A DNA stretch of 64,000 nucleotides from Mytilus californianus (taxonomy: Eukaryota). The stretch is from positions 50,902,001 to 50,966,000 of the forward strand of contig NW_026262712.1 in NCBI RefSeq assembly GCF_021869535.1, in the 5' to 3' direction. Of this stretch, positions 1-64,000 are shown one piece after another. The notes beneath the pieces were generated by a model, which was given only the letters and a program-made list of their open reading frames with translations, was not told the origin of the DNA and did not search any database. The translations under genes were made by a program, and so were the position numbers. Positions within the stretch are counted from its first letter, which is position 1, and every line of letters starts with the position of its first letter.

Positions 1-719
1 GAAGCAACATGAACGAAGAATTGAAACTCCGATAAATTTGCTTATTCTTTGTCGGTCTCTTTTGATGATTTATATTGCTCCTACCGTTTCTATGTATTTA
101 AACATGCCTGGATTTCAAATGTTTGGGTTTGAGCTTTCCTAAAGAAGGTATATCTAACGCAAGGAATTTATAAAGTGTTATTTTTCAAAGAAAAGGTACA
201 CTGATGTATAAGGTACGTGTGCATACATGGTGTTATCAAAGAAAACTGGTTCGATGATTAGAAAACGAGTAGGTTATGTTTTTTCAAGAGGTTAGAAATT
301 AAATATCGTGATGAAACAAGACCTCAATTAAGCATATAGAAGGATGGCAATTTTATAAAATTTGACAAGAAAATACTGCAGGTTATGTATGATTATTGTT
401 TTAAAAAGGAAAAAAAACAATGAATGCAATCAGAAACAATATATCAAACAAAAACGCATAGCACCACTATTAAAAGAAAGGAATAACAAACACTGCTTGG
501 AAAATTTAAGATTCCGACCGCAACATGAACCCTACAAGGTACAAGGATTAAACTAAGAGAATCCAGAAAGGAAGCAGTTACAGCAGTAATATTGACAACC
601 GTTGTGTTGCTGATTTTAAGTAAACATCTATTGAAAAGTCGCATTCGACGATGTCATTAATGCGGTAAAGAGGATAGTGGTTGCATGTCCGTAGTTATAT
701 ATCACAAATATTCCATAAC

Positions 720-930
720 AGATTATGATGGAAAAAAAGTTTGTGCACGATTTCTTCCAACTCTTAATCGATATAGCCCTTTATACATTGGCTTCCTTGT
801 AAGAAGCAATCCCCTATCAATGAAATCATAATAAGAAATGAAAGTCCTGGAACAGAGTTTCAATATGGAAATTTTATAATATGCATGCATGTGCTGATGA
901 AATGTCACTGCATAGAAATAAAAGTAATGT
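720..930 (-). mobile_element. Degenerate reverse-transcriptase C-terminal fragment, Penelope-like type; paralogous relics at ~10140-10260, ~26280-26490, ~36340-36520
   Basis: ORF track reads SRTFISYYDFIDRGLLLTRK, matching the RAC..Y.DF.DRGLLLTRKLL thumb motif I recognise from abundant bivalve retroelements. The PLE assignment is inference. Confidence 0.6.
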
Positions 931-1026
931 ATGTCCTCCATGTACATTATAATTCCTTGTCTCAGAAATATTTTTCTAAAACATTTCCATTTCAATTCAA
1001 CAAATTACTAATTTTAAGTTAAACAT

Positions 1027-1054
1027 TTATTTATATATTCCATAACAAATCCAC
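1027..1054 (-). pseudogene. Last ~9 codons of the hydrolase terminal exon (orphan copy); second copy at 26601..26628
   Basis: Reverse complement reads WICYGIYK*, against WIYYGIYK* at 36629-36656. The downstream flank also matches 36250-36630. Confidence 0.75.
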
Positions 1055-1175
1055 AACAACTCCCTCATCCTGGTCGATCCACTTTAGAAAACTTTCCTAC
1101 ATGTGATGCTAATTTATTTTCCTGAATATGACTGACTAATTTTCCACTCAGCAAGGAATCAATAAATCAATCCTA

Positions 1176-1400
1176 AAATAGAGGCGAAGGATACCAAGGG
1201 ACTTTCAAACTCATAAGTCGAAAATAAACTGACAACGCCATGGCTAAAGGGAAAAAGACAAACAAGAGTACACAAAACACAACATAGAAAACAAAAGTCT
1301 GAGCAACACGAACACCATCAAAAACTGGGCTGATCTCAGGTGCTCCGGAAGGGTAAGCAGATCCTACTCCACATGTTCACCCGTCGTGATGCTCATGTAA
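1176..1400 (+). repeat. Abundant bivalve interspersed repeat (GGTGCTCCGGAAGGGTAAGCAG motif); copies at 17075..17290 (-), 26740..26965 (+), fragment ~39480..39560 (-)
   Basis: Direct and inverted copies are visible in the window. Family identity is from recognition only. Confidence 0.75.
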
Positions 1401-1689
1401 GTTCAAACCCGGTAATAAGTCAAATTCGGTAGATCACTTTTGATATATTTTCGGTATATCAAGTACAAAATCAAAAAAATGTGTTATCATATTTTTTGCA
1501 CCCCTGTTGTCTGAAGTGACCTTCATTATTTCATGACACGTGAACCATCGAAAGTTCCTTGTAACAAAACAGCAACAACAAAACAACAGAACAGCCATCT
1601 AAACGATATTGTAAAATTTTCAGTGAAGATGTATTAGATCACTTTCGACTTCAATGTTCGTGCCGTAAACTCCCAACGACAAATAGTGT

Positions 1690-1965
1690 ATGATGTAGAC
1701 ATAATCTTTCAATCAGTTTGATTGAGGTCTGGAGCTGGCATGTCAGTAACTGCTAGTAGTCCCTTGTTAATTTTTTGTATCATTGTTATTTTGCTTAGTC
1801 TCTTTTGTTATATATTCTGACATCGGACTCGGTTTTCCTTTAAACTGAGTTTTACTGTGCGTCTCGCTGTGTTGAAGACCAATTGGTAACCTTCAGTTGT
1901 TTTCTGCTCTTTGGTCGGGTTGTTGTCTCTTTGATACATTCCCCATTTCCATTCTCAATTTTATG
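1690..1965 (-). repeat. Common interspersed repeat (GAGAATGGAAATGGGGAATGTGTCAAAGAGACAAC family); fuller copy 27270..27800 (-), 15175..15360 (+), fragment 43005..43050 (+)
   Basis: Multiple dispersed copies in both orientations. Confidence 0.7.
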
Positions 1966-3849
1966 CTTAATAAGGAATCTTCCTCTATTTAAAAGAGGTA
2001 GTAAAACTATTGCGCGGAAACCAAATTGTCAACATTATAGACAAAGACGACGACAGGTCGATCACATAAAACACCCTCCTTTTATCCTTGTTGGTTGCAA
2101 CTTGGAGTAGTAGGATTGTACACAAATGGGCAAAGGTTTTGGATGTAAATTTAAGCCTGAATCAACGAATTTAAACTTTCATACAAATATGTGGTTCTAA
2201 AATTTTACATCTAAAATTATTCAACAAAATAAATGTACGTCGTCGTGTTTAAAATAATGACATTTGTATTTTTTGAAACAATGTTGGAACGGTTTTTGAA
2301 TCGAATTTCAAAATTTTAATAAATTATTTATGACAAAACATAAGCTATTTTTTATTCACATATTCTTGCTTAATTTTGGGGATAAATTTTGCTAATGCTC
2401 CGTTTCGTAACTTTATACATAGATAAATTGGAGGTAGTTGTCTGCATAAAGTTACGCCAAATCGTTAAAACCCTACTTCAAAAAATGTATATCTGAAAAA
2501 AAAAGTTCATTCTAGTAGTTGAAGTTACAGAGATAGATATCTGTACTCCTACAAACACTTAACCTTTTCATAGAAGAGAAACTTAAACTAAAATCATTGA
2601 ATCATGAAATATGGATTACATAACATATTCTACTTGAGACATGAACTTTTTTGTTATGTTTTCATTGCCAAAATTAAATAATATCTATATCATATATATA
2701 TATCAGATTTTCAGCCGTATCAACAAATGAAAAGGTAAGACGAGCAGATCTTAAAAGTATATTCTTTTATATAGATGAATTATTTGACAGACTTTTAGAT
2801 CAATAATGATCATTTAAATGATAAACGTAGGTTGTCTAGATTGAGAGAATTCATACATTCGCCTCTCTATCAAAACAGTTGTCTGAGGAATAATGTTTGT
2901 TTTCCGGATTATTCCGTTAGATACATATGCTAAAAAAATAATTGTTTTTTTTTTTTTTTTTGCTGAATAAAAATAAAAATAAAAATAGAAAATCGCTGTA
3001 AAGGTAGACTTATTTCATGTATTTGTACATGTTTAAAGCAGGCCATGACGTCAAATTTAGTATTGGTATGCATGCAAGCTTCCAATCAATTGAAGGGAAG
3101 GTTTCCCAGCAAGTGTCCGACTTCAACCATTTCGGATATCTTTTAAAACTGGTAAACCAGAACTTATCTATTCGTTTTACTAAAATCTTCATTTAAAGCT
3201 CATTTTAAAGAAAAAAAATATTATCTTTCGAACAGTGTAAAGTAAGAGAAAGTTCAACCAAACCGTTTATGAAAATAAATACTCGAAACTATCACCTCTT
3301 ATGTTTCCGTCTATTTTCAATTCCGTATGCAAAGAGAGACAACTCCGCCGCACTATTCAATGAATTATCAGAAAGGTGTACAATGAGGATATTTAAAAAC
3401 AGGAATAATATGTAATTTCTACATAAAGCAGAAATCCAAGTGTGTTGGTAATTGAAATTTCACATGAAAATTCGAAAAAGGTAAGATTTTTTTTTTGTCT
3501 TAAATTTTTGTTTGAATCGATTATGATTTTAATATTAAAAAAAATACCAATTAGATAATTGTATATCGTAGTGTAATTATACAATTTCTTGGTAATTTAT
3601 ATAGCTGAAGTGAAGCACATTTTCTTTGTTTGCATTTTGGACTACAGTAAAATAGTCATTACAATATAAGCTCTTGTACTGAAATTGTCGCTACCCGTCT
3701 CGGCGAAGAAAAAATCAAATATTTCCAGTACGCTGCAACTATTTAAATATAAAAAAAAAACGCTTGAACCAGAGACATACAGTACTCATTCTATATATGT
3801 TTCTCCCCTAAATCCAAATCTAAATCGCATGAAGAATTATTTAAAGTCA

Positions 3850-4150
3850 GACCCACAATATGAATAACAGATGTGGAGTATATACGTAAATGCCGGAGAT
3901 AAAATCCAACAAAACAATAACTCAATAGCATGACATCTTTTCTACAATTGTAGAAAAGAATCTGCTTACCAGTTGTCGATTTCAGTCTATTTTCCTCAGG
4001 AGCACAAATATGACTGTCAATTAAGTCCATATAGTGTAAACATGCGCGAGTGCAATGTATCATTTGAGCCAGTCCCTATACGCTATGCGATGGCTCAGAA
4101 GGTACGTTACTTTTCGGAAATGGGATGCTGACAATTCGAAAATTGAAAAA
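3850..4150 (-). mobile_element. Second degenerate Penelope-like RT C-terminal relic; paralog at ~14720..15010, partly deleted in block D (~29650..29790)
   Basis: The 14980-14830 copy reads IVNIPFPKSNIP..PS.SV*GLAQIIRFTRACLHYMDLI, resembling the IVNFPFL.SNIP..PAYGVYISQLIR..RAC..Y.DF motif. Stops and frameshifts are present. Confidence 0.6.
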
Positions 4151-5039
4151 TTGGAAAGTTTCAACATGTTCAACTTTGATCCCTACACCAACCACATTGC
4201 TGTTGCTACACGCAGGTTTTTACGATGTCTTTGTGTTTTATCATAAGACTTTTTATGTGACTAGGTGATGATCATACTCTTTGGTTGATGCATTTTTTAT
4301 TCATTTGTTTTAATTGCATGAGTAACGTCCTGATTTTTATGGAGAATATTGTAAAATGATTGGTGGTTTAAGTTGGGAGATATTTTACGAGCTCACGGCT
4401 CTATCCTAATTTGATCGTTGGGTTTCAATCTCCACATAAGGGGTATAGGCTCATTTGAGCAATGTTTGGGGTCCTGGGTTCCACTAATATGACCCTAGTG
4501 CTCCGTCGGTTGGGATTCGGGATCTTTATAAAATATGTAGCCCATATGAGTACACCAATGTAAAAAAAATCTTTACAGGACATTTTTTATTAATCGGTTC
4601 AATTCGAGAGAGAAAACAACTCTCTTCCTGCTTTTCATGGCCGCTTTTTTGTGGTATCATGTCAGCAGACTGTATCAGTTAAGAAAATGTGATGATAATT
4701 AATACAGTTACAATATGCCCTACCGAAGACCCCTTTTATTCTTTTGTATACGTTGACATGGTTAATATAAACATTGATCATGGGACCTTTAAACTTCGTG
4801 GTAGCTTTATTGGCTGTTTACACCATTTCATACATTTAGAATTCAATCGGTAAGATTGTTTTACAAACAGTATATTAGACTATACAAGAATACTTGTGAA
4901 ACAGTTAACAAAATGTTTATATTGCACATTTGAATTTCTATAAAATCTTCTACGGAGGCATAGCTCTGACTCTATGATTACCTATTGAGATTGATTGATT
5001 GAGAAATGATAACTTGATAAACGTCATGTGGCAGATACT

Positions 5040-5220
5040 ACTACCACAGGAATAGATAACTTATTTGGCAAAACCTTCCGGAACTTTGGGTTCTCGAAGC
5101 TCAACAATTTCGTACTTTATTTGTTCTTTTTAACTTTTTTGATTCGAACGTCACCAATGAATCTTTTGTAGACGAAACGCATGTCTAGCGTACAAAATTG
5201 TATTCTGGTACCTATGATTA
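5040..5220 (-). repeat. Common bivalve non-autonomous repeat (CGTTTCGTCTACAAAAGA..CA..GTGACG motif); copies 16380..16510 (-), 30320..30500 (-), 35878..36135 (+)
   Basis: Dispersed copies in both orientations within the window. Confidence 0.7.
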
Positions 5221-6920
5221 GTTTATTAATGATGATCAAATTGGTGTTTTGTGTGCAAACTATTTAAGGTGACAAACACAAAAACAAATCTACAGTCTAA
5301 AAATTCATTCTCCTCTTTCATTTTCTTCTTGCCAAAAAAAGGGGGCAATAACATAATTTGCCGATCTACCTCATTTGAAAGTGGGATGGGGAATGCCTCA
5401 TTGCCCCTGTTTCGTATGAATTATAACCGCGAAGTTTGACACACGAATACAGCTAAAAACAATGCAAACTTGATTTTGGTAAAAGTATGGCCCGTAAGGA
5501 ATACATATACATTGTACTGTATGTCAATTGGATTTCATGAATTCTTCGCGTTTCATGACGTTTCTTATGCTAGTAAGTCTTTTAAATTGCATTTGATATG
5601 GCCTTTACTTTGTGCAAAAACAGCTAATTTATCTTGCGTATATCGACTCTTTTCTTTAAGTGGAATATCCATATACATGTAGTCTCTAGCTGTCTGTTAT
5701 AAGCAGGAGCTGGAAAGAAATGCTTCCGATAATATCGCTTCTTAAACTTTGTCGTCCCAAAAAAACACACAATCAGAAATTATATTTAATACAAATGAAT
5801 ATCTAAACCAATCTTTATTGAATATAGCTTTTTACATAATAACCAGACAGCTTGTCAAGTTAAGCACCTTTAAAACTTAAATGTTTTGTGCTGTATATTC
5901 ACCTATAATCTCTCCTTACCACACAAATGCATGTATGCTGTTCTCATATTTGCGAAGCTTCTTGTCTAGTAAAGTCCGACCCTCGTTTTTTTCTGTTGCA
6001 TAGTCACATGCAGTATTTCCCTACCAACTGGACGTCTTTACTGTTCTTAATTTCTTGTAGTGTTTATAAGAGTAGTTATAGGATCGTTCTACCTACATTG
6101 TTCTTTTTTTTAACAGAAAAATCTTTTTTTTTATTATTATTTTAAATAAGTAATATTCAAGAAGATGAACATTCACTATTACATACAATTCATGGTTCCT
6201 CTATATTGCGTAGTTCACTGAAGTCAGTTGCAACGATGTCAACTCGCTTATAATACGATGAATATCTGGCTTTCAAAATTTCGGTTTTCGAACAATCTAT
6301 AGAGCCATAAACTATATAATAGTTTTAGATAACAAAATTGGTTTGATTATGCCCATGTGAAGAGAAAGATCACTACTGACTTAGGGTTAATATAATAAAA
6401 GTCTAGTAAAGCGATCTTTTACAATGTCCAAAGAGCATTTTGTACAAAATCGAGACAAGAAAGTTAAACAATCATACTTTTTTTTTCGTATTTCAATTGT
6501 AAATAATCCAAACAAAGTTAATTGTGTTCAGCAAAAAAATAGATTATTTTTATCTGCTAAGTTTATAAAAAAAAAAAATCACATAAAGGTTTTTAACTAT
6601 TCTTTCAATTTTCACTAAATAATTACTTGACTTTGGTCATTTAATAGTTAATTGACTTTGGTTTTTCTCTACCAGGTAAGTAAAAGTTCTGACCAGTTGA
6701 ATGGTATGGTTTGACGAAACACCTTGCAGTTCGATCATACTTTTGAATGAATAGAGCAGTACAATCAATCCAGGGTACAAATATCTATCAAGTGCTGACG
6801 GTATTTTTTTTAGTCCTTACGGACTGCGATTAACGATTGTAAAAGACTATACTGGTTTAACTTACTTGTGACATTTTCTCTGATATTTCAATTCTTGAAT
6901 ATTTAAGGAATAAGTGGCAC

Positions 6921-8248
6921 ATGGATACATCTGTAAGTACTGCCTGCAACGTGTGTGCTGGGCAGTCCATATCTAAACAAGCTGTCAAATGGTGTCCCGA
7001 ATGTGAGGAAGCCTATTGTTCGGAATGTATTAAACACCATGGTTTTGCAAAGGTAACGAAAGATCATCAAGTCATAGCTGTAGAAATTTTTTTGAAATTA
7101 CCGCCTTTTGTACTAGAAACCAGCATCACTTACAAAACATAGATCACGTTTCCAAAATTACTGTAGGAGTCACGAGAGTCCCTGTTGCAAACGATGCATC
7201 GACACAGATCATAAGAAATGTTTCGATTTGCCTCCTCTTGATGATGTCATCCAGGACATAAAATCATCGGTCGCGTTTGCGGATATCGAGGAACGTCTGC
7301 ATAGTCTAAAGCAATTTTTTTCTGAAGTCATAACAGTAAAAGAAGAAAATTTAAATGAAATCAAACTTCAACGTTAGACGATAGAAAAACAAATCAGAAA
7401 AATGCGAATAGAAATTAATCAGCGTCTTGATATCTTAGAGAAGGAAATATTGCACGAACTGTCCATATCAAAGCAGATGAAGGTACAGTCCACTCGAATA
7501 GAAAGCCTACTTGAAAACATGGAACAAATAAAGCAGTATGCTTCGAATTTGCAGACCTTTTTGAGCACGAAAGAAATAGACAGGGAACTGTATAAAACTG
7601 AAAAGGAAGTTAAAGTTTTATGCAAAGATGGCAGTTTGAATAAATACGGTATCTCATTTATTAAGGACGACAAGCTGTGAAATGTCATGGAAGACTTACA
7701 GTCTTTAGGAGAAGTTGCAATTACCTGTCAACAGACGGAAATCGTTCATGCGAAATCAAAAGTAAAACAAGCACAAATAGTTGCCTTACCGTGCACAAAT
7801 TTTGAAAACATGACTCTTGTACTTGAAAAAAAGGTTGTGGTTCCTAAATCAGGTAAAATTGCATTTGGTGTAGTTGCGGGATGTGTAGTATTACAAAACA
7901 AAAACTTTTTTTTCCAATTTTGATTACATTAATAGTAGCAATGATTGTTTATGTTTACTTCACAAAAATGGCATCGAAATATTTGTTTTGAAACCTGACC
8001 AAATTGGAATTACCCCTTGTGACATTGCTGCTATCAATGAAACAGCAGTAGCGATAACACCTGCTCTTCCTTCCAAATCAATTGTAATCTTCAATATTGA
8101 AACCAGAAAGGTATCAAAAGTGATAGAAACTAAACAACAATGTGGTGTTTGGATATCATGTTTCGAAAATACTCTGATATACAGTTGCGGGAAAGAAGGT
8201 TTAGGAATCAGATCATTGGAAACAGGAAATGTGTGTCCTATAACATAA
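6921..8248 (+). pseudogene. TRIM-like (B-box/CC/NHL) copy A, pseudogene, 3'-truncated
   Basis: Aligns to the 17992 ORF. Frameshift near 7125, TAG at 7375-7377, ~39-bp deletion near 7465, TGA at 7678, frameshift near 7915. Similarity ends at ~8240, before the last propeller blades. Confidence 0.93.
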
Positions 8249-10650
8249 GAAAGATCAAAAATCAGACGGAAATGGCTTTATACATCTGATCAGCACGAAG
8301 TACCAAAGAAACTTTATAAAATAAAGACAAGGACACAAAAAACCGATCTCACAGTAACTCAAAGTAACTTCTGGTGAAAAATATTCAATTCATAATCAGC
8401 ACGAAGTTGGACAAGTAATATATCAATATTAGGAGAACGGTACTGGAAAGTAAGTGAAAGTTCATAAAACGAATATCGAAACATTGGAAAGAATTACTAG
8501 CGATTGAAAAAAGATATTCAAATTAAAAACATGTTGCTACAATGTATATATTAAGTAATAGTAGTGAAACCAGAGTTATTTTTTTAAACATAAATTTACC
8601 TGAAGAACACACCAACATCTGTGGTAAGAGGAAAATATGTACATGAAAAGGTTGGTTGTAAAAACCCCGAATAGTCACGTTTTGTGAAAATGAGGTCAAA
8701 GGTCAAATCTTAAATATATCATATATTCAAGGTTTACAAAAACAGACGGAAATTTGAGATATATTCAGAAAAATGCTACAACAAAGATTTACTTAAAACC
8801 ATATATTACTAAGGATGTCAACAAAATTTTGGAACTACAGCTGTCCTTCCGCAATAAATTTGCATCAGTGGGAAATCTATTGAACGAGAACAAAAGAAAA
8901 TTCACTCTTCTTATGATAGAGTAGAGAAAATCCTTAACAAAACAATGCCGGTGACGATACTGATCAAAAGTTATTTCTAAATAACAATTGTAAAGTTTGA
9001 AGAAACTATTTGTCAAACTGTGTTATTATAAATATACATGCACAATACACGATGCTTTATTTTTTGTATTTATCGAGATAATTGCGTTAGAAGCTTGTGA
9101 AACTGAAATCTAAAAAAATGTTAATCTTTGCTGCATATTAATATTAAAAATTGGGGAAAACATAATTTACATACAAAATCTATATCTTTCGGAGTGTTCC
9201 ACAAAGTCCTCAGCTTGTTCAAATTTCCCCAAATATACCTATTTTTCACATCTGAGTTTCCAAGTACACCGGTCTGCTCTTGTCACATGAACATTCAATA
9301 TAGAAATATTGTATTTTATGTCTGTCTGTATAGGTTAAAAAATAAAAAAGATAAATATTTTGATGAAGTAAGTATCATTTTACTACTTTTTATACATTTT
9401 AAGGAAAGGTCGTTTCGATTTTTCTACATGTGTTTGTGGTCTTTTCAATTTATTCACATTCAATGTTTACATTGGGATAAGGTCCGTTTTAATTTGCTTT
9501 ATTTCAAAAGTGCTAATCTTTGCTGCATATCAATCGATTCCTTTTGGAATTTTTTTCCTAACTTTAATTGATTTAGCTACATATATAGAAGGATAATAAG
9601 TATGTTTTAGAGAGGTATACATCCCGGAGAAACTAAATTGAAGTTAGTTCTCAAGGAATGTTCGCATAACAACATTTTAAACCAATTTTAGATCAAGCTC
9701 CTATAACCTGCTGTACTCGTCGTTTGCTATTTACGATGGAAAATGATAACATTGAATGGAAGTTTTGTTTTATATCAACTTTTTTCTATTTTTACTATTT
9801 GCCAGAACTTTTTCCAATGCATTTATAATTGATAGCGTCCTTGCTAAAACGGGACAAATATTGAAAAGGGGGACAATATTTTGTCACTACATTTCCGACT
9901 TTGCATACGGGGCATCATGTACAAGGATTAAACTTTAGTGCTCCGACAGGGAAGAAGTTCCAGCAGTAGTAATGCCAGCCGTGTTGTTGTTTATTTCTAG
10001 TAAAATCTAGTGATGTTTATGTTTTGCATTCGGAGATGTCATTAATGCGATAGAGAGAACAGGAGTATGGCTGCTGAAATTTATGACACAAAGTCAACCA
10101 GACTAAGACGACGTCCGATAAATTTCGGTAAAATTACGCCAAATTTTATATAAATAACCCTATATTCATTAGCTTGGTTGTAAGCAGTAATCGTCTATCA
10201 ATAGATTCATGATAGGAAATGCAAATCTCTTCCTATACAAAGTTATGCACAGAAAAACCGCTGTTCACGGGGATGGGTCGCTTTTTTGTGATGTCAAATA
10301 TATTGATGGGGAGCAATTTCACGGAGGTAGTTTTTAATATATCAATGGGTAGAAATGAATATGTCTTCATTTTCTGTTAAGATATCAGTAAAACCTCTGA
10401 TCTGATCTATTAATTTCAAAATATGAATATGAATCACGGATCCCACGTGGTTAACATCTCATTGAAATATGATGTCATGAAAGTTGGGAAATATATGAAT
10501 GATTAGAGATTTTCGCATACACCAAAATTTACGAATGGGGATGTTTTTCAAAACCCAGCCGGATGTCTGTACGAATTTTTTTTTTTTTTTTTTTTTGGCG
10601 TAGACAAATGTTTTCATTTTATTTAAAAAATTATAAAATTTATGAAATAT

Positions 10651-10914
10651 TTATTTGTATATTCCATAACAAATCCACTCCATTGCTCTAATAGGTGGTA
10701 AAAGTGTAAAAACAAATGTCCGTCAACATCGTTGTTTTCTGTCATATACGCATATGACGTCACATGAAGTACACGATTTTTTCTCGTGACTAAAATATTA
10801 TTTTCATTCCAACTGGATTCCGATGGTTTAACAATATCTTCATAGAAAAAAATTCCCGAATTTTTTTGTCGGATCTTTTTCTGCTGATCTGATATATGAT
10901 ATCACGCAGGACGC
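10651..10914 (-). pseudogene. Orphan, frameshifted copy of hydrolase exon 7
   Basis: Colinear with 36629..36904 (..FTLLPPIRAMEWICYGIYK*). It has a 10-bp deletion (CTAATTTTCT) and a 1-nt loss at the acceptor. No upstream exons follow it. Confidence 0.88.
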
Positions 10915-11269
10915 TGTACAAAATAGACAAGACTCATAAATGCTATGATTTAAGTGTCAAATATATAAACAAGATTCTTTTTGTTAGTAAGAGAGACTTT
11001 TCACGTGATTTATTCATGATCGCTTTATCAACTCTTTAAGGGGTCAGGCGAAAATTGCCTGTTAATATCAAAATGTCCGTTCGTATTCAACATAGTTTTC
11101 CCAGTGGCATTTTAAATATCCCACCCTTCATCCCGTTAACCCACTTTATAACATCATATTGCAATATTCTTATGTAAACAGGCTTGTTATATTTTATTTC
11201 TTTTGTTTCTCATTTCTGACGAAGAAAATCATTTTTATGACAAAGATAAATATAGATTCTACCACTGCT

Positions 11270-11400
11270 ATCGAGTGTGATAAAATATTTATCCACTAGA
11301 GACAGTTAAATTTTCAAATTTAAAACGCGAGGTCCGCCGAGCGTTTAAAATATTTAAATTTAACTGTCGAGAGTGTATAAATATCGTATTGCACGAGATT
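11270..11400. mobile_element. Hairpin/foldback MITE-like segment
   Basis: Imperfect inverted repeat TATTTATCCACTAGAGACAGTTAAA ... TTTAACTGTCGAGAGTGTATAAATA around a GC-rich core (CGCGAGGTCCGCCGAGCG). Confidence 0.5.
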
Positions 11401-14400
11401 TGGTGGTGAAATCTGATTCTCTAATGATTTTTAAACGATATAAAGACAATATTTATCCTTCTTTCCAAACGACCTACAAAAAGATGTGTTCTTTCTACGT
11501 GACGTCACAAGGCATGGTCGGTTTTTTTTCATGACGTCACAATAAGAATTTCAGAGAAAAGCAAGAATATTTGATGTCATAATCGAATTTTGACCAACGA
11601 AGAACTGAGATCAAACGAGCCACACATTGATTAAATAAAAGTAATCAAAAGATCATGGAAGGCATAAATCGAGTAAGAATTAGAGAAATTTGTATATCTG
11701 TTAGATTCACGCATGTGCATGATGATGAGGAAATGGTGATAGCTGAGTCATTTTCAACTTGATAAGCACTAGCTATATCAATTCTAACAACTTTAAATAT
11801 ATTTCCATTCCATGGAGTACAATATCACAAACCATAAAATTGTATTATCAGTGTTATTGCATCAGTGTTGACTGCAGCGAATTCAGACTTTAGGAGAGAT
11901 GATGTGGCTCTTCCAATTTACATCCTGAATTATATAACATAATAGTAGTTGTATAAAAATGAGGGAGTTTGGTATGATTGCCAATGACATAATTTTCCAC
12001 CAGAGTTTAAATGAAGTGGATGTCAAAATGAAATATAGGCAACCATACGACCTTTAACAATGAGAAAAAAAATCGTACCGTATAATCGGCTATAAAAGGC
12101 CCCGACATGAAAAATGTGAAACAATCCAAATAAGAAAACCAATGGTCTAATTTATAACAAATTACGAAAAACAAACTTGACAAAAATGAACCAGACAAAC
12201 ATGAACCAACGAAACCCACTAAAATTTGATTTTTTAACAATATCAGAACGGTTATGAAATCGCATTAAAACACTTTTAATGAAAGATAATTACGATACAT
12301 AAACTATTTTTGAATTGATAAGTACAACAGTAGTATACCGCTGTTCAATAGTCATATATCGATTAAGCGAAAATAAATCCGAGTAACAAACCAAAACCGA
12401 GGGAAACACATCAACTATACGATGAAAACAGCGGAATAACAGAAACACTGAACTGCTTCGAAAACAAACGACAACATTTTTGGAAACCGACTATTTGATA
12501 ACAACTGCCATATTCCTGACTTGGTACAGTGAATTGAAATATTCTTGCTTCATAATGGGGGTATTTTTTGTGCTATTACTCCATCTCGTTTCTTTATTCA
12601 TAAATAAATTTGAGGCAGTTGTCTGCATGAAGTTACGACAAATCGTCAAACACTTCTTCAAAAAATGAATATCTGAAAAAAGTTGATTCTAGTAGTTGAA
12701 GTTACAGAGATAAATATATTTACTCCTACACAAAACTTAACCGTTTAATAGAAGAGAAGCTATAATCAAAATCATTGAATCATGAAATATTGATTACATG
12801 ACCTATTCTACTTGAGATATGAACTTTTTTGTAATGTGTTTATTGCAAAAAAAAATATCCATATCATATACAATTCTCAACAGATCAAGGTTTTCAGTCA
12901 GTATCAACAAATGAAAAGGTAAGACGAGCAGATCTCAAAGATATATTCTTTTCTAGAGATAAATCATTTGACAAAATTTTAAATCAATATTGATATTTTA
13001 AATGATAAACCTAGAAAGTCTGGATTGGGAGAATATATCTACGTAACGTAAAGTATAATAGTTTTAATTAATCAATTTATTCTTATTTTGGGGTCATACA
13101 TTCGCCTCTTTATTAAAACAGTTGTCTGAGGATGGGTTTTTTTTCAGTTGCGGATCATTCAGTTAGATACTCATGCTAAAAAGATATAATTGCTTTTTAT
13201 GCTAAATAAATGAATCTTGAGAATCGCTGTATCGCTAGGCTTATTTTATGTATTTTACATGTTTAAAGCAGGCAATGACGTCATATTCAGTGGTGGTATG
13301 CACGCAAAGTCTCCAGTCAATTGAGGCGGCAGTTTTCCAGCAAGTTTCCGACTTCGAACATTTCGGAAATCTTTTAAAACTCGTAAACAAGAACTTATCT
13401 ATTTTTGTTTTGCCTGACATATTCATTTATGGCTCATTTCAAAGAAACAGTATTGATCTCTCGAACAGTGTAAAGTTAGAGAAGCTTCAAACAAAACCGT
13501 TTATGAAAAAAATTTACTCGAAACTATCACCTCTTATTTTTTTAGTCCATCGTCAATCCCATGTTTAAAGAGAGACAAATCGGCCTCACTTATCAATGAA
13601 TGATCAGAAAGGTGTACAATGGGGATATTCATTAAAAAAAGGAATAATGTGCAAACATGTCTTCATCAAGCAGAAATACAAGCTTGTTGATAATAGAAAT
13701 ATCATATGAAAATTCAAAAAGAGTACGATTTTTCTGTCTTAAAGTTATATAAAACTTCAAATTAAAAAAAAAAGGATACATATGTTTTTTATTACTAAAT
13801 GGCTAGTTTTTATTATAAAACTTATATACATAATCTTTTTTGAAGAAAATTCTTTAATTTGTCCAAATTTAGAAGAAATTTACTTTCTTTTAATTGTTAG
13901 CTTCCAGCCAACAATTCGCCGACATGTCTTCCGTATGCAGTTACCTCAGCATGACCTTTCTCGTAAAATTTCGGAGATGGCAATACGCAAGTGCGAAGGG
14001 GAAAACCAAATTGGCAGAGAGAGTCAACAAACGTAAACATCGCTCCGTCATCCAAATAAACTGTATATATATATCTTATTGTACATGTTAAACACGTGCT
14101 TACCTGAATATTCATGCTTCTTTGTTGATTGTTTACAAAGGTGACAATCGGTAAACTTCGGTTTCAAAACACGACCATTAATTAGCTGCCATATTTTCAC
14201 AACAACACTGACCAAGTGAAATATTTTTTTTTGACAATAATACGATATGGATACGTAAAAAATGATAAAATCGTGCACAGAAGAATAAGTTTATGATATA
14301 TCCATGCATTGGTTCAAGAATTGGATTAACATTATGTTTCACCAGTCACTTGTTTCATATGACTTTAAATGTATCTTTGAAACAATAATGATATAAATAA

Positions 14401-17400
14401 AAAAAAAATACCAATTAATGAGTTGCATATCTTAGTCAATTAAACAATTTCTTGGTAACTTAAATAGCTGAAGTGATACTAAAGATGCAAAGTTTCCTTG
14501 TTTGCATCTTGGACTATAGTGAAATAGTCATTACAATATAAGCTTTTGTGCTGCAATTGCCGCTACCCGTCTCGGCAAAGAAAAAAAGGAACAATTTCCA
14601 GTACGCTGCAACTATTATAATAAAAAAAAAACCGCAAAACCGAGATACAAATACTACCCATTTTATATATGTTTCTCCTAAAACCAATCGCATGAAGAAA
14701 TATTTAAAGTCAGACCAACAATATGAATAATAGATGTGGATTACATACGTAAATGCTGGAGATAAAATCCATCAACACAATAACTCAAAAGCATGACATC
14801 TATTCTACAATTGTGGAAAAGGATCTAATTACCAGTTGTCGATTTTAGTCTATTTTCCTCAGGAGCACAAATGTGATTGTCAATTAAGTCCATATAGTGT
14901 AAACATGCGCGAGTGAAACGTATTATTTGAGCCAGCCCCTATACGCTACACGATGGGACAGAAGGTACCGGTATGTTACTTTTCGGAAATGGAATGTTGA
15001 CAATTCGAAATGTGAAAGTTTCAATATCTTCAACTTTGATTCCTTCACCAACCGCGTTGCAATTTTAAGACGTCTTGGTCTTTTATCATATTACGTTTTA
15101 TCTGACTGCATTATGATCATACTCCTCAATTGGTTGAAGCATTTTTTACTCATCTTTTCTTTTAATTTTAAATCGAGAATGGAAATGGGGAATGTGTCAA
15201 AGAGACAACAACCCAACAAAAGCAGAAAACAGCCGAAGACCACAAATGGGTCTTCAACACAGCGAGAATATCCCGCACCCAGAGGCGGGCTTCAGCAGGC
15301 CCTAAAAATGTGTATTAGTTCAGTGAAAATTGACGCCACACTAAACTCCAAAACATATTGATGAAGAAAACATCATATTGTGGTGCCTTTCTTTTTAATG
15401 CTACGGCAAATTGAAAGTACCCCTTTTTTACAGAGTTTCCCATTTTTCATCAATTTTTACCTATTTTGGGCTATTATCATGAACAAAATCACAGTTTCAC
15501 AATTAAATTTTTTTCAGACTTTCACTTAAGATGGAGTGGACCAATCGGAATAAATTTAACTTAAAAAAAAATATACATGGGTGTTAATATTAGAAAGTTA
15601 TAAAATTTTGTTCATATCATTTCAAATTCTCTGTCATAAATGATAGAAAAAAACTAAGAATTATTAAAAGAAAAATTGAAATGGGATGTACATATTTTAG
15701 TAGAATAATTTCTTTGTACCATTACCCATTTCTTTTCAATCTTGTCTGATGACACTGACCGAATTGGTTTTAAAATTTTAAAATTTTATTTCTCAAAAAC
15801 TACTTATTGTAAGTATACAATATTTCACAGAGTTTAGTTTGATTGTAATATTTTTCAATTCATTAATATTTTCCACTTGTATCACATGTTTTGGAAATAA
15901 TTCCCGAACGAGATTTCAACGAGACTAAAACATCAGAAAATAACATCCTAAGTCGTGGTATAATGGCTGCATGAATTAAGAATCTATGACTATATGGCTA
16001 CAATATTCCCCACCGAAGGCCTCTTTTATTCTTTTGTATACGTTGACATGGTTAATACAAACATTGATCATGGGACCGTTTAAATTCCTCGTAGCTTATT
16101 GGCTGTTTACACCATCTTATACATTTAGAGGTTAATTGGTAAGATTGTTTTATTATCAGAATGTTATACTATGCAAAAATTCTTGTTAAAAAAATAAGTA
16201 TATTCCACAATTGATTTTATATTTAATCTTCTACGGAGGCAAAACTCTGACTTGGACAAGTTTCTTCTGTTAACAAAACTGTTTTTTTTGTCAACAACGA
16301 CTTGACTTTGATAATCTATGATACCTATTGAGATTGATTGAGTGATTGTTACATGATTAACGTCATGTGGCAAATATTAATACCACAGGAATAAATAACT
16401 TAGCTGTATTTGGCAAAACCTTCCAGAATTGGGTCCTTTTTTACTGTTTTGATTGGAGCGTCACTGATGAGTCTTTTGTAGACGAAAAACTTGTAATCCT
16501 GGTATCTATGATTAGATTATTTAAGATGATCGTATTGATGTTTTATGTGCAAATTTTTAAAAGTGACAAAACAAAACACTTTTCTACCGTGTAAAATTCC
16601 AGAAGTAAGTCAGTTTCTACTTTCTTGCCAAAAAGACGGGAAGTAACATAATGTTTTCCACTCTACCATTTTTGAAGGTGGGGTGGGGAATACCTCATTT
16701 CCCCCTGCCGGCTTCTATGCCATGTTTCGGAGTGAAAAAAAAGGTATAGTATACATAAAGTCTAAGCTGAAATGAAATTATTTTTTTCTCTCTTTCTCTC
16801 AATATCTCCATGTTATTAACTTTATGTAAATATTCAGTAATTGATTCACTGACATGTACAAATGCATGCCCTCCACGGGCCCAAATTGTTTAAATAAAGA
16901 TATAATATATTTATCAAACGCGTCAAGTACTTTAGGTTAAAGTTTAAGGATCAATCAACCTACATTTTATGCTTCTTTTGTTCAAAGAAAAAAATCTGTT
17001 TATTTCTTTATCATTTAAGATTAGGAATATTGAAGATGTAGACATCCATTGTGACATACAATTCATAATTTAGACGGGTGCCACATGTGGAGCAGGAGTT
17101 GTTTACCCTTCCGGAGCACCTGAGATCACCCCCAGTTATTATGGGGTTCGTGTTGCTTAGCCTTTTGTTTTCTATGTTGTGTTTTGTATACTATTGTTTG
17201 TCAGTTGGTCCTTTTCTTTTTTAGCCATGGCGTTGTCAGTTTATTTTCGACTCTTGTGTTTGAATGTCACTCTGATACCTTTCGCCTCTCATATATTGCA
17301 TGGTTCACTGTATCTATTGCAGCAAAATCAACTCGCTTATAATATGTTGAATGTCTGACTTTCAAAATTTCGGTTTTCGGAAAATCCATTGAGCCATAAA

Positions 17401-17745
17401 CTATATTTTAGTTTCAGTTTCCAAACTTGGTTTTATTATGCCCATTGGAAGAGAACAATCACTATACTGACTTGGTCCAATATAATAAAGGTCTAGGAAA
17501 ATTATCTTTTACAATGTCTAAAGTGCATTTTATACAAAATCAAGACAAGAAAGTTGTATATTCATACAGTTTTGTTCGTATTTCAATTGTAAATAATCCA
17601 AACAAAGTTAATTGTTTAAGTCGAAAAAAACAGATTCATATTTTTTTACTTGCTTAATTTATAAAATAAAATCTCATAAAGTATTTTAAGTATTCTTTAT
17701 CTTTTCACTTCGAATTATTACTTGACTGTGGTCCTTCTCTACCAG

Positions 17746-17978
17746 GTAAGGAAAATTTCTGACCAGTTGAATGGTATGGTTTGATGAAACACATTGCAGT
17801 TCAATCATACTTTTGAATGAATAGAGCAGCACAATCAATCCAGGGTACAAATATCTATCAAGTGATGACGGTATTTTTTTCCCCTTACGGACTGCGATTA
17901 ACGATTGTAATAAACTATACTGGTTTAACTTACTTGTGACATTTTCCCTAATATATCAATTTTTTTATTTAATTTCAG
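17746..17978 (+). other. 233-nt intron in the 5' UTR of the intact TRIM-like gene (equivalents 6676..6907 and 32208..32447)
   Basis: CCAG|GTAAGG donor at 17746 and pyrimidine tract + TTTCAG acceptor 13 nt before the ATG, conserved in three copies. Confidence 0.7.
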
Positions 17979-17991
17979 GAAAACGTGGCAC

Positions 17992-19710
17992 ATGGCTACA
18001 TCTGCAAGTGCTCCCTGTGACGTTTGTGCTGGGCAGTCCATATCAAAACAAGCTGTCAAATGGTGTCCAGAATGTGAAGAAGCCTATTGTTCGGAATGTA
18101 TTAAACACCATGGTATTGCCAAGGCAACAAAAGATCATCAAGTCATTGCTGTAGAAAATTACTTGAAACTACCGTCTTTTGTATTAGAAACCAAGCATCA
18201 TTGTGAAAAACATGGATCACGTTTCCAAAATTACTGTCGTAGTCACGAGAGTCCCTGTTGCAAACGATGCATCGACACAGATCATAAGAAATGTTTCGAT
18301 TTGCCACCTCTTGATGATGTCATCAAGGACGCAAAATCATCAGTCGCGTTCGCAGATATTGAGGAACGTCTTTATAGTCTGAAGAAATTCTTTTCTGAAC
18401 TGATTAAAGAAAAAGAAGGAAACTTAAATGAAATAAAACTTCAACGTAAGACGATCGAGAAACAAATCAGAAAAATACGACTGGACATTAATCAGCGTAT
18501 CGATTTCTTAGAGAGGCAAATTGTGCACAAACTGTCCAACCAAGAGGATCGCCATCAAAAAAATATCGAAAAATTGTCAACGCAGTTAAAGGAACAATAC
18601 ACTCGAATAGAGAGCCTACTTGAAACCATTATATCAATTAAGCAGTATGCCTCTAATTTGCAGACTTTCTTGAGCACGGAAGAAGTGGACAGAGAGTTAT
18701 ACAAGAATGAAAAAGAAGTTGAAGTTTTATGCGAAGATGGCAGTTTGGATAGACCCAGTATATCATTTGTAATGGACGAAAAACTGGGAAATATCATTGG
18801 AGACTTTGAATCTTTTGGAGAAATATCAAGTACATATAAACAGACGAAAATCATTCATGAGAAGTCAAAAGTGAATCAAGCACAAAAAGTAAGCGGTCCA
18901 TGCAAACATGTTGACAGTATGCAACTGTTACTTGAAAAGAAGGTAGTGGTTCCTAGACCAGGTAAAAGTGAATTTGGTTTAGTAACGGGATTTGTAGTAT
19001 TTCAAAACAAAAACTTTCTATTTTCCTATTGTGATACCTTATTAAGTAACAATAGTTGTTTAAGTTTGCTTGACGAGAATGGCAGCAAAATATTTGATTT
19101 GAAACCTGACAAAATTGGAATTTCACCTTGTGACATTGCTGTAATCAATGAGACAACAGTAGCGATAACAACACCAAAGTCTTCCAAATCAATTGTTATC
19201 TTCAATATTGAAACCAGAAAGGTTTCCAAAGTGATAGACGCTAAATACGGCTGCTTTGGTATATCATTTTCCGAAAGTACTCTGATCTACAGTTGTGGAG
19301 AAGGAGGTTTAGAAATGAGATCATTGGACACAGGAAATGTTTATCCTTTGAAATTTGGAAGTTATACTTCCAATGAGTATGTCACTGTATTCAAGAATAA
19401 AATTTATAGTACCGATAGCTCGAGTGACATGGTAACCTGTTATGACATGAAAGGAAAAGTCCATTGGAGATGGCAAAATCGTGACGAAATTAAGAAAATG
19501 CGCGGAGTTGCCGTTGATAACAACTCAAATGTTTATGTTGCGGGTGTCAACTCAGGTCGCATTGCGATTATTTCACCCGACGGCAAAGTATTCAAATCTT
19601 TTAAACCAGAAGGTATAAAAATGCCAAGAACACTGTTTTATGATAAAAGGACGAATAAACTTCTGATTTGCGAACAAAATGGAGATGGAGGGATGTATTC
19701 CGTCTACTAA
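17992..19710 (+). CDS. RING-less TRIM-like protein: B-box1, B-box2, coiled coil, C-terminal NHL/beta-propeller (572 aa, single coding exon)
   Basis: CDVC..CPECEEAYCSECIKHH; CEKH..YCRSHESPCCKRCIDTDH; heptad-rich 120-260; propeller repeats PCDIAVINE, RGVAVDNNSNVYVAG, PRTLFYDKRTNKLLIC. Family known to be massively expanded in bivalves. Confidence 0.95.
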   Translation: MATSASAPCDVCAGQSISKQAVKWCPECEEAYCSECIKHHGIAKATKDHQVIAVENYLKLPSFVLETKHHCEKHGSRFQNYCRSHESPCCKRCIDTDHKKCFDLPPLDDVIKDAKSSVAFADIEERLYSLKKFFSELIKEKEGNLNEIKLQRKTIEKQIRKIRLDINQRIDFLERQIVHKLSNQEDRHQKNIEKLSTQLKEQYTRIESLLETIISIKQYASNLQTFLSTEEVDRELYKNEKEVEVLCEDGSLDRPSISFVMDEKLGNIIGDFESFGEISSTYKQTKIIHEKSKVNQAQKVSGPCKHVDSMQLLLEKKVVVPRPGKSEFGLVTGFVVFQNKNFLFSYCDTLLSNNSCLSLLDENGSKIFDLKPDKIGISPCDIAVINETTVAITTPKSSKSIVIFNIETRKVSKVIDAKYGCFGISFSESTLIYSCGEGGLEMRSLDTGNVYPLKFGSYTSNEYVTVFKNKIYSTDSSSDMVTCYDMKGKVHWRWQNRDEIKKMRGVAVDNNSNVYVAGVNSGRIAIISPDGKVFKSFKPEGIKMPRTLFYDKRTNKLLICEQNGDGGMYSVY

Positions 19711-20410
19711 AGTTACCATCATGTTATTGTTTATTTTGTCAAATAATGTTCATGTAATACTTTAATATATAGAATATAATATAGAGGTGACTACTGCTTC
19801 GTACATCCAAAAGGTAGCATCACACACAAAATAGAAACAATAAATATACCAAAAACAACTTTGTTACAAAGAAACCAAAACGTCGCCAAACTTCTAAAGA
19901 TGATGCAATTCTAAGACGATAAAAAAAAAAGAAAAGGCAGACTAGTTCACTACTCATCACAAACATATACGTTCGTGTCAATTCACACAATACTGAAAAC
20001 TTATATTTGGGGCAAAACGAATTCTTCTAACAAAAGTATACGAATAAGGAGATGGGGTAAGATTGCCAATGAGACAACTATCCACAATAGTCCAAGTGAC
20101 GTGAATGCAAGCAAATATAGTTCACCGTACAGACCTCAGCAATGTGTAAAACCCATACTTTAAAATGCCCTGACATGACAACGTGTGAAATAATTGAAAC
20201 GAGAAAAACAACGGTCCCATTTCTGCCGAATCAATAAACGATAAACAAATATGACGGACACAAAACAACGACAACCACATTGAATTACAGGCTCCTGATT
20301 TTAAGCACTTAAAGAATGTGGCGGTGTTTCACATGTTTGTGTCAAAATCCTAGGTAGGTATAGACAAATGTTTTCATTTTCATCAAATAAAATACAAAAT
20401 TTATTAAAAA

Positions 20411-20493
20411 TTTATTTATTTATTTAATAATAAATCAACTCCATTGCTCTAATATGTTGTAAAAGAGTAAAACAAATGTCCGCCAACATTGTT
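20411..20493 (-). pseudogene. Short remnant of hydrolase exon 7, cut by the insertion starting at ~20496
   Basis: AACTCCATTGCTCTAAT..GTAAAA..AAATGTCCGCC matches 36655-36705. Confidence 0.75.
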
Positions 20494-20495
20494 AC

Positions 20496-20738
20496 GAAGG
20501 AGATGTACACACTTAATAAACAGTAAATAGGGAGATAACTCTTACAAAGAAAAGTGTTCGGCTTAGAATGGGTGAAAATAAAAAGCGCATAAACTGTATG
20601 ATACTATTTAAGAAATATCTTAGCGACATATTGCGAAACAAAAATTTTACGCGAGAACAAAATTTGGCGGAAGAAAAAAAAATAATAATCAGAACCAATA
20701 CAGTAGGTCTTTCCACAGAAAAGTGGAAAGACCTAAAT
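20496..20738 (+). mobile_element. 3' end of a Helentron/HINE-like element; related longer copy at 22330..22975 with a doubled terminal hairpin
   Basis: Stem-loop TAGGTCTTTCCAC-AGAAAA-GTGGAAAGACCTA at ~20704-20735, ~22885-22918 and ~22940-22972. GACCTTGACC motifs at 22442-22465. Class assignment is inference. Confidence 0.6.
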
Positions 20739-20824
20739 ATAAATCAATTGTTTTTAAAACAATTGTTTACGGTCTTTCCTTTCCGAAACATGACAGATTA
20801 ATTGATTTTTTTTATTGACTAATT

Positions 20825-21257
20825 AAACACATGGGACCGAGCCACTAGGAACAAGCGAAAAAGGAATTGAGAGCCTAGTTCCCGTGTTTAAACACTTGAG
20901 ACCTTGCCTCTAGGAACACACGAAAAAGCAATTAAGAGTCTAGTTCCCGTGTTTAAACACTTGAGACCTAGCCTCTAGCTCTAGGAACACGCGAAAAAGG
21001 AATTGATAGTCTGGTTTCCGTGTTCAAACACTTGAGACCTAGCCTCTATGAACACGCGAAAAAGGAATTGAGAGTCTTGTTCCCGTGTTTAAACACTTGG
21101 GACCTAGACTCTAGGAACACGCGAAAAAGGGGTTGAGAGCCTTGTTCCCGTGTTTGAACACTTGGGACCTAGCCTCTAGGAACACGCGAAAAAGGGGTTG
21201 AGAGCCTTGTTCCCGTGTTTGAACACTTGGAACCTAGCCTCTAGGAACACGCGAAAA
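20825..21257 (+). repeat. Tandem array, 65-bp monomer x ~6.5
   Basis: CTAGGAAC starts at 20845, 20910, 20981, 21046, 21111, 21176 and 21241. One unit carries a 6-bp duplication. Confidence 0.95.
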
Positions 21258-22984
21258 CTGGTCCGTGTAACATGTTTGTTTATATTCAAATTATAATATT
21301 TGTAGGATTTAAACACACCTAAAAAAAATATCCTTGCATCTTCCTTTATAAATGTTCTCTTTTTTAATAGGACTTTCCGGAATTTGTGTCTTATTTACTT
21401 ATTGATCTTATTGTGTGTGCATTGTATTCAGTTTTGTATTTCAAGGAAATCGGACCTGACCTGCATGGATCTTTTGTTTTTTTTTTTTTTTATCTTCGTG
21501 CACATTTTAATTCTTTTCGAAAAGGGGAAACCCCTATTTTATTTTAGGTAGCACGCGGCTGCAGATGGTGTGATTGTAACGTCACCAAGCTGATACACAC
21601 AAAAATTAGTTTGCAGAGGGATTGTCGTCAAGACCAGACCTGTGTATAAAGATTGTGTGCAAACGGATTTAAATCTTCTTTCATTTACAGGTCATTGATG
21701 TCGGATTATGCATGCTTTTTTAGTACACATATTTATGGGAACACAGTTTTATTTTTTAATGCATGTTTAGAAATTTGAATCTAGGATTTTACTACTATTT
21801 ACGAACTTTGGAGCGATTTCTACGTCTTTGATTTTAATTTCTCAATCCAGATTGGAACGTCAAGCGGACTGCACGTGATTTATACTGCTAACGAAAAATA
21901 TATTTTCTCGATTTATTTTACAGGTAAACTATTGTCCAATCGCTGACCACTGGTCGTCATTCATAGCATGCACACAAAATAATGCTGGTGTTATAATACT
22001 TTAACAAAACGTTTATCGATTAATTTTCAGAAATACATGAATTGGAGCAGATTTTTGCAGGAATGGATTTGTATTTCAGAAAGAAATTTATTCATAAAAA
22101 AGAAGGATTAGCATTTTTATAATAAAATAGAAATGGAATTCCAAAAAAAAAGGGGGGAGGGGGCTAGAGGGGTGGTTGTGGGCCTTGGATGATTAACAAA
22201 GATAAATTGCATGTACGCATCATCATAGCTGTAAAGTTTGAAGCTATAATTAGTTAATTTGTTCATTTTTCCATTTCAGTGGCATGGAACCCCCCAAAAA
22301 TGACGCGTACCATTTCGACAAAAACTCTCCAGTTAAATCATGTCGCGACTAACATTTTGATCAAATTTTGTTTTTTAGTTTTACCCCTTAACTTTATTCT
22401 GAGTAAAAGCAGCATGAAGTGAATGTCAAAATTTAGAACATGACCTTGACCTTTGACCTTGACCTCATTTTTTAAGTTGGACCCAAGGACCTCAAATAAA
22501 ACGACTCTAGGTTTATACGCCTTACGGTTTATGAGTTCATATGTATCACTTATATAGAATGCATAAGGGGAAATAACTCTCATATGTAGTCTCCGGATAT
22601 CTTCCGTCAAAATTAATCAAAACATCCTGAGGATATAACTAACAATTTGGTCAAATAAATTTGTCGTAATCTTATACGGTTCGGAAGTTTTAGAAATAAC
22701 AAGGAAAACAGTGTTTTGGGAGATAACTCTTACAAGGAAAAGTATTTTTTACGCGGTGTCAGTTTCAAATGCGTATAAACTGTTCGATATCATATTCCAA
22801 ATATCTAAGCGACATCTTGCAAAACAACAAAACTGCAAAGGAACAAAATTTGGCGGAAGAAAAAAAATAATCAGAACAAAAGCAATAGGTCTTTCCACGG
22901 AAAAGTGGAAAGACCTAATAATAATCAGAACAAATACAATAGGTCTGTCCACAGAAAAGTGTAAAGACCTAATAAATATAAGTA

Positions 22985-23530
22985 CCAATTTAAAATAGGA
23001 TTATCGGATTTGTATTCATCTGGTAAAATATTTTTACCATCAAATAAGTTAAGACGAGGAGAGTCTTCTTCAATTCAATTTGGATTTGTTGCTGTCCTTG
23101 CATTAAAATCTACTATAAGTAGTATTTTACCTTTATTCGAAAAGGAGCATATTTCTTCTTCTAGTGATATCAAATCATATTCATATTGGCTCGATGAAAC
23201 AGGTGGGATATACACCGCACACATAAAAACATCTTGGGAGAACCAAAAGAATAATCTATTTAGTTTAAGCCAAATGCGATTTTTTGAAATAGTTGATTTT
23301 TCTAAGTGTACAATTCCCTTCCAAAAATGTAAATGATGATACCACCACTATGGCGTTTTGCTTTTTTCTTTTTTTCCTGGATTTTGAGATAAAATTAAAC
23401 CCTGGAATTTTAAATTCTGCAGTGTCGCCTTTCCATGTCTCAAGTAGAATATTTAAATCATTATTTAATAAATCGACAAATATTTTTGTCATTAATCTTA
23501 TCCACTAGACTACGGACATTCCAAGATTAT
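22985..23530 (-). mobile_element. Degenerate LINE ORF2 N-terminal AP-endonuclease fragment
   Basis: Across frameshifts it reads SWNVRSL..NILLETW..KIPGFNFISKSRKK..RHSGGIIIY..NRIWLKL..FMCAVYIPP..KILLIVDFNART, which are canonical APE motifs. Confidence 0.8.
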
Positions 23531-23683
23531 ACAATTCCTTGGTATAATAATATAGCTGAAGTGATACCAAAAATTCAAATTTTCTTGCTTTGCACATTAA
23601 GTTATAATGAAATAGTCATTACAATAAAAGCTTTTGTAGTGAAAATTGCCGCTACAAAAAAAAATTCTAGTACGCTGCAACTA

Positions 23684-23823
23684 TTTCGTCCGACGGCAGA
23701 TCATTCAAGTCTTTTAAACCGGAAGGTATCGAAAAGCCAAGAACAATTTATCATGACAAAAGGTCCAATAAGCTTCTCATTTGCGGGCACTTGGGAGATG
23801 CAGGGATATATTCTGTCACCTAA
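23684..23823 (+). pseudogene. TRIM-like copy C: only the last 46 codons remain
   Basis: ISSDGRSFKSFKPEGIEKPRTIYHDKRSNKLLICGHLGDAGIYSVT* matches the C-terminus of the 17992 ORF. It is fused directly to upstream-region sequence (23530-23686). Confidence 0.9.
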
Positions 23824-26800
23824 AATCTTACTCATGTTATCGCTTATAATTTCAGGAATTTTTAATGTAATAAACTGTTAATGGAATAAATCAAATCTGA
23901 TAAAGAGGTTACTCAAATTTCTTCGCACACACAGAATGTAACATTAGATTTAGATTGGAAAAAGACAATATAAAAATATTAAACAAAACGTCTGTGTTAC
24001 AATGAGAAACAAAATGTCGAAAACAAAATAGGATAATAGTAATGCAATCCATGACGATCCGAAAAATTGGCCAGCATTTTATCTGAACACAACTCGTCAT
24101 ATATATATACACATACGTTCGTGTATAAATTTACACAGTACTTGATATTTTGACAATACGAACCCTCCTTAAAAAAACATGTAATTTCTATTGCCTTGTG
24201 CCTTTATTTGCAGAAGATCCGTTATTAAGTATAAGAATAAGGAGATTTGGTATGATTGCGAATGAGATATCTAACACCACACTTGTCCAAATGACTCGCG
24301 GACAATACGATATATTCAAACTACTAATATGCATAACATCTATAAACTTTTTATTCACACCCTTTTTAATACAGAAATATATATTTGCTCAAACTTGTTA
24401 GTTTACAAAGCTTAATAGGTCTAGAGTGAGCTATGTTAGTCATTTACTATCATTCTTCTATCCATTTATATGTTCCACCACCAAGAAGGCCGTGACATAT
24501 AGTGTTACCTATGTCCGTCATTCCGACATTTTCAAAAAGTTGTCCGCATTTTTACCTGCCGATGTAGATAATCTTTTTGGTACATGAAAATTATACTTGT
24601 CATGACTTTCTTTGAGTAGCCTGCCGTCCTGCTTTAGCTTCTGCTAGAAGCTATCACCTGCTTGAACTTTCAAATATTATCAATAAAAGCGAGCTCTGTC
24701 CGAAATGTAGAACATTAGAAAAACTAGAAATTAATACACAACTTATAGTGGATGCTAGTGCCTTGCTCTGTAACTGTCAATGTAAATGTGGATGTACAGA
24801 TTTTCTTCATCTTGTAGAATACATAAGTAGAAAACTTTGCTTTGCTTTGCACATTAGACGTTAACAATATTATTAACATTGCCGGTGAATAAAAAGAAAG
24901 GATTGCTTGCAACCACTCAGTCAAAGGCGTGAATATTTAAAATCTAAATTATCTTTTGTTTTAGATTTTAATAGTGTAATAAACATTTAGTGGGTGTTAA
25001 ATACACCATATCCTACTCTGTAACTAGATGTGTGTCTTTGAAAGGCAGGATCTTCACACAAGACAAAACAAGACAATGGCGGCAAAATTAATAAACTATA
25101 ACCCAAAGTTCTCTAATACTTGTAATAAATGACAGCTTGGTCACAAAAATATTGCTTTAAACCATTCGAAATCCTAAGATTTGGCAGTTGTCTTTATCCT
25201 TGTCTTTGACGGGGCAAGGTTGGCATCTCTTGTATTTTGGATTTAGAAATCAAGTACAAAATAAATGTATTGGAGTTAATTATGAATTCTAAGGAAACTC
25301 CTAGTTTCGTGAATGTGCTAACCTAGAGGACATAAAATTTGTTTTGAAAAAGATAAAGTGGATATAAAAAACTCTCAGCCGAGATTTATTTGAATGCGCG
25401 TCGTATCTTGCAATAAGTAATTACAAGTATTACAATTAACTGAAGTAAGTTATCTTTGGGAAACAAATCAGGTATCAAAAAGGAAGAACGGACATAGGCT
25501 AATGAGATATCAACCAAGAGACACAAAAAATCTCGAATAACATGATGTATAATATACGTTTCTTATATTACCGGTTAATAAGTTTAGAAATTATCAATAA
25601 AGTATGGTTCCAACTCCCTCTGAAAAATTTGACCTTAGATAAATTTGCTTATTCTTAGTCGGTCTCTTTTGATGATTTATATTGCTCCTACCGTTTCTAT
25701 GTAGTTAAACATGCCTGGATTTCAAATGTTTGGGTTTGCACTTTCCTGAAGAGGGTATATATAACGCAGGGAATTTATAAAGTGTTATTTTCAAAGAAAA
25801 CAATATGCAGTCACCATGCATACAGTTTCACAAATCAAATTTTAAACCAGAGAAAGCATGAGTGGACATTTTACTTGTTTAAATTCTTAAGGTACACTGA
25901 TGTATAAGGTACGTGTGCATACATGGTGTTATCAAAGAAAACTGGTTCGTTGATTAGAAATCGAGAAGTTTATTTTTTTTCAAGAGGGTAGAAATTAAGT
26001 ATCGTGATGAAACAAGAACTCAATTAAGCACATAGAAGGATGTCAACATTTATCAAATTTGACAAGAAAATACTGCAGTTTATGAATGATTATCGTTTTA
26101 AAAAGGAGAAAATACAAAGAATGCAATCAGAAACAATACCGGTATATCGAAGAAAAACGCATAGCACCACTATGTTGTGTTGCTGATTTTAAGTAAAAAT
26201 CTAGTGAAAAGTCGCATTCGACGATGTCATTAATGCGATAAAGAGGATAGTGGTTGCATGTCCTTAGTTATCTATCACAAATATTCCATAACAGATTATG
26301 ATGAAAAAAAGTTTGTGCAAGATTTCTTCCAACTCTTAATCGATATAGCCCTTTATACATTGGCTTCTTTGTAAGCAGCAATCCCCTATCAATGAAATCA
26401 TAATAAGAAATTAAAGTCCTGGAATAAAGTTTCAATATGGAAATTTTAAAATATGCATGCAGGTTCTGATGAAATGTCAATGCATAGAAATAAAAGTTGT
26501 GTATGTCCTCCATGTACATTATAATGTCTTGTCTCAGAAATATTTTTCTAAAACATTTTTCCATTTCAATTCAACAAATTACTAATTTTAAGTTTAACAT
26601 TTATTTATATATTCCATAATAAATCCACTACAAGTCCTTCAACCTTTAGAAAACTTTCCTACATGTGATGCTAATTTGTTTTCCTGAATATGACTGACTA
26701 ATTTTCCACTCAACAAGGAATCAATAAATCAATCCTAAAATAGATGCGAAAGATACCAGAGGGACATTCAAACTCATAAGTCGAAAATAAACTGACAACT

Positions 26801-29800
26801 CCATGGCTAAAAAGAAAAAGACAAACAAGAGCACACAAAACACAACATAGAAAACTAAAGACTGAGCAACACGAACACCACCAAAATCTAAGCTGATCTT
26901 AGGTGCTCCGGAAGGGTAAGCAGATCCTACTCCACATGTTCGCCAGTCGTGTTGCTTATGTACATTCAAACCCATTAATAATTCAAATTCGGTAGTTCAC
27001 TTTTGATATATTTTCTGTCGATCAAGTACAATATCGCAAATCAAAAAACATGTGTTATCATATTTTTGCACCCCTGTTATCTGAAGTGGCTTCATTATTT
27101 CATGACACGTGAACCATTGAAAGTTCCTTGTAACAAAACAGCAACAACAAAACAAAACAGAACATCCATCTAAACGATATTGTGAAATATTCAGTGAAGA
27201 TGTATTAGATCACTTTCGACTTCAATGTTCGTGCCGTAAACTCCCAACGACAAATAGTGTATGATGAAGACATAATCTTTCAATCAGTTTGATTGAGGTC
27301 TTGAGCTGGCATGTCAGTAACTGCTAGTATTCCCTTGTTAATTTTTTTTATCATTGTTATTTTGCTTAGTCTCTTTTGTTATATGTTCTGACATCAGACT
27401 GGGTCTTCCTTTAAACTGAGTTTTACTGTGCGTATTGCTGTGTGTTTGTTTATTCTTCATTGGATAGAGGTATGGGGGGGGGGGGTTGAAATCTCACAAA
27501 ACATTTTTAACCCCGCCGCATTTTTGCGCCTGTCCAGACTGATGAGCCTCTGACCTTTGTTAGTCTTGTATGTTTTTTTAGAATTGTAGAATTTTAGTTA
27601 ATGTATTTGTTTTGGAGTTTGGTGTGACGTCCATTTTCATTGAACTAGTACACATTTTGTTTAGGGGCCAGCTGAAGCCCGCCTCCGGGTGTGGACTTTT
27701 CTCGCTGTGTTGAAGACCCATTGGTAGCCTTCAGCTGTTTGCTGCTCTTTGGTCCGGTTGTTGTCTCTTTGATACATTCCTCATTTCCATTCTCAATTTT
27801 ATGCTTAATAAGGAATCTTCCTCTATTTAAAAGAGGAAGTAAAACTATTGCGCGGAAACCAAATTGTCAACTTTATAGACAAAGACGACGACAGGTCGAT
27901 CACATAAAACACCCTCCTTTTATCCTTGTTGGTGGCAACTTGAAGTAGTAGGATTGTACACAAATGGGCAATGGTTTTGGGTGTAAATTTTAGCCTGAAT
28001 CAGCGAATTTAAACTTTCATACAAATAATGTGGTTCTAAAATTTTACATCTAAAATTATTAAACAAAATTCAAATGTACGTCGTCGTGTTTAAAATATTG
28101 ACATTTGTATTTTTTGAAACAATGTTGGAACGGTTTTTAATTCGAATTTAAACATTTTAATAAATTATCAATGACAAAACATAAGCTATTTTTTATTCAC
28201 ATATTCTTGCTTAGTTTTGGGGATAATTTTTGCTAATGCTCCGTCTCGTAACTTTATACATAAATAAATAGGAGGTAGTTGTCTGCATAAAGTTACGCCA
28301 AATCGTTAAAACACTACTTCAAAAAATGTGTATCTGAAAAAGAGTTGATCCTAGTAGTTGAAGAGATAGATATGTGTACTCCTACAAACACTTTACCCTT
28401 TAATAGAAGAGAAACTTTCACTAAAATCATTGAATTATGAAATATGGATTACATAACATATTCTACTTGAGACATGAACTTTTTTGTTATGTGTTCATTT
28501 CCAAAAATAAGATATATCTATATCATATATATATATCAGAATTTCAGTCCGTATCAACAAATGAAAAGGTAAGACGAGGAGATCTTAAAAGTATATTCTT
28601 TTATATAGATGAATTATTTGACAGACTTTTAAATCAATAATGATCATTTTAATGGTAATTGTAGGTAGTCCAGATTGAAAAAATTCATACATTCGCCTCT
28701 CTGTTTAAACAGTTGTCTGAGGAATAATGTTAGTTGTGCGGATCATTCCGTTAGATACATATGCTAAAAAGATAATTGGTTTTTTTTTGCTGAATAAAAA
28801 ATAAAAATAAGAATAGAAAATCGCTGTAAAAGCAGACTTATTTCATGTATTTTTACATGTTTAAAGCAGGCAATGACGTCAAATTTAGTATTGGCATGCA
28901 TACAAAACTTCCAATCAATTGAGAGGGAGGTTTCCCAGCAAGTGTCCGACTTCAATCATTTCGGATATCTTTTAAAACAGGTAAACCAGAAGTAATTTAT
29001 TCGTTTTGCTAAAATCTTCATTTATAGTTCATTTTAAAGGAAAAAAATATTATCTTTCCAACATTGTAAAGTTAGAGAAAGTTCAACCAAACCGTTTATG
29101 AAAATAAATACTGGAAACTAGCACATCTTATGTTTCCGTCTATCGTCAATTCCGTATGCAAAGAGAGACAACTCCGCAGCACTATTCAATGAATAATCAG
29201 AAAGGTGAAAAAAATAAGAATAATATGCAATTTCTACATCAAGCAGAAATCCAAGTGTGTTGGTAATCAATATTTCACATGAAAATTCGAAAAGGGTAAG
29301 AATTTTTTTTTGTTGTCTTAAATGTTTGTTTGAATCGATTATGATTTTAATATAAAAAAAATTACCAATTAGATAATTGTATATCTTAGTGTATAATTAT
29401 ACAATTTCTTGGTAACTTATATAGCTAAGGTGAAGCACATTTTCTTTGTTTGCATTTCGGACTACAGTGAAATAGTCATTACAATATAAGCTTTTGTACT
29501 GAAATTGCCGCTATCCGTCTCGGCAAAGAAAAAATAAAATATTTCCAGTACGTTGCAACTATTTTAATAAAAAAAAAAACCGCTAAAACCAGAGACATAC
29601 AGTACTCATTTTATATGTTTCTCCCCTAAATCTTATCGCATGAAGAATTATTGAAAGTCAGACCCACAATATGAATAATAGAAGTGGAGTATATACGTAA
29701 ATACCGGAGATAAAATCCAAGAAAACAATAACTCAAAAGCATGACATCTTTTCTACAATTGTGGAAAAGAATCTGCTTACCAGTTGTCGATAAAAATCTT

Positions 29801-32460
29801 AACAGGACATTTTCTATTAATCGGCTCAATTCGAGAGAGAAAACAACTTTTTCTCCTGCTTTTCATGGCCGCGTTTTTGTGGTATAATGTCAGCAGACTG
29901 TATCAGTTAAAAAAATGTTAAATACAGTTACAATATGCCCTACCAAAGACCCCTTTTGTTCTTTTGTATACGTTGACATAGTTAATACAAACATTGATCA
30001 TGGGACCTTTAAACTTTGTGGTAGCCTTAATGGCTGTTTACACCATTTTATACATTTAGAATTTAATCGGTAAGATTGTTTTACTAACAGTATATTAGAC
30101 TATACAAGAATACTTGTGAAACAGTTAACAAAATGTGTATATTGCGCATTTCAATTTCTATAAAATCTTCTACGTTGGCATAGCTCTGACTTGGACAAGT
30201 TTCTTCATGTTAACAAAACTTACTTGTTTGTCACCGATTTGACTTTGAGAATCTATGATTACATTTTGAGATTGATTGATTGATTGATTGTAACTTGATA
30301 AACGTCATGTGGCAGATATTACTACCACAGGAATAGATGACTTATTAGACAAAACCTTCCGGAACTTTGGGTTCTCGAAGCTCAACAACTTCGTACTTTA
30401 TTTGTTCTTTTTAACTTTTTTGATTCGAACGTCACCAATGAATCTTTTGTAGACGAAACGCATGTCTAGCGTACAAAATTGTATTCTGGTACCTATGATT
30501 AGTTTATTAATTATGATCAAATTGGTGTTTTGTGTGCAAACTTTTAAAGGTGACATAACAAAAACAAATCTACAGTCTAAACATTCTCCTCTTTCATTTT
30601 TTTCTTGCCAAAAAAGGGGGCAATAACATAATTTTGCCCATCTACCTCATTTGAAAGGGGGATGGGGAATGCCTCATTGCCCCTGTTTCGTATGAATTAT
30701 AACCGCGAAGTTTAACACACGAATACAGCTAAATGTAAAAACAATTCAAACTTGATTTTGGTAAAAGTATGGCCCGTAAGAATACATATATATTGTACTG
30801 CATGTCAATTGGATTTCATGAATTCTTCGTGTTTCATGACGTTTCTTATGCTAGTAAGTCTTTTAAATTGCATTTGATATGGCTTTTACTTTGTGCAAAA
30901 ACAGCTAATTTATCTTGCGTATATCGACTTTTTTCTTTAAGTGGAATATCCATATACATGTAGTCTCTAGCTGTCTGTTATAAGCAGGAGGTGGAAAGAA
31001 ATGCCTCCGATAATATCGCTTCTTAAACTTTGTCGTCCCAAAAACCACCCAATCAGAAATTATATTTAATACAAATGAAGATCTAAACCAATCTTCATTA
31101 AATATAGCTTTTTACATAATAACCAGACAGCTTGTCAAGTTAAGCACCCTTTAAAACTTAACTGTTTTGTGCTGTATATTCACCTATAATCTCTCCTTAC
31201 CACACAAATGCATGTATGCTGTTCTCATATTTACGAAGCTTTTTGTCTAGTAAAGCCCCGACCCTCGGTGTTTTCTGCTGCAGAGTCACCTGCAGTATTT
31301 CCCTACCAACTGGACGTCTTTACTGTTCTTAATTTCTTATAGTATTTTATTTTCGTTTAATATTATTTCAGTTCGGATTCATTTAAAAAAAGGTTTTATA
31401 CATGCATATGCTACATACTGCGATTAGAGAAACAGCAGATGTTATTTGTAATCTTTGTTGTTGAAATGAAATTATGTTCTATTTTTCTCTCTCCATATCT
31501 CCATGTTATTTACTATATGTACATATTCGTAAATTGATACACTGTTATGTTTGAATGCATGCCCTCCATGGGCCCAAATTGGTTAAATAATATATTGTAT
31601 ATATTTATTGAACGCGTAAACTACTTAAGGTTAAAGTTATAGGATCGTTCTACCTACATTGTTCTTTTTTTTAACAGAAAATCCTTTTTACTTTGTATTA
31701 TTCTAAATTAGTAATATTCAAGAAGATGAACATTCACTGTGACATACAATTCATGGTTCCTCTATATTGCATAGTTCACTGAAGCCAGTTGCAACGAAGT
31801 CAACTCGCTTATAATACGATGAATATCTGGCTTTCAAAACTTCGGTTTTCGTTCAATCTATAGAGCCCTAAACTATATTGTAGTTTTAGTTACCAAAATT
31901 GGTTTGAATTTGCCCATGTGAAGAGAAAGATCACTACTGACTTGGGGTCAATATAATAAAGGTCTAAAAAAGTGATCTTTTACAATGTCCAAAGTGCATT
32001 TTGTACAAATCAAGACAAGAAAGTTATACAATCATATATTTTTTTCGTATTTCAATTGTAAATAATCCAAACAAAGTTAATTGTGTTAAGCAAAAAAAAT
32101 GATTATTTTTATTTGTTTAATTTATAAAAAAAAAATCCCATAAAGGTTTTTAACTATTCTTTCATTTTTCACTTAATAATTACCTGACTTTGGTCCTTCT
32201 CTAACAGGTAAGTAAAATTTCTGACCAGTTGAATGGTATGGTTTGATGAAACACATTGCAGTTCGATTATACTTTTGAATGAATAGAGCAGGACAATCAA
32301 TCCAGGGTAAAAATATCTATCAAGTGCTGACGGTATTTTGTTTTTTGTCCTTACGGACTGCGATTAACGATTGTAAAAGACTATACTATACTGGTTTTAC
32401 TTACTTGTGACATTTTCCCTAATATATCAATTTTTATTTAATTTCAGGAAAACGTGGTAC

Positions 32461-34182
32461 ATGGCTACATCTGTAAGTGATCCCTGTGACGTTTGTGTTG
32501 GGCAGTCCATATCAAAACAAGCAGTCAAATGGTGTCCTGAATGTGAAGAAGCCTATTGTTTGGAATGTATTAACCACCATGGAATTGCCAAGGCAACCAA
32601 AGATCATCAAGTCATAGCTGTAGAAAATTATATGAAATTACCGCCTTTTGTAATAGAAACCAAGCATCACTGTACAAAACATGGATCACGTTTCCAAAAT
32701 TACTGTCGTAGTCACGAGAATCCTTGTTGCAAACGATGCATCAACACAGATCATTAGAAATGTCCCGATTTGCCACCTCTTGATGATGTCATCCAGGACG
32801 CAAAATCATCAGTCACGTTCGCTGTTATTGAGGTACGTCTTCATAATCTAAAGAAATTCTTTTCTGAAGTCATTACAGAAAAAGAAGAAAACTTTGATGA
32901 AATCAAACTTCAACATTAGACGATAGAGAAACAAATCAGAAAAATGCGAATAGATATCAATCAGCATCTTGATAACTTAGAGAAGCAAATAATGCAAATA
33001 CTGTCCATCAAAGAAAATCGCCATCAAAAAGATATCGAGAAATTATTATAGCATGTTGAAGAAATCATCCACTCGAATAGACAGCCTTATGGAAAATATA
33101 GATCCAATAAAGCAGTATGCTTCAAATTTGCAGACCTTCTTGAGCACGAAAGAAATAGACAGGGAACTGTATAAAACTGAGAAGAAAGTTTAAGTTTTAT
33201 GCAAAGATGACAGTTTGAATAGATACGTTATCTCATTTATTAAGTACGACAAGCTTGGAAATTTCATGGAAAACTTACAGTCTTTTGGAGAAGTTTCAAA
33301 TACGTATGAAAAGACGAAAATTCTTCATGAGAAATCAAAAGTAGATCAAGCACAGATAGTTGCAGTACCAAGCAAACATGTTGAAAACAAGAATCTTGTA
33401 CTTGAAAAGAAGATAGTGGTTCCTAGACCAGGTAAAAGTAGTTTTGGTTCAGTTACGGGATGTGAAGTATTACAAAACAAACATTTTCTATTTTCATATT
33501 TTGATAGCTTGAATAGTAACAATTGTTGTTTAAGTTTGCTAGGCGAACATGACATCGAAATATTTGTTTTTAAACATGACAAAATTGGTGGAATTTACCC
33601 TTATGGTATTGCTGTTATCAATGATACGACAGTAGCTATAGCACCAGTGAATCGTTCAAAATCAATTGTAATCTTCAACATTGAAACCAAAAAGGTATTC
33701 CAAGTGATAGAAACTAAACACCCATGCAGTGGTGGGATATCATGTTTCGAAAATACTCTGATATACAGTTGCGGGAAAGAAGGTTTGGAAATGAGATCGC
33801 TGGATACAGGAAAAGTCCATACTTTGAAATTTGCTAGTAATGATCCATGGGAGCACACTTTATTCAAGAACAAAATTTATATTACAGATAATAGCAGTGA
33901 TACAGTATTATGTTATGACATGGATGGAAAAGTCCATTGGAGATGGCAAAATGTTGACGAAATTAAGTATATTGGCGGAGTAGCCGTCGATAACAACTCA
34001 AATTTTATATTGCGGGTGTAAAGTCAGGTCGCATTCTGATTATTTCACCCGACGGCAAAACTTTCAAGTCTTTTATACCGGAAGGTATCAAATGGCCAAG
34101 AGCAATTTATTACGACAAAATTACGAATAAACTTTTGATTTGCGAAAATAATGGAGATGCGGGGATATATTATGTCTCCTAA
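32461..34182 (+). pseudogene. TRIM-like copy D, full-length pseudogene
   Basis: ATG at 32461; TAG at 32755 and 32917; frameshift near 33060; TAA near 33189; frameshift near 34010; ancestral stop at 34180-34182. Confidence 0.93.
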
Positions 34183-34562
34183 AATTACATTCGTGTTATC
34201 GCTTATTTTGTCAGAAAATTTTCATGTAATTATATAATAAATCAATTTTAATAAAGAGGTGTGTACTGCTTTGTACATCCAATTTTATTTTTTTAGATAT
34301 AAAATAGATACAACAAATATACCAACACAACTGTGTTCAATGCAAACCAAAATGTCGAAAAATGCATGCAATTCCAAGACGATTTAAAAAAAACAAAAAG
34401 AAAAGAAAGAGCCCAACTCATCACATATATATACGATAGTGTTAACTGCACAAAACACTGAGAACTGAAATATGGACAATGCGAACTACGCTTAAAAAAT
34501 GTATTTTCTAAAGCATTTGGCTGCATGTATTCCAAAAACATCCTAACTTTAATACAAGAATA

Positions 34563-34626
34563 AGGAGATGTGGGCGCTATGATTGCCAACGAGAAGGAGA
34601 TGTGGGCGCTATGATTGCCAACGAGA
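34563..34626 (+). repeat. Exact ~32-bp tandem duplication inside a common repeat
   Basis: AGGAGATGTGGGCGCTATGATTGCCAACGAG occurs twice in a row. Confidence 0.9.
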
Positions 34627-35530
34627 CAGCTATCCACAATAGTCTTAATTACGTGGATGTAAATATATATAGGTCAACGTACGGCCTTCAACAATGAGTA
34701 AACCCATATAAAAGGCCACGAAATGAAAAAAAAATGAGGAACAATTCAAATGAGAAAACACACGGCCTGATTTATGACAAAACAATCAACGAAAAACAAA
34801 TGACTGACAAAAACCGACGACAAACACTTAATTACAGGCTCCTAAATTTGGGCACTTAAAAAATGTAGCGGGTTAAACATGTTTGTGAGACCTCAACCCA
34901 ATCCCATCTAACCTCGGACAGTGGCATAATAGTACAACATAAGAACGAACTGTAAAAATCGGTTGGAAATAGCTTTTATCATCAGATCGGCATGATGCAC
35001 AAAAACATTAAACACAACTAACATAAAGGCAAGACACAATGTACCGAAGTAAGAGTTCACACAGTTACTAAAAGTCTATTCGATACCACTTTACAAAAAA
35101 GCAATTATTACACAACTAACGGATTTAGTGTAAAGACGTCATAAATAGTATGAGAAAAGCATGACCTAAAATTATTTAAATATTCACTTAACTAAATAAA
35201 GTATGAATGCTACCGGAACCTTTCTCTATTTGTAGTTTAAAACGCATTCATAGTCTAATAAGTAGCCTAGATTGTTAGTCCGTGTCAACTTTCATCTTCG
35301 ATTTTAATTTCAATAGTTTTGCCCATAATATCATTTCTCACAGTTACGTAGTTTATATGTCTAGCGTGAGCTATTCAGTTAAGTCATTTGCTCTCTTTCG
35401 GCTATCAATTTTGATGTACCCGCCACCAAGTGGCCTTGGCATATAATGTATAACCCATGTCTGTCATTCCGTCCTTCTCAATCAGTTGTCCTTAATTTTG
35501 CCTGCAGATCAATAGATAATGTATTTTAGT

Positions 35531-36225
35531 CTTAAACGGTCATTTTTATTTTAACAACATTTGAAAAGTCTGAACAACAAATTATTAAGAAATGTTCAGT
35601 CTTTTAGTCAATTTTCATTCCTGTTGACTTCGGCAAATTCACTACTGTTCACTACAATTTACTTGTAGTCAATTCCGTACTCTTTGGTTGCAGCGAATTC
35701 AGTACTGTTCCGGGACTATTTTCTTGCAGTCACTTCAGGACTTCAGTAGCGTTCAGACAATTCAGTATGTAAATGGTGTGTACAAATATATAACAACTGT
35801 TGGTCAGATCTAAATTGTCTGCAAGTAAATTGCCTTAACTGTACTGAATTTACCGCAGTGGATAAGTCTAAATAAACTCATAGATACCAGGATTAAAATT
35901 TTGTACGCCAGACGAGCGTTTCGTCTTCAAAAGACTCGTCAGTGACGCTCGAATCAAAAGAGTTAAAAAGGCCAAATAAAGTACGAAGTTGAATAGCATT
36001 GAGGACCAAAATTCCGGAGGGTTTTACCGAAAACAGTAAAAGTAATCTACTCCTGGGGTAGAAAAACCTTAGTATTTAGAAAATTCAAATTTTTTTTAAC
36101 AGTTATATTTATGACCATATCAATGATATTTCATGTCAACACAAAGTTGACTAAAATACTGAAAATGATTTAAGGGATTAATTGTTCAGTCTTTTAAGAA
36201 CTGTTTAGTTAAAAATTGCCGTTTC
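35531..36225. mobile_element. MITE-like element with long imperfect terminal inverted repeats, containing a nested repeat (35878..36135)
   Basis: 35562-35628 is the reverse complement of ~36136-36195 (GTCAAC..TTGACTAAAA.ACTGAA..TTGTTCAG.CTTTT). Confidence 0.55.
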
Positions 36226-36628
36226 AAATAAGAATTGTAAATTTGTAAAAATGCGGTAAAGAGGACAGGATATTGGCTGCTGAAACTTGTCCTTTGTTTT
36301 CTATGACACAAATATTCCATAACTGTTAAATAATTTATGATGACTTGCTTAAAACTTTTAATCAATGAGCCTTTTTTTATTTTCTAACTTATAAGCAGCA
36401 ATCGTCTTTCAATGAGATCATAATAGAAAATGCAAGTCCTGAAATATATTGTTTCAATAGGAACATTTTACCATATGGAGGTGCTGCTGAAATACAACTA
36501 CATAGAAATGAAAGTAATATATTGTTCACCATGTGCATTACATTGCCGTGCGTACGCGTGACAGCAATATCTTTCTAAAACAAATCTCCATTCCATCATT
36601 CATACAAATTACAAAATTTATTAAACAT

Positions 36629-36904
36629 TTATTTATATATTCCATAATAAATCCACTCCATTGCTCTAATTGGTGGTAAAAGTGTACAAAAAATGTGTCC
36701 GCCAGCATCGTTGTTTTCCGTTATATACGCATATGACGTCACATGAAGTACACGATTATGTCTAGTGACTAAAATATTCTTTTCATTCCAACTAGATTCC
36801 GATGGTATAATAATATCTTCATGGAAAAGAATTCCTGGATTTCTTTTGTCGAATCTTTTTCTAATTTTCTCTGCTGATCTGTTATATGCTATCACGTAGG
36901 ATGC
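36629..36904 (-). CDS. Hydrolase exon 7 (terminal)
   Basis: TTTTTTTACAG|ASYVIAYNRSAEKIRKRF...GGHIFCTLLPPIRAMEWIYYGIYK*; 276 nt including the stop. Confidence 0.9.
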   Translation of the reverse strand, partial: ASYVIAYNRSAEKIRKRFDKRNPGILFHEDIIIPSESSWNEKNILVTRHNRVLHVTSYAYITENNDAGGHIFCTLLPPIRAMEWIYYGIYK

Positions 36905-39900
36905 CTGTAAAAAAAAATACATGAAGCATGAATGTCATGAATGGAGGACAATAAACTACAAAAGACGTTAACTAAAACTCTTCCTCTTTTTTAGGTTTAC
37001 TTTGAATGTAATTTAATCAAATCGTCTTCAAAACTATTGTGTCCTACCTTTTACAAGTAAACAATCTACAGGCAAACTTTCGCGGTAGGGAAACCAAAGT
37101 GATAAAACAAAACGGACGAAGATGACCACAGACAACTACATGTAACATAAAAACAACGCCTTATTCGAGTTTGTACTATCATGGAAAATTGCATGATTGT
37201 ATACAAATTTTTAATTTGCGTGTTTCAATGTATGAAAGTGATTTTCTTTTTAAAAGTCACCTGACTTTAACATTGTCTTTAGAATGCAGCTTTTTTCTTT
37301 AGCTATGGAATATATTTGTTTAAATCGAGATTTTTGCTCCTTTTAAATCTAATTTTTTTTTACCTAATTTTGGAAATTGTATGCTTGAATTCAGAATTGC
37401 ATATACGTGGTGTAGGTGCTTTGCATGAAGCTATGCCACACTGTTTTAGAGTGATTATTGTCATTTCCGTGTATATCTATTGTTAATATTTGTTGTTAGT
37501 GATTAACAGACTTCCATTGGTAGTGTAGTTCACTTGTATTTGTTTGGCGGTTTTGTGAACACTTTGTGATATCATTTCAAGGTTAAGATTGATATGTTTG
37601 GGTTTTTTTCTCGCGGTTTTTTCCACCAGCTAATTTCAGTAATGGATAAAGGAACTGCACATTTTGAAAACAAGATATCGATAATGAAAATGTAAAAGAA
37701 ACACGGAATTGCACTTAAAAGTTTTTTTCATAATTATTCCTGGTAGGGTGCATAGAGTGTTTGGCGGGGATGGGGGAATTGGAGGAATAGCGTTTTTGGT
37801 AACTTTTATTACATGCACATATCTGTGTGCAATTTATAAAAAAAGATGCAAGTTCTTTCTTGTTGGTACGTTGGAACAAAGATATCTTAACATTATACTT
37901 ACGTAATTCAAGTCCTTGCATGTACGTTCTGGAGAATTGTCGTTTTGCGTTATTCCTAGCTTTTTCAAAATTGCATCTCTTCGGAACATCCTTGCATGTA
38001 TCTGTAAAGGTATCTCATCAGAATCTATCTTTTCGACTGGCGTGTCCAGTTGTGAAAATAAGTATATGGTAACTTTTGAAACAGATTCGTTAAAGAGAGC
38101 CGGATTGAATGCTGACTGATATGTGAAATAACTCTCTATCTGAAATAAATTTGTAAAAATACTAATAATTATATAGGTTAAAAAAAACACATTTTAACAG
38201 GATTATTGCATCCCTAGTAGAGTATTGTATATTCTACGAGAGGTTATTATATCTACCGTTATCCGTGCAATAACATAGATTTTATTGTATTGCAACACAA
38301 TGGCAAGAACATATACCAAACGAAAATGTCGTCGGTTTGAAGCGATATTGCATTGCATGTTATACCGGCGAATATTGCACGCCAAGTTTTGGTAACATTC
38401 CATACGGGGAATCTGGGACTTTTATACTAACTGTCAATATATTATGTCCCACTCCCAGAGGGAATATTTTTATTTGCTATGCAAACTTAAATTTTCATCC
38501 TTGACTAGACTGTGAATATGAAAGGAATGCATCTGCTGGTAAAAACAGTAGAATGTCCTTGTTAACTAACTTCAGTAATAGTTGAAAAATCTGAATATCA
38601 TATGAAAAATACATAAATTACTTACATTAATTCGAGTTGAATCTGGACCAACAAGATCTGATAACCACATCTGCGACTGTTTAACCCAGTGCGACTTGTA
38701 TTCTTTTGGGTCTATGGTTATCTGATGGGCTTTCAGTAACGGCTGAAATATGCCATTTGGAATTATTTTAGAATGCTGTTCTCTCTAATTCTGCAGTGTG
38801 CATTAAAATTATTATCCGTTTGATAAATTTTTACATAAACAACACGTTGAAAAAATTTTGCCTCGTGTAAATTTCCGCCAATTCCACTCGGAACAATGTA
38901 CTCGGCTTTTTTCCATTGAATTAGTAGAGAGAGAGATCCACTCAACCCCGTTGGAAGTATTTATCCAAGCTCGATTGTTTAGATTTTAAAGTTTGAATAC
39001 TCTGTATGTTTTTTTATGCGAATTTTTTTTTTCTTTTTTACCTCCCTTTAATTTTTAATGTTGTTGTTTTTTTGTTTTTTTTTTATTAAATGGTCATATT
39101 GATTTGCGTGACAGATTAAAAGGGACTTACACTGTTACACATCTTTTTATTTTGTTAAACACAGCCTTGTGATTTGATTTGATTTTTGGTGTTTTAACGC
39201 CACTATTAAGCACCGCTTTTGGGCTATTTCGTGGCGGCCAGTTTTTATTGGTGTAGGAAGCCGGAGTGCTCGAAGAAAACCACCGACCTTCGATAGGAAA
39301 ACTAACAATCCTAGTCAATTAAGATTGGAGTCGAGTGCACCCGCACGAGCAAGGTTCGAACTCACAACCTCAGTGTTGACTGGCTAGTGGTTACAGTAGT
39401 AACTACTTAGACCACTCGGCCACCGAGGCCCCCTCACAGCCTTGTGTATGCAGAAATTAAACGTTGAGTTCGTTTTTTCGTTTTTTGCCATGACATTGTC
39501 AGTTTGTTTTCAACTTATGAGTTTGAATGTTCCTTTGGTATCTTTCGCCTCTCTTTTTTAACATACTTTTCATTGATAGCCTTTTTAATTTTGAGGATAT
39601 TTTCAGTGAATTGTCATCGTCCATCCTCGAGCTCATCTTAATTCATCTGACAAAACAATTGAACTGAATTCGAATCACTGTGTTCAATACAATATCTCAA
39701 ATTTCTAACTGTTTTGTTGAAATACTGAAAAATGTTCAATGTTTCGTATCATTTTAAGCGGTTTTTTAGAGCGAGACGAAAAAGGGATGAAATCTGAAAA
39801 CTATTGATAATCATGAGTATTTAAATCATACCTCCAAAATTTTGTTAGTTTCTACAAAGTAATCATTCAAAGAATCTAGAACAACTCTACCATTGTCCCC

Positions 39901-42900
39901 TCTACAGTAGAAAAGAAATGTAGAAATTGGTTGCAGAATGTATTGGAGAAGATTTTCATATTCCGTGTCTAAAGTGATGTCCTGTATAAGTAGATGGATA
40001 GGAAGTTGACCATTACTGAATATTCCATGATTAACACCATCTAACACTACCATTGGATAACGGTATTTTAGACTGGGATCAGCTTTTATTTGTTGTAGAA
40101 ACTTTCTGTTTGAAAAATGAATAGATGAAATGATAATTATTATATTAAAGTAAATGGTATTGAGAATTCTTCCAAACATTCAAGTACTTACCAATTACAA
40201 AAAAATGTATTCCTATTTTCCATTTTTTTTTTCTAAAAAGAATCATTTTAATTGCCTTTTTTAGCTCACATCAAATCTTGAGAAGTAAAAATGACCAACA
40301 GTTTAAGGTCTATCTCCTGCAAAATTTTCAGAATAATCGGAAAACCCATTTTGGAGTAATTGCCCCTAAAATGTTTTTTTTTCAAATTTCGCAGTTTTTG
40401 GTTATTATCTTGAAAACTATTACAAATAGAGAGAAATTTTATTTAAACAGTAAAAATGACCAGAACAAGTAAACTTGACAGAAATCATCTAACGATCAGT
40501 TAGGATTGGTTTTTAAATGATGAATTTTAACCTTTTTATGGTTTTTTTATGACAGCTATAGTTGAAATAAAGAATCTTTCGATAGTAAAAACGTTCAACA
40601 AAATCAGATCTACGAATAAGTCAACATGGACAAATGGTCAATTGACCCTTTATTGAGTGTTTGCCCTCAAAAGACTAATTTTACTCATCTTTGCGTTTTT
40701 TTGCAGAAACTATAACAGATAGAGAGAAATTGTAAAGAGCAAAAGTGTTCAGCAAAATAAAATCTACAAATAAGTGAAATTTTCAATTGACTGCTTATAG
40801 GGGTTATTGCCATTGAAAGATGTTTTTTATCAATTTTCTCTTTTTGCAGAAACCATTATACAAATGTAGATAGATGGAAATTGTAAATTACAAAAATGAA
40901 CAGGGCCAAAGTTGTCAACTGCCTCTTTTTAGGAGTTATTACCTCTGAATTACCAATTTTAACCATTTGACGATTTTTGTGGAAACAAAGATAAATAGAT
41001 AACAACATTGTATAGAAAAAATGTTCTGTAAAATAAGATATTATACAAATAAAACAACATTGTTGAAATTGTCAATTGACCCCTGAAAGGAGTAATTGTC
41101 CATGAAAGATGTTGGTTTTTTCTTCATTTTTGCAGTTTTAGCACAAACTATAATAGATAGAGAGAAAAAGAAAAAAGGCAAAAATGTTCAGCACAATACA
41201 ATCTACAAAATCAGTCACCATGGCCGAAATTGGCAACCAGCTCGATATGGAAGTTGTTTCCCCTGAATGATGAAATTTTTATCCATTTTTAAATTTTTTT
41301 GTAACTATAGGAGTTAGAGAGAAAATTTGAAAAGTAAAAAAGATTAGCAAGATACCAATCTACAGGTAAGTCAACATGGTCAAATTATCACAATAGTTAA
41401 ACAGGATTTATTGCCATTAAATGACGTTTTTATTTCAAAAACTTTAATCATTATAAACTGTAAACATTAAAGAGTAAAGAAGATCATCAATACAAGACCT
41501 ACAAAAATGCCACCAAAAAAAGATCTACATATAAGCAAAAATAACTGACTGCAATATTTAAAAGGGGAAAAAATAAATATCAAAATGGCATATTTTTTTA
41601 CCAAGTGAGCGATTCAGGCTAATGAGATCCTCTTGTTTCTTTTTCTTTTTCTGATTTTTACTGATTTTAGTTTTTGATCCCTTTTGAATTGCGTGTTTTA
41701 TTAAATATAGAAATTTTTTAGGAGTTTGGAACAAATTGTAGTTAAGAAAATCGCAAGCCCCCAAAAAAGTCAATGGCATTCCTTATAGCGCTGAGTGTCG
41801 CAGTGAAAAACGCTCTTTTATCTCCCCGAACTACAAGCATTTCATGCGTGGAATATGTGGAAACCAACGATTTATTATGAAAACCTAAATATATGGGAAT
41901 ATTTAATTTCTTATTAATGTATTTCTCTTCCGGTGGTACTCTATTTTATATTATAAATATAAAGGAAACTTATTTTGTACATTTTATGGAATGTCTTGCG
42001 AAAAACGAAGTAGAAAAGAACACGTTCTTAATTAAATATTATGTAATCTTTTATAAACACAACGTACAAAAACATTAATTTAATGACAAGAACACGCTTT
42101 CGAAAACGATAAACTATTTATGATATATTAGTTATGTATGATTTATCTATATTCCTTTCGTTTCATCTTCAGGGAACTAACAACCGAGCACAAAGACATG
42201 ATCATGAAGAGGACTTGAAATGCATTTTTCAAAACCAAGTGTATGCATACTTTGTTTTCCGCAAATGTTATAAATCATGTGGTCTGATGTTTTTCTTGCA
42301 AACTTTGCGTTTAAAAATAGCAATGAAAATTCCTTTGCATTACGGATAAATGTGTGCAATTTTGAATTTTTCGCCGATCGCTCCCCAAGAAAAGATTTAA
42401 AGAGTTTGTATTGTTTTATTCGGGATTTCAAAAACACATGTAAACCAATCAATCAGACGACAGAACTTCTTTCCTATAAAATATAAGGTCAATGTCATAA
42501 TTTTTTAAATTTGTTTGTATGAGGTTTAGAAACTGGGAAAGGGCGAGATTTACCAAGTCCTTCGATAGTTCCGTGTCGAATACAAAAAAAGTTGATAATT
42601 TTTCTGACATTGATCAATATTGTTTTTATATTGCATGTAAACATCGCTTCAATTATGGTTATAAATATGTTTACACAAAAATAAAATATTCTCCATCTCT
42701 AAACGAGCCCCAAATTGTAAAGAAACCGAAGTGACTCGACATGAAATTGACATCGCACGAAATATCACTTTGTTACTTTCTTTGGTCAATAAAGACAACA
42801 GGAAGTGTTCTAGTTGCGATATAATTCTTGAAATTGAAAACGAAAAAGATCAGAAATACAATACAATGTAGCTGTGTTTATATTTATTCAGATAAGGAAT

Positions 42901-45900
42901 TGCATAGCTATTTTCAAAAGAGGTGTATTATCTAATATGAACGTTTGAAACAGATTTGGTAACTGCTTTAGCGAGAAAAGATAATAAGTAAAATAGAGAA
43001 TGGAAACGGGGATTGAGTCAAAGAGACAACAACCCGACCAAAGAGCAGAATAAGACCTATTTGAGTCAATTCAATTTTCATTTCCGTATAGCTGTCTAAT
43101 ATAGGTATTCTTGATTAACTCACTTGTAAACATTAGCTAGTGTTGTGATTTTTGTTAATCCGTCTAAATTCCCAATAACAGTCATTGTAGGTACATTCAA
43201 CTGCAATAATATCTTGTCTGACATAACATGAGTCCCAAGTAGTATAATTCCGCTTACTACGTCTGGGTATTCTGACACAAACTGTTGAATTAACGATCCT
43301 AAAGAGAGAGAGAAAAACATGGTATTACTGTATCAAAATAGATGGCAACTTTAACGTGATTGCAACATAAGTAGAGTGCTCGAAGCAACACAATCTTATT
43401 AAAATACAGCTCCTGTGTTCAAGCTTTGCTTACAAGGATCTGTCAAACTCCGCTTTACTTTCTGTTCTGTTGATTATTACATCAGCCAATGAAAATCCAG
43501 CCTTCAAATATTTGAAGGTGTGTATTAATCTAAAAAAAACAACAGAGGATCCCGAAAGGTCTTTAGAACAGAAAGTAGATTTGAGCATTTTCAGATCCTT
43601 GTAAGCAAAGCTTGGGACAGGATCTGTATTTCAATGAGATTTGAAGCAACATGAACGAAGAATTGAAACTCCGAAGGACAAGACAAGATGATCTACAAAC
43701 CAATAGTCTATAATTATTATCATCGACAAATAACTAAAACAATCAGGAAAAAACATATAAAGGTTAAATTTAGATAATTATGGCGAACGATAAAAAAAAA
43801 TCCAATCAAATGTTACCCTCTTCTTATGAATATTTACTTGGCATGTCTTGTATCTATTTGTTAAATCTTTCGCTCTCCTATTTTTTGGCACATAGGATTA
43901 AAAGAAGTTCATTCTGAAAGTTGGTTTAAACTTTCAATTTAAATATATATATATTAGTCACAGGTATCTTGTATTGAAAAGAAAGTGGTCATAGGTTTCT
44001 CCTCTAGAAGATGGTAAAGAGGCCGGCTAGGTATGTGTTCAAAGTCTATGTAGATCGGTCCACTTGTAATTTTATCGATATAAGGAATCTTAGTGTCATT
44101 GGTAGCACATGGTCAGAAGCGATGTCGTGTTATATGTAATAGCCAAAGATTTTACATGTTTGTGCGTAAACCCCGAGCCCATCAACTTGTCCTTGACCTA
44201 TTTCACAAGAAGAACCCCACATGGAAAAACAGTCGTAAGTCATTACATTTATTTTTGCAATCAGATCGATCAGATTGGTAATTCTGGTTAAAGAAAAATC
44301 CAAAAGAACAATAGTCGTACTTCATCGCTGTGCCTTTTCATTATAACATTGGAGATATATAATTTGAACCGTATTCTTGAGTAACTTTATTGATTTTGTT
44401 AAAACAAATATGCATTACAATTCAGTGTTTGTTTCTGTTCTCTTTTTTAAATTCGCTTAGAGAGTTTATCTTGCTATATTTTCATTCGATAAAGCTATTT
44501 AAAAAAATAGCTCTTGCTACCACAAGTACAAGGAATAGTAAATAACACTAAATCTTATGATACTATACAATTACAATTATAGCCTTTGTATGAGGTCGAT
44601 ACGAGGATATATCGACCTGAAAGAAGTATATTGACTGAGGACGCAGTCCGATGTCGACATATCCTCGTATCGACCTCATAGAAAGGCTACAATTTTTATA
44701 GCATTATTGTCAATAGCACCAATTCATTTGTTTTGTTGTTTCGATTGTGTCAGATATTCTAAAAACAACCGTGCAATATCACTTTAATATCTGCTGGTTA
44801 CAGTCTATCTTTGAAAATATAGTTGAACATGTGACTCTTTCTAAACGAATCAAATTAGTTATAATATTCACGATAATAATATAAATGTATATAAAAGAAA
44901 TCAGACTGAACATTTATCAACTCAGCGATGGACCAAATTGTTAAACTTGAAGTGGATACGGTATTGGTGTGGTCGATACAACATTCCCCAAAATGCAAAC
45001 AGCTATCTACCAATGCAAGGGAACACGGTTTTTAGTGCTTTATTTTATCTTATATATGATAATGGCTCTTAAATTGTTGTATCTTCATGATTTTTACTAT
45101 TAAGGTATATTTTTTTGTATTATTTATGGGAGATCTGTGAAAGTCTATGTAAGATGCTTACAGCTTTTCTAAACTGCATGTGGTTTAGAGCTTGACATAT
45201 GTATACGCTATATTGACTTGTAAATGTGCTCTCATTTACGCCCGGGATTCTGTCAATGACGTTAGAATGATGTAAATGGCGTTGGGATGCTGTCAATGAC
45301 GTTGGATTATTGTCAATGATGTTGGATTATTGTCAATTGCGTTTGGATGCTGTCAGTGGCGTTTAGATGCTGTCATAACGTTGGGATGCCATCAGTGACG
45401 TTTAGGGTGCTGTCAATGATATCGGGATGCGGTCACTTTCGAAAGGGATGCTGTCACTGATGATTTGCAAAAGGGATGCTTTCAGAAACGTTAAAGTGCT
45501 GGCAATGACGTTTGAATGCTTTCATTGGCATTTGTCAATGGCGTATAACCAATATTTCCTTTAATGCATACTTCAAATTTTTATATCGTCCTGAACATGC
45601 ATGAAATATTTGCTACTGGACGTTAAGCAACCAACAATCAATCAATTTAATTTTTATTTGTTAAGGACACGTAAATTGTGAAGTTATTATATTGGTATAT
45701 CGGATACAATTTTTAACGTTAGAAATACCAGACTGGCCATGTCCACCAAGAATTATTTGTACTTTTCCAGTGGTCTTCTTTAAACGGTACACCTCTGTGT
45801 TGATCATATCGACCAGTCGTAAAACGTCTGTAACCTCATAATATGTTCCTCTTTTGTCTTCAATGATACCTATCCATAACTGTAGTGGACAGAATGTCTG

Positions 45901-48211
45901 GATAGCGGTGCCTATAAAAAATATAACAAAGAGAATTACCTACCATAATTGTAGTGGACAGAATGTCTGGATAGCGGTGCCTATAAAAAATATAACAAAG
46001 AGAATTACCTACCATAATTGTAGTGGACAGAATGTCTGGATAGCGGTGCCTATAAAAAATATAACAAAGAAAATTACCATCCATAACTGTAGTGGAGAGA
46101 ATGTCTGGATAGCGGTGCCTATAAAAATTATAACAAAGAGAATAACCTATCCATAATTGTAGTTGAAAGGGTGTCTGGATAACGGTACCTATAAAAAAAT
46201 ATAACAAAGATAATTACCGATAGTCGTATGTTCGAAAATTAAAACCGCCGTAATTCATCGATTGGATCGAAGTTTATAATACCCCTGCTTAAAATGAGTA
46301 GGGTTGTACTGGTTTTTCGATGTTCGTCCATCACACATTTCTAGCGAATTCTTACTCATAGACTACAAATAATATCTTCATAATATTTAGTTGAAGATAT
46401 TTCGTGTGACATTATATAAATAACACATAGCTGAGAGGATGATAGAGCAGATTGTTACCCCGAGAAAACATTGTCAACTGAGGCGAAGTCAAGGTTGATA
46501 ATGTCTTTTCGAGGGGTAATAATCTGCTCTATCACCCTCTCAGATATGTATTATTTAATTTATTATACTGAATGTTCTGTCTTTAAATTTCAAATGCAAA
46601 GTCATAAACTATGTCGTTTTATACATAACAATCATCCGTATTTATTAAAGCGCACACTTGAGCAAGCGTCTCCGCGAAGGGTAATATGGTATTTGCCATG
46701 GGAAAGAGTAAATTGTCTCCCTCGTATTAACTAATCAAAATCTGGCATTTTGACATGAAGTATAATAAAGTAAATTGTCTCCCTTGTATTAACCAATCAA
46801 AATCTGGCATTTTGACGTGAAGTATATTAAAGTAAATTATCTCCCTCGTATTAACCATTCAAAATCTGGCATTTTGACATGAAGTATATTAATAATATTA
46901 TGTTATTCTGGACCTTCACGTGGGATATTACTAGTTAAAAAGTGTGCTAGCTATTGACCTTATACAAAAATACGGGGTCAGTATATTCCATACGGGACAA
47001 GAGCTCATGTGAAGCCCGAATAACAATGATATTATATTGGAGTGTCCTAATTTCAACATAAGTGACAATTCTGATCTTCATTTTTTTTGTTCACAGGATA
47101 AATGGGTTCATATACTCTGTCACGATAACCAATCAAATTGCAGGACTAGCCGGGATTATTCATACCAGTATATTATCCATCATTTTTATATGTCCTATAT
47201 ATGTCGCACATGTTCTTTACTTGATGCATGAATAAATAAATTTGGTGTATTTACTGTCTTCTGATTGGTTAAAAGTATTACCCTTATTTTCAATGTTGTC
47301 AATTTTTATGGCGACACGCCCACTCTGACGTTGTGTATTCATACGCCAACATGTGTGTACGTTGTTATTGTTAATATAAATAATATAAAAAGCTCTTTGA
47401 GCCTTATATTTGATAGAAATTTATTCATAATGAATGACAATAATTTATTTTGAATTTATTGAACCATAAAATTAATTTTTGACTCTTCACATTTAACATA
47501 ATCCGCTTCGCGGATTATTCAATGTGAAGAGTCAAAAATTAATTTTATGGTTCAATAAATTCAAAATAAATAATAGTCATTCATTAAATAAAATAAATGA
47601 GATTCAACATATAAGCGTTGATTCTTTCAAAAGATATCATGAGCCTGGAGGGCTACGTTTTAGGGTTTGTTTTCTTAATCAGTGCAAGGAGGTTGTATAT
47701 AACCTCTTTGATCAGTGGAACTTATGAATACCGTTTAATGAATAAACATGATTATGTTCAATGTAAAAGAGAATATATCCTAAATAGCTCACTCACACTA
47801 GATATAAAGCTTATAAGCTTTAATATGATTTTTGGATATTTTACATGAATATATGACTTAAATAAACTGAAAACAGAGTATTCCTCTGAAATTTTAGTAA
47901 GCAACGATTAGTCATTCAAACTTGAATAAGATAATCAACTTTCAACTGTATTTTTAAACACGGCGTAAAAACCCGGAAAGAAAATAATGCTATAAAGCGC
48001 GAATACAATGCATGGTTTGGTTAAAGTGCACTATATAAATTAGAAAAAAATATATCTATTTACCTAAGGATTTGTAAGCTTCAGCTGGAACGTCTTCCTC
48101 GGGAAATAAAATGAAAAGTACGGCGTCACCTCCATGTTTTTTTGCTGTCAGAATTCTATGGCTGACGACAAGAGGCAGAATTATTCCAAACACTAACAGT
48201 ATGAATTGCAT
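36629..48211 (-). CDS. Secreted alpha/beta-hydrolase-fold protein (Abhydrolase_5-like), 7 exons, 469 aa, probable pseudoenzyme
   Basis: Exons 48064-48211, 45729-45911, 43124-43298, 39832-40105, 38626-38742, 37903-38139, 36629-36904 total 1410 nt. All introns are GT-AG with matching phases (1,1,2,0,0,0) and the frame stays open. Motifs: LWIG, GGHGQSG, GNLDG, GVNH, C-terminal CTLLPPIRAMEWIY. Confidence 0.9.
37903..38139 (-). CDS. Hydrolase exon 6
   Basis: TTATTTCAG|IESYFTYQSAFNP...PERTCKDLNY|GTAAGT; 237 nt. Confidence 0.9.
38626..38742 (-). CDS. Hydrolase exon 5
   Basis: ATATTTCAG|PLLKAHQITIDPKEYKSHWVKQSQMWLSDLVGPDSTRIN|GTAAGT; 117 nt. Confidence 0.88.
39172..39434 (-). mobile_element. Full-length tRNA-derived SINE with a 12-bp target-site duplication
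   Basis: Reverse complement begins GGGGCCTCGGTGGCCGAGTGG (A box) and has GTTCGAAC (B box), a GGTCGGTGGTTTTCT..ACTCCGG.TTCCT core and an (AAATC)n tail. CACAGCCTTGTG flanks it at 39160-39171 and 39435-39446. Confidence 0.92.
39832..40105 (-). CDS. Hydrolase exon 4 (His, GVNH)
   Basis: TTTCAAACAG|A AAG: KFLQQIKADPSLKYRYPMVVLDGVNHGIFSNG...NKILE|GTATGA; 274 nt. Confidence 0.92.
40257..41637 (+). mobile_element. Helentron/HINE-like element with degenerate internal ~165-bp repeats
   Basis: Starts TTTTTAGCTCAC and ends CAAGTGAGCGATTCAGGCT..CCTCTTGTT (subterminal inverted repeat plus 3' end). GTCAATTGAC(C/T) motifs recur internally. Confidence 0.6.
43124..43298 (-). CDS. Hydrolase exon 3 (acid residue, GNLDG)
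   Basis: CTCTCTTTAG|GA TCG: SLIQQFVSEYPDVVSGIILLGTH...GNLDGLTKITTLANVY(K)|GTGAGT; 175 nt. Confidence 0.92.
43391..43642. mobile_element. 252-bp MITE with ~80-bp TIRs and a 9-bp TSD (Mutator-like signature)
   Basis: CAATCTTATTAAAATACAG..CTTTGCTTACAAGGATCTG..TTTCTGTTCT is mirrored at 43565-43642. GAAGCAACA flanks it at 43382-43390 and 43643-43651. Confidence 0.85.
44577..44693. repeat. Foldback hairpin (~36-bp arms)
   Basis: AGCCTTTGTATGAGGTCGATACGAGGATATATCGAC ... GTCGACATATCCTCGTATCGACCTCATAGAAAGGCT. Confidence 0.85.
45241..45545 (+). repeat. Degenerate ~20-bp minisatellite (GGATGCTGTCAATGACGTT)
   Basis: More than a dozen diverged copies in hydrolase intron 2. Confidence 0.8.
45729..45911 (-). 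CDS. Hydrolase exon 2 (nucleophile-elbow strand)
   Basis: TTTTTATAG|GC ACC: TAIQTFCPLQLWIGIIEDKRGTYYEVTDVLRLVDMINTEVYRLKKTTGKVQIILGGHGQS(G)|GTATTT; 183 nt, phase 1-1. Confidence 0.88.
45868..46218 (-). repeat. Five tandem 69/70-bp units, each = intron-1 3' splice site + first 37-42 nt of exon 2
   Basis: CCATAA anchors at 45874, 45943, 46012, 46081 and 46151. AG| positions at 45911, 45980, 46049, 46118 and 46188. Confidence 0.95.
46431..47586. mobile_element. Probable composite non-autonomous element bounded by two foldback hairpins (46431..46543, 47429..47586), with an internal 62-bp x3 array (46707..46891)
   Basis: Both hairpins are directly visible, with GAGGCGAAGTCAAGG and CCGCTTCGCGG cores. 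AGTAAATT starts at 46707, 46769 and 46831. Treating them as one element is inference. Confidence 0.55.
48064..48211 (-). CDS. Hydrolase exon 1 (signal peptide)
   Basis: MQFILLVFGIILPLVVSHRILTAKKHGGDAVLFILFPEEDVPAEAYKSL(G), ending TTAG|GTAAAT, phase 1. Not in the ORF track (<60 aa). Confidence 0.88.
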
Positions 48212-50499
48212 TTTATTTGTTATATATAATTTCACATTTTTCTAATGCATTGTTTGCTGAAGAAAGATATACGCTAATCGATTCCTTGTGTTATAGTTTA
48301 CTTTACTGGATGTAATGACAAATGCCAGTGATTCTGAATAAACAGTAAATAATAGTGATGAATAATAGTATAATAGCTCGATTAACAATATTGTAGAATG
48401 AAGGATTATAGAATGATGTTCCACTTGCTGTGTTTTTCCTCAATGCATCACGGTTAAAATGGGCTATCTGTAAACTTCGAAAAATATCACAGCGGCTGTC
48501 GATGGCGAATGTGAAATAAAACCGCCTTTTCAATCAGAAAATAATCCAGATGCATTGCTCTTTTTAAATTGTATTTCATGTAAAAGAAACTTTTAAAAAT
48601 CCTCACAAGTTCATATTAGTATTGAATCAATGCGAAAAATGTAAATAAAGAATTTTTAAACTCTCTCGTGTTTTCATACAAGTACTCCGTTCCTATATCA
48701 AAGAAAAACTGAGTTCAATAGTCTTGTAAGCTTCCGAGAGTTACCGAGGGCAAAGCGTAATATCTACATCATAATTTACTATTAGAAAGTTGCATAACCT
48801 AACATTATGAGAAATCACAGTATCATTGTCGGAAAGTAATGGCCATACTTTTAATCTGATGATAGTCTGAGTACAAGAGAGGAAAATGTCAATTGTGATG
48901 AGGGCCATTAACTAATATTACACAGTATTATTTCTGACATATCATAAGTTGAAAACGTATATCTATCATAAAATAATTCAAACATACTATTATTAAAACT
49001 ACAAACGAGACGCCCTTTCACTTGAGTGTCTTCCTCTAGGGTGTTCGGTATAAAGTTTGAAAAATATCAATTAGAAGTGTCCATTTCCGTTCAAAGTTCT
49101 TGATTTAAGATAAATATCTTTGTATCTTCCAATAAAACGGATGTTTAATTGAATACTCTTAACCACATGAACCGTGAATTTGTATGGGAAATAATAATAA
49201 GAGGTGACAAAAGTCTCGTTTGAATTACTGTCTAAAAATCTAAATTATGATACATTCGATACTTCAGCGTGTCCGGTTCCATCACAGACTCTCATGCATT
49301 TCCGATTTCTAGATTATGTCAATTAATCGTTTTACCCCTATAAACCAAACTGAAAATATATAGCGAATATATATAATTATATGCTGTAACTTTTATTTAA
49401 TAATAAAGAAAGGACTCAAAACCTTGAGGGTATCTTCGCCATGTAAGCTTACTTATATTGTCAACAAAATTACTATTGTTGATAGAAAATACAATTTACG
49501 CGTCATTTAATGATGTGTTTATTAGAATACTATATGAAGATGGTAAGATAGACAGAATCATAGGTGAAGAAACGGGGTTAACATTTCATGTTACTCTGAC
49601 AGCTCAAGATCATGCATAATTGTATAAGCTTTGCAGTACGTCAGTTTTTACGATTCATGTTTGAAAAACGGATGCATTGTTAACATCATGACATAATAAA
49701 GTCATAAGCGCCTAAACATATACTTTTGAAAGGATCTAGGAGGTGGTCATCAAAAGTTGAGGGATAAAGTTTTGTGTTTGTCGACGTTTATTCTTACAAT
49801 CAAGAGGTTGCACTGATTTTACTGTATGAATTAATGCCACATTAAGTTTTACAAAATTGCGATTGCCATGGCGCCTTTGAATGAAGTCAAATGTGACAAA
49901 AGATTTTTTTCCTCTAAAAATATGAATACTCTTGGCCACTGTCGTGAATTGCTGAAATTTTTTAAGCGTAAATTTTTCACAAGACAACTGGTTACTATTT
50001 TTACGTTTTGAAATGCAAAAGTTCTGTCGGATTCTAGCTCCTTCCACCTGTTTTGAAACCCAATTAAAAACAACTCAATTGTTTTAACTCTGTAACTCTT
50101 AACTATTTCTTCACAAACAGAAGCATAAAGTTTTGATGCAGAAGGAAACGGTATTACATTTATACGTTAAGCTTCAATTAGATTAGACAGTAATTTTGCA
50201 ATGGATGAAATCCAATTTTCATCAACCATTCTTACTAAAGCCTGGCAAATTTGGCCCGACTAACAAAGGAAGCTGTCTTTTTTCATAAAAAGGTGTATGT
50301 CATCAGACAAAGATTACGATACCACAGTTTTAGCTTGTCAGATCGACCTTATTTTATTCTTATAGGTGGCGATGTGAGAGACATGTGTCCTCTTTAATTA
50401 GATATGTGCATTAAAACCCAGCTAAATTCACTTGTGCTACGAATAGTCGTATTAATTTTTCGTTTTATTTCCCTCAAGACAAAAAAAGTGCCTTGAATT

Positions 50500-50700
50500 T
50501 TCCCATTATTAACTTTCCGTTGGCATGTAGCAACATTTCAGCAGCATCTGCATATCAAGATCTTCCTATCATCGGCAGGAATTTACTTTATAAATGGTTG
50601 CTGGTTACAATGAAGCTACTGAACAATAGGTTTTTGAGGTAAAATCGAAGACATCTCGAAAGCTTTACCGACGACATCTTGGCAGACAGGCTTGCTTGAC
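50500..50700 (+). mobile_element. Degenerate Penelope-like RT C-terminal relic
   Basis: Reads PIINFPLACSNISAASAY ... LLVTMKLLN, the same motif family as 720-930. Confidence 0.55.
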
Positions 50701-51929
50701 TTTTATGATATATATGTGCTAGATGACAAACGATGTTTGTTTTCATATAATCACAATCCCGTTCCCCTTCTTCGTTTATGAATTGTCGCCTAATCTACTT
50801 TGTATTTTCTTACTTGACAAAAGCAAGTGATACTAGAAAAGCATGGTACATTTTCCAGAATCTACCAATCTGATTGAAAGTAAGATCCATCACAACTCGC
50901 GTGCTCGTATTATAAGAAGATAACGAAACCAGAGATTTATATTTTTTTTAGATTGTAGTCACATCTAAATTGGTTGGAGTACAAATACCAATGAAAACAT
51001 GCTGTATGATTAAGGAACAATTTAAGATTCTAACAGATGAAAAATCAATTTGATTGATCCACAATAATGCATAAACACTTTGGTTCAAGTTAACATAAAA
51101 GGCCCTTTCTGATGTATTGCCATATTGAGAGTTGTCTAAACTTGTATGAAGCTGCACTTTATACGTCAGTATCTAATAGGGAGTAGGCTAAGATTGCCTA
51201 CTATCAGTCCTGAAAGAACTGATCAAAAGTCGTTGACCTCAAAGTTAATACTTTTGTTAATAAGATGGCCAAAGTACTAGTAACCCGAATTATCAGCTAA
51301 CACAAATATAAAATTAAGAAGATGTGGTACGATTGCCAAAGAGACATCTCTCCACCAGAGACCAAATGCCATAGAAGTAAGTGTGATACATGGATAATAA
51401 CAATTTTTTTTAAGGTGGGTATGATGTAAAAAATATCAAAACAGTACATGCAGATGTGTCATCAATATTCAAGAGAGATGCAGATGAATTTGGTCACTTT
51501 TTCATTCGTTGGAATTGAATGAATTCAAATATTACCCAAAACAATAAAAAAATAACTTCTCCCAACAAAGTTGATATTTTTATGAGTTACATTTGTATGT
51601 GTGTATTTACATGTAGCAATAAAAGCGCTGTTCCTTTGCTTTTTGTGTGTTTTTTTGCTGTACTGATTTTGTGTCATGGATGGATACCCCATATCCTTTG
51701 TTTTTCTATTATATATATTTAAAAGTGTCTCCTAATTTGAGCAATAAACATCCATGAACTTCTGTTGACAAAATGGTTGATCATTTCAGGCTATCGTTTG
51801 GGCAATGATCATTTTAACTTCAATTTCAAATAAGCACTATATTTTTATTATTCAAGACAAAGTCATATACACAAATCAACATCTTACATATACATACACT
51901 AGCACTATAATGTTAACGAAAACACAAGC

Positions 51930-53627
51930 TTAGAAATAATAGTTCTGCTCACTAAACATTGCAAACTCTGTGAAATTAGTGGACTGAGGACGAAATCTTT
52001 TCCTTGACTGGTCTCTTTGTTCTTGAACCAGCTGTACATGTGGTGCATATTCTGGGAATTTTTCGAGGAAATAGTTTGGTACTTGACGCTTTCTATTATT
52101 TGCTCTGCTCCTCTTGTTGGCAAACCACGACTTGACCTGAGGTACTGTTATTCCTGTTGTAATGGCTAGCATTTCTTTTTCTTTCTCTGATGGGTATGGA
52201 TTAGTGATGTGTTGCTGGTACCAACCATTCAAGGTTTCTCTGGATTTACCGTCAAGTTGGCTGTACGTATTACCATTATCCGTGTCTTTCTTCTTTCCGG
52301 TTAGCTTATTCTTAATCGGGTGTTTGTTTCCAGTGATGGATAGAGTATTAAAGCAACGAACTCTTTTGTTTGCCATCCATTTCTTCACCTGTTTGGTATA
52401 AAGGTTTGTAATGTTTGCTAGTTCTTCTACTTCTTTATCGTTTGGGTAGGGATACGTCACGTGAGCATCATACCATTCTGTCAGTATCCGTGTAGCTTCT
52501 GGTTTAATCTGGCGTGGCCTTGACAAACATCTATCAGTGTTCGGTTTCTTCGGTTGTTGGTCAGATGTAAGGCGACTTTCTTCTTCAAATTTGCGCTTTA
52601 GTGATAGTCGTCTTGGCGAATTAGTTCTCTGGTCAGTATTTGGTGGTGATACCTGCTTGCATTGCATGTAATCCTGTCGAGGTAAATCGAATGATTCCAA
52701 TACATTTGAAATATGTACTGAAGTGGTTGCACCAAACTGCTGATACAAGTCTGTACTTTCAGGGAGAACATCGGCAGCTTCCATAGCTAAGCTGAGTACG
52801 TCTATGTCCTGAATGGGTAAAGTCGAATCACTTGATGAAAAACTGGTAGATGCTGATTCATATGAAGCACTAGAGTTGATAGTTCTTTTTGCAGTTTGTT
52901 TGTGTTGTTTTGTTGTGGTTTCTAGTAACACAAGTTCTTCAAGATTACGTTTGGTGTCTTCTATCAGCTGAAATCGACAATGGTCAAATCTGTCATGAAT
53001 AAAATGAGAGTGTTCTTGTGTGGAGCTGACTTCTATATATCTGGCAACTTCCATTGTGCTTACCTCTTTGGAATATCTACATTCAATGTCTCGAGCTTTT
53101 GTCACAACTTGACAGTTCTGTTGAGATCTGAGTTGTAGGAATCTCTTCTGAAGATTTAGGTGAGCAGAATGAATATTTGAACTTCGACCAACAGCACTGT
53201 TCTTAGAATCCCACTTGACATTCATTAAGTTTGTTGGTACCTGCATATGAAGACATTCTTCTGCTAACAACTTTGACAAGTCTTTAAACATTGAGTTTTG
53301 TTGCAAGTTTTGTAAATAATTTTCTTTATTATTGTACAACGGTTTCAATTGCTGTCCATCAGTGAGTAGTCGTCTGCGAGTCTGTTTGCTGCTGATGTTG
53401 TTTCCATGGAAGCAGGTGAAAGGTTGTGCTGTAACAAGGGGATCATTTGGTTTCCTGTTGAAGATGGATATTCCTGTTACCGGTGACATGCTATTGAGTT
53501 TGTTTTCAGATAACAACAGTAGAGACGGTGACAGAAACTGGAGAAAATCTGGCGTGGAAATCTCTGATTGGTCGTGGCTACGATCCTCTCCAAACTGGAA
53601 CACGTGGTTCTTGTATGGGGTCTCCAT
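51930..53627 (-). CDS. TALE-class homeobox protein with two homeodomains (565 aa, intronless ORF), likely a spiralian-specific TALE/SPILE-type gene
   Basis: HD1 RPRQIKPEATRILTEWYDAHVTYPYP...QVKKWMANKRVR (~52345-52520) and HD2 ...LNGWYQQHITNPYP...QVKSWFANKRSR (~52100-52270). Both have the three-amino-acid loop extension with PYP and Ala at position 50. Confidence 0.93.
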   Translation of the reverse strand: METPYKNHVFQFGEDRSHDQSEISTPDFLQFLSPSLLLLSENKLNSMSPVTGISIFNRKPNDPLVTAQPFTCFHGNNISSKQTRRRLLTDGQQLKPLYNNKENYLQNLQQNSMFKDLSKLLAEECLHMQVPTNLMNVKWDSKNSAVGRSSNIHSAHLNLQKRFLQLRSQQNCQVVTKARDIECRYSKEVSTMEVARYIEVSSTQEHSHFIHDRFDHCRFQLIEDTKRNLEELVLLETTTKQHKQTAKRTINSSASYESASTSFSSSDSTLPIQDIDVLSLAMEAADVLPESTDLYQQFGATTSVHISNVLESFDLPRQDYMQCKQVSPPNTDQRTNSPRRLSLKRKFEEESRLTSDQQPKKPNTDRCLSRPRQIKPEATRILTEWYDAHVTYPYPNDKEVEELANITNLYTKQVKKWMANKRVRCFNTLSITGNKHPIKNKLTGKKKDTDNGNTYSQLDGKSRETLNGWYQQHITNPYPSEKEKEMLAITTGITVPQVKSWFANKRSRANNRKRQVPNYFLEKFPEYAPHVQLVQEQRDQSRKRFRPQSTNFTEFAMFSEQNYYF

Positions 53628-53861
53628 ATCAATGCTGCTAACTGTATATCTTTTTTAGTTTAAAGAATATTTCTATATATTGCAATGTTGAGATTATGAT
53701 TTAAACTGTAACCTTAAGCATAATATATAGTTTATTTTGTAAAGTGACGTGAGTCTCATTCTCAAAATGAGTATGTATACATGTAAGCAAGGTATACAAT
53801 TATATGTTATGATAGCAGAGTTAATTGAGTTACACAAAATAAGAACCTCATAGTTATTGTT

Positions 53862-56800
53862 ACTAACATAATATTAATCAAGTCCTAATGCAAGGTTACC
53901 TCAATTGTCTAAGTATTGCATACGGGCTTGATTAAAGTAATTACATTTAATTTTCTTTAATTTAGGTGTGCATGGAATGATTCACTCTCCACAAACCTTA
54001 AGTGTTAAAATTATCAAAATATGGATATTTCTCCTTGTTTGTATAAATTTAGAAGAAAATTTCATAACACATATACAATTTTACTTGTCATTTGTTTCAA
54101 ATGGTGTCTTACTGGAATGCCTTCATTTTGTAAAATATCTATTCCTCGAATTGTGGCATTGAATAAATGTTGTTTTAGTGAATGGGTGTTGTTTTAAAAC
54201 AGAATTTAATTAGAAGCTAAAAGGTAAAAATTATATTGCACCTTAGAAATATCACAAAAGATTTAATTGAAATGCATGGAATGGATTAAAAGTAATATAG
54301 TATGAAATCTTAAAATAAAAAAAGAAATAAATAAATAAAAGAAATAAGATGCATTTATAGATGTTTTTAAAATTACCGAAATGAACTGTTATTTAAAAAA
54401 AAGTATTCTTTGTGAGATGTGACCATTCATGGTGTAAATTTTAAGTATATGTGTTCTTAATTTATGTGTGATTGTGAAATGTGCTTTGATATTTTGGTTC
54501 TTTTTGTTCTTTATGTGTTTGTGTTACATGATTATTGGGGAAGAAATCTGTTTGCGCCAAATATGCATCATTTTGTGCCACAAGGTTTAAGAATACCCAG
54601 TATCATTTGCGCCAAAAATGTAGTATAAAACCATTTCGTAGATACAATTTTAGTTTTGATTATACATTATACAACTGAAAGATGATTTTTATTATAGAGA
54701 AAAAAAAACCCGCTAAAAACGAGATGAAAGCAAGTGATGACACCATTTGAATGTCCCATCACCAAATACGTCTTCAAGTTATGTATCCCAACAGAAAAAT
54801 TTCAAAAAATCTCAAAATTATCAATTATAATCATTCTAAAAAAAAATCTTCTGTATGCAACAATGACTCCAATTTATTCCATAAAGTATTATATCTTATG
54901 CAGATGTTCTATAATGTGTTATAGACAAAGATATCTATTGGGTAAATGATTGATTGTTGGTTGCTTAACGTCCAGTGGCAAATATTGCATGCATGTTTAG
55001 GACGAGAACAAATTAATGATACATAAAAGAGGTAAGTCCTGTAATAGGCGTTGTCCAGGACGAAGGGCGGGAATTTTGGAATGTAACTGGAAAATGAGGG
55101 TAAATTGGATAGGAACTGAAATGTTGCCCTGCAAAAAGTCACCAACCCCTCAAAGAGTTGTTGCAAAAGTTCTTAACGTGCAGGGAGCGTGGCACTCTTT
55201 CTCGCTACAAAATGCAAGTCATCAGTCAGATTTAACGGCGTACCCATTCTGAACGGATGTGGCTGCAAATTTCAACTTCCCATACAACCAAACCACGCCC
55301 CACTTTTGCAAGTGTTTGTCTGCCAGTCGGGAGAAGACCAGGAGTGACCATGCATATTTCTATTCTATTCTCCAGTGTGGTCTACTTATTCTTATTATCT
55401 TTAATATGCTTTCACTGAGCTGTCAACAAAAGCTAGACGTTTTTTTCATCATTTTTTCAACAACAACAAAAAAGATTTTCTCTTTTAAAACAAACAGAGA
55501 TAAAATTATTTCATTGCAAACAGAAAAATGGTAATATTACCTTGGAAATTTTATTGGAAGACTGTCAATAATATATTATGTCACAGCTTGGGCTATGTTA
55601 GGTTATAGACATAGTTCCAGTAATTCAGACAGTAACATGTCGGTATTTTATTACTAGTTTAAAAAGAGCAAGTTTCATTTTTTCAAGTTACATTGTACCT
55701 GGGACTTTTATACTATAATTAGTATAGTAGTCCTAGATTGTACATCAAACGTTTCTCAGTATAGCCTGAAGTCCATTACTAGTCTAGTAATGGACTTCTG
55801 ATATAACATAATAATAATAATAATAATAATAATATTTTATTCAATGCACTCACTTGGCACTTGAAAAATTAAAAAATTGATTCAATAATCAAGGATTTGT
55901 TTACAAATCCTTGCTCTCACTATAAAAATCTAAGTGAAAAAGATATTATTATGTTCAAACGTTTTCAGTATGGATTTTTTTTAATGACGCCAATACGGAA
56001 TTTTTCAAGCTCAGCGAATCCGATTTGTGGTTTATTACAAAGACTAACATAATATTAATCAAGTCCTAATGCAAGGTTACCTCAATTGTCTAAGTATTGC
56101 ATACGGGCTTGATTAAAGTAATTACATTTAATTTTCTTTAATTTAGGTGTGCATGGAATGATTCACTCTCCACAAACCTTAAGTGTTAAAATTATCAAAA
56201 TATGGATATTTCTCCTTGTTTGTATAAATTTAGAAGAAAATTTCATAACACATATACAATTTTACTTGTCATTTGTTTCAAATGGTGTCTTACTGGAATG
56301 CCTTCATTTTGTAAAATATCTATTCCTCGAATTGTGGCATTGAATAAATGTTGTTTTAGTGAATGGGTGTTGTTTTAAAACAGAATTTAATTAGAAGCTA
56401 AAAGGTAAAAATTATATTGCACCTTAGAAATATCACAAAAGATTTAATTGAAATGCATGGAATGGATTAAAAGTAATATAGTATGAAATCTTAAAATAAA
56501 AAAAGAAATAAATAAATAAAAGAAATAAGATGCATTTATAGATGTTTTTAAAATTACCGAAATGAACTGTTATTTAAAAAAAAGTATTCTTTGTGAGATG
56601 TGACCATTCATGGTGTAAATTTTAAGTATATGTGTTCTTAATTTATGTGTGATTGTGAAATGTGCTTTGATATTTTGGTTCTTTTTGTTCTTTATGTGTT
56701 TGTGTTACATGATTATTGGGGAAGAAATCTGTTTGCGCCAAATATGCATCATTTTGTGCCACAAGGTTTAAGAATACCCAGTATCATTTGCGCCAAAAAT

Positions 56801-58223
56801 GTAGTATAAAACCATTTCGTAGATACAATTTTAGTTTTGATTATACATTATACAACTGAAAGATGATTTTTATTATAGGGAAAAAAAAACCCGCTAAAAA
56901 CGAGATGAAAGCAAGTGATGACACCATTTGAATGTCCCATCACCAAATACGTCTTCAAGTTATGTATCCCAACAGAAAAATTTCAAAAAATCTCAAAATT
57001 ATCAATTATAATCATTCTAAAAAAAAATCTTCTGTATGCAACAATGACTCCAATTTATTCCATAAAGTATTATATCTTATGCAGATGTTCTATAATGTGT
57101 TATAGACAAAGATATCTATTGGGTAAATGATTAATTGTTGGTTGCTTAACGTCCAGTGGCAAATATTGCATGCATGTTTAGGACGAGAACAAATTAATGA
57201 TACATAAAAGAGGTAAGTCCTGTAATAGGCGTTGTCCAGGACGAAGGGCGGGAATTTTGGAATGTAACTGGAAAATGAGGGTAAATTGGATAGGAACTGA
57301 AATGTTGCCCTGCAAAAAGTCACCAACCCCTCAAAGAGTTGTTGCAAAAGTTCTTAACGTGCAGGGAGCGTGGCACTCTTTCTCGCTACAAAATGCAAGT
57401 CATCAGTCAGATTTAACGGCGTACCCATTCTGAACGGATGTGGCTGCAAATTTCAACTTCCCATACAACCAAACCACGCCCCACTTTTGCAAGTGTTTGT
57501 CTGCCAGTCGGGAGAAGACCAGGAGTGACCATGCATATTTCTATTCTATTCTCCAGTGTGGTCTACTTATTCTTATTATCTTTAATATGCTTTCACTGAG
57601 CTGTCAACAAAAGCTAGACGTTTTTTTCATCATTTTTTCAACAACAACAAAAAAGATTTTCTCTTTTAAAACAAACAGAGATAAAATTATTTCATTGCAA
57701 ACAGAAAAATGGTAATATTACCTTGGAAATTTTATTGGAAGACTGTCAATAATATATTATGTCACAGCTTGGGCTATGTTAGGTTATAGACATAGTTCCA
57801 GTAATTCAGACAGTAACATGTCGGTATTTTATTACTAGTTTAAAAAGAGCAAGTTTCATTTTTTCAAGTTACATTGTACCTGGGACTTTTATACTATAAT
57901 TAGTATAGTAGTCCTAGATTGTACATCAAACGTTTCTCAGTATAGCCTGAAGTCCATTACTAGTCTAGTAATGGACTTCTGATATAACATAATAATAATA
58001 ATAATAATAATAATATTTTATTCAATGCACTCACTTGGCACTTGAAAAATTAAAAAATTGATTCAATAATCAAGGATTTGTTTACAAATCCTTGCTCTCA
58101 CTATAAAAATCTAAGTGAAAAAGATATTATTATGTTCAAACGTTTTCAGTATGGATTTTTTTTAATGACGCCAATACGGAATTTTTCAAGCTCAGCGAAT
58201 CCGATTTGTGGTTTATTACAAAG
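53862..58223 (+). repeat. Head-to-tail tandem duplication of 2,181 bp (53862..56042 / 56043..58223)
   Basis: ORF-track pairs are offset by exactly 2181. I saw only two substitutions (A/G near 54709/56880; G/A near 54952/57133). The junction has a 3-bp microhomology, ACT. Confidence 0.97.
54947..55352 (-). mobile_element. SINE-like element (duplicated at 57128..57533; 3' fragment at ~45585..45645 on +)
   Basis: Reverse complement has a TGCACGTTAAGAAC core and ends GCCACTGGACGTTAAGCAACCAACAATCAATCA, with a (CAAT)n tail. Confidence 0.55.
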
Positions 58224-58284
58224 ACTTCCGGTTTAAGTTGTAAACAAAAGAAAGAATACAATATGTAAAAATTTTGGTCGAAAA
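58224..58284 (+). promoter_or_regulatory. Candidate promoter / first non-coding exon of the BTB gene
   Basis: ETS-type motif ACTTCCGG at 58224-58231 and an AAAA|GTAAGC donor at 58285. No transcript evidence. Confidence 0.4.
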
Positions 58285-59229
58285 GTAAGCAAATGCATCA
58301 TCATTTTATGTTCTAAATAAGAAAAATGTATAAATATACTAATTTTGATTAGCATTATCGGTTTGTTCGAGCTGGCAGTTAGCCAATGATCTGAACTAAC
58401 CGTGTATACTTGTACTACTAATACCAGAGAAAGGAACCTCTTGCCACTGCCAGCTTTTAGTGACCATCTCTAAAAACAATACCACAGACTTTCTCAATTA
58501 CAGCCACTACGGCGTTAACACACAATAATAACTGATCAGTTAAAACAAAACATAAACTAAAACAATGTAAATACATTATTATGTCCTATTTGGTGATTGT
58601 CTTGCCTCTTGGTAAAATTTACATCTAAATGTTGAACTGTCAATTTTAACCAACAGGAGAGTTGTTGTTTCAATGTAGAGATTGAAAAAGTCGTATCATT
58701 TGACATTTTTCTGTGCACATGCCTAGGTTTTTACACAGGCGATTTAAGCAAATGTTATGTTTTATTTAGATTTCCACCTAAAAAAGTTGACCGTGCAGTT
58801 CTAGTTTGACTTCCTTACCCTGATAAAAATCTACCGTAAGTTGACATCATCCATATGTTGATGTTTTCATGCAGACGATGTTCTACTGATCCCAACACTG
58901 CATAGGTTTCTGACGTTTTCACATAAAGTTTATGTGTAAAAAGAAATCAGAAATGGTAAAAGAGACTATTCCGAACTAAAGTATACTCGATGACTCTAAT
59001 ATGTGCAAGTAACAGAAAATTTAGAAGTTACACAGAAAACTGTATAAAGCAAATAAAAAAAAAGTTAAATGAGAAAAGAATAAATAATACAAGAAAAAGG
59101 GGGTTACCATTTGCTTTTCATTCAATCCAGCTTCAGTGACAGAACCAGGGAAATAAACCCTGGTGGCACAGTTCATCCCTTGAAAATACCAGGAAAATGG
59201 AAGCACTTAATAGAGGAGCAAGAATGTGT

Positions 59230-59460
59230 TGAATCTCATAGGAACTAAAGAAAATGCCTCATATTCTGTAATTTCTGTTGCTGGTAAGGAGTTCAAAGCT
59301 CTCACTGTACTTTGGAAGAAGTGGTACTTAAAGCCATTGTTCTTTGTTAAATATTGTCCTTGCAGTTTGGTATGTGCTGTCATTGGTGTAAAGTTTTGTC
59401 ACGTACATGGTCTAGAGTATAATTCTTGGAACCAGACTTGGTGAAAACATGGTATTTTCC
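59230..59460 (-). mobile_element. LINE ORF2 extreme C-terminal relic
   Basis: Reads NNGFKYHFFQSTVRALNSLP, matching the FKYSFFPRT...WNSLP end motif of L2/CR1/RTE-type LINEs. Confidence 0.5.
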
Positions 59461-59633
59461 TGATTGCTATTAAAAAAAAGAATTAAAAAGATAAGTCCCA
59501 ACCTCTATATTTAAGCATGCATATTAATTTTTATGGCATAATGCAAATGTTTACAATGCAACAGTTTTTTTTTTTATGAATTGATAAGTTAAAAATTATT
59601 TTGATTGTTACTTGTTAATTTTTTAGATCAAAG

Positions 59634-59762
59634 ATGATCACATATCAGAAGGTGTACACAGATCATGTACATTCCAGTACATTGATGAGCCAGTTTACAC
59701 AGCTCTGGAGAAATCGTTTAATGTGTGATGCTGATCTTGTTGCTGGAAATACTGTTATAAAG
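59634..59762 (+). CDS. BTB/POZ-domain gene, first coding exon
   Basis: TTTTTTAG acceptor at 59626, ATG at 59634: MITYQKVYTDHVHSSTLMSQFTQLWRNRLMCDADLVAGNTVIK|GTATCA, phase 0. Confidence 0.85.
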
Positions 59763-59918
59763 GTATCAGGGAATTAAAGGAAATATTGAATATACATCAT
59801 TGACACAGCATAATAACAAATACAAACAAGCTAAATCATCTGCATATAATTTTTTTCTTGATACATGTAAAAGCACTTCAGAGTGTCATTTGGGTAGTAT
59901 TTTCAACAAATTAATATG

Positions 59919-60640
59919 TTTTTTATGCCCCCGCCGTAGCGTACGTCCGAAAGTTGGTTTCTATCTCTAACTTTAGATTGCCTCAACCAAATGTTATGAA
60001 ACTTATACACAATGCTTATTACCACAAAATACAGATAAAATTTAAATTTTGGGGGTGTCACTTTTATTGTTCTAGAGTTATGCCCCTTTACAAATGGAAA
60101 AATTGCTGAATTTTTCGTTTCCGTTCTCTATCTTAAGTTTTCCTCAACCAAATGCTATGAAACTTATACACAATGCTTATTACCACAAAATACAAATCAA
60201 GTCAGAATTTTGGTGGTGACACTTTAACCATTCTAGAGTTATACCCCTTTACAAATGGAAAAATTGCTGAATTTTTTCGTTTCCTTTCTTACTTAAGTTA
60301 GCCTCAACCAAATGTTATGAAACTTATACACAATGCTTATTTCAACAAAATAAAGATCAAGTCTGAATTTTTGGTGGTGTCACTTTTACTGTTGTAGAGT
60401 TATGCCCCTTTACAAATGGAAAAAAATACTGAATTTTTTGTTTCCATTCTCTTACTTAAGTTTGCCTCAACCAAATGTTATGAAACTTATACACAATACC
60501 TATTACCACAAACTCAGATCAAGTAAAAATTTGGGTAGAGTCACTTTTACCATTCTTCAGTTATGTCCCTTAATAACTTTATATAATATGCAAGCAGGGG
60601 CATCATCTGTGTTTCTATGGACACATTCCCCATTTATTTT
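59919..60640 (+). mobile_element. HINE/Helentron-like element with ~4 central ~160-bp repeats
   Basis: 5' TTTTTATGCCCCC; CCTCAACCAAATG anchors at ~59981, 60142, 60302 and 60465; 3' GGGGCAT inverted repeat + TGTGT..ACACA hairpin. Confidence 0.8.
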
Positions 60641-62192
60641 TTTAAGTTTTAAGCAACTGTTTATGAAAACTAGTTGCTTGTCAGGGATGATTCCACTATA
60701 CAGTTTAGGCGGCGGCCCCAAAAAAATTGATGTGAATATAAATTCCCAATTCAGGAAAAATAAAATAATAATCGATATTTCTGGAAATGTTTCCGTCATC
60801 GATTTAGGCAACTATAATTTTTCATAGTTTGTCGTCAAAACGTTTTAAAATCCAGATAAGAATTTTATATTTTGTCAGGCTCTATTTCCGCAAAAGTCAT
60901 AAGTTTGAGCGTTTTTGAAAATACATGTTGATGATAGATCATTCATGAAATTATTAATACAATGTCGACATTATGGAACTGCTTCAAAAGTTGTGAAGAT
61001 GATCAATAAAAATATTAAAATACAATGGTTCAATGCTTTAATTTCCTGTTTCTTAGAGTGACACCAAAAGTTAAACTATGGCAACCTTCTACATATTAAA
61101 CAGCAATCAAAAATCACAAATTTAAATATCTTATCAATTATAAAGTATATAAACTTTCGTAATTGCTTTTGTGAATTCGACAATTGGCCAGTTCAATTTG
61201 AAATCACTTTGAATCAAGGTAAATTTATAAAGATGATCTGTTGTTGAAAAAAAATACTCAAATGGATGATTTTTTCAGTGGTTTATGTTAGCTGATATAT
61301 ATATTATTGTAAAAGGCCTAGGTTACCATAGCTACATTGTAAGATGCAAGCCTACAAAAGTTGGTGTATCATATGCAATGATCTTTTAATGTAACAACTT
61401 CCCTGGTCTCAATCAAATAACTGTCAAGCTATCTGGTTATCACATATGATATGTACATTATATTCAGTAGCCCATCCAGAATTATTCAAAATGTTACAAC
61501 TTCTTACATCAGTGCACAGATGAAGCTTAATATACGTTTTCCGTTTTTACAGGAAAATAATGTTATTTCATCTTAGATTTTATGCATAAAAAATTCCCAA
61601 TTGGGATAAAAATTCCCAATTTGATGGTCAAGGGACCCATTTGAAAACAGCTGGAATCATCCCTGCTTATGTTCAAAAAAGTTTCTTGCTTTACTATTTG
61701 GTATGTTACTTTCTTTCTCATTCCAGTGTTTTTCCTACAGGGTTTAGTGGTCATATATAGCTCAAGCTAGTAGCAATTTGTAATTATTATATAGGAGTTT
61801 GTAACAATACAATATTAAATAAGTTAGCCAATAGAATATGTAGACATCCAAGTGAATATATTTTTCATACTTCCTGCTTTCTAGACTTGGTCGACTCACG
61901 ATAACATGGACATGGTCATATCTGCACACAGTCACTATCTGACTATACATGTTGTACACATTTGCATCTGCTTCTCTTTCTCTTTGTGTATATCACAAGT
62001 CTTGAGGAATCCAATTGAAAAAATATCTTTGTTTGGTCTTTGAAAGTTGCCAGTGGAGAAATAATTATCCTCCTGAAAGTGGCAGTTTTATTGGAAATGG
62101 TTGATTAAATAAGTTGCTAAAAAGAAAATCACCAACTTGAATTTAAAATTGAGACAAAATATGTCAGATGATACTTTCCAGCATATTGGCAA

Positions 62193-62630
62193 TTTTTATG
62201 CCCCCACCATTAAAGGGGGCATTAAGTTTTACCCTTGTCTGTCTGTACGTCTGTCCATAAGTCCCAAAATTGGTTTCTGTTCTCTAACTTTAGTTTGCCT
62301 TAACCAAATGTTATGAAACTTATACACAATGCTTATTACAACAAAGCACAGATCAAGTTTGAATTTTGATGGCGGCCTCACTTTTACTGTTCCAGAGTTA
62401 TGCCCCTTTACAAATGGAAAAAATTGCTGAATTTTTCGTTTCCGTTCTCTAACTTAAGTTTGCCTCAACCAAATGTTATGAAACTTATACACAATGCTTA
62501 TTACCACAAAACTCAGATCATGTACAAATTTGGGTAGCGTCACTTTTACCATTCTTGAGTTATGTCCCTTTATAACATTATATGCAAGCGGGGACATCAT
62601 CTGTGTCCCATGGACCCATTCCCTATTTAT
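62193..62630 (+). mobile_element. Second HINE-like element, 2 central repeats
   Basis: TTTTTATGCCCCC..GGGGGCAT, GTCT/GTCC microsatellite, 160-bp units, same 3' end as 59919 element. Confidence 0.8.
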
Positions 62631-63890
62631 TTTTTTATGCCCCCGCCGTAGCGGTGGGGGCATTAAGTTTTACCCTTGTCCGTCTGTACGTACGTACGTC
62701 CATACGTCCCAAAATTGGTTTCAGTTCTCTAACTTGAGTTTGCCTCAACCAAATGTTATGAAACTTATACACAATGCTTATTACAACAAAACACAGATCA
62801 AGTTTGAATTTTGATTGTGTCACTTTAACCGTTCTAGAGTTATACTCTTTATAAAGGGAAAAATTGCAAAATTTTTAGTTTCTGTTCTCTAACTTAAGTT
62901 TGCCTCAACAAATGTTATGAAACTTATACACAATGCTTATTCCTACAAAACACAGATCAAGTTTGAATTTTGGTGGCATCACTTTAACTGTTCTAGAGTT
63001 ATGTCCCTTTATAAATGGAAAAATTGCAAAATGTTTAGTTTCCGTTCTCTAACTTAAGTTTGCCTCAACCAAATGTTATGAAACTTATACACAATGCTTA
63101 TTACCACAAAACACAGATCAAGTTTGAATTTTGGTGGTGTCACTTTAAGTGTTCTAGAGTTATGGCCCATTATAAATGGAAAAATTGCAAAATTTTTATT
63201 TTCTTCTAAATGTCAAGTAATTTTAAAATTGGAGTTATCTTCCTTTGTCCATTATTATAGTTGAATCAACTACAATCAATGCTTTATACAATGCAATGTT
63301 TAATTTTGACTTCCAGTGATAAAACACAGATCAAGTTGAATTTGGGTAGTGTCATTTTAACCATAATTGAGTTATGCCCCTTTATAATTCGAAAGATTGC
63401 AAAAATTTTAGTTTCCATTCTGTAACTTAAGTTTGCCCCAACCAAACATTATGAAACCTATACACAATATTCATTACCACAAAACTAGGATCAAGTACAA
63501 CTTTTTTGTTTCCGTTTTCTAACTTTAGTTTTCCTCAACCAAATGTTATGAAACTTATACACAATGCTTATTACTACATTATACAGATTAAGTAAGAAAT
63601 TTGGTGGTGACACTTTAACCATTCTTGAGTTATGTCCCTTTATAAACATAAAAATTGCTGAATTTTTTAGTTTGTCTCAACCAAATGTTATAAAACTTAC
63701 ACACAACCGTTCTAGAGTTATGCATGTTTACAAATAGAAAAATTGCTGAATTTTTAGTTTCTGTTCTCTACTTTAGTTAGCCTCAACCAAATGTTATGAG
63801 ACTTACACACAATGCTTATTACCACAAAACTCAGATCAAGTTCAAATTGGGGTAGTGTCACTTTTATTGTTCTTCAGTTATTTTGTATAT
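62631..63890 (+). mobile_element. Third HINE-like element, ~7 central 160-bp repeats, 3' end decayed
   Basis: Starts immediately after the second element. (GTAC)n microsatellite; TGCCTCAAC at 62741, 62901 and 63061 gives a 160-bp period. Confidence 0.8.
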
Positions 63891-63922
63891 AATTTATGAT
63901 AACACCATTAAAAATTTTACAG

Positions 63923-64000
63923 GCTCACAGACTGGTTCTTGTAGCATCATGTGCTATCTTACAGTCACATGACAATGTAGCAACAGGAACTGTACTAGAG
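63923..64000 (+). CDS. BTB/POZ-domain gene, next coding exon (runs off the window)
   Basis: TTTTACAG|AHRLVLVASCAILQSHDNVATGTVLE completes the BTB signature CD..L......KAHR.VL.AS. Confidence 0.85.

What the first reader, a model, noticed from the sequence alone, without database searches (positions are those of the whole stretch)
36629..48211. Intact secreted alpha/beta-hydrolase that appears to have lost its catalytic serine (candidate pseudoenzyme)
Seen: the hand-spliced 469-aa ORF is uninterrupted and has a signal peptide. At the exon 2/3 junction the elbow reads IILGGHGQSGSLIQ. Established: alpha/beta-hydrolases carry G-x-S-x-G (typically GHSLGG) here, with downstream Asp and His. Seen: the Asp (GNLDG) and His (GVNH) motifs are retained, the Ser position is Gly (a Ser sits two residues later), and the expected oxyanion-hole PG reads PEE (LFPEEDVP). 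Inference: a non-catalytic, possibly ligand-binding or decoy secreted protein kept under selection beside an immune-type TRIM array. Most of it is invisible to the ORF track.
Basis: partly seen in the sequence, partly recalled or inferred. Interest (0 to 1): 0.72.

Follow-up and report, generated by a model that had tools for sequence, protein, structure and literature searches.

The report
Serine-less secreted esterase-like mussel protein
A mussel gene encodes an expressed, evolutionarily conserved secreted protein that keeps an esterase fold but has lost the catalytic serine, so it adds one more case to the known class of "dead enzymes" reused for another job.

Summary
A 7-exon minus-strand gene (CDS 48211..36629, all GT-AG) encodes an uninterrupted 469-aa protein. 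It differs at 3 residues from RefSeq XP_052066106.1 of Mytilus californianus. RNA from four studies uses exactly the exon 1/2 and 2/3 junctions that give IILGGHGQSGSLIQ, and no alternative exon 2 appears.

The oyster homologue reads AGHSLGG, with the same phase-1 intron in the Gly codon just after the motif. Forty of 48 family members have Ser where the mussel has G108. The conserved oxyanion-loop Gly is E38. D156 and H195 are kept. A good AlphaFold model (pLDDT 82.6) puts G108 at the strand-helix elbow and S110 two residues into the helix. The closest structure is the active esterase AroC (9eh6, Z 20.4).

The gene is not decaying. dN/dS is 0.10-0.21 among four Mytilus species. An intact orthologue only 62% identical, with synonymous sites saturated, keeps the same GGHGQSG elbow. 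The Pfam-less C-terminal domain, with its invariant RAMEW motif, is the most constrained part.

Verdict: a genuine candidate pseudoenzyme, a new member of a known kind. Loss of activity and any binding role are inferred, not shown. The scan noted a different Ser-less esterase-fold gene elsewhere in this genome (s1-333298).

The parts
48064..48211 (-). Exon 1: start codon, hydrophobic N-terminus (probable signal peptide) and strand beta3 with the altered oxyanion loop F-P-E38-E39-D (E38 codon GAG at 48100-48098).
   Evidence: The joint 45910>48063 is seen in RNA. The family column at residue 38 is Gly in 36 of 48 sequences.
45729..45911 (-). Exon 2: helix A, beta4, helix B, beta5 and the elbow G105 G106 H107 G108 Q109 S110. 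The G108 codon GGC is at 45738-45736 and the S110 codon TCT at 45732-45730. The last base, 45729, is the first base of the split G111 codon.
43124..43298 (-). Exon 3: the rest of G111, helix C, beta6 and beta7, with the acid residue D156 (GAC at 43164-43162) in GNLDG.
   Evidence: The joint 43297>45728 is seen in RNA. Asp fills this column in 45 of 48 family members.
39832..40105 (-). Exon 4: GVNHG with H195 (CAT at 40029-40027), and the start of the helical linker.
   Evidence: His fills this column in 48 of 48 family members.
38626..38742 (-). Exon 5 (39 aa): the start of the C-terminal domain.
37903..38139 (-). Exon 6: C-terminal domain, including the invariant C373.
36629..36904 (-). Exon 7: the end of the C-terminal domain with the family-invariant C451-x-L-L-x-P-x-R-A-M-E-W-x-Y motif, and the stop codon at 36631-36629.
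45867..46218 (.). A 69-nt x 5 tandem repeat in intron 1 whose last copy supplies the exon 2 acceptor that is actually used (exon start 45911). The upstream copies are unused look-alike acceptors.
   Evidence: In RNA only the joint 45910>48063 is seen.

Best explanation
This is a real, expressed and selectively maintained Mytilus gene for a secreted two-domain protein. Residues ~18-255 form an alpha/beta-hydrolase domain of the Abhydrolase_5 ('fold-5') type. Residues ~258-469 form a conserved domain that is in neither Pfam nor the PDB. It carries an invariant Cys pair and the motif C-x-L-L-x-P-x-R-A-M-E-W-x-Y.

In the mussel lineage the hydrolase domain lost the nucleophile (GHSLGG became GHGQSG, so Ser became G108). 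It also lost the small oxyanion-loop residues ([PQ]-G-A became P-E-E). Asp156 and His195 were kept.

Shown: the splice model, expression, positional homology of G108 with the family's Ser, the fold, purifying selection, and an ancient origin of the change.

Inferred: without a nucleophile at the elbow apex and with a remodelled oxyanion loop, it cannot perform classical acyl-enzyme ester hydrolysis. It most likely acts non-catalytically. The old substrate pocket would serve as a binding site, or the hydrolase domain would serve as a scaffold for the more strongly constrained C-terminal domain.
For: Splice model and expression:
- All sites are GT-AG and the ORF is 469 aa.
- Both junctions are seen in stranded raw reads and in transcript contigs from 4 studies, with no other joint and no variant letters in the elbow codons.

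Positional homology:
- The oyster gene reads GGA CAC AGT CTG GGG G|gt. The intron splits the Gly codon after the elbow in the same phase as in the mussel.
- In a 48-sequence alignment the nucleophile column holds S in 40, G in 4 and a gap in 4. D156 is kept in 45 of 48 and H195 in 48 of 48. The E38 column is G in 36.
- A family profile matches 9eh6 over GGHSLGG...LDGL at E 1.4e-5.

Structure:
- The AlphaFold model has pLDDT 82.6 and pTM 0.83. Strand 100-107 is followed by helix 109-120, so G108 is the elbow apex and S110 is at Nu+2.
- The best match is the active esterase AroC, 9eh6: Foldseek E 1.4e-9; VIA Z 20.4 with rmsd 2.6 A over 193 residues (activity reported in PMC12177695).

Selection:
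- dN/dS is 0.10-0.21 overall (Fisher p from 1e-6 to 1e-20). It is 0.14-0.41 for residues 1-260 and 0.04-0.10 for residues 261-469.
- The G108 codon varies synonymously, GGC versus GGA.
- L091 is an intact 7-exon orthologue of 476 aa, 62% identical, with dS about 2. It keeps IILGGHGQSG and FP-Q-V-D.
- The Mytilus stem branch is long, 3.06 against 1.58 substitutions per site for the oyster.
Against: - No biochemical test exists, so loss of activity is inferred from sequence and fold.
- His195 and Asp156 are retained here and in the other Ser-less branches of the family (L077/L078, L082/L083). The derived S110 is itself conserved over a saturated-dS divergence. Both facts would also fit a surviving or changed catalytic function.
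[quoted passage not shown] It also notes that a nucleophile-free alpha/beta-fold enzyme exists (MKS1, GHALG) (PMC3531081).
- Model coordinates could not be read, so the S110-H195 distance was not measured.
- No ligand or partner is known.
- The signal peptide was not tested with a predictor.
Confidence: 0.62

Rival explanations
1. The nucleophile has moved. S110, in a G-Q-S-G-S pentapeptide that formally fits sm-x-Ser-x-sm, serves as the nucleophile with H195 and D156, so the protein is still a serine hydrolase.
For: G108-Q109-S110-G111-S112 fits G-x-S-x-[GAS]. S110 is derived (the family column is G in 42 of 48) yet conserved in all Mytilus species and in the 62%-identical orthologue L091. 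H195 and D156 are retained.
Against: The alignment from the elbow onward is ungapped and the intron position is the same as in the oyster, so there is no 2-residue register shift. The model starts helix C at residue 109, which puts S110 inside the first helical turn rather than at the strained apex. The oxyanion-loop Gly is also replaced. Position 112 is Thr in L091, which weakens the pentapeptide.
Confidence: 0.1
2. It is still an enzyme, but with nucleophile-independent chemistry. The His-Asp pair would act as a general base, as in alpha/beta-fold decarboxylases, lyases or cofactor-free oxygenases.
For: His is invariant and Asp nearly invariant across the family, including at least two independent Ser-less branches. 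The modified elbow is strongly conserved. PMC3531081 documents MKS1, an active alpha/beta-fold decarboxylase with Ala at the nucleophile position.
Against: [quoted passage not shown] The hydrolase half evolves 2-5 times faster at non-synonymous sites than the C-terminal half. The stem branch is very long, which fits relaxed constraint on the old active site.
Confidence: 0.15
3. It is a young pseudogene or an annotation or splicing artefact with no function.
For: The Pfam Abhydrolase_5 score is below the gathering cut-off (25.4 against 27). Relic fragments of the last exon are scattered nearby.
Against: The 469-476 aa ORF is intact in M. californianus, M. coruscus, M. galloprovincialis, M. edulis, M. 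trossulus and a far more distant relative. dN/dS is far below 1, with Fisher p down to 1e-20. Correctly spliced RNA is seen in four studies.
Confidence: 0.03

Closest known systems
[quoted passage not shown]
   Same: Same fold: VIA Z 20.4, rmsd 2.6 A over 193 residues, and Foldseek E 1.4e-9. The family profile matches over GGHSLGG...G-x-LDGL at E 1.4e-5. The Asp and His positions are equivalent.
   Different: AroC is a 230-aa single-domain bacterial enzyme with a Ser nucleophile and measured pNP-butyrate activity (PMC12177695). The mussel protein has Gly at that position and Glu at the oxyanion-loop Gly. It also has a signal-peptide-like N-terminus and an extra ~210-aa C-terminal domain. Sequence identity is only about 16%.
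Oyster orthologue group (Crassostrea/Magallana XP_011440327 / XP_052719460.1, 'Alpha/beta hydrolase fold-5 domain-containing protein') and plankton metatranscriptome homologues L012-L090
   Same: Same two-domain architecture. The oyster gene also shares the intron positions and phases that could be checked, those flanking the exon after the elbow. The C-terminal RAMEW motif is shared, and so are Asp and His. The oyster is sister to Mytilus in the tree, with SH-aLRT 98.
   Different: These proteins keep [GA]-H-S-[LM]-G and [PQ]-G-A, so they are presumably active. Identity to the mussel protein is 20-28%. None has a known function.
Known non-catalytic alpha/beta-hydrolase-fold proteins (neuroligins, glutactin, neurotactin, the thyroglobulin C-terminal domain) listed by ESTHER (PMC3531081)
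   Same: Same principle: the fold is retained, the nucleophile is lost, the protein is secreted or on the cell surface, and it is kept under selection. His is often still present.
   Different: Those belong to the carboxylesterase type-B/cholinesterase block. This protein belongs to the fold-5 block and has its own C-terminal domain. No Pfam COesterase match was found. Partners are known for neuroligins and none is known here.

Membership tests
alpha/beta-hydrolase fold superfamily | Central mostly parallel beta-sheet flanked by helices, with a strand-turn-helix 'nucleophile elbow' after beta5 | tested here: met
   The AlphaFold model has pLDDT 82.6, with strand 100-107, residue 108, then helix 109-120. 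VIA finds 436 chains at Z>=8, and every one of the 50 listed matches is an alpha/beta-fold hydrolase or a protein of that fold; the best is 9eh6 at Z 20.4.
Pfam Abhydrolase_5 (PF12695) | Score at or above the curated gathering cut-off (27 bits) | tested here: not met
   The mussel protein scores 25.4 bits (E 1.4e-5). The oyster homologue scores 38.6 bits, and 28 of 49 family members match at E <= 0.01. It is a divergent relative rather than a clean member by Pfam's rule.
Catalytically competent serine alpha/beta-hydrolase | Ser (or Cys/Asp) nucleophile at the elbow apex within sm-x-Nu-x-sm | tested here: not met
   G108 occupies the column that holds Ser in 40 of 48 homologues. The intron in the Gly codon after the elbow is shared with the oyster.
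Catalytically competent serine alpha/beta-hydrolase | Oxyanion-hole loop after beta3 with a small residue (Gly in this family) | tested here: not met
   E38 and E39 stand where the family has G (36 of 48) and A (32 of 48). L091 has Q-V at these positions.
Catalytically competent serine alpha/beta-hydrolase | Acid residue and His of the triad | tested here: met
   D156 (family 45 of 48 D) and H195 (48 of 48 H).
Catalytically competent serine alpha/beta-hydrolase | Measurable hydrolytic activity or probe labelling | not testable with these tools
   This needs recombinant protein.
Pseudoenzyme (non-catalytic alpha/beta-hydrolase-fold protein) | Fold kept, key catalytic residue lost, gene expressed and under purifying selection | tested here: met
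Pseudoenzyme (non-catalytic alpha/beta-hydrolase-fold protein) | Demonstrated absence of catalysis and a demonstrated non-catalytic role | not testable with these tools
Two-domain 'fold-5 + RAMEW' family (unnamed) | C-terminal ~210-aa domain with invariant C373, C451, P456 and R-A-M-E-W (458-462) | tested here: met
   These columns are invariant in the 49-sequence alignment A5. The domain matches no Pfam family and no PDB sequence.

The most novel reading that the evidence does not exclude
The conserved job of this whole eukaryotic secreted family may not be ester hydrolysis. The invariant His-Asp pair and the unknown C-terminal RAMEW domain would carry a function that tolerates loss of the Ser nucleophile. 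That would explain why Ser was lost at least twice independently (mussels, and the plankton clade L077/L078/L082/L083). It would also explain why the mussel's rebuilt elbow GGHGQSG has stayed frozen across a divergence at which synonymous sites are saturated. Under this reading the mussel protein is a re-tooled enzyme or receptor rather than a dead one.
Probability: 0.15. Interest if true: 0.65.

Novelty: new member of a known kind. Interest (0 to 1): 0.4.

Why it matters
Dead-enzyme derivatives of alpha/beta-hydrolases, such as the neuroligins, show how binding pockets are reused for adhesion and signalling. This case adds a well-documented example from a different branch of the fold (fold-5), in an ecologically and commercially important animal.

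The evolutionary frame is clear. The ancestral state is canonical. The loss is old. The derived elbow is conserved. The non-hydrolase domain is under stronger constraint than the hydrolase domain.

The work also exposes an uncharacterised secreted two-domain family. It occurs in bivalves and in environmental transcript contigs that look like marine eukaryotic plankton. Its C-terminal domain is absent from Pfam and the PDB. The active oyster protein and the Ser-less mussel protein form a natural pair for testing what that family does.

Tried and rejected
- **Alternative splice giving GHSLG.** The polypyrimidine tract before exon 3 reads S-L-S-L-G in the exon frame, but there is no AG or GT to use it. 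It is not conserved in M. trossulus, and RNA shows only the annotated joint. Rejected as coincidence.
- **Alternative elbow exon.** No GHSxG-coding frame lies within the gene span. The only two hits, at 54756 and 56937, are outside the gene.
- **Compensated frameshift.** The 8-mer CAGTCTGG is shared with the oyster at a +4 offset, which could mean a 4-nt insertion plus a 4-G contraction turning S-L-G into G-Q-S. Six point substitutions on a very long branch explain it equally well, and no intermediate species was available. Left open as a curiosity.
- **Scans of single exons.** Pfam and NCBIfam gave almost nothing.
- **Word search with the exon 2 ORF.** No candidates.
- **AlphaFold with a 6-sequence alignment.** It failed, with pLDDT 35. 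The 49-sequence alignment fixed this.
- **Bacterial and archaeal genomes.** No relatives by the two family patterns scanned (the RAMEW motif and the beta3 loop).
- **Canonical paralogue in mytilids.** Exact look-ups of P0007 and of an L073 ORF found nothing. Whether Mytilus also has an oyster-like paralogue stays open. Contig L073, from the same assembly as orthologue fragment L011, carries two oyster-like last exons.
- **Synteny of L091 with the window's homeobox neighbour.** Not detectable in the flanks held.
- **C-terminal domain fold.** Structural hits cover only residues ~13-260.
- **Model coordinates.** These are not exposed, so triad distances were not measured.
Full report
**Gene model.** The region holds one minus-strand gene.
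- Reading the frames and splice sites gave six obvious exons.
- A phmmer search with exon 4 against 1.84 billion representatives returned a 469-aa Mytilus coruscus protein (P0001). That protein revealed an upstream acceptor for exon 2 and a 39-aa exon 5.
- The final model is E1 48211..48064, E2 45911..45729, E3 43298..43124, E4 40105..39832, E5 38742..38626, E6 38139..37903 and E7 36904..36629.
- All introns are GT-AG. The CDS is 1410 nt, giving 469 aa with no internal stop.
- It differs at three C-terminal residues from RefSeq XP_052066106.1 (LOC127705798, Mytilus californianus). At those three sites the window carries the residue found in the other species. The window is therefore M. californianus or a very close relative.

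**RNA evidence.** Twenty of the 24 runs listed held part of the stretch, most of them about a tenth of the sampled words. Four runs from four studies were laid on window 43050-48300.
- The joints 43297>45728 (E3/E2) and 45910>48063 (E2/E1) both carry CT..AC ends, which is GT..AG on the minus strand.
- They occur in raw stranded RNA reads of the same species label (7 and 15 reads, first mate only on the + strand over exons).
- They also occur in single transcript contigs of 1.3-2.2 kb in the three other runs.
- No other joint lands in an exon, none uses the four upstream copies of the repeated acceptor, and no variant letters fall in the elbow codons.
- The refutation 'a different exon 2 that supplies GHSxG' therefore fails. 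No GHSxG-coding frame exists within the gene span.

**Which residue is the lost nucleophile.** Three independent lines point to G108.
- Sequence: a weak phmmer alignment to cinnamoyl esterase, and a significant profile match to PDB 9eh6 (E 1.4e-5). Both align GGH-G108-Q-S-G with G-H-S-x-G-G. The cinnamoyl-esterase alignment then runs ungapped through helix C to the YPD motif.
- Gene structure: an oyster contig (L001) and Crassostrea angulata LOC128191438 (P0017, 27% identical, same two-domain length) read ...GCT GGA CAC AGT CTG GGG G|gt. The intron splits the Gly codon after the elbow in the same phase as in the mussel, and the next intron is also in the same phase.
- Family: one metagenome scan returned 80 loci, mostly 1.6-2.1 kb intron-free transcript contigs. 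Their origin is not recorded. They look like eukaryotic plankton transcripts, which is an inference. In a 48-sequence alignment the nucleophile column is Ser in 40, Gly in 4 (two Mytilus, plus L077 and L078) and a gap in 4 (two of them rows that lack this N-terminal part).
  - The residue before it is His in 45.
  - The Nu+2 column is Gly in 42, where the mussel has S110.
  - D156 is Asp in 45 and H195 is His in all 48.
  - The beta3 loop is [PQ]-G-A where the mussel has P37-E38-E39.

**Structure.**
- With only six sequences AlphaFold failed, with pLDDT 35.
- The 49-sequence alignment A5 had P0013 as target, which differs from the window protein at three residues outside the hydrolase domain. 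It gave pLDDT 82.6 and pTM 0.83.
- DSSP shows strand 100-107, residue 108, then helix 109-120. G108 sits at the elbow apex and S110 lies in the first turn of helix C.
- Foldseek and VIA-align both rank AroC (9eh6) first: E 1.4e-9; Z 20.4, rmsd 2.6 A over 193 residues, model residues 18-237. Next come chlorophyllase, PETases and cutinases, feruloyl esterases and dienelactone hydrolases.
- AroC is a fold-5 esterase with measured activity on pNP-butyrate (PMC12177695).
- Coordinates are not exposed, so the S110-H195 distance could not be measured.

**Selection and age.**
- The CDSs of M. galloprovincialis (L006), M. trossulus (L007) and M. coruscus (an mRNA contig, L008) were recovered. They translate exactly to the database proteins and have the same seven exons.
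- Pairwise dN/dS is 0.10-0.21. Fisher tests of non-synonymous against synonymous changes give p from 1.6e-6 to 2e-20.
- The hydrolase half (residues 1-260) has omega 0.14-0.41. The C-terminal half has 0.04-0.10. Non-synonymous counts differ between the halves at p 0.014-0.0002.
- The elbow amino acids are identical in all species, and the G108 codon varies synonymously, GGC versus GGA.
- A 684-kb contig of an unidentified relative (L091, ENA ERZ21930238, GC 0.345) carries an intact seven-exon orthologue of 476 aa. It is 62% identical to the window protein, with dS about 2 (saturated) and dN 0.27.
  - Its elbow is IILGGHGQSG-T-LVQQFVSEYP, within the longest conserved stretch of the N-terminal half.
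  - Its beta3 loop is F-P-Q-V-D, and GNIDG and GVNHG are kept.
- The loss is therefore old, and the rebuilt elbow is itself constrained.
- In a maximum-likelihood tree Mytilus is sister to the oyster (SH-aLRT 98) on a very long stem, 3.06 against 1.58 substitutions per site. The 'no Ser' state needs three changes on the tree, and at least two are forced by well-supported branches.

**The rest of the protein.**
- Residues 258-469 are the most conserved part. Invariant across 49 sequences are C373, N377, A384, C451, P456 and R-A-M-E-W (458-462).
- No Pfam family matches this part in any member. A 45-sequence profile finds no PDB sequence.
- No bacterial or archaeal genome carries the family by the two patterns scanned, the RAMEW motif and the beta3 loop.
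- The fold of this domain was not tested alone.

**Interpretation.**
- The gene is neither an artefact nor a decaying pseudogene.
- It cannot run the classical acyl-enzyme mechanism, because the apex residue is Gly and the oxyanion loop is remodelled.
- The most likely reading (0.62) is a non-catalytic secreted protein. It would reuse the hydrolase scaffold or pocket, and its main constraint lies in the C-terminal domain.
- Two rivals keep catalysis, and biochemistry or coordinates would separate them:
  - Nucleophile migration to S110 (0.10). The unshifted register and the helix position argue against it.
  - Nucleophile-free His-Asp chemistry (0.15). It is allowed by the retention of His and Asp in all Ser-less branches and by the precedent of MKS1. 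It is weakened by ESTHER's remark that His is often kept in non-catalytic members (PMC3531081).

**Comparison with what is known.**
- Non-catalytic alpha/beta-fold proteins are an established class that includes neuroligins, glutactin and thyroglobulin (PMC3531081). This is a new member of that known kind, from the fold-5 branch.
- The family itself is uncharacterised. Database names are 'uncharacterized protein' or 'Alpha/beta hydrolase fold-5 domain-containing protein'.
- Another first-stage note in this genome reports an unrelated carboxylesterase-fold gene with GHGAG (s1-333298). Ser-less esterase folds are therefore not rare here.
- The B-box/beta-propeller ORF at 17992-19710 and the double TALE homeobox gene at 51930-53627 are neighbours only. 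They say nothing about function.

**Limits.**
- The spliced window protein has no reference id. P0013 (3 differences) stood in for it in the family scans, alignments and fold prediction, while the exact window protein was used inside scripts.

Noticed in passing
window 45867-46218: A 69-nt x 5.1 tandem repeat duplicates the exon 2 acceptor plus the first ~42 nt of exon 2. In four RNA runs only the copy nearest the exon body (exon start 45911) is spliced to exon 1. No joint to the four upstream copies reached the reporting threshold.
   Followed up: partly
window 10628-10948, 20383-20493, 26232-26632, 659-1054: Relic copies of the gene's last exon and/or 3'UTR lie in the 36 kb beyond its 3' end. 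The copy at 10628-10948 is 84% identical in DNA and covers residues 393-469, with a frameshift at residue 451. The copies are spaced as if carried along by repeated segmental duplication of the neighbouring gene array.
   Followed up: partly
window 43299-45728 (intron 2): Intron 2 is 2430 nt here but only 553 nt in M. galloprovincialis and 543 nt in M. trossulus. It contains a 20/40/60-nt tandem array at 45244-45419. A ~62-nt element at 45585-45646 has very high RNA depth on both strands and many loose ends, so it is a dispersed, highly transcribed repeat rather than part of this gene.
   Followed up: no
window 45729-45744 versus L001 808-823 and L058: Canonical molluscs read GGA CAC AGT CTG GG(G/C) G|gt, while mussels read GGA CAT GGC CAG TCT G|gt. 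The 8-mer CAGTCTGG is shared at a +4 offset. A 4-nt insertion plus a 4-G contraction (a compensated frameshift) could have turned S-L-G into G-Q-S. This could not be distinguished from six point substitutions.
   Followed up: partly
L073 (JYMV01052073.1) 1125-1403 and 3119-3418; L011 (JYMV01043308.1): One assembly holds both the Ser-less lineage's last exon (L011, 67% identical to Mytilus) and two oyster-like last exons 2 kb apart (40-44% identical to the oyster, 31-34% to Mytilus). A canonical paralogue may therefore coexist with the Ser-less gene in mytilid-like genomes.
   Followed up: partly
L077, L078, L082, L083 (metatranscriptome contigs): Another clade of the family, of unidentified origin, has also lost the elbow Ser (AHGK, AHGN, AH-GG, SH-GA) and the [PQ]-G-A loop. 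It keeps Asp, His and the C-terminal RAMEW motif.
   Followed up: partly
window 17992-19710 (+) and 51930-53627 (-): There are two intronless neighbours. One is a 572-aa B-box plus SGL/NHL-like beta-propeller ORF, TRIM-like but with no RING hit. The other is a 565-aa protein with two TALE (Homeobox_KN) homeodomains.
   Followed up: partly
window residues 417, 424, 450 of the protein (exon 7): The window allele has W417, V424 and F450, like all other Mytilus species. The RefSeq M. californianus protein has S, A and C at these sites. The reference individual therefore carries three derived changes clustered in the most conserved domain, or it contains errors there.
   Followed up: no
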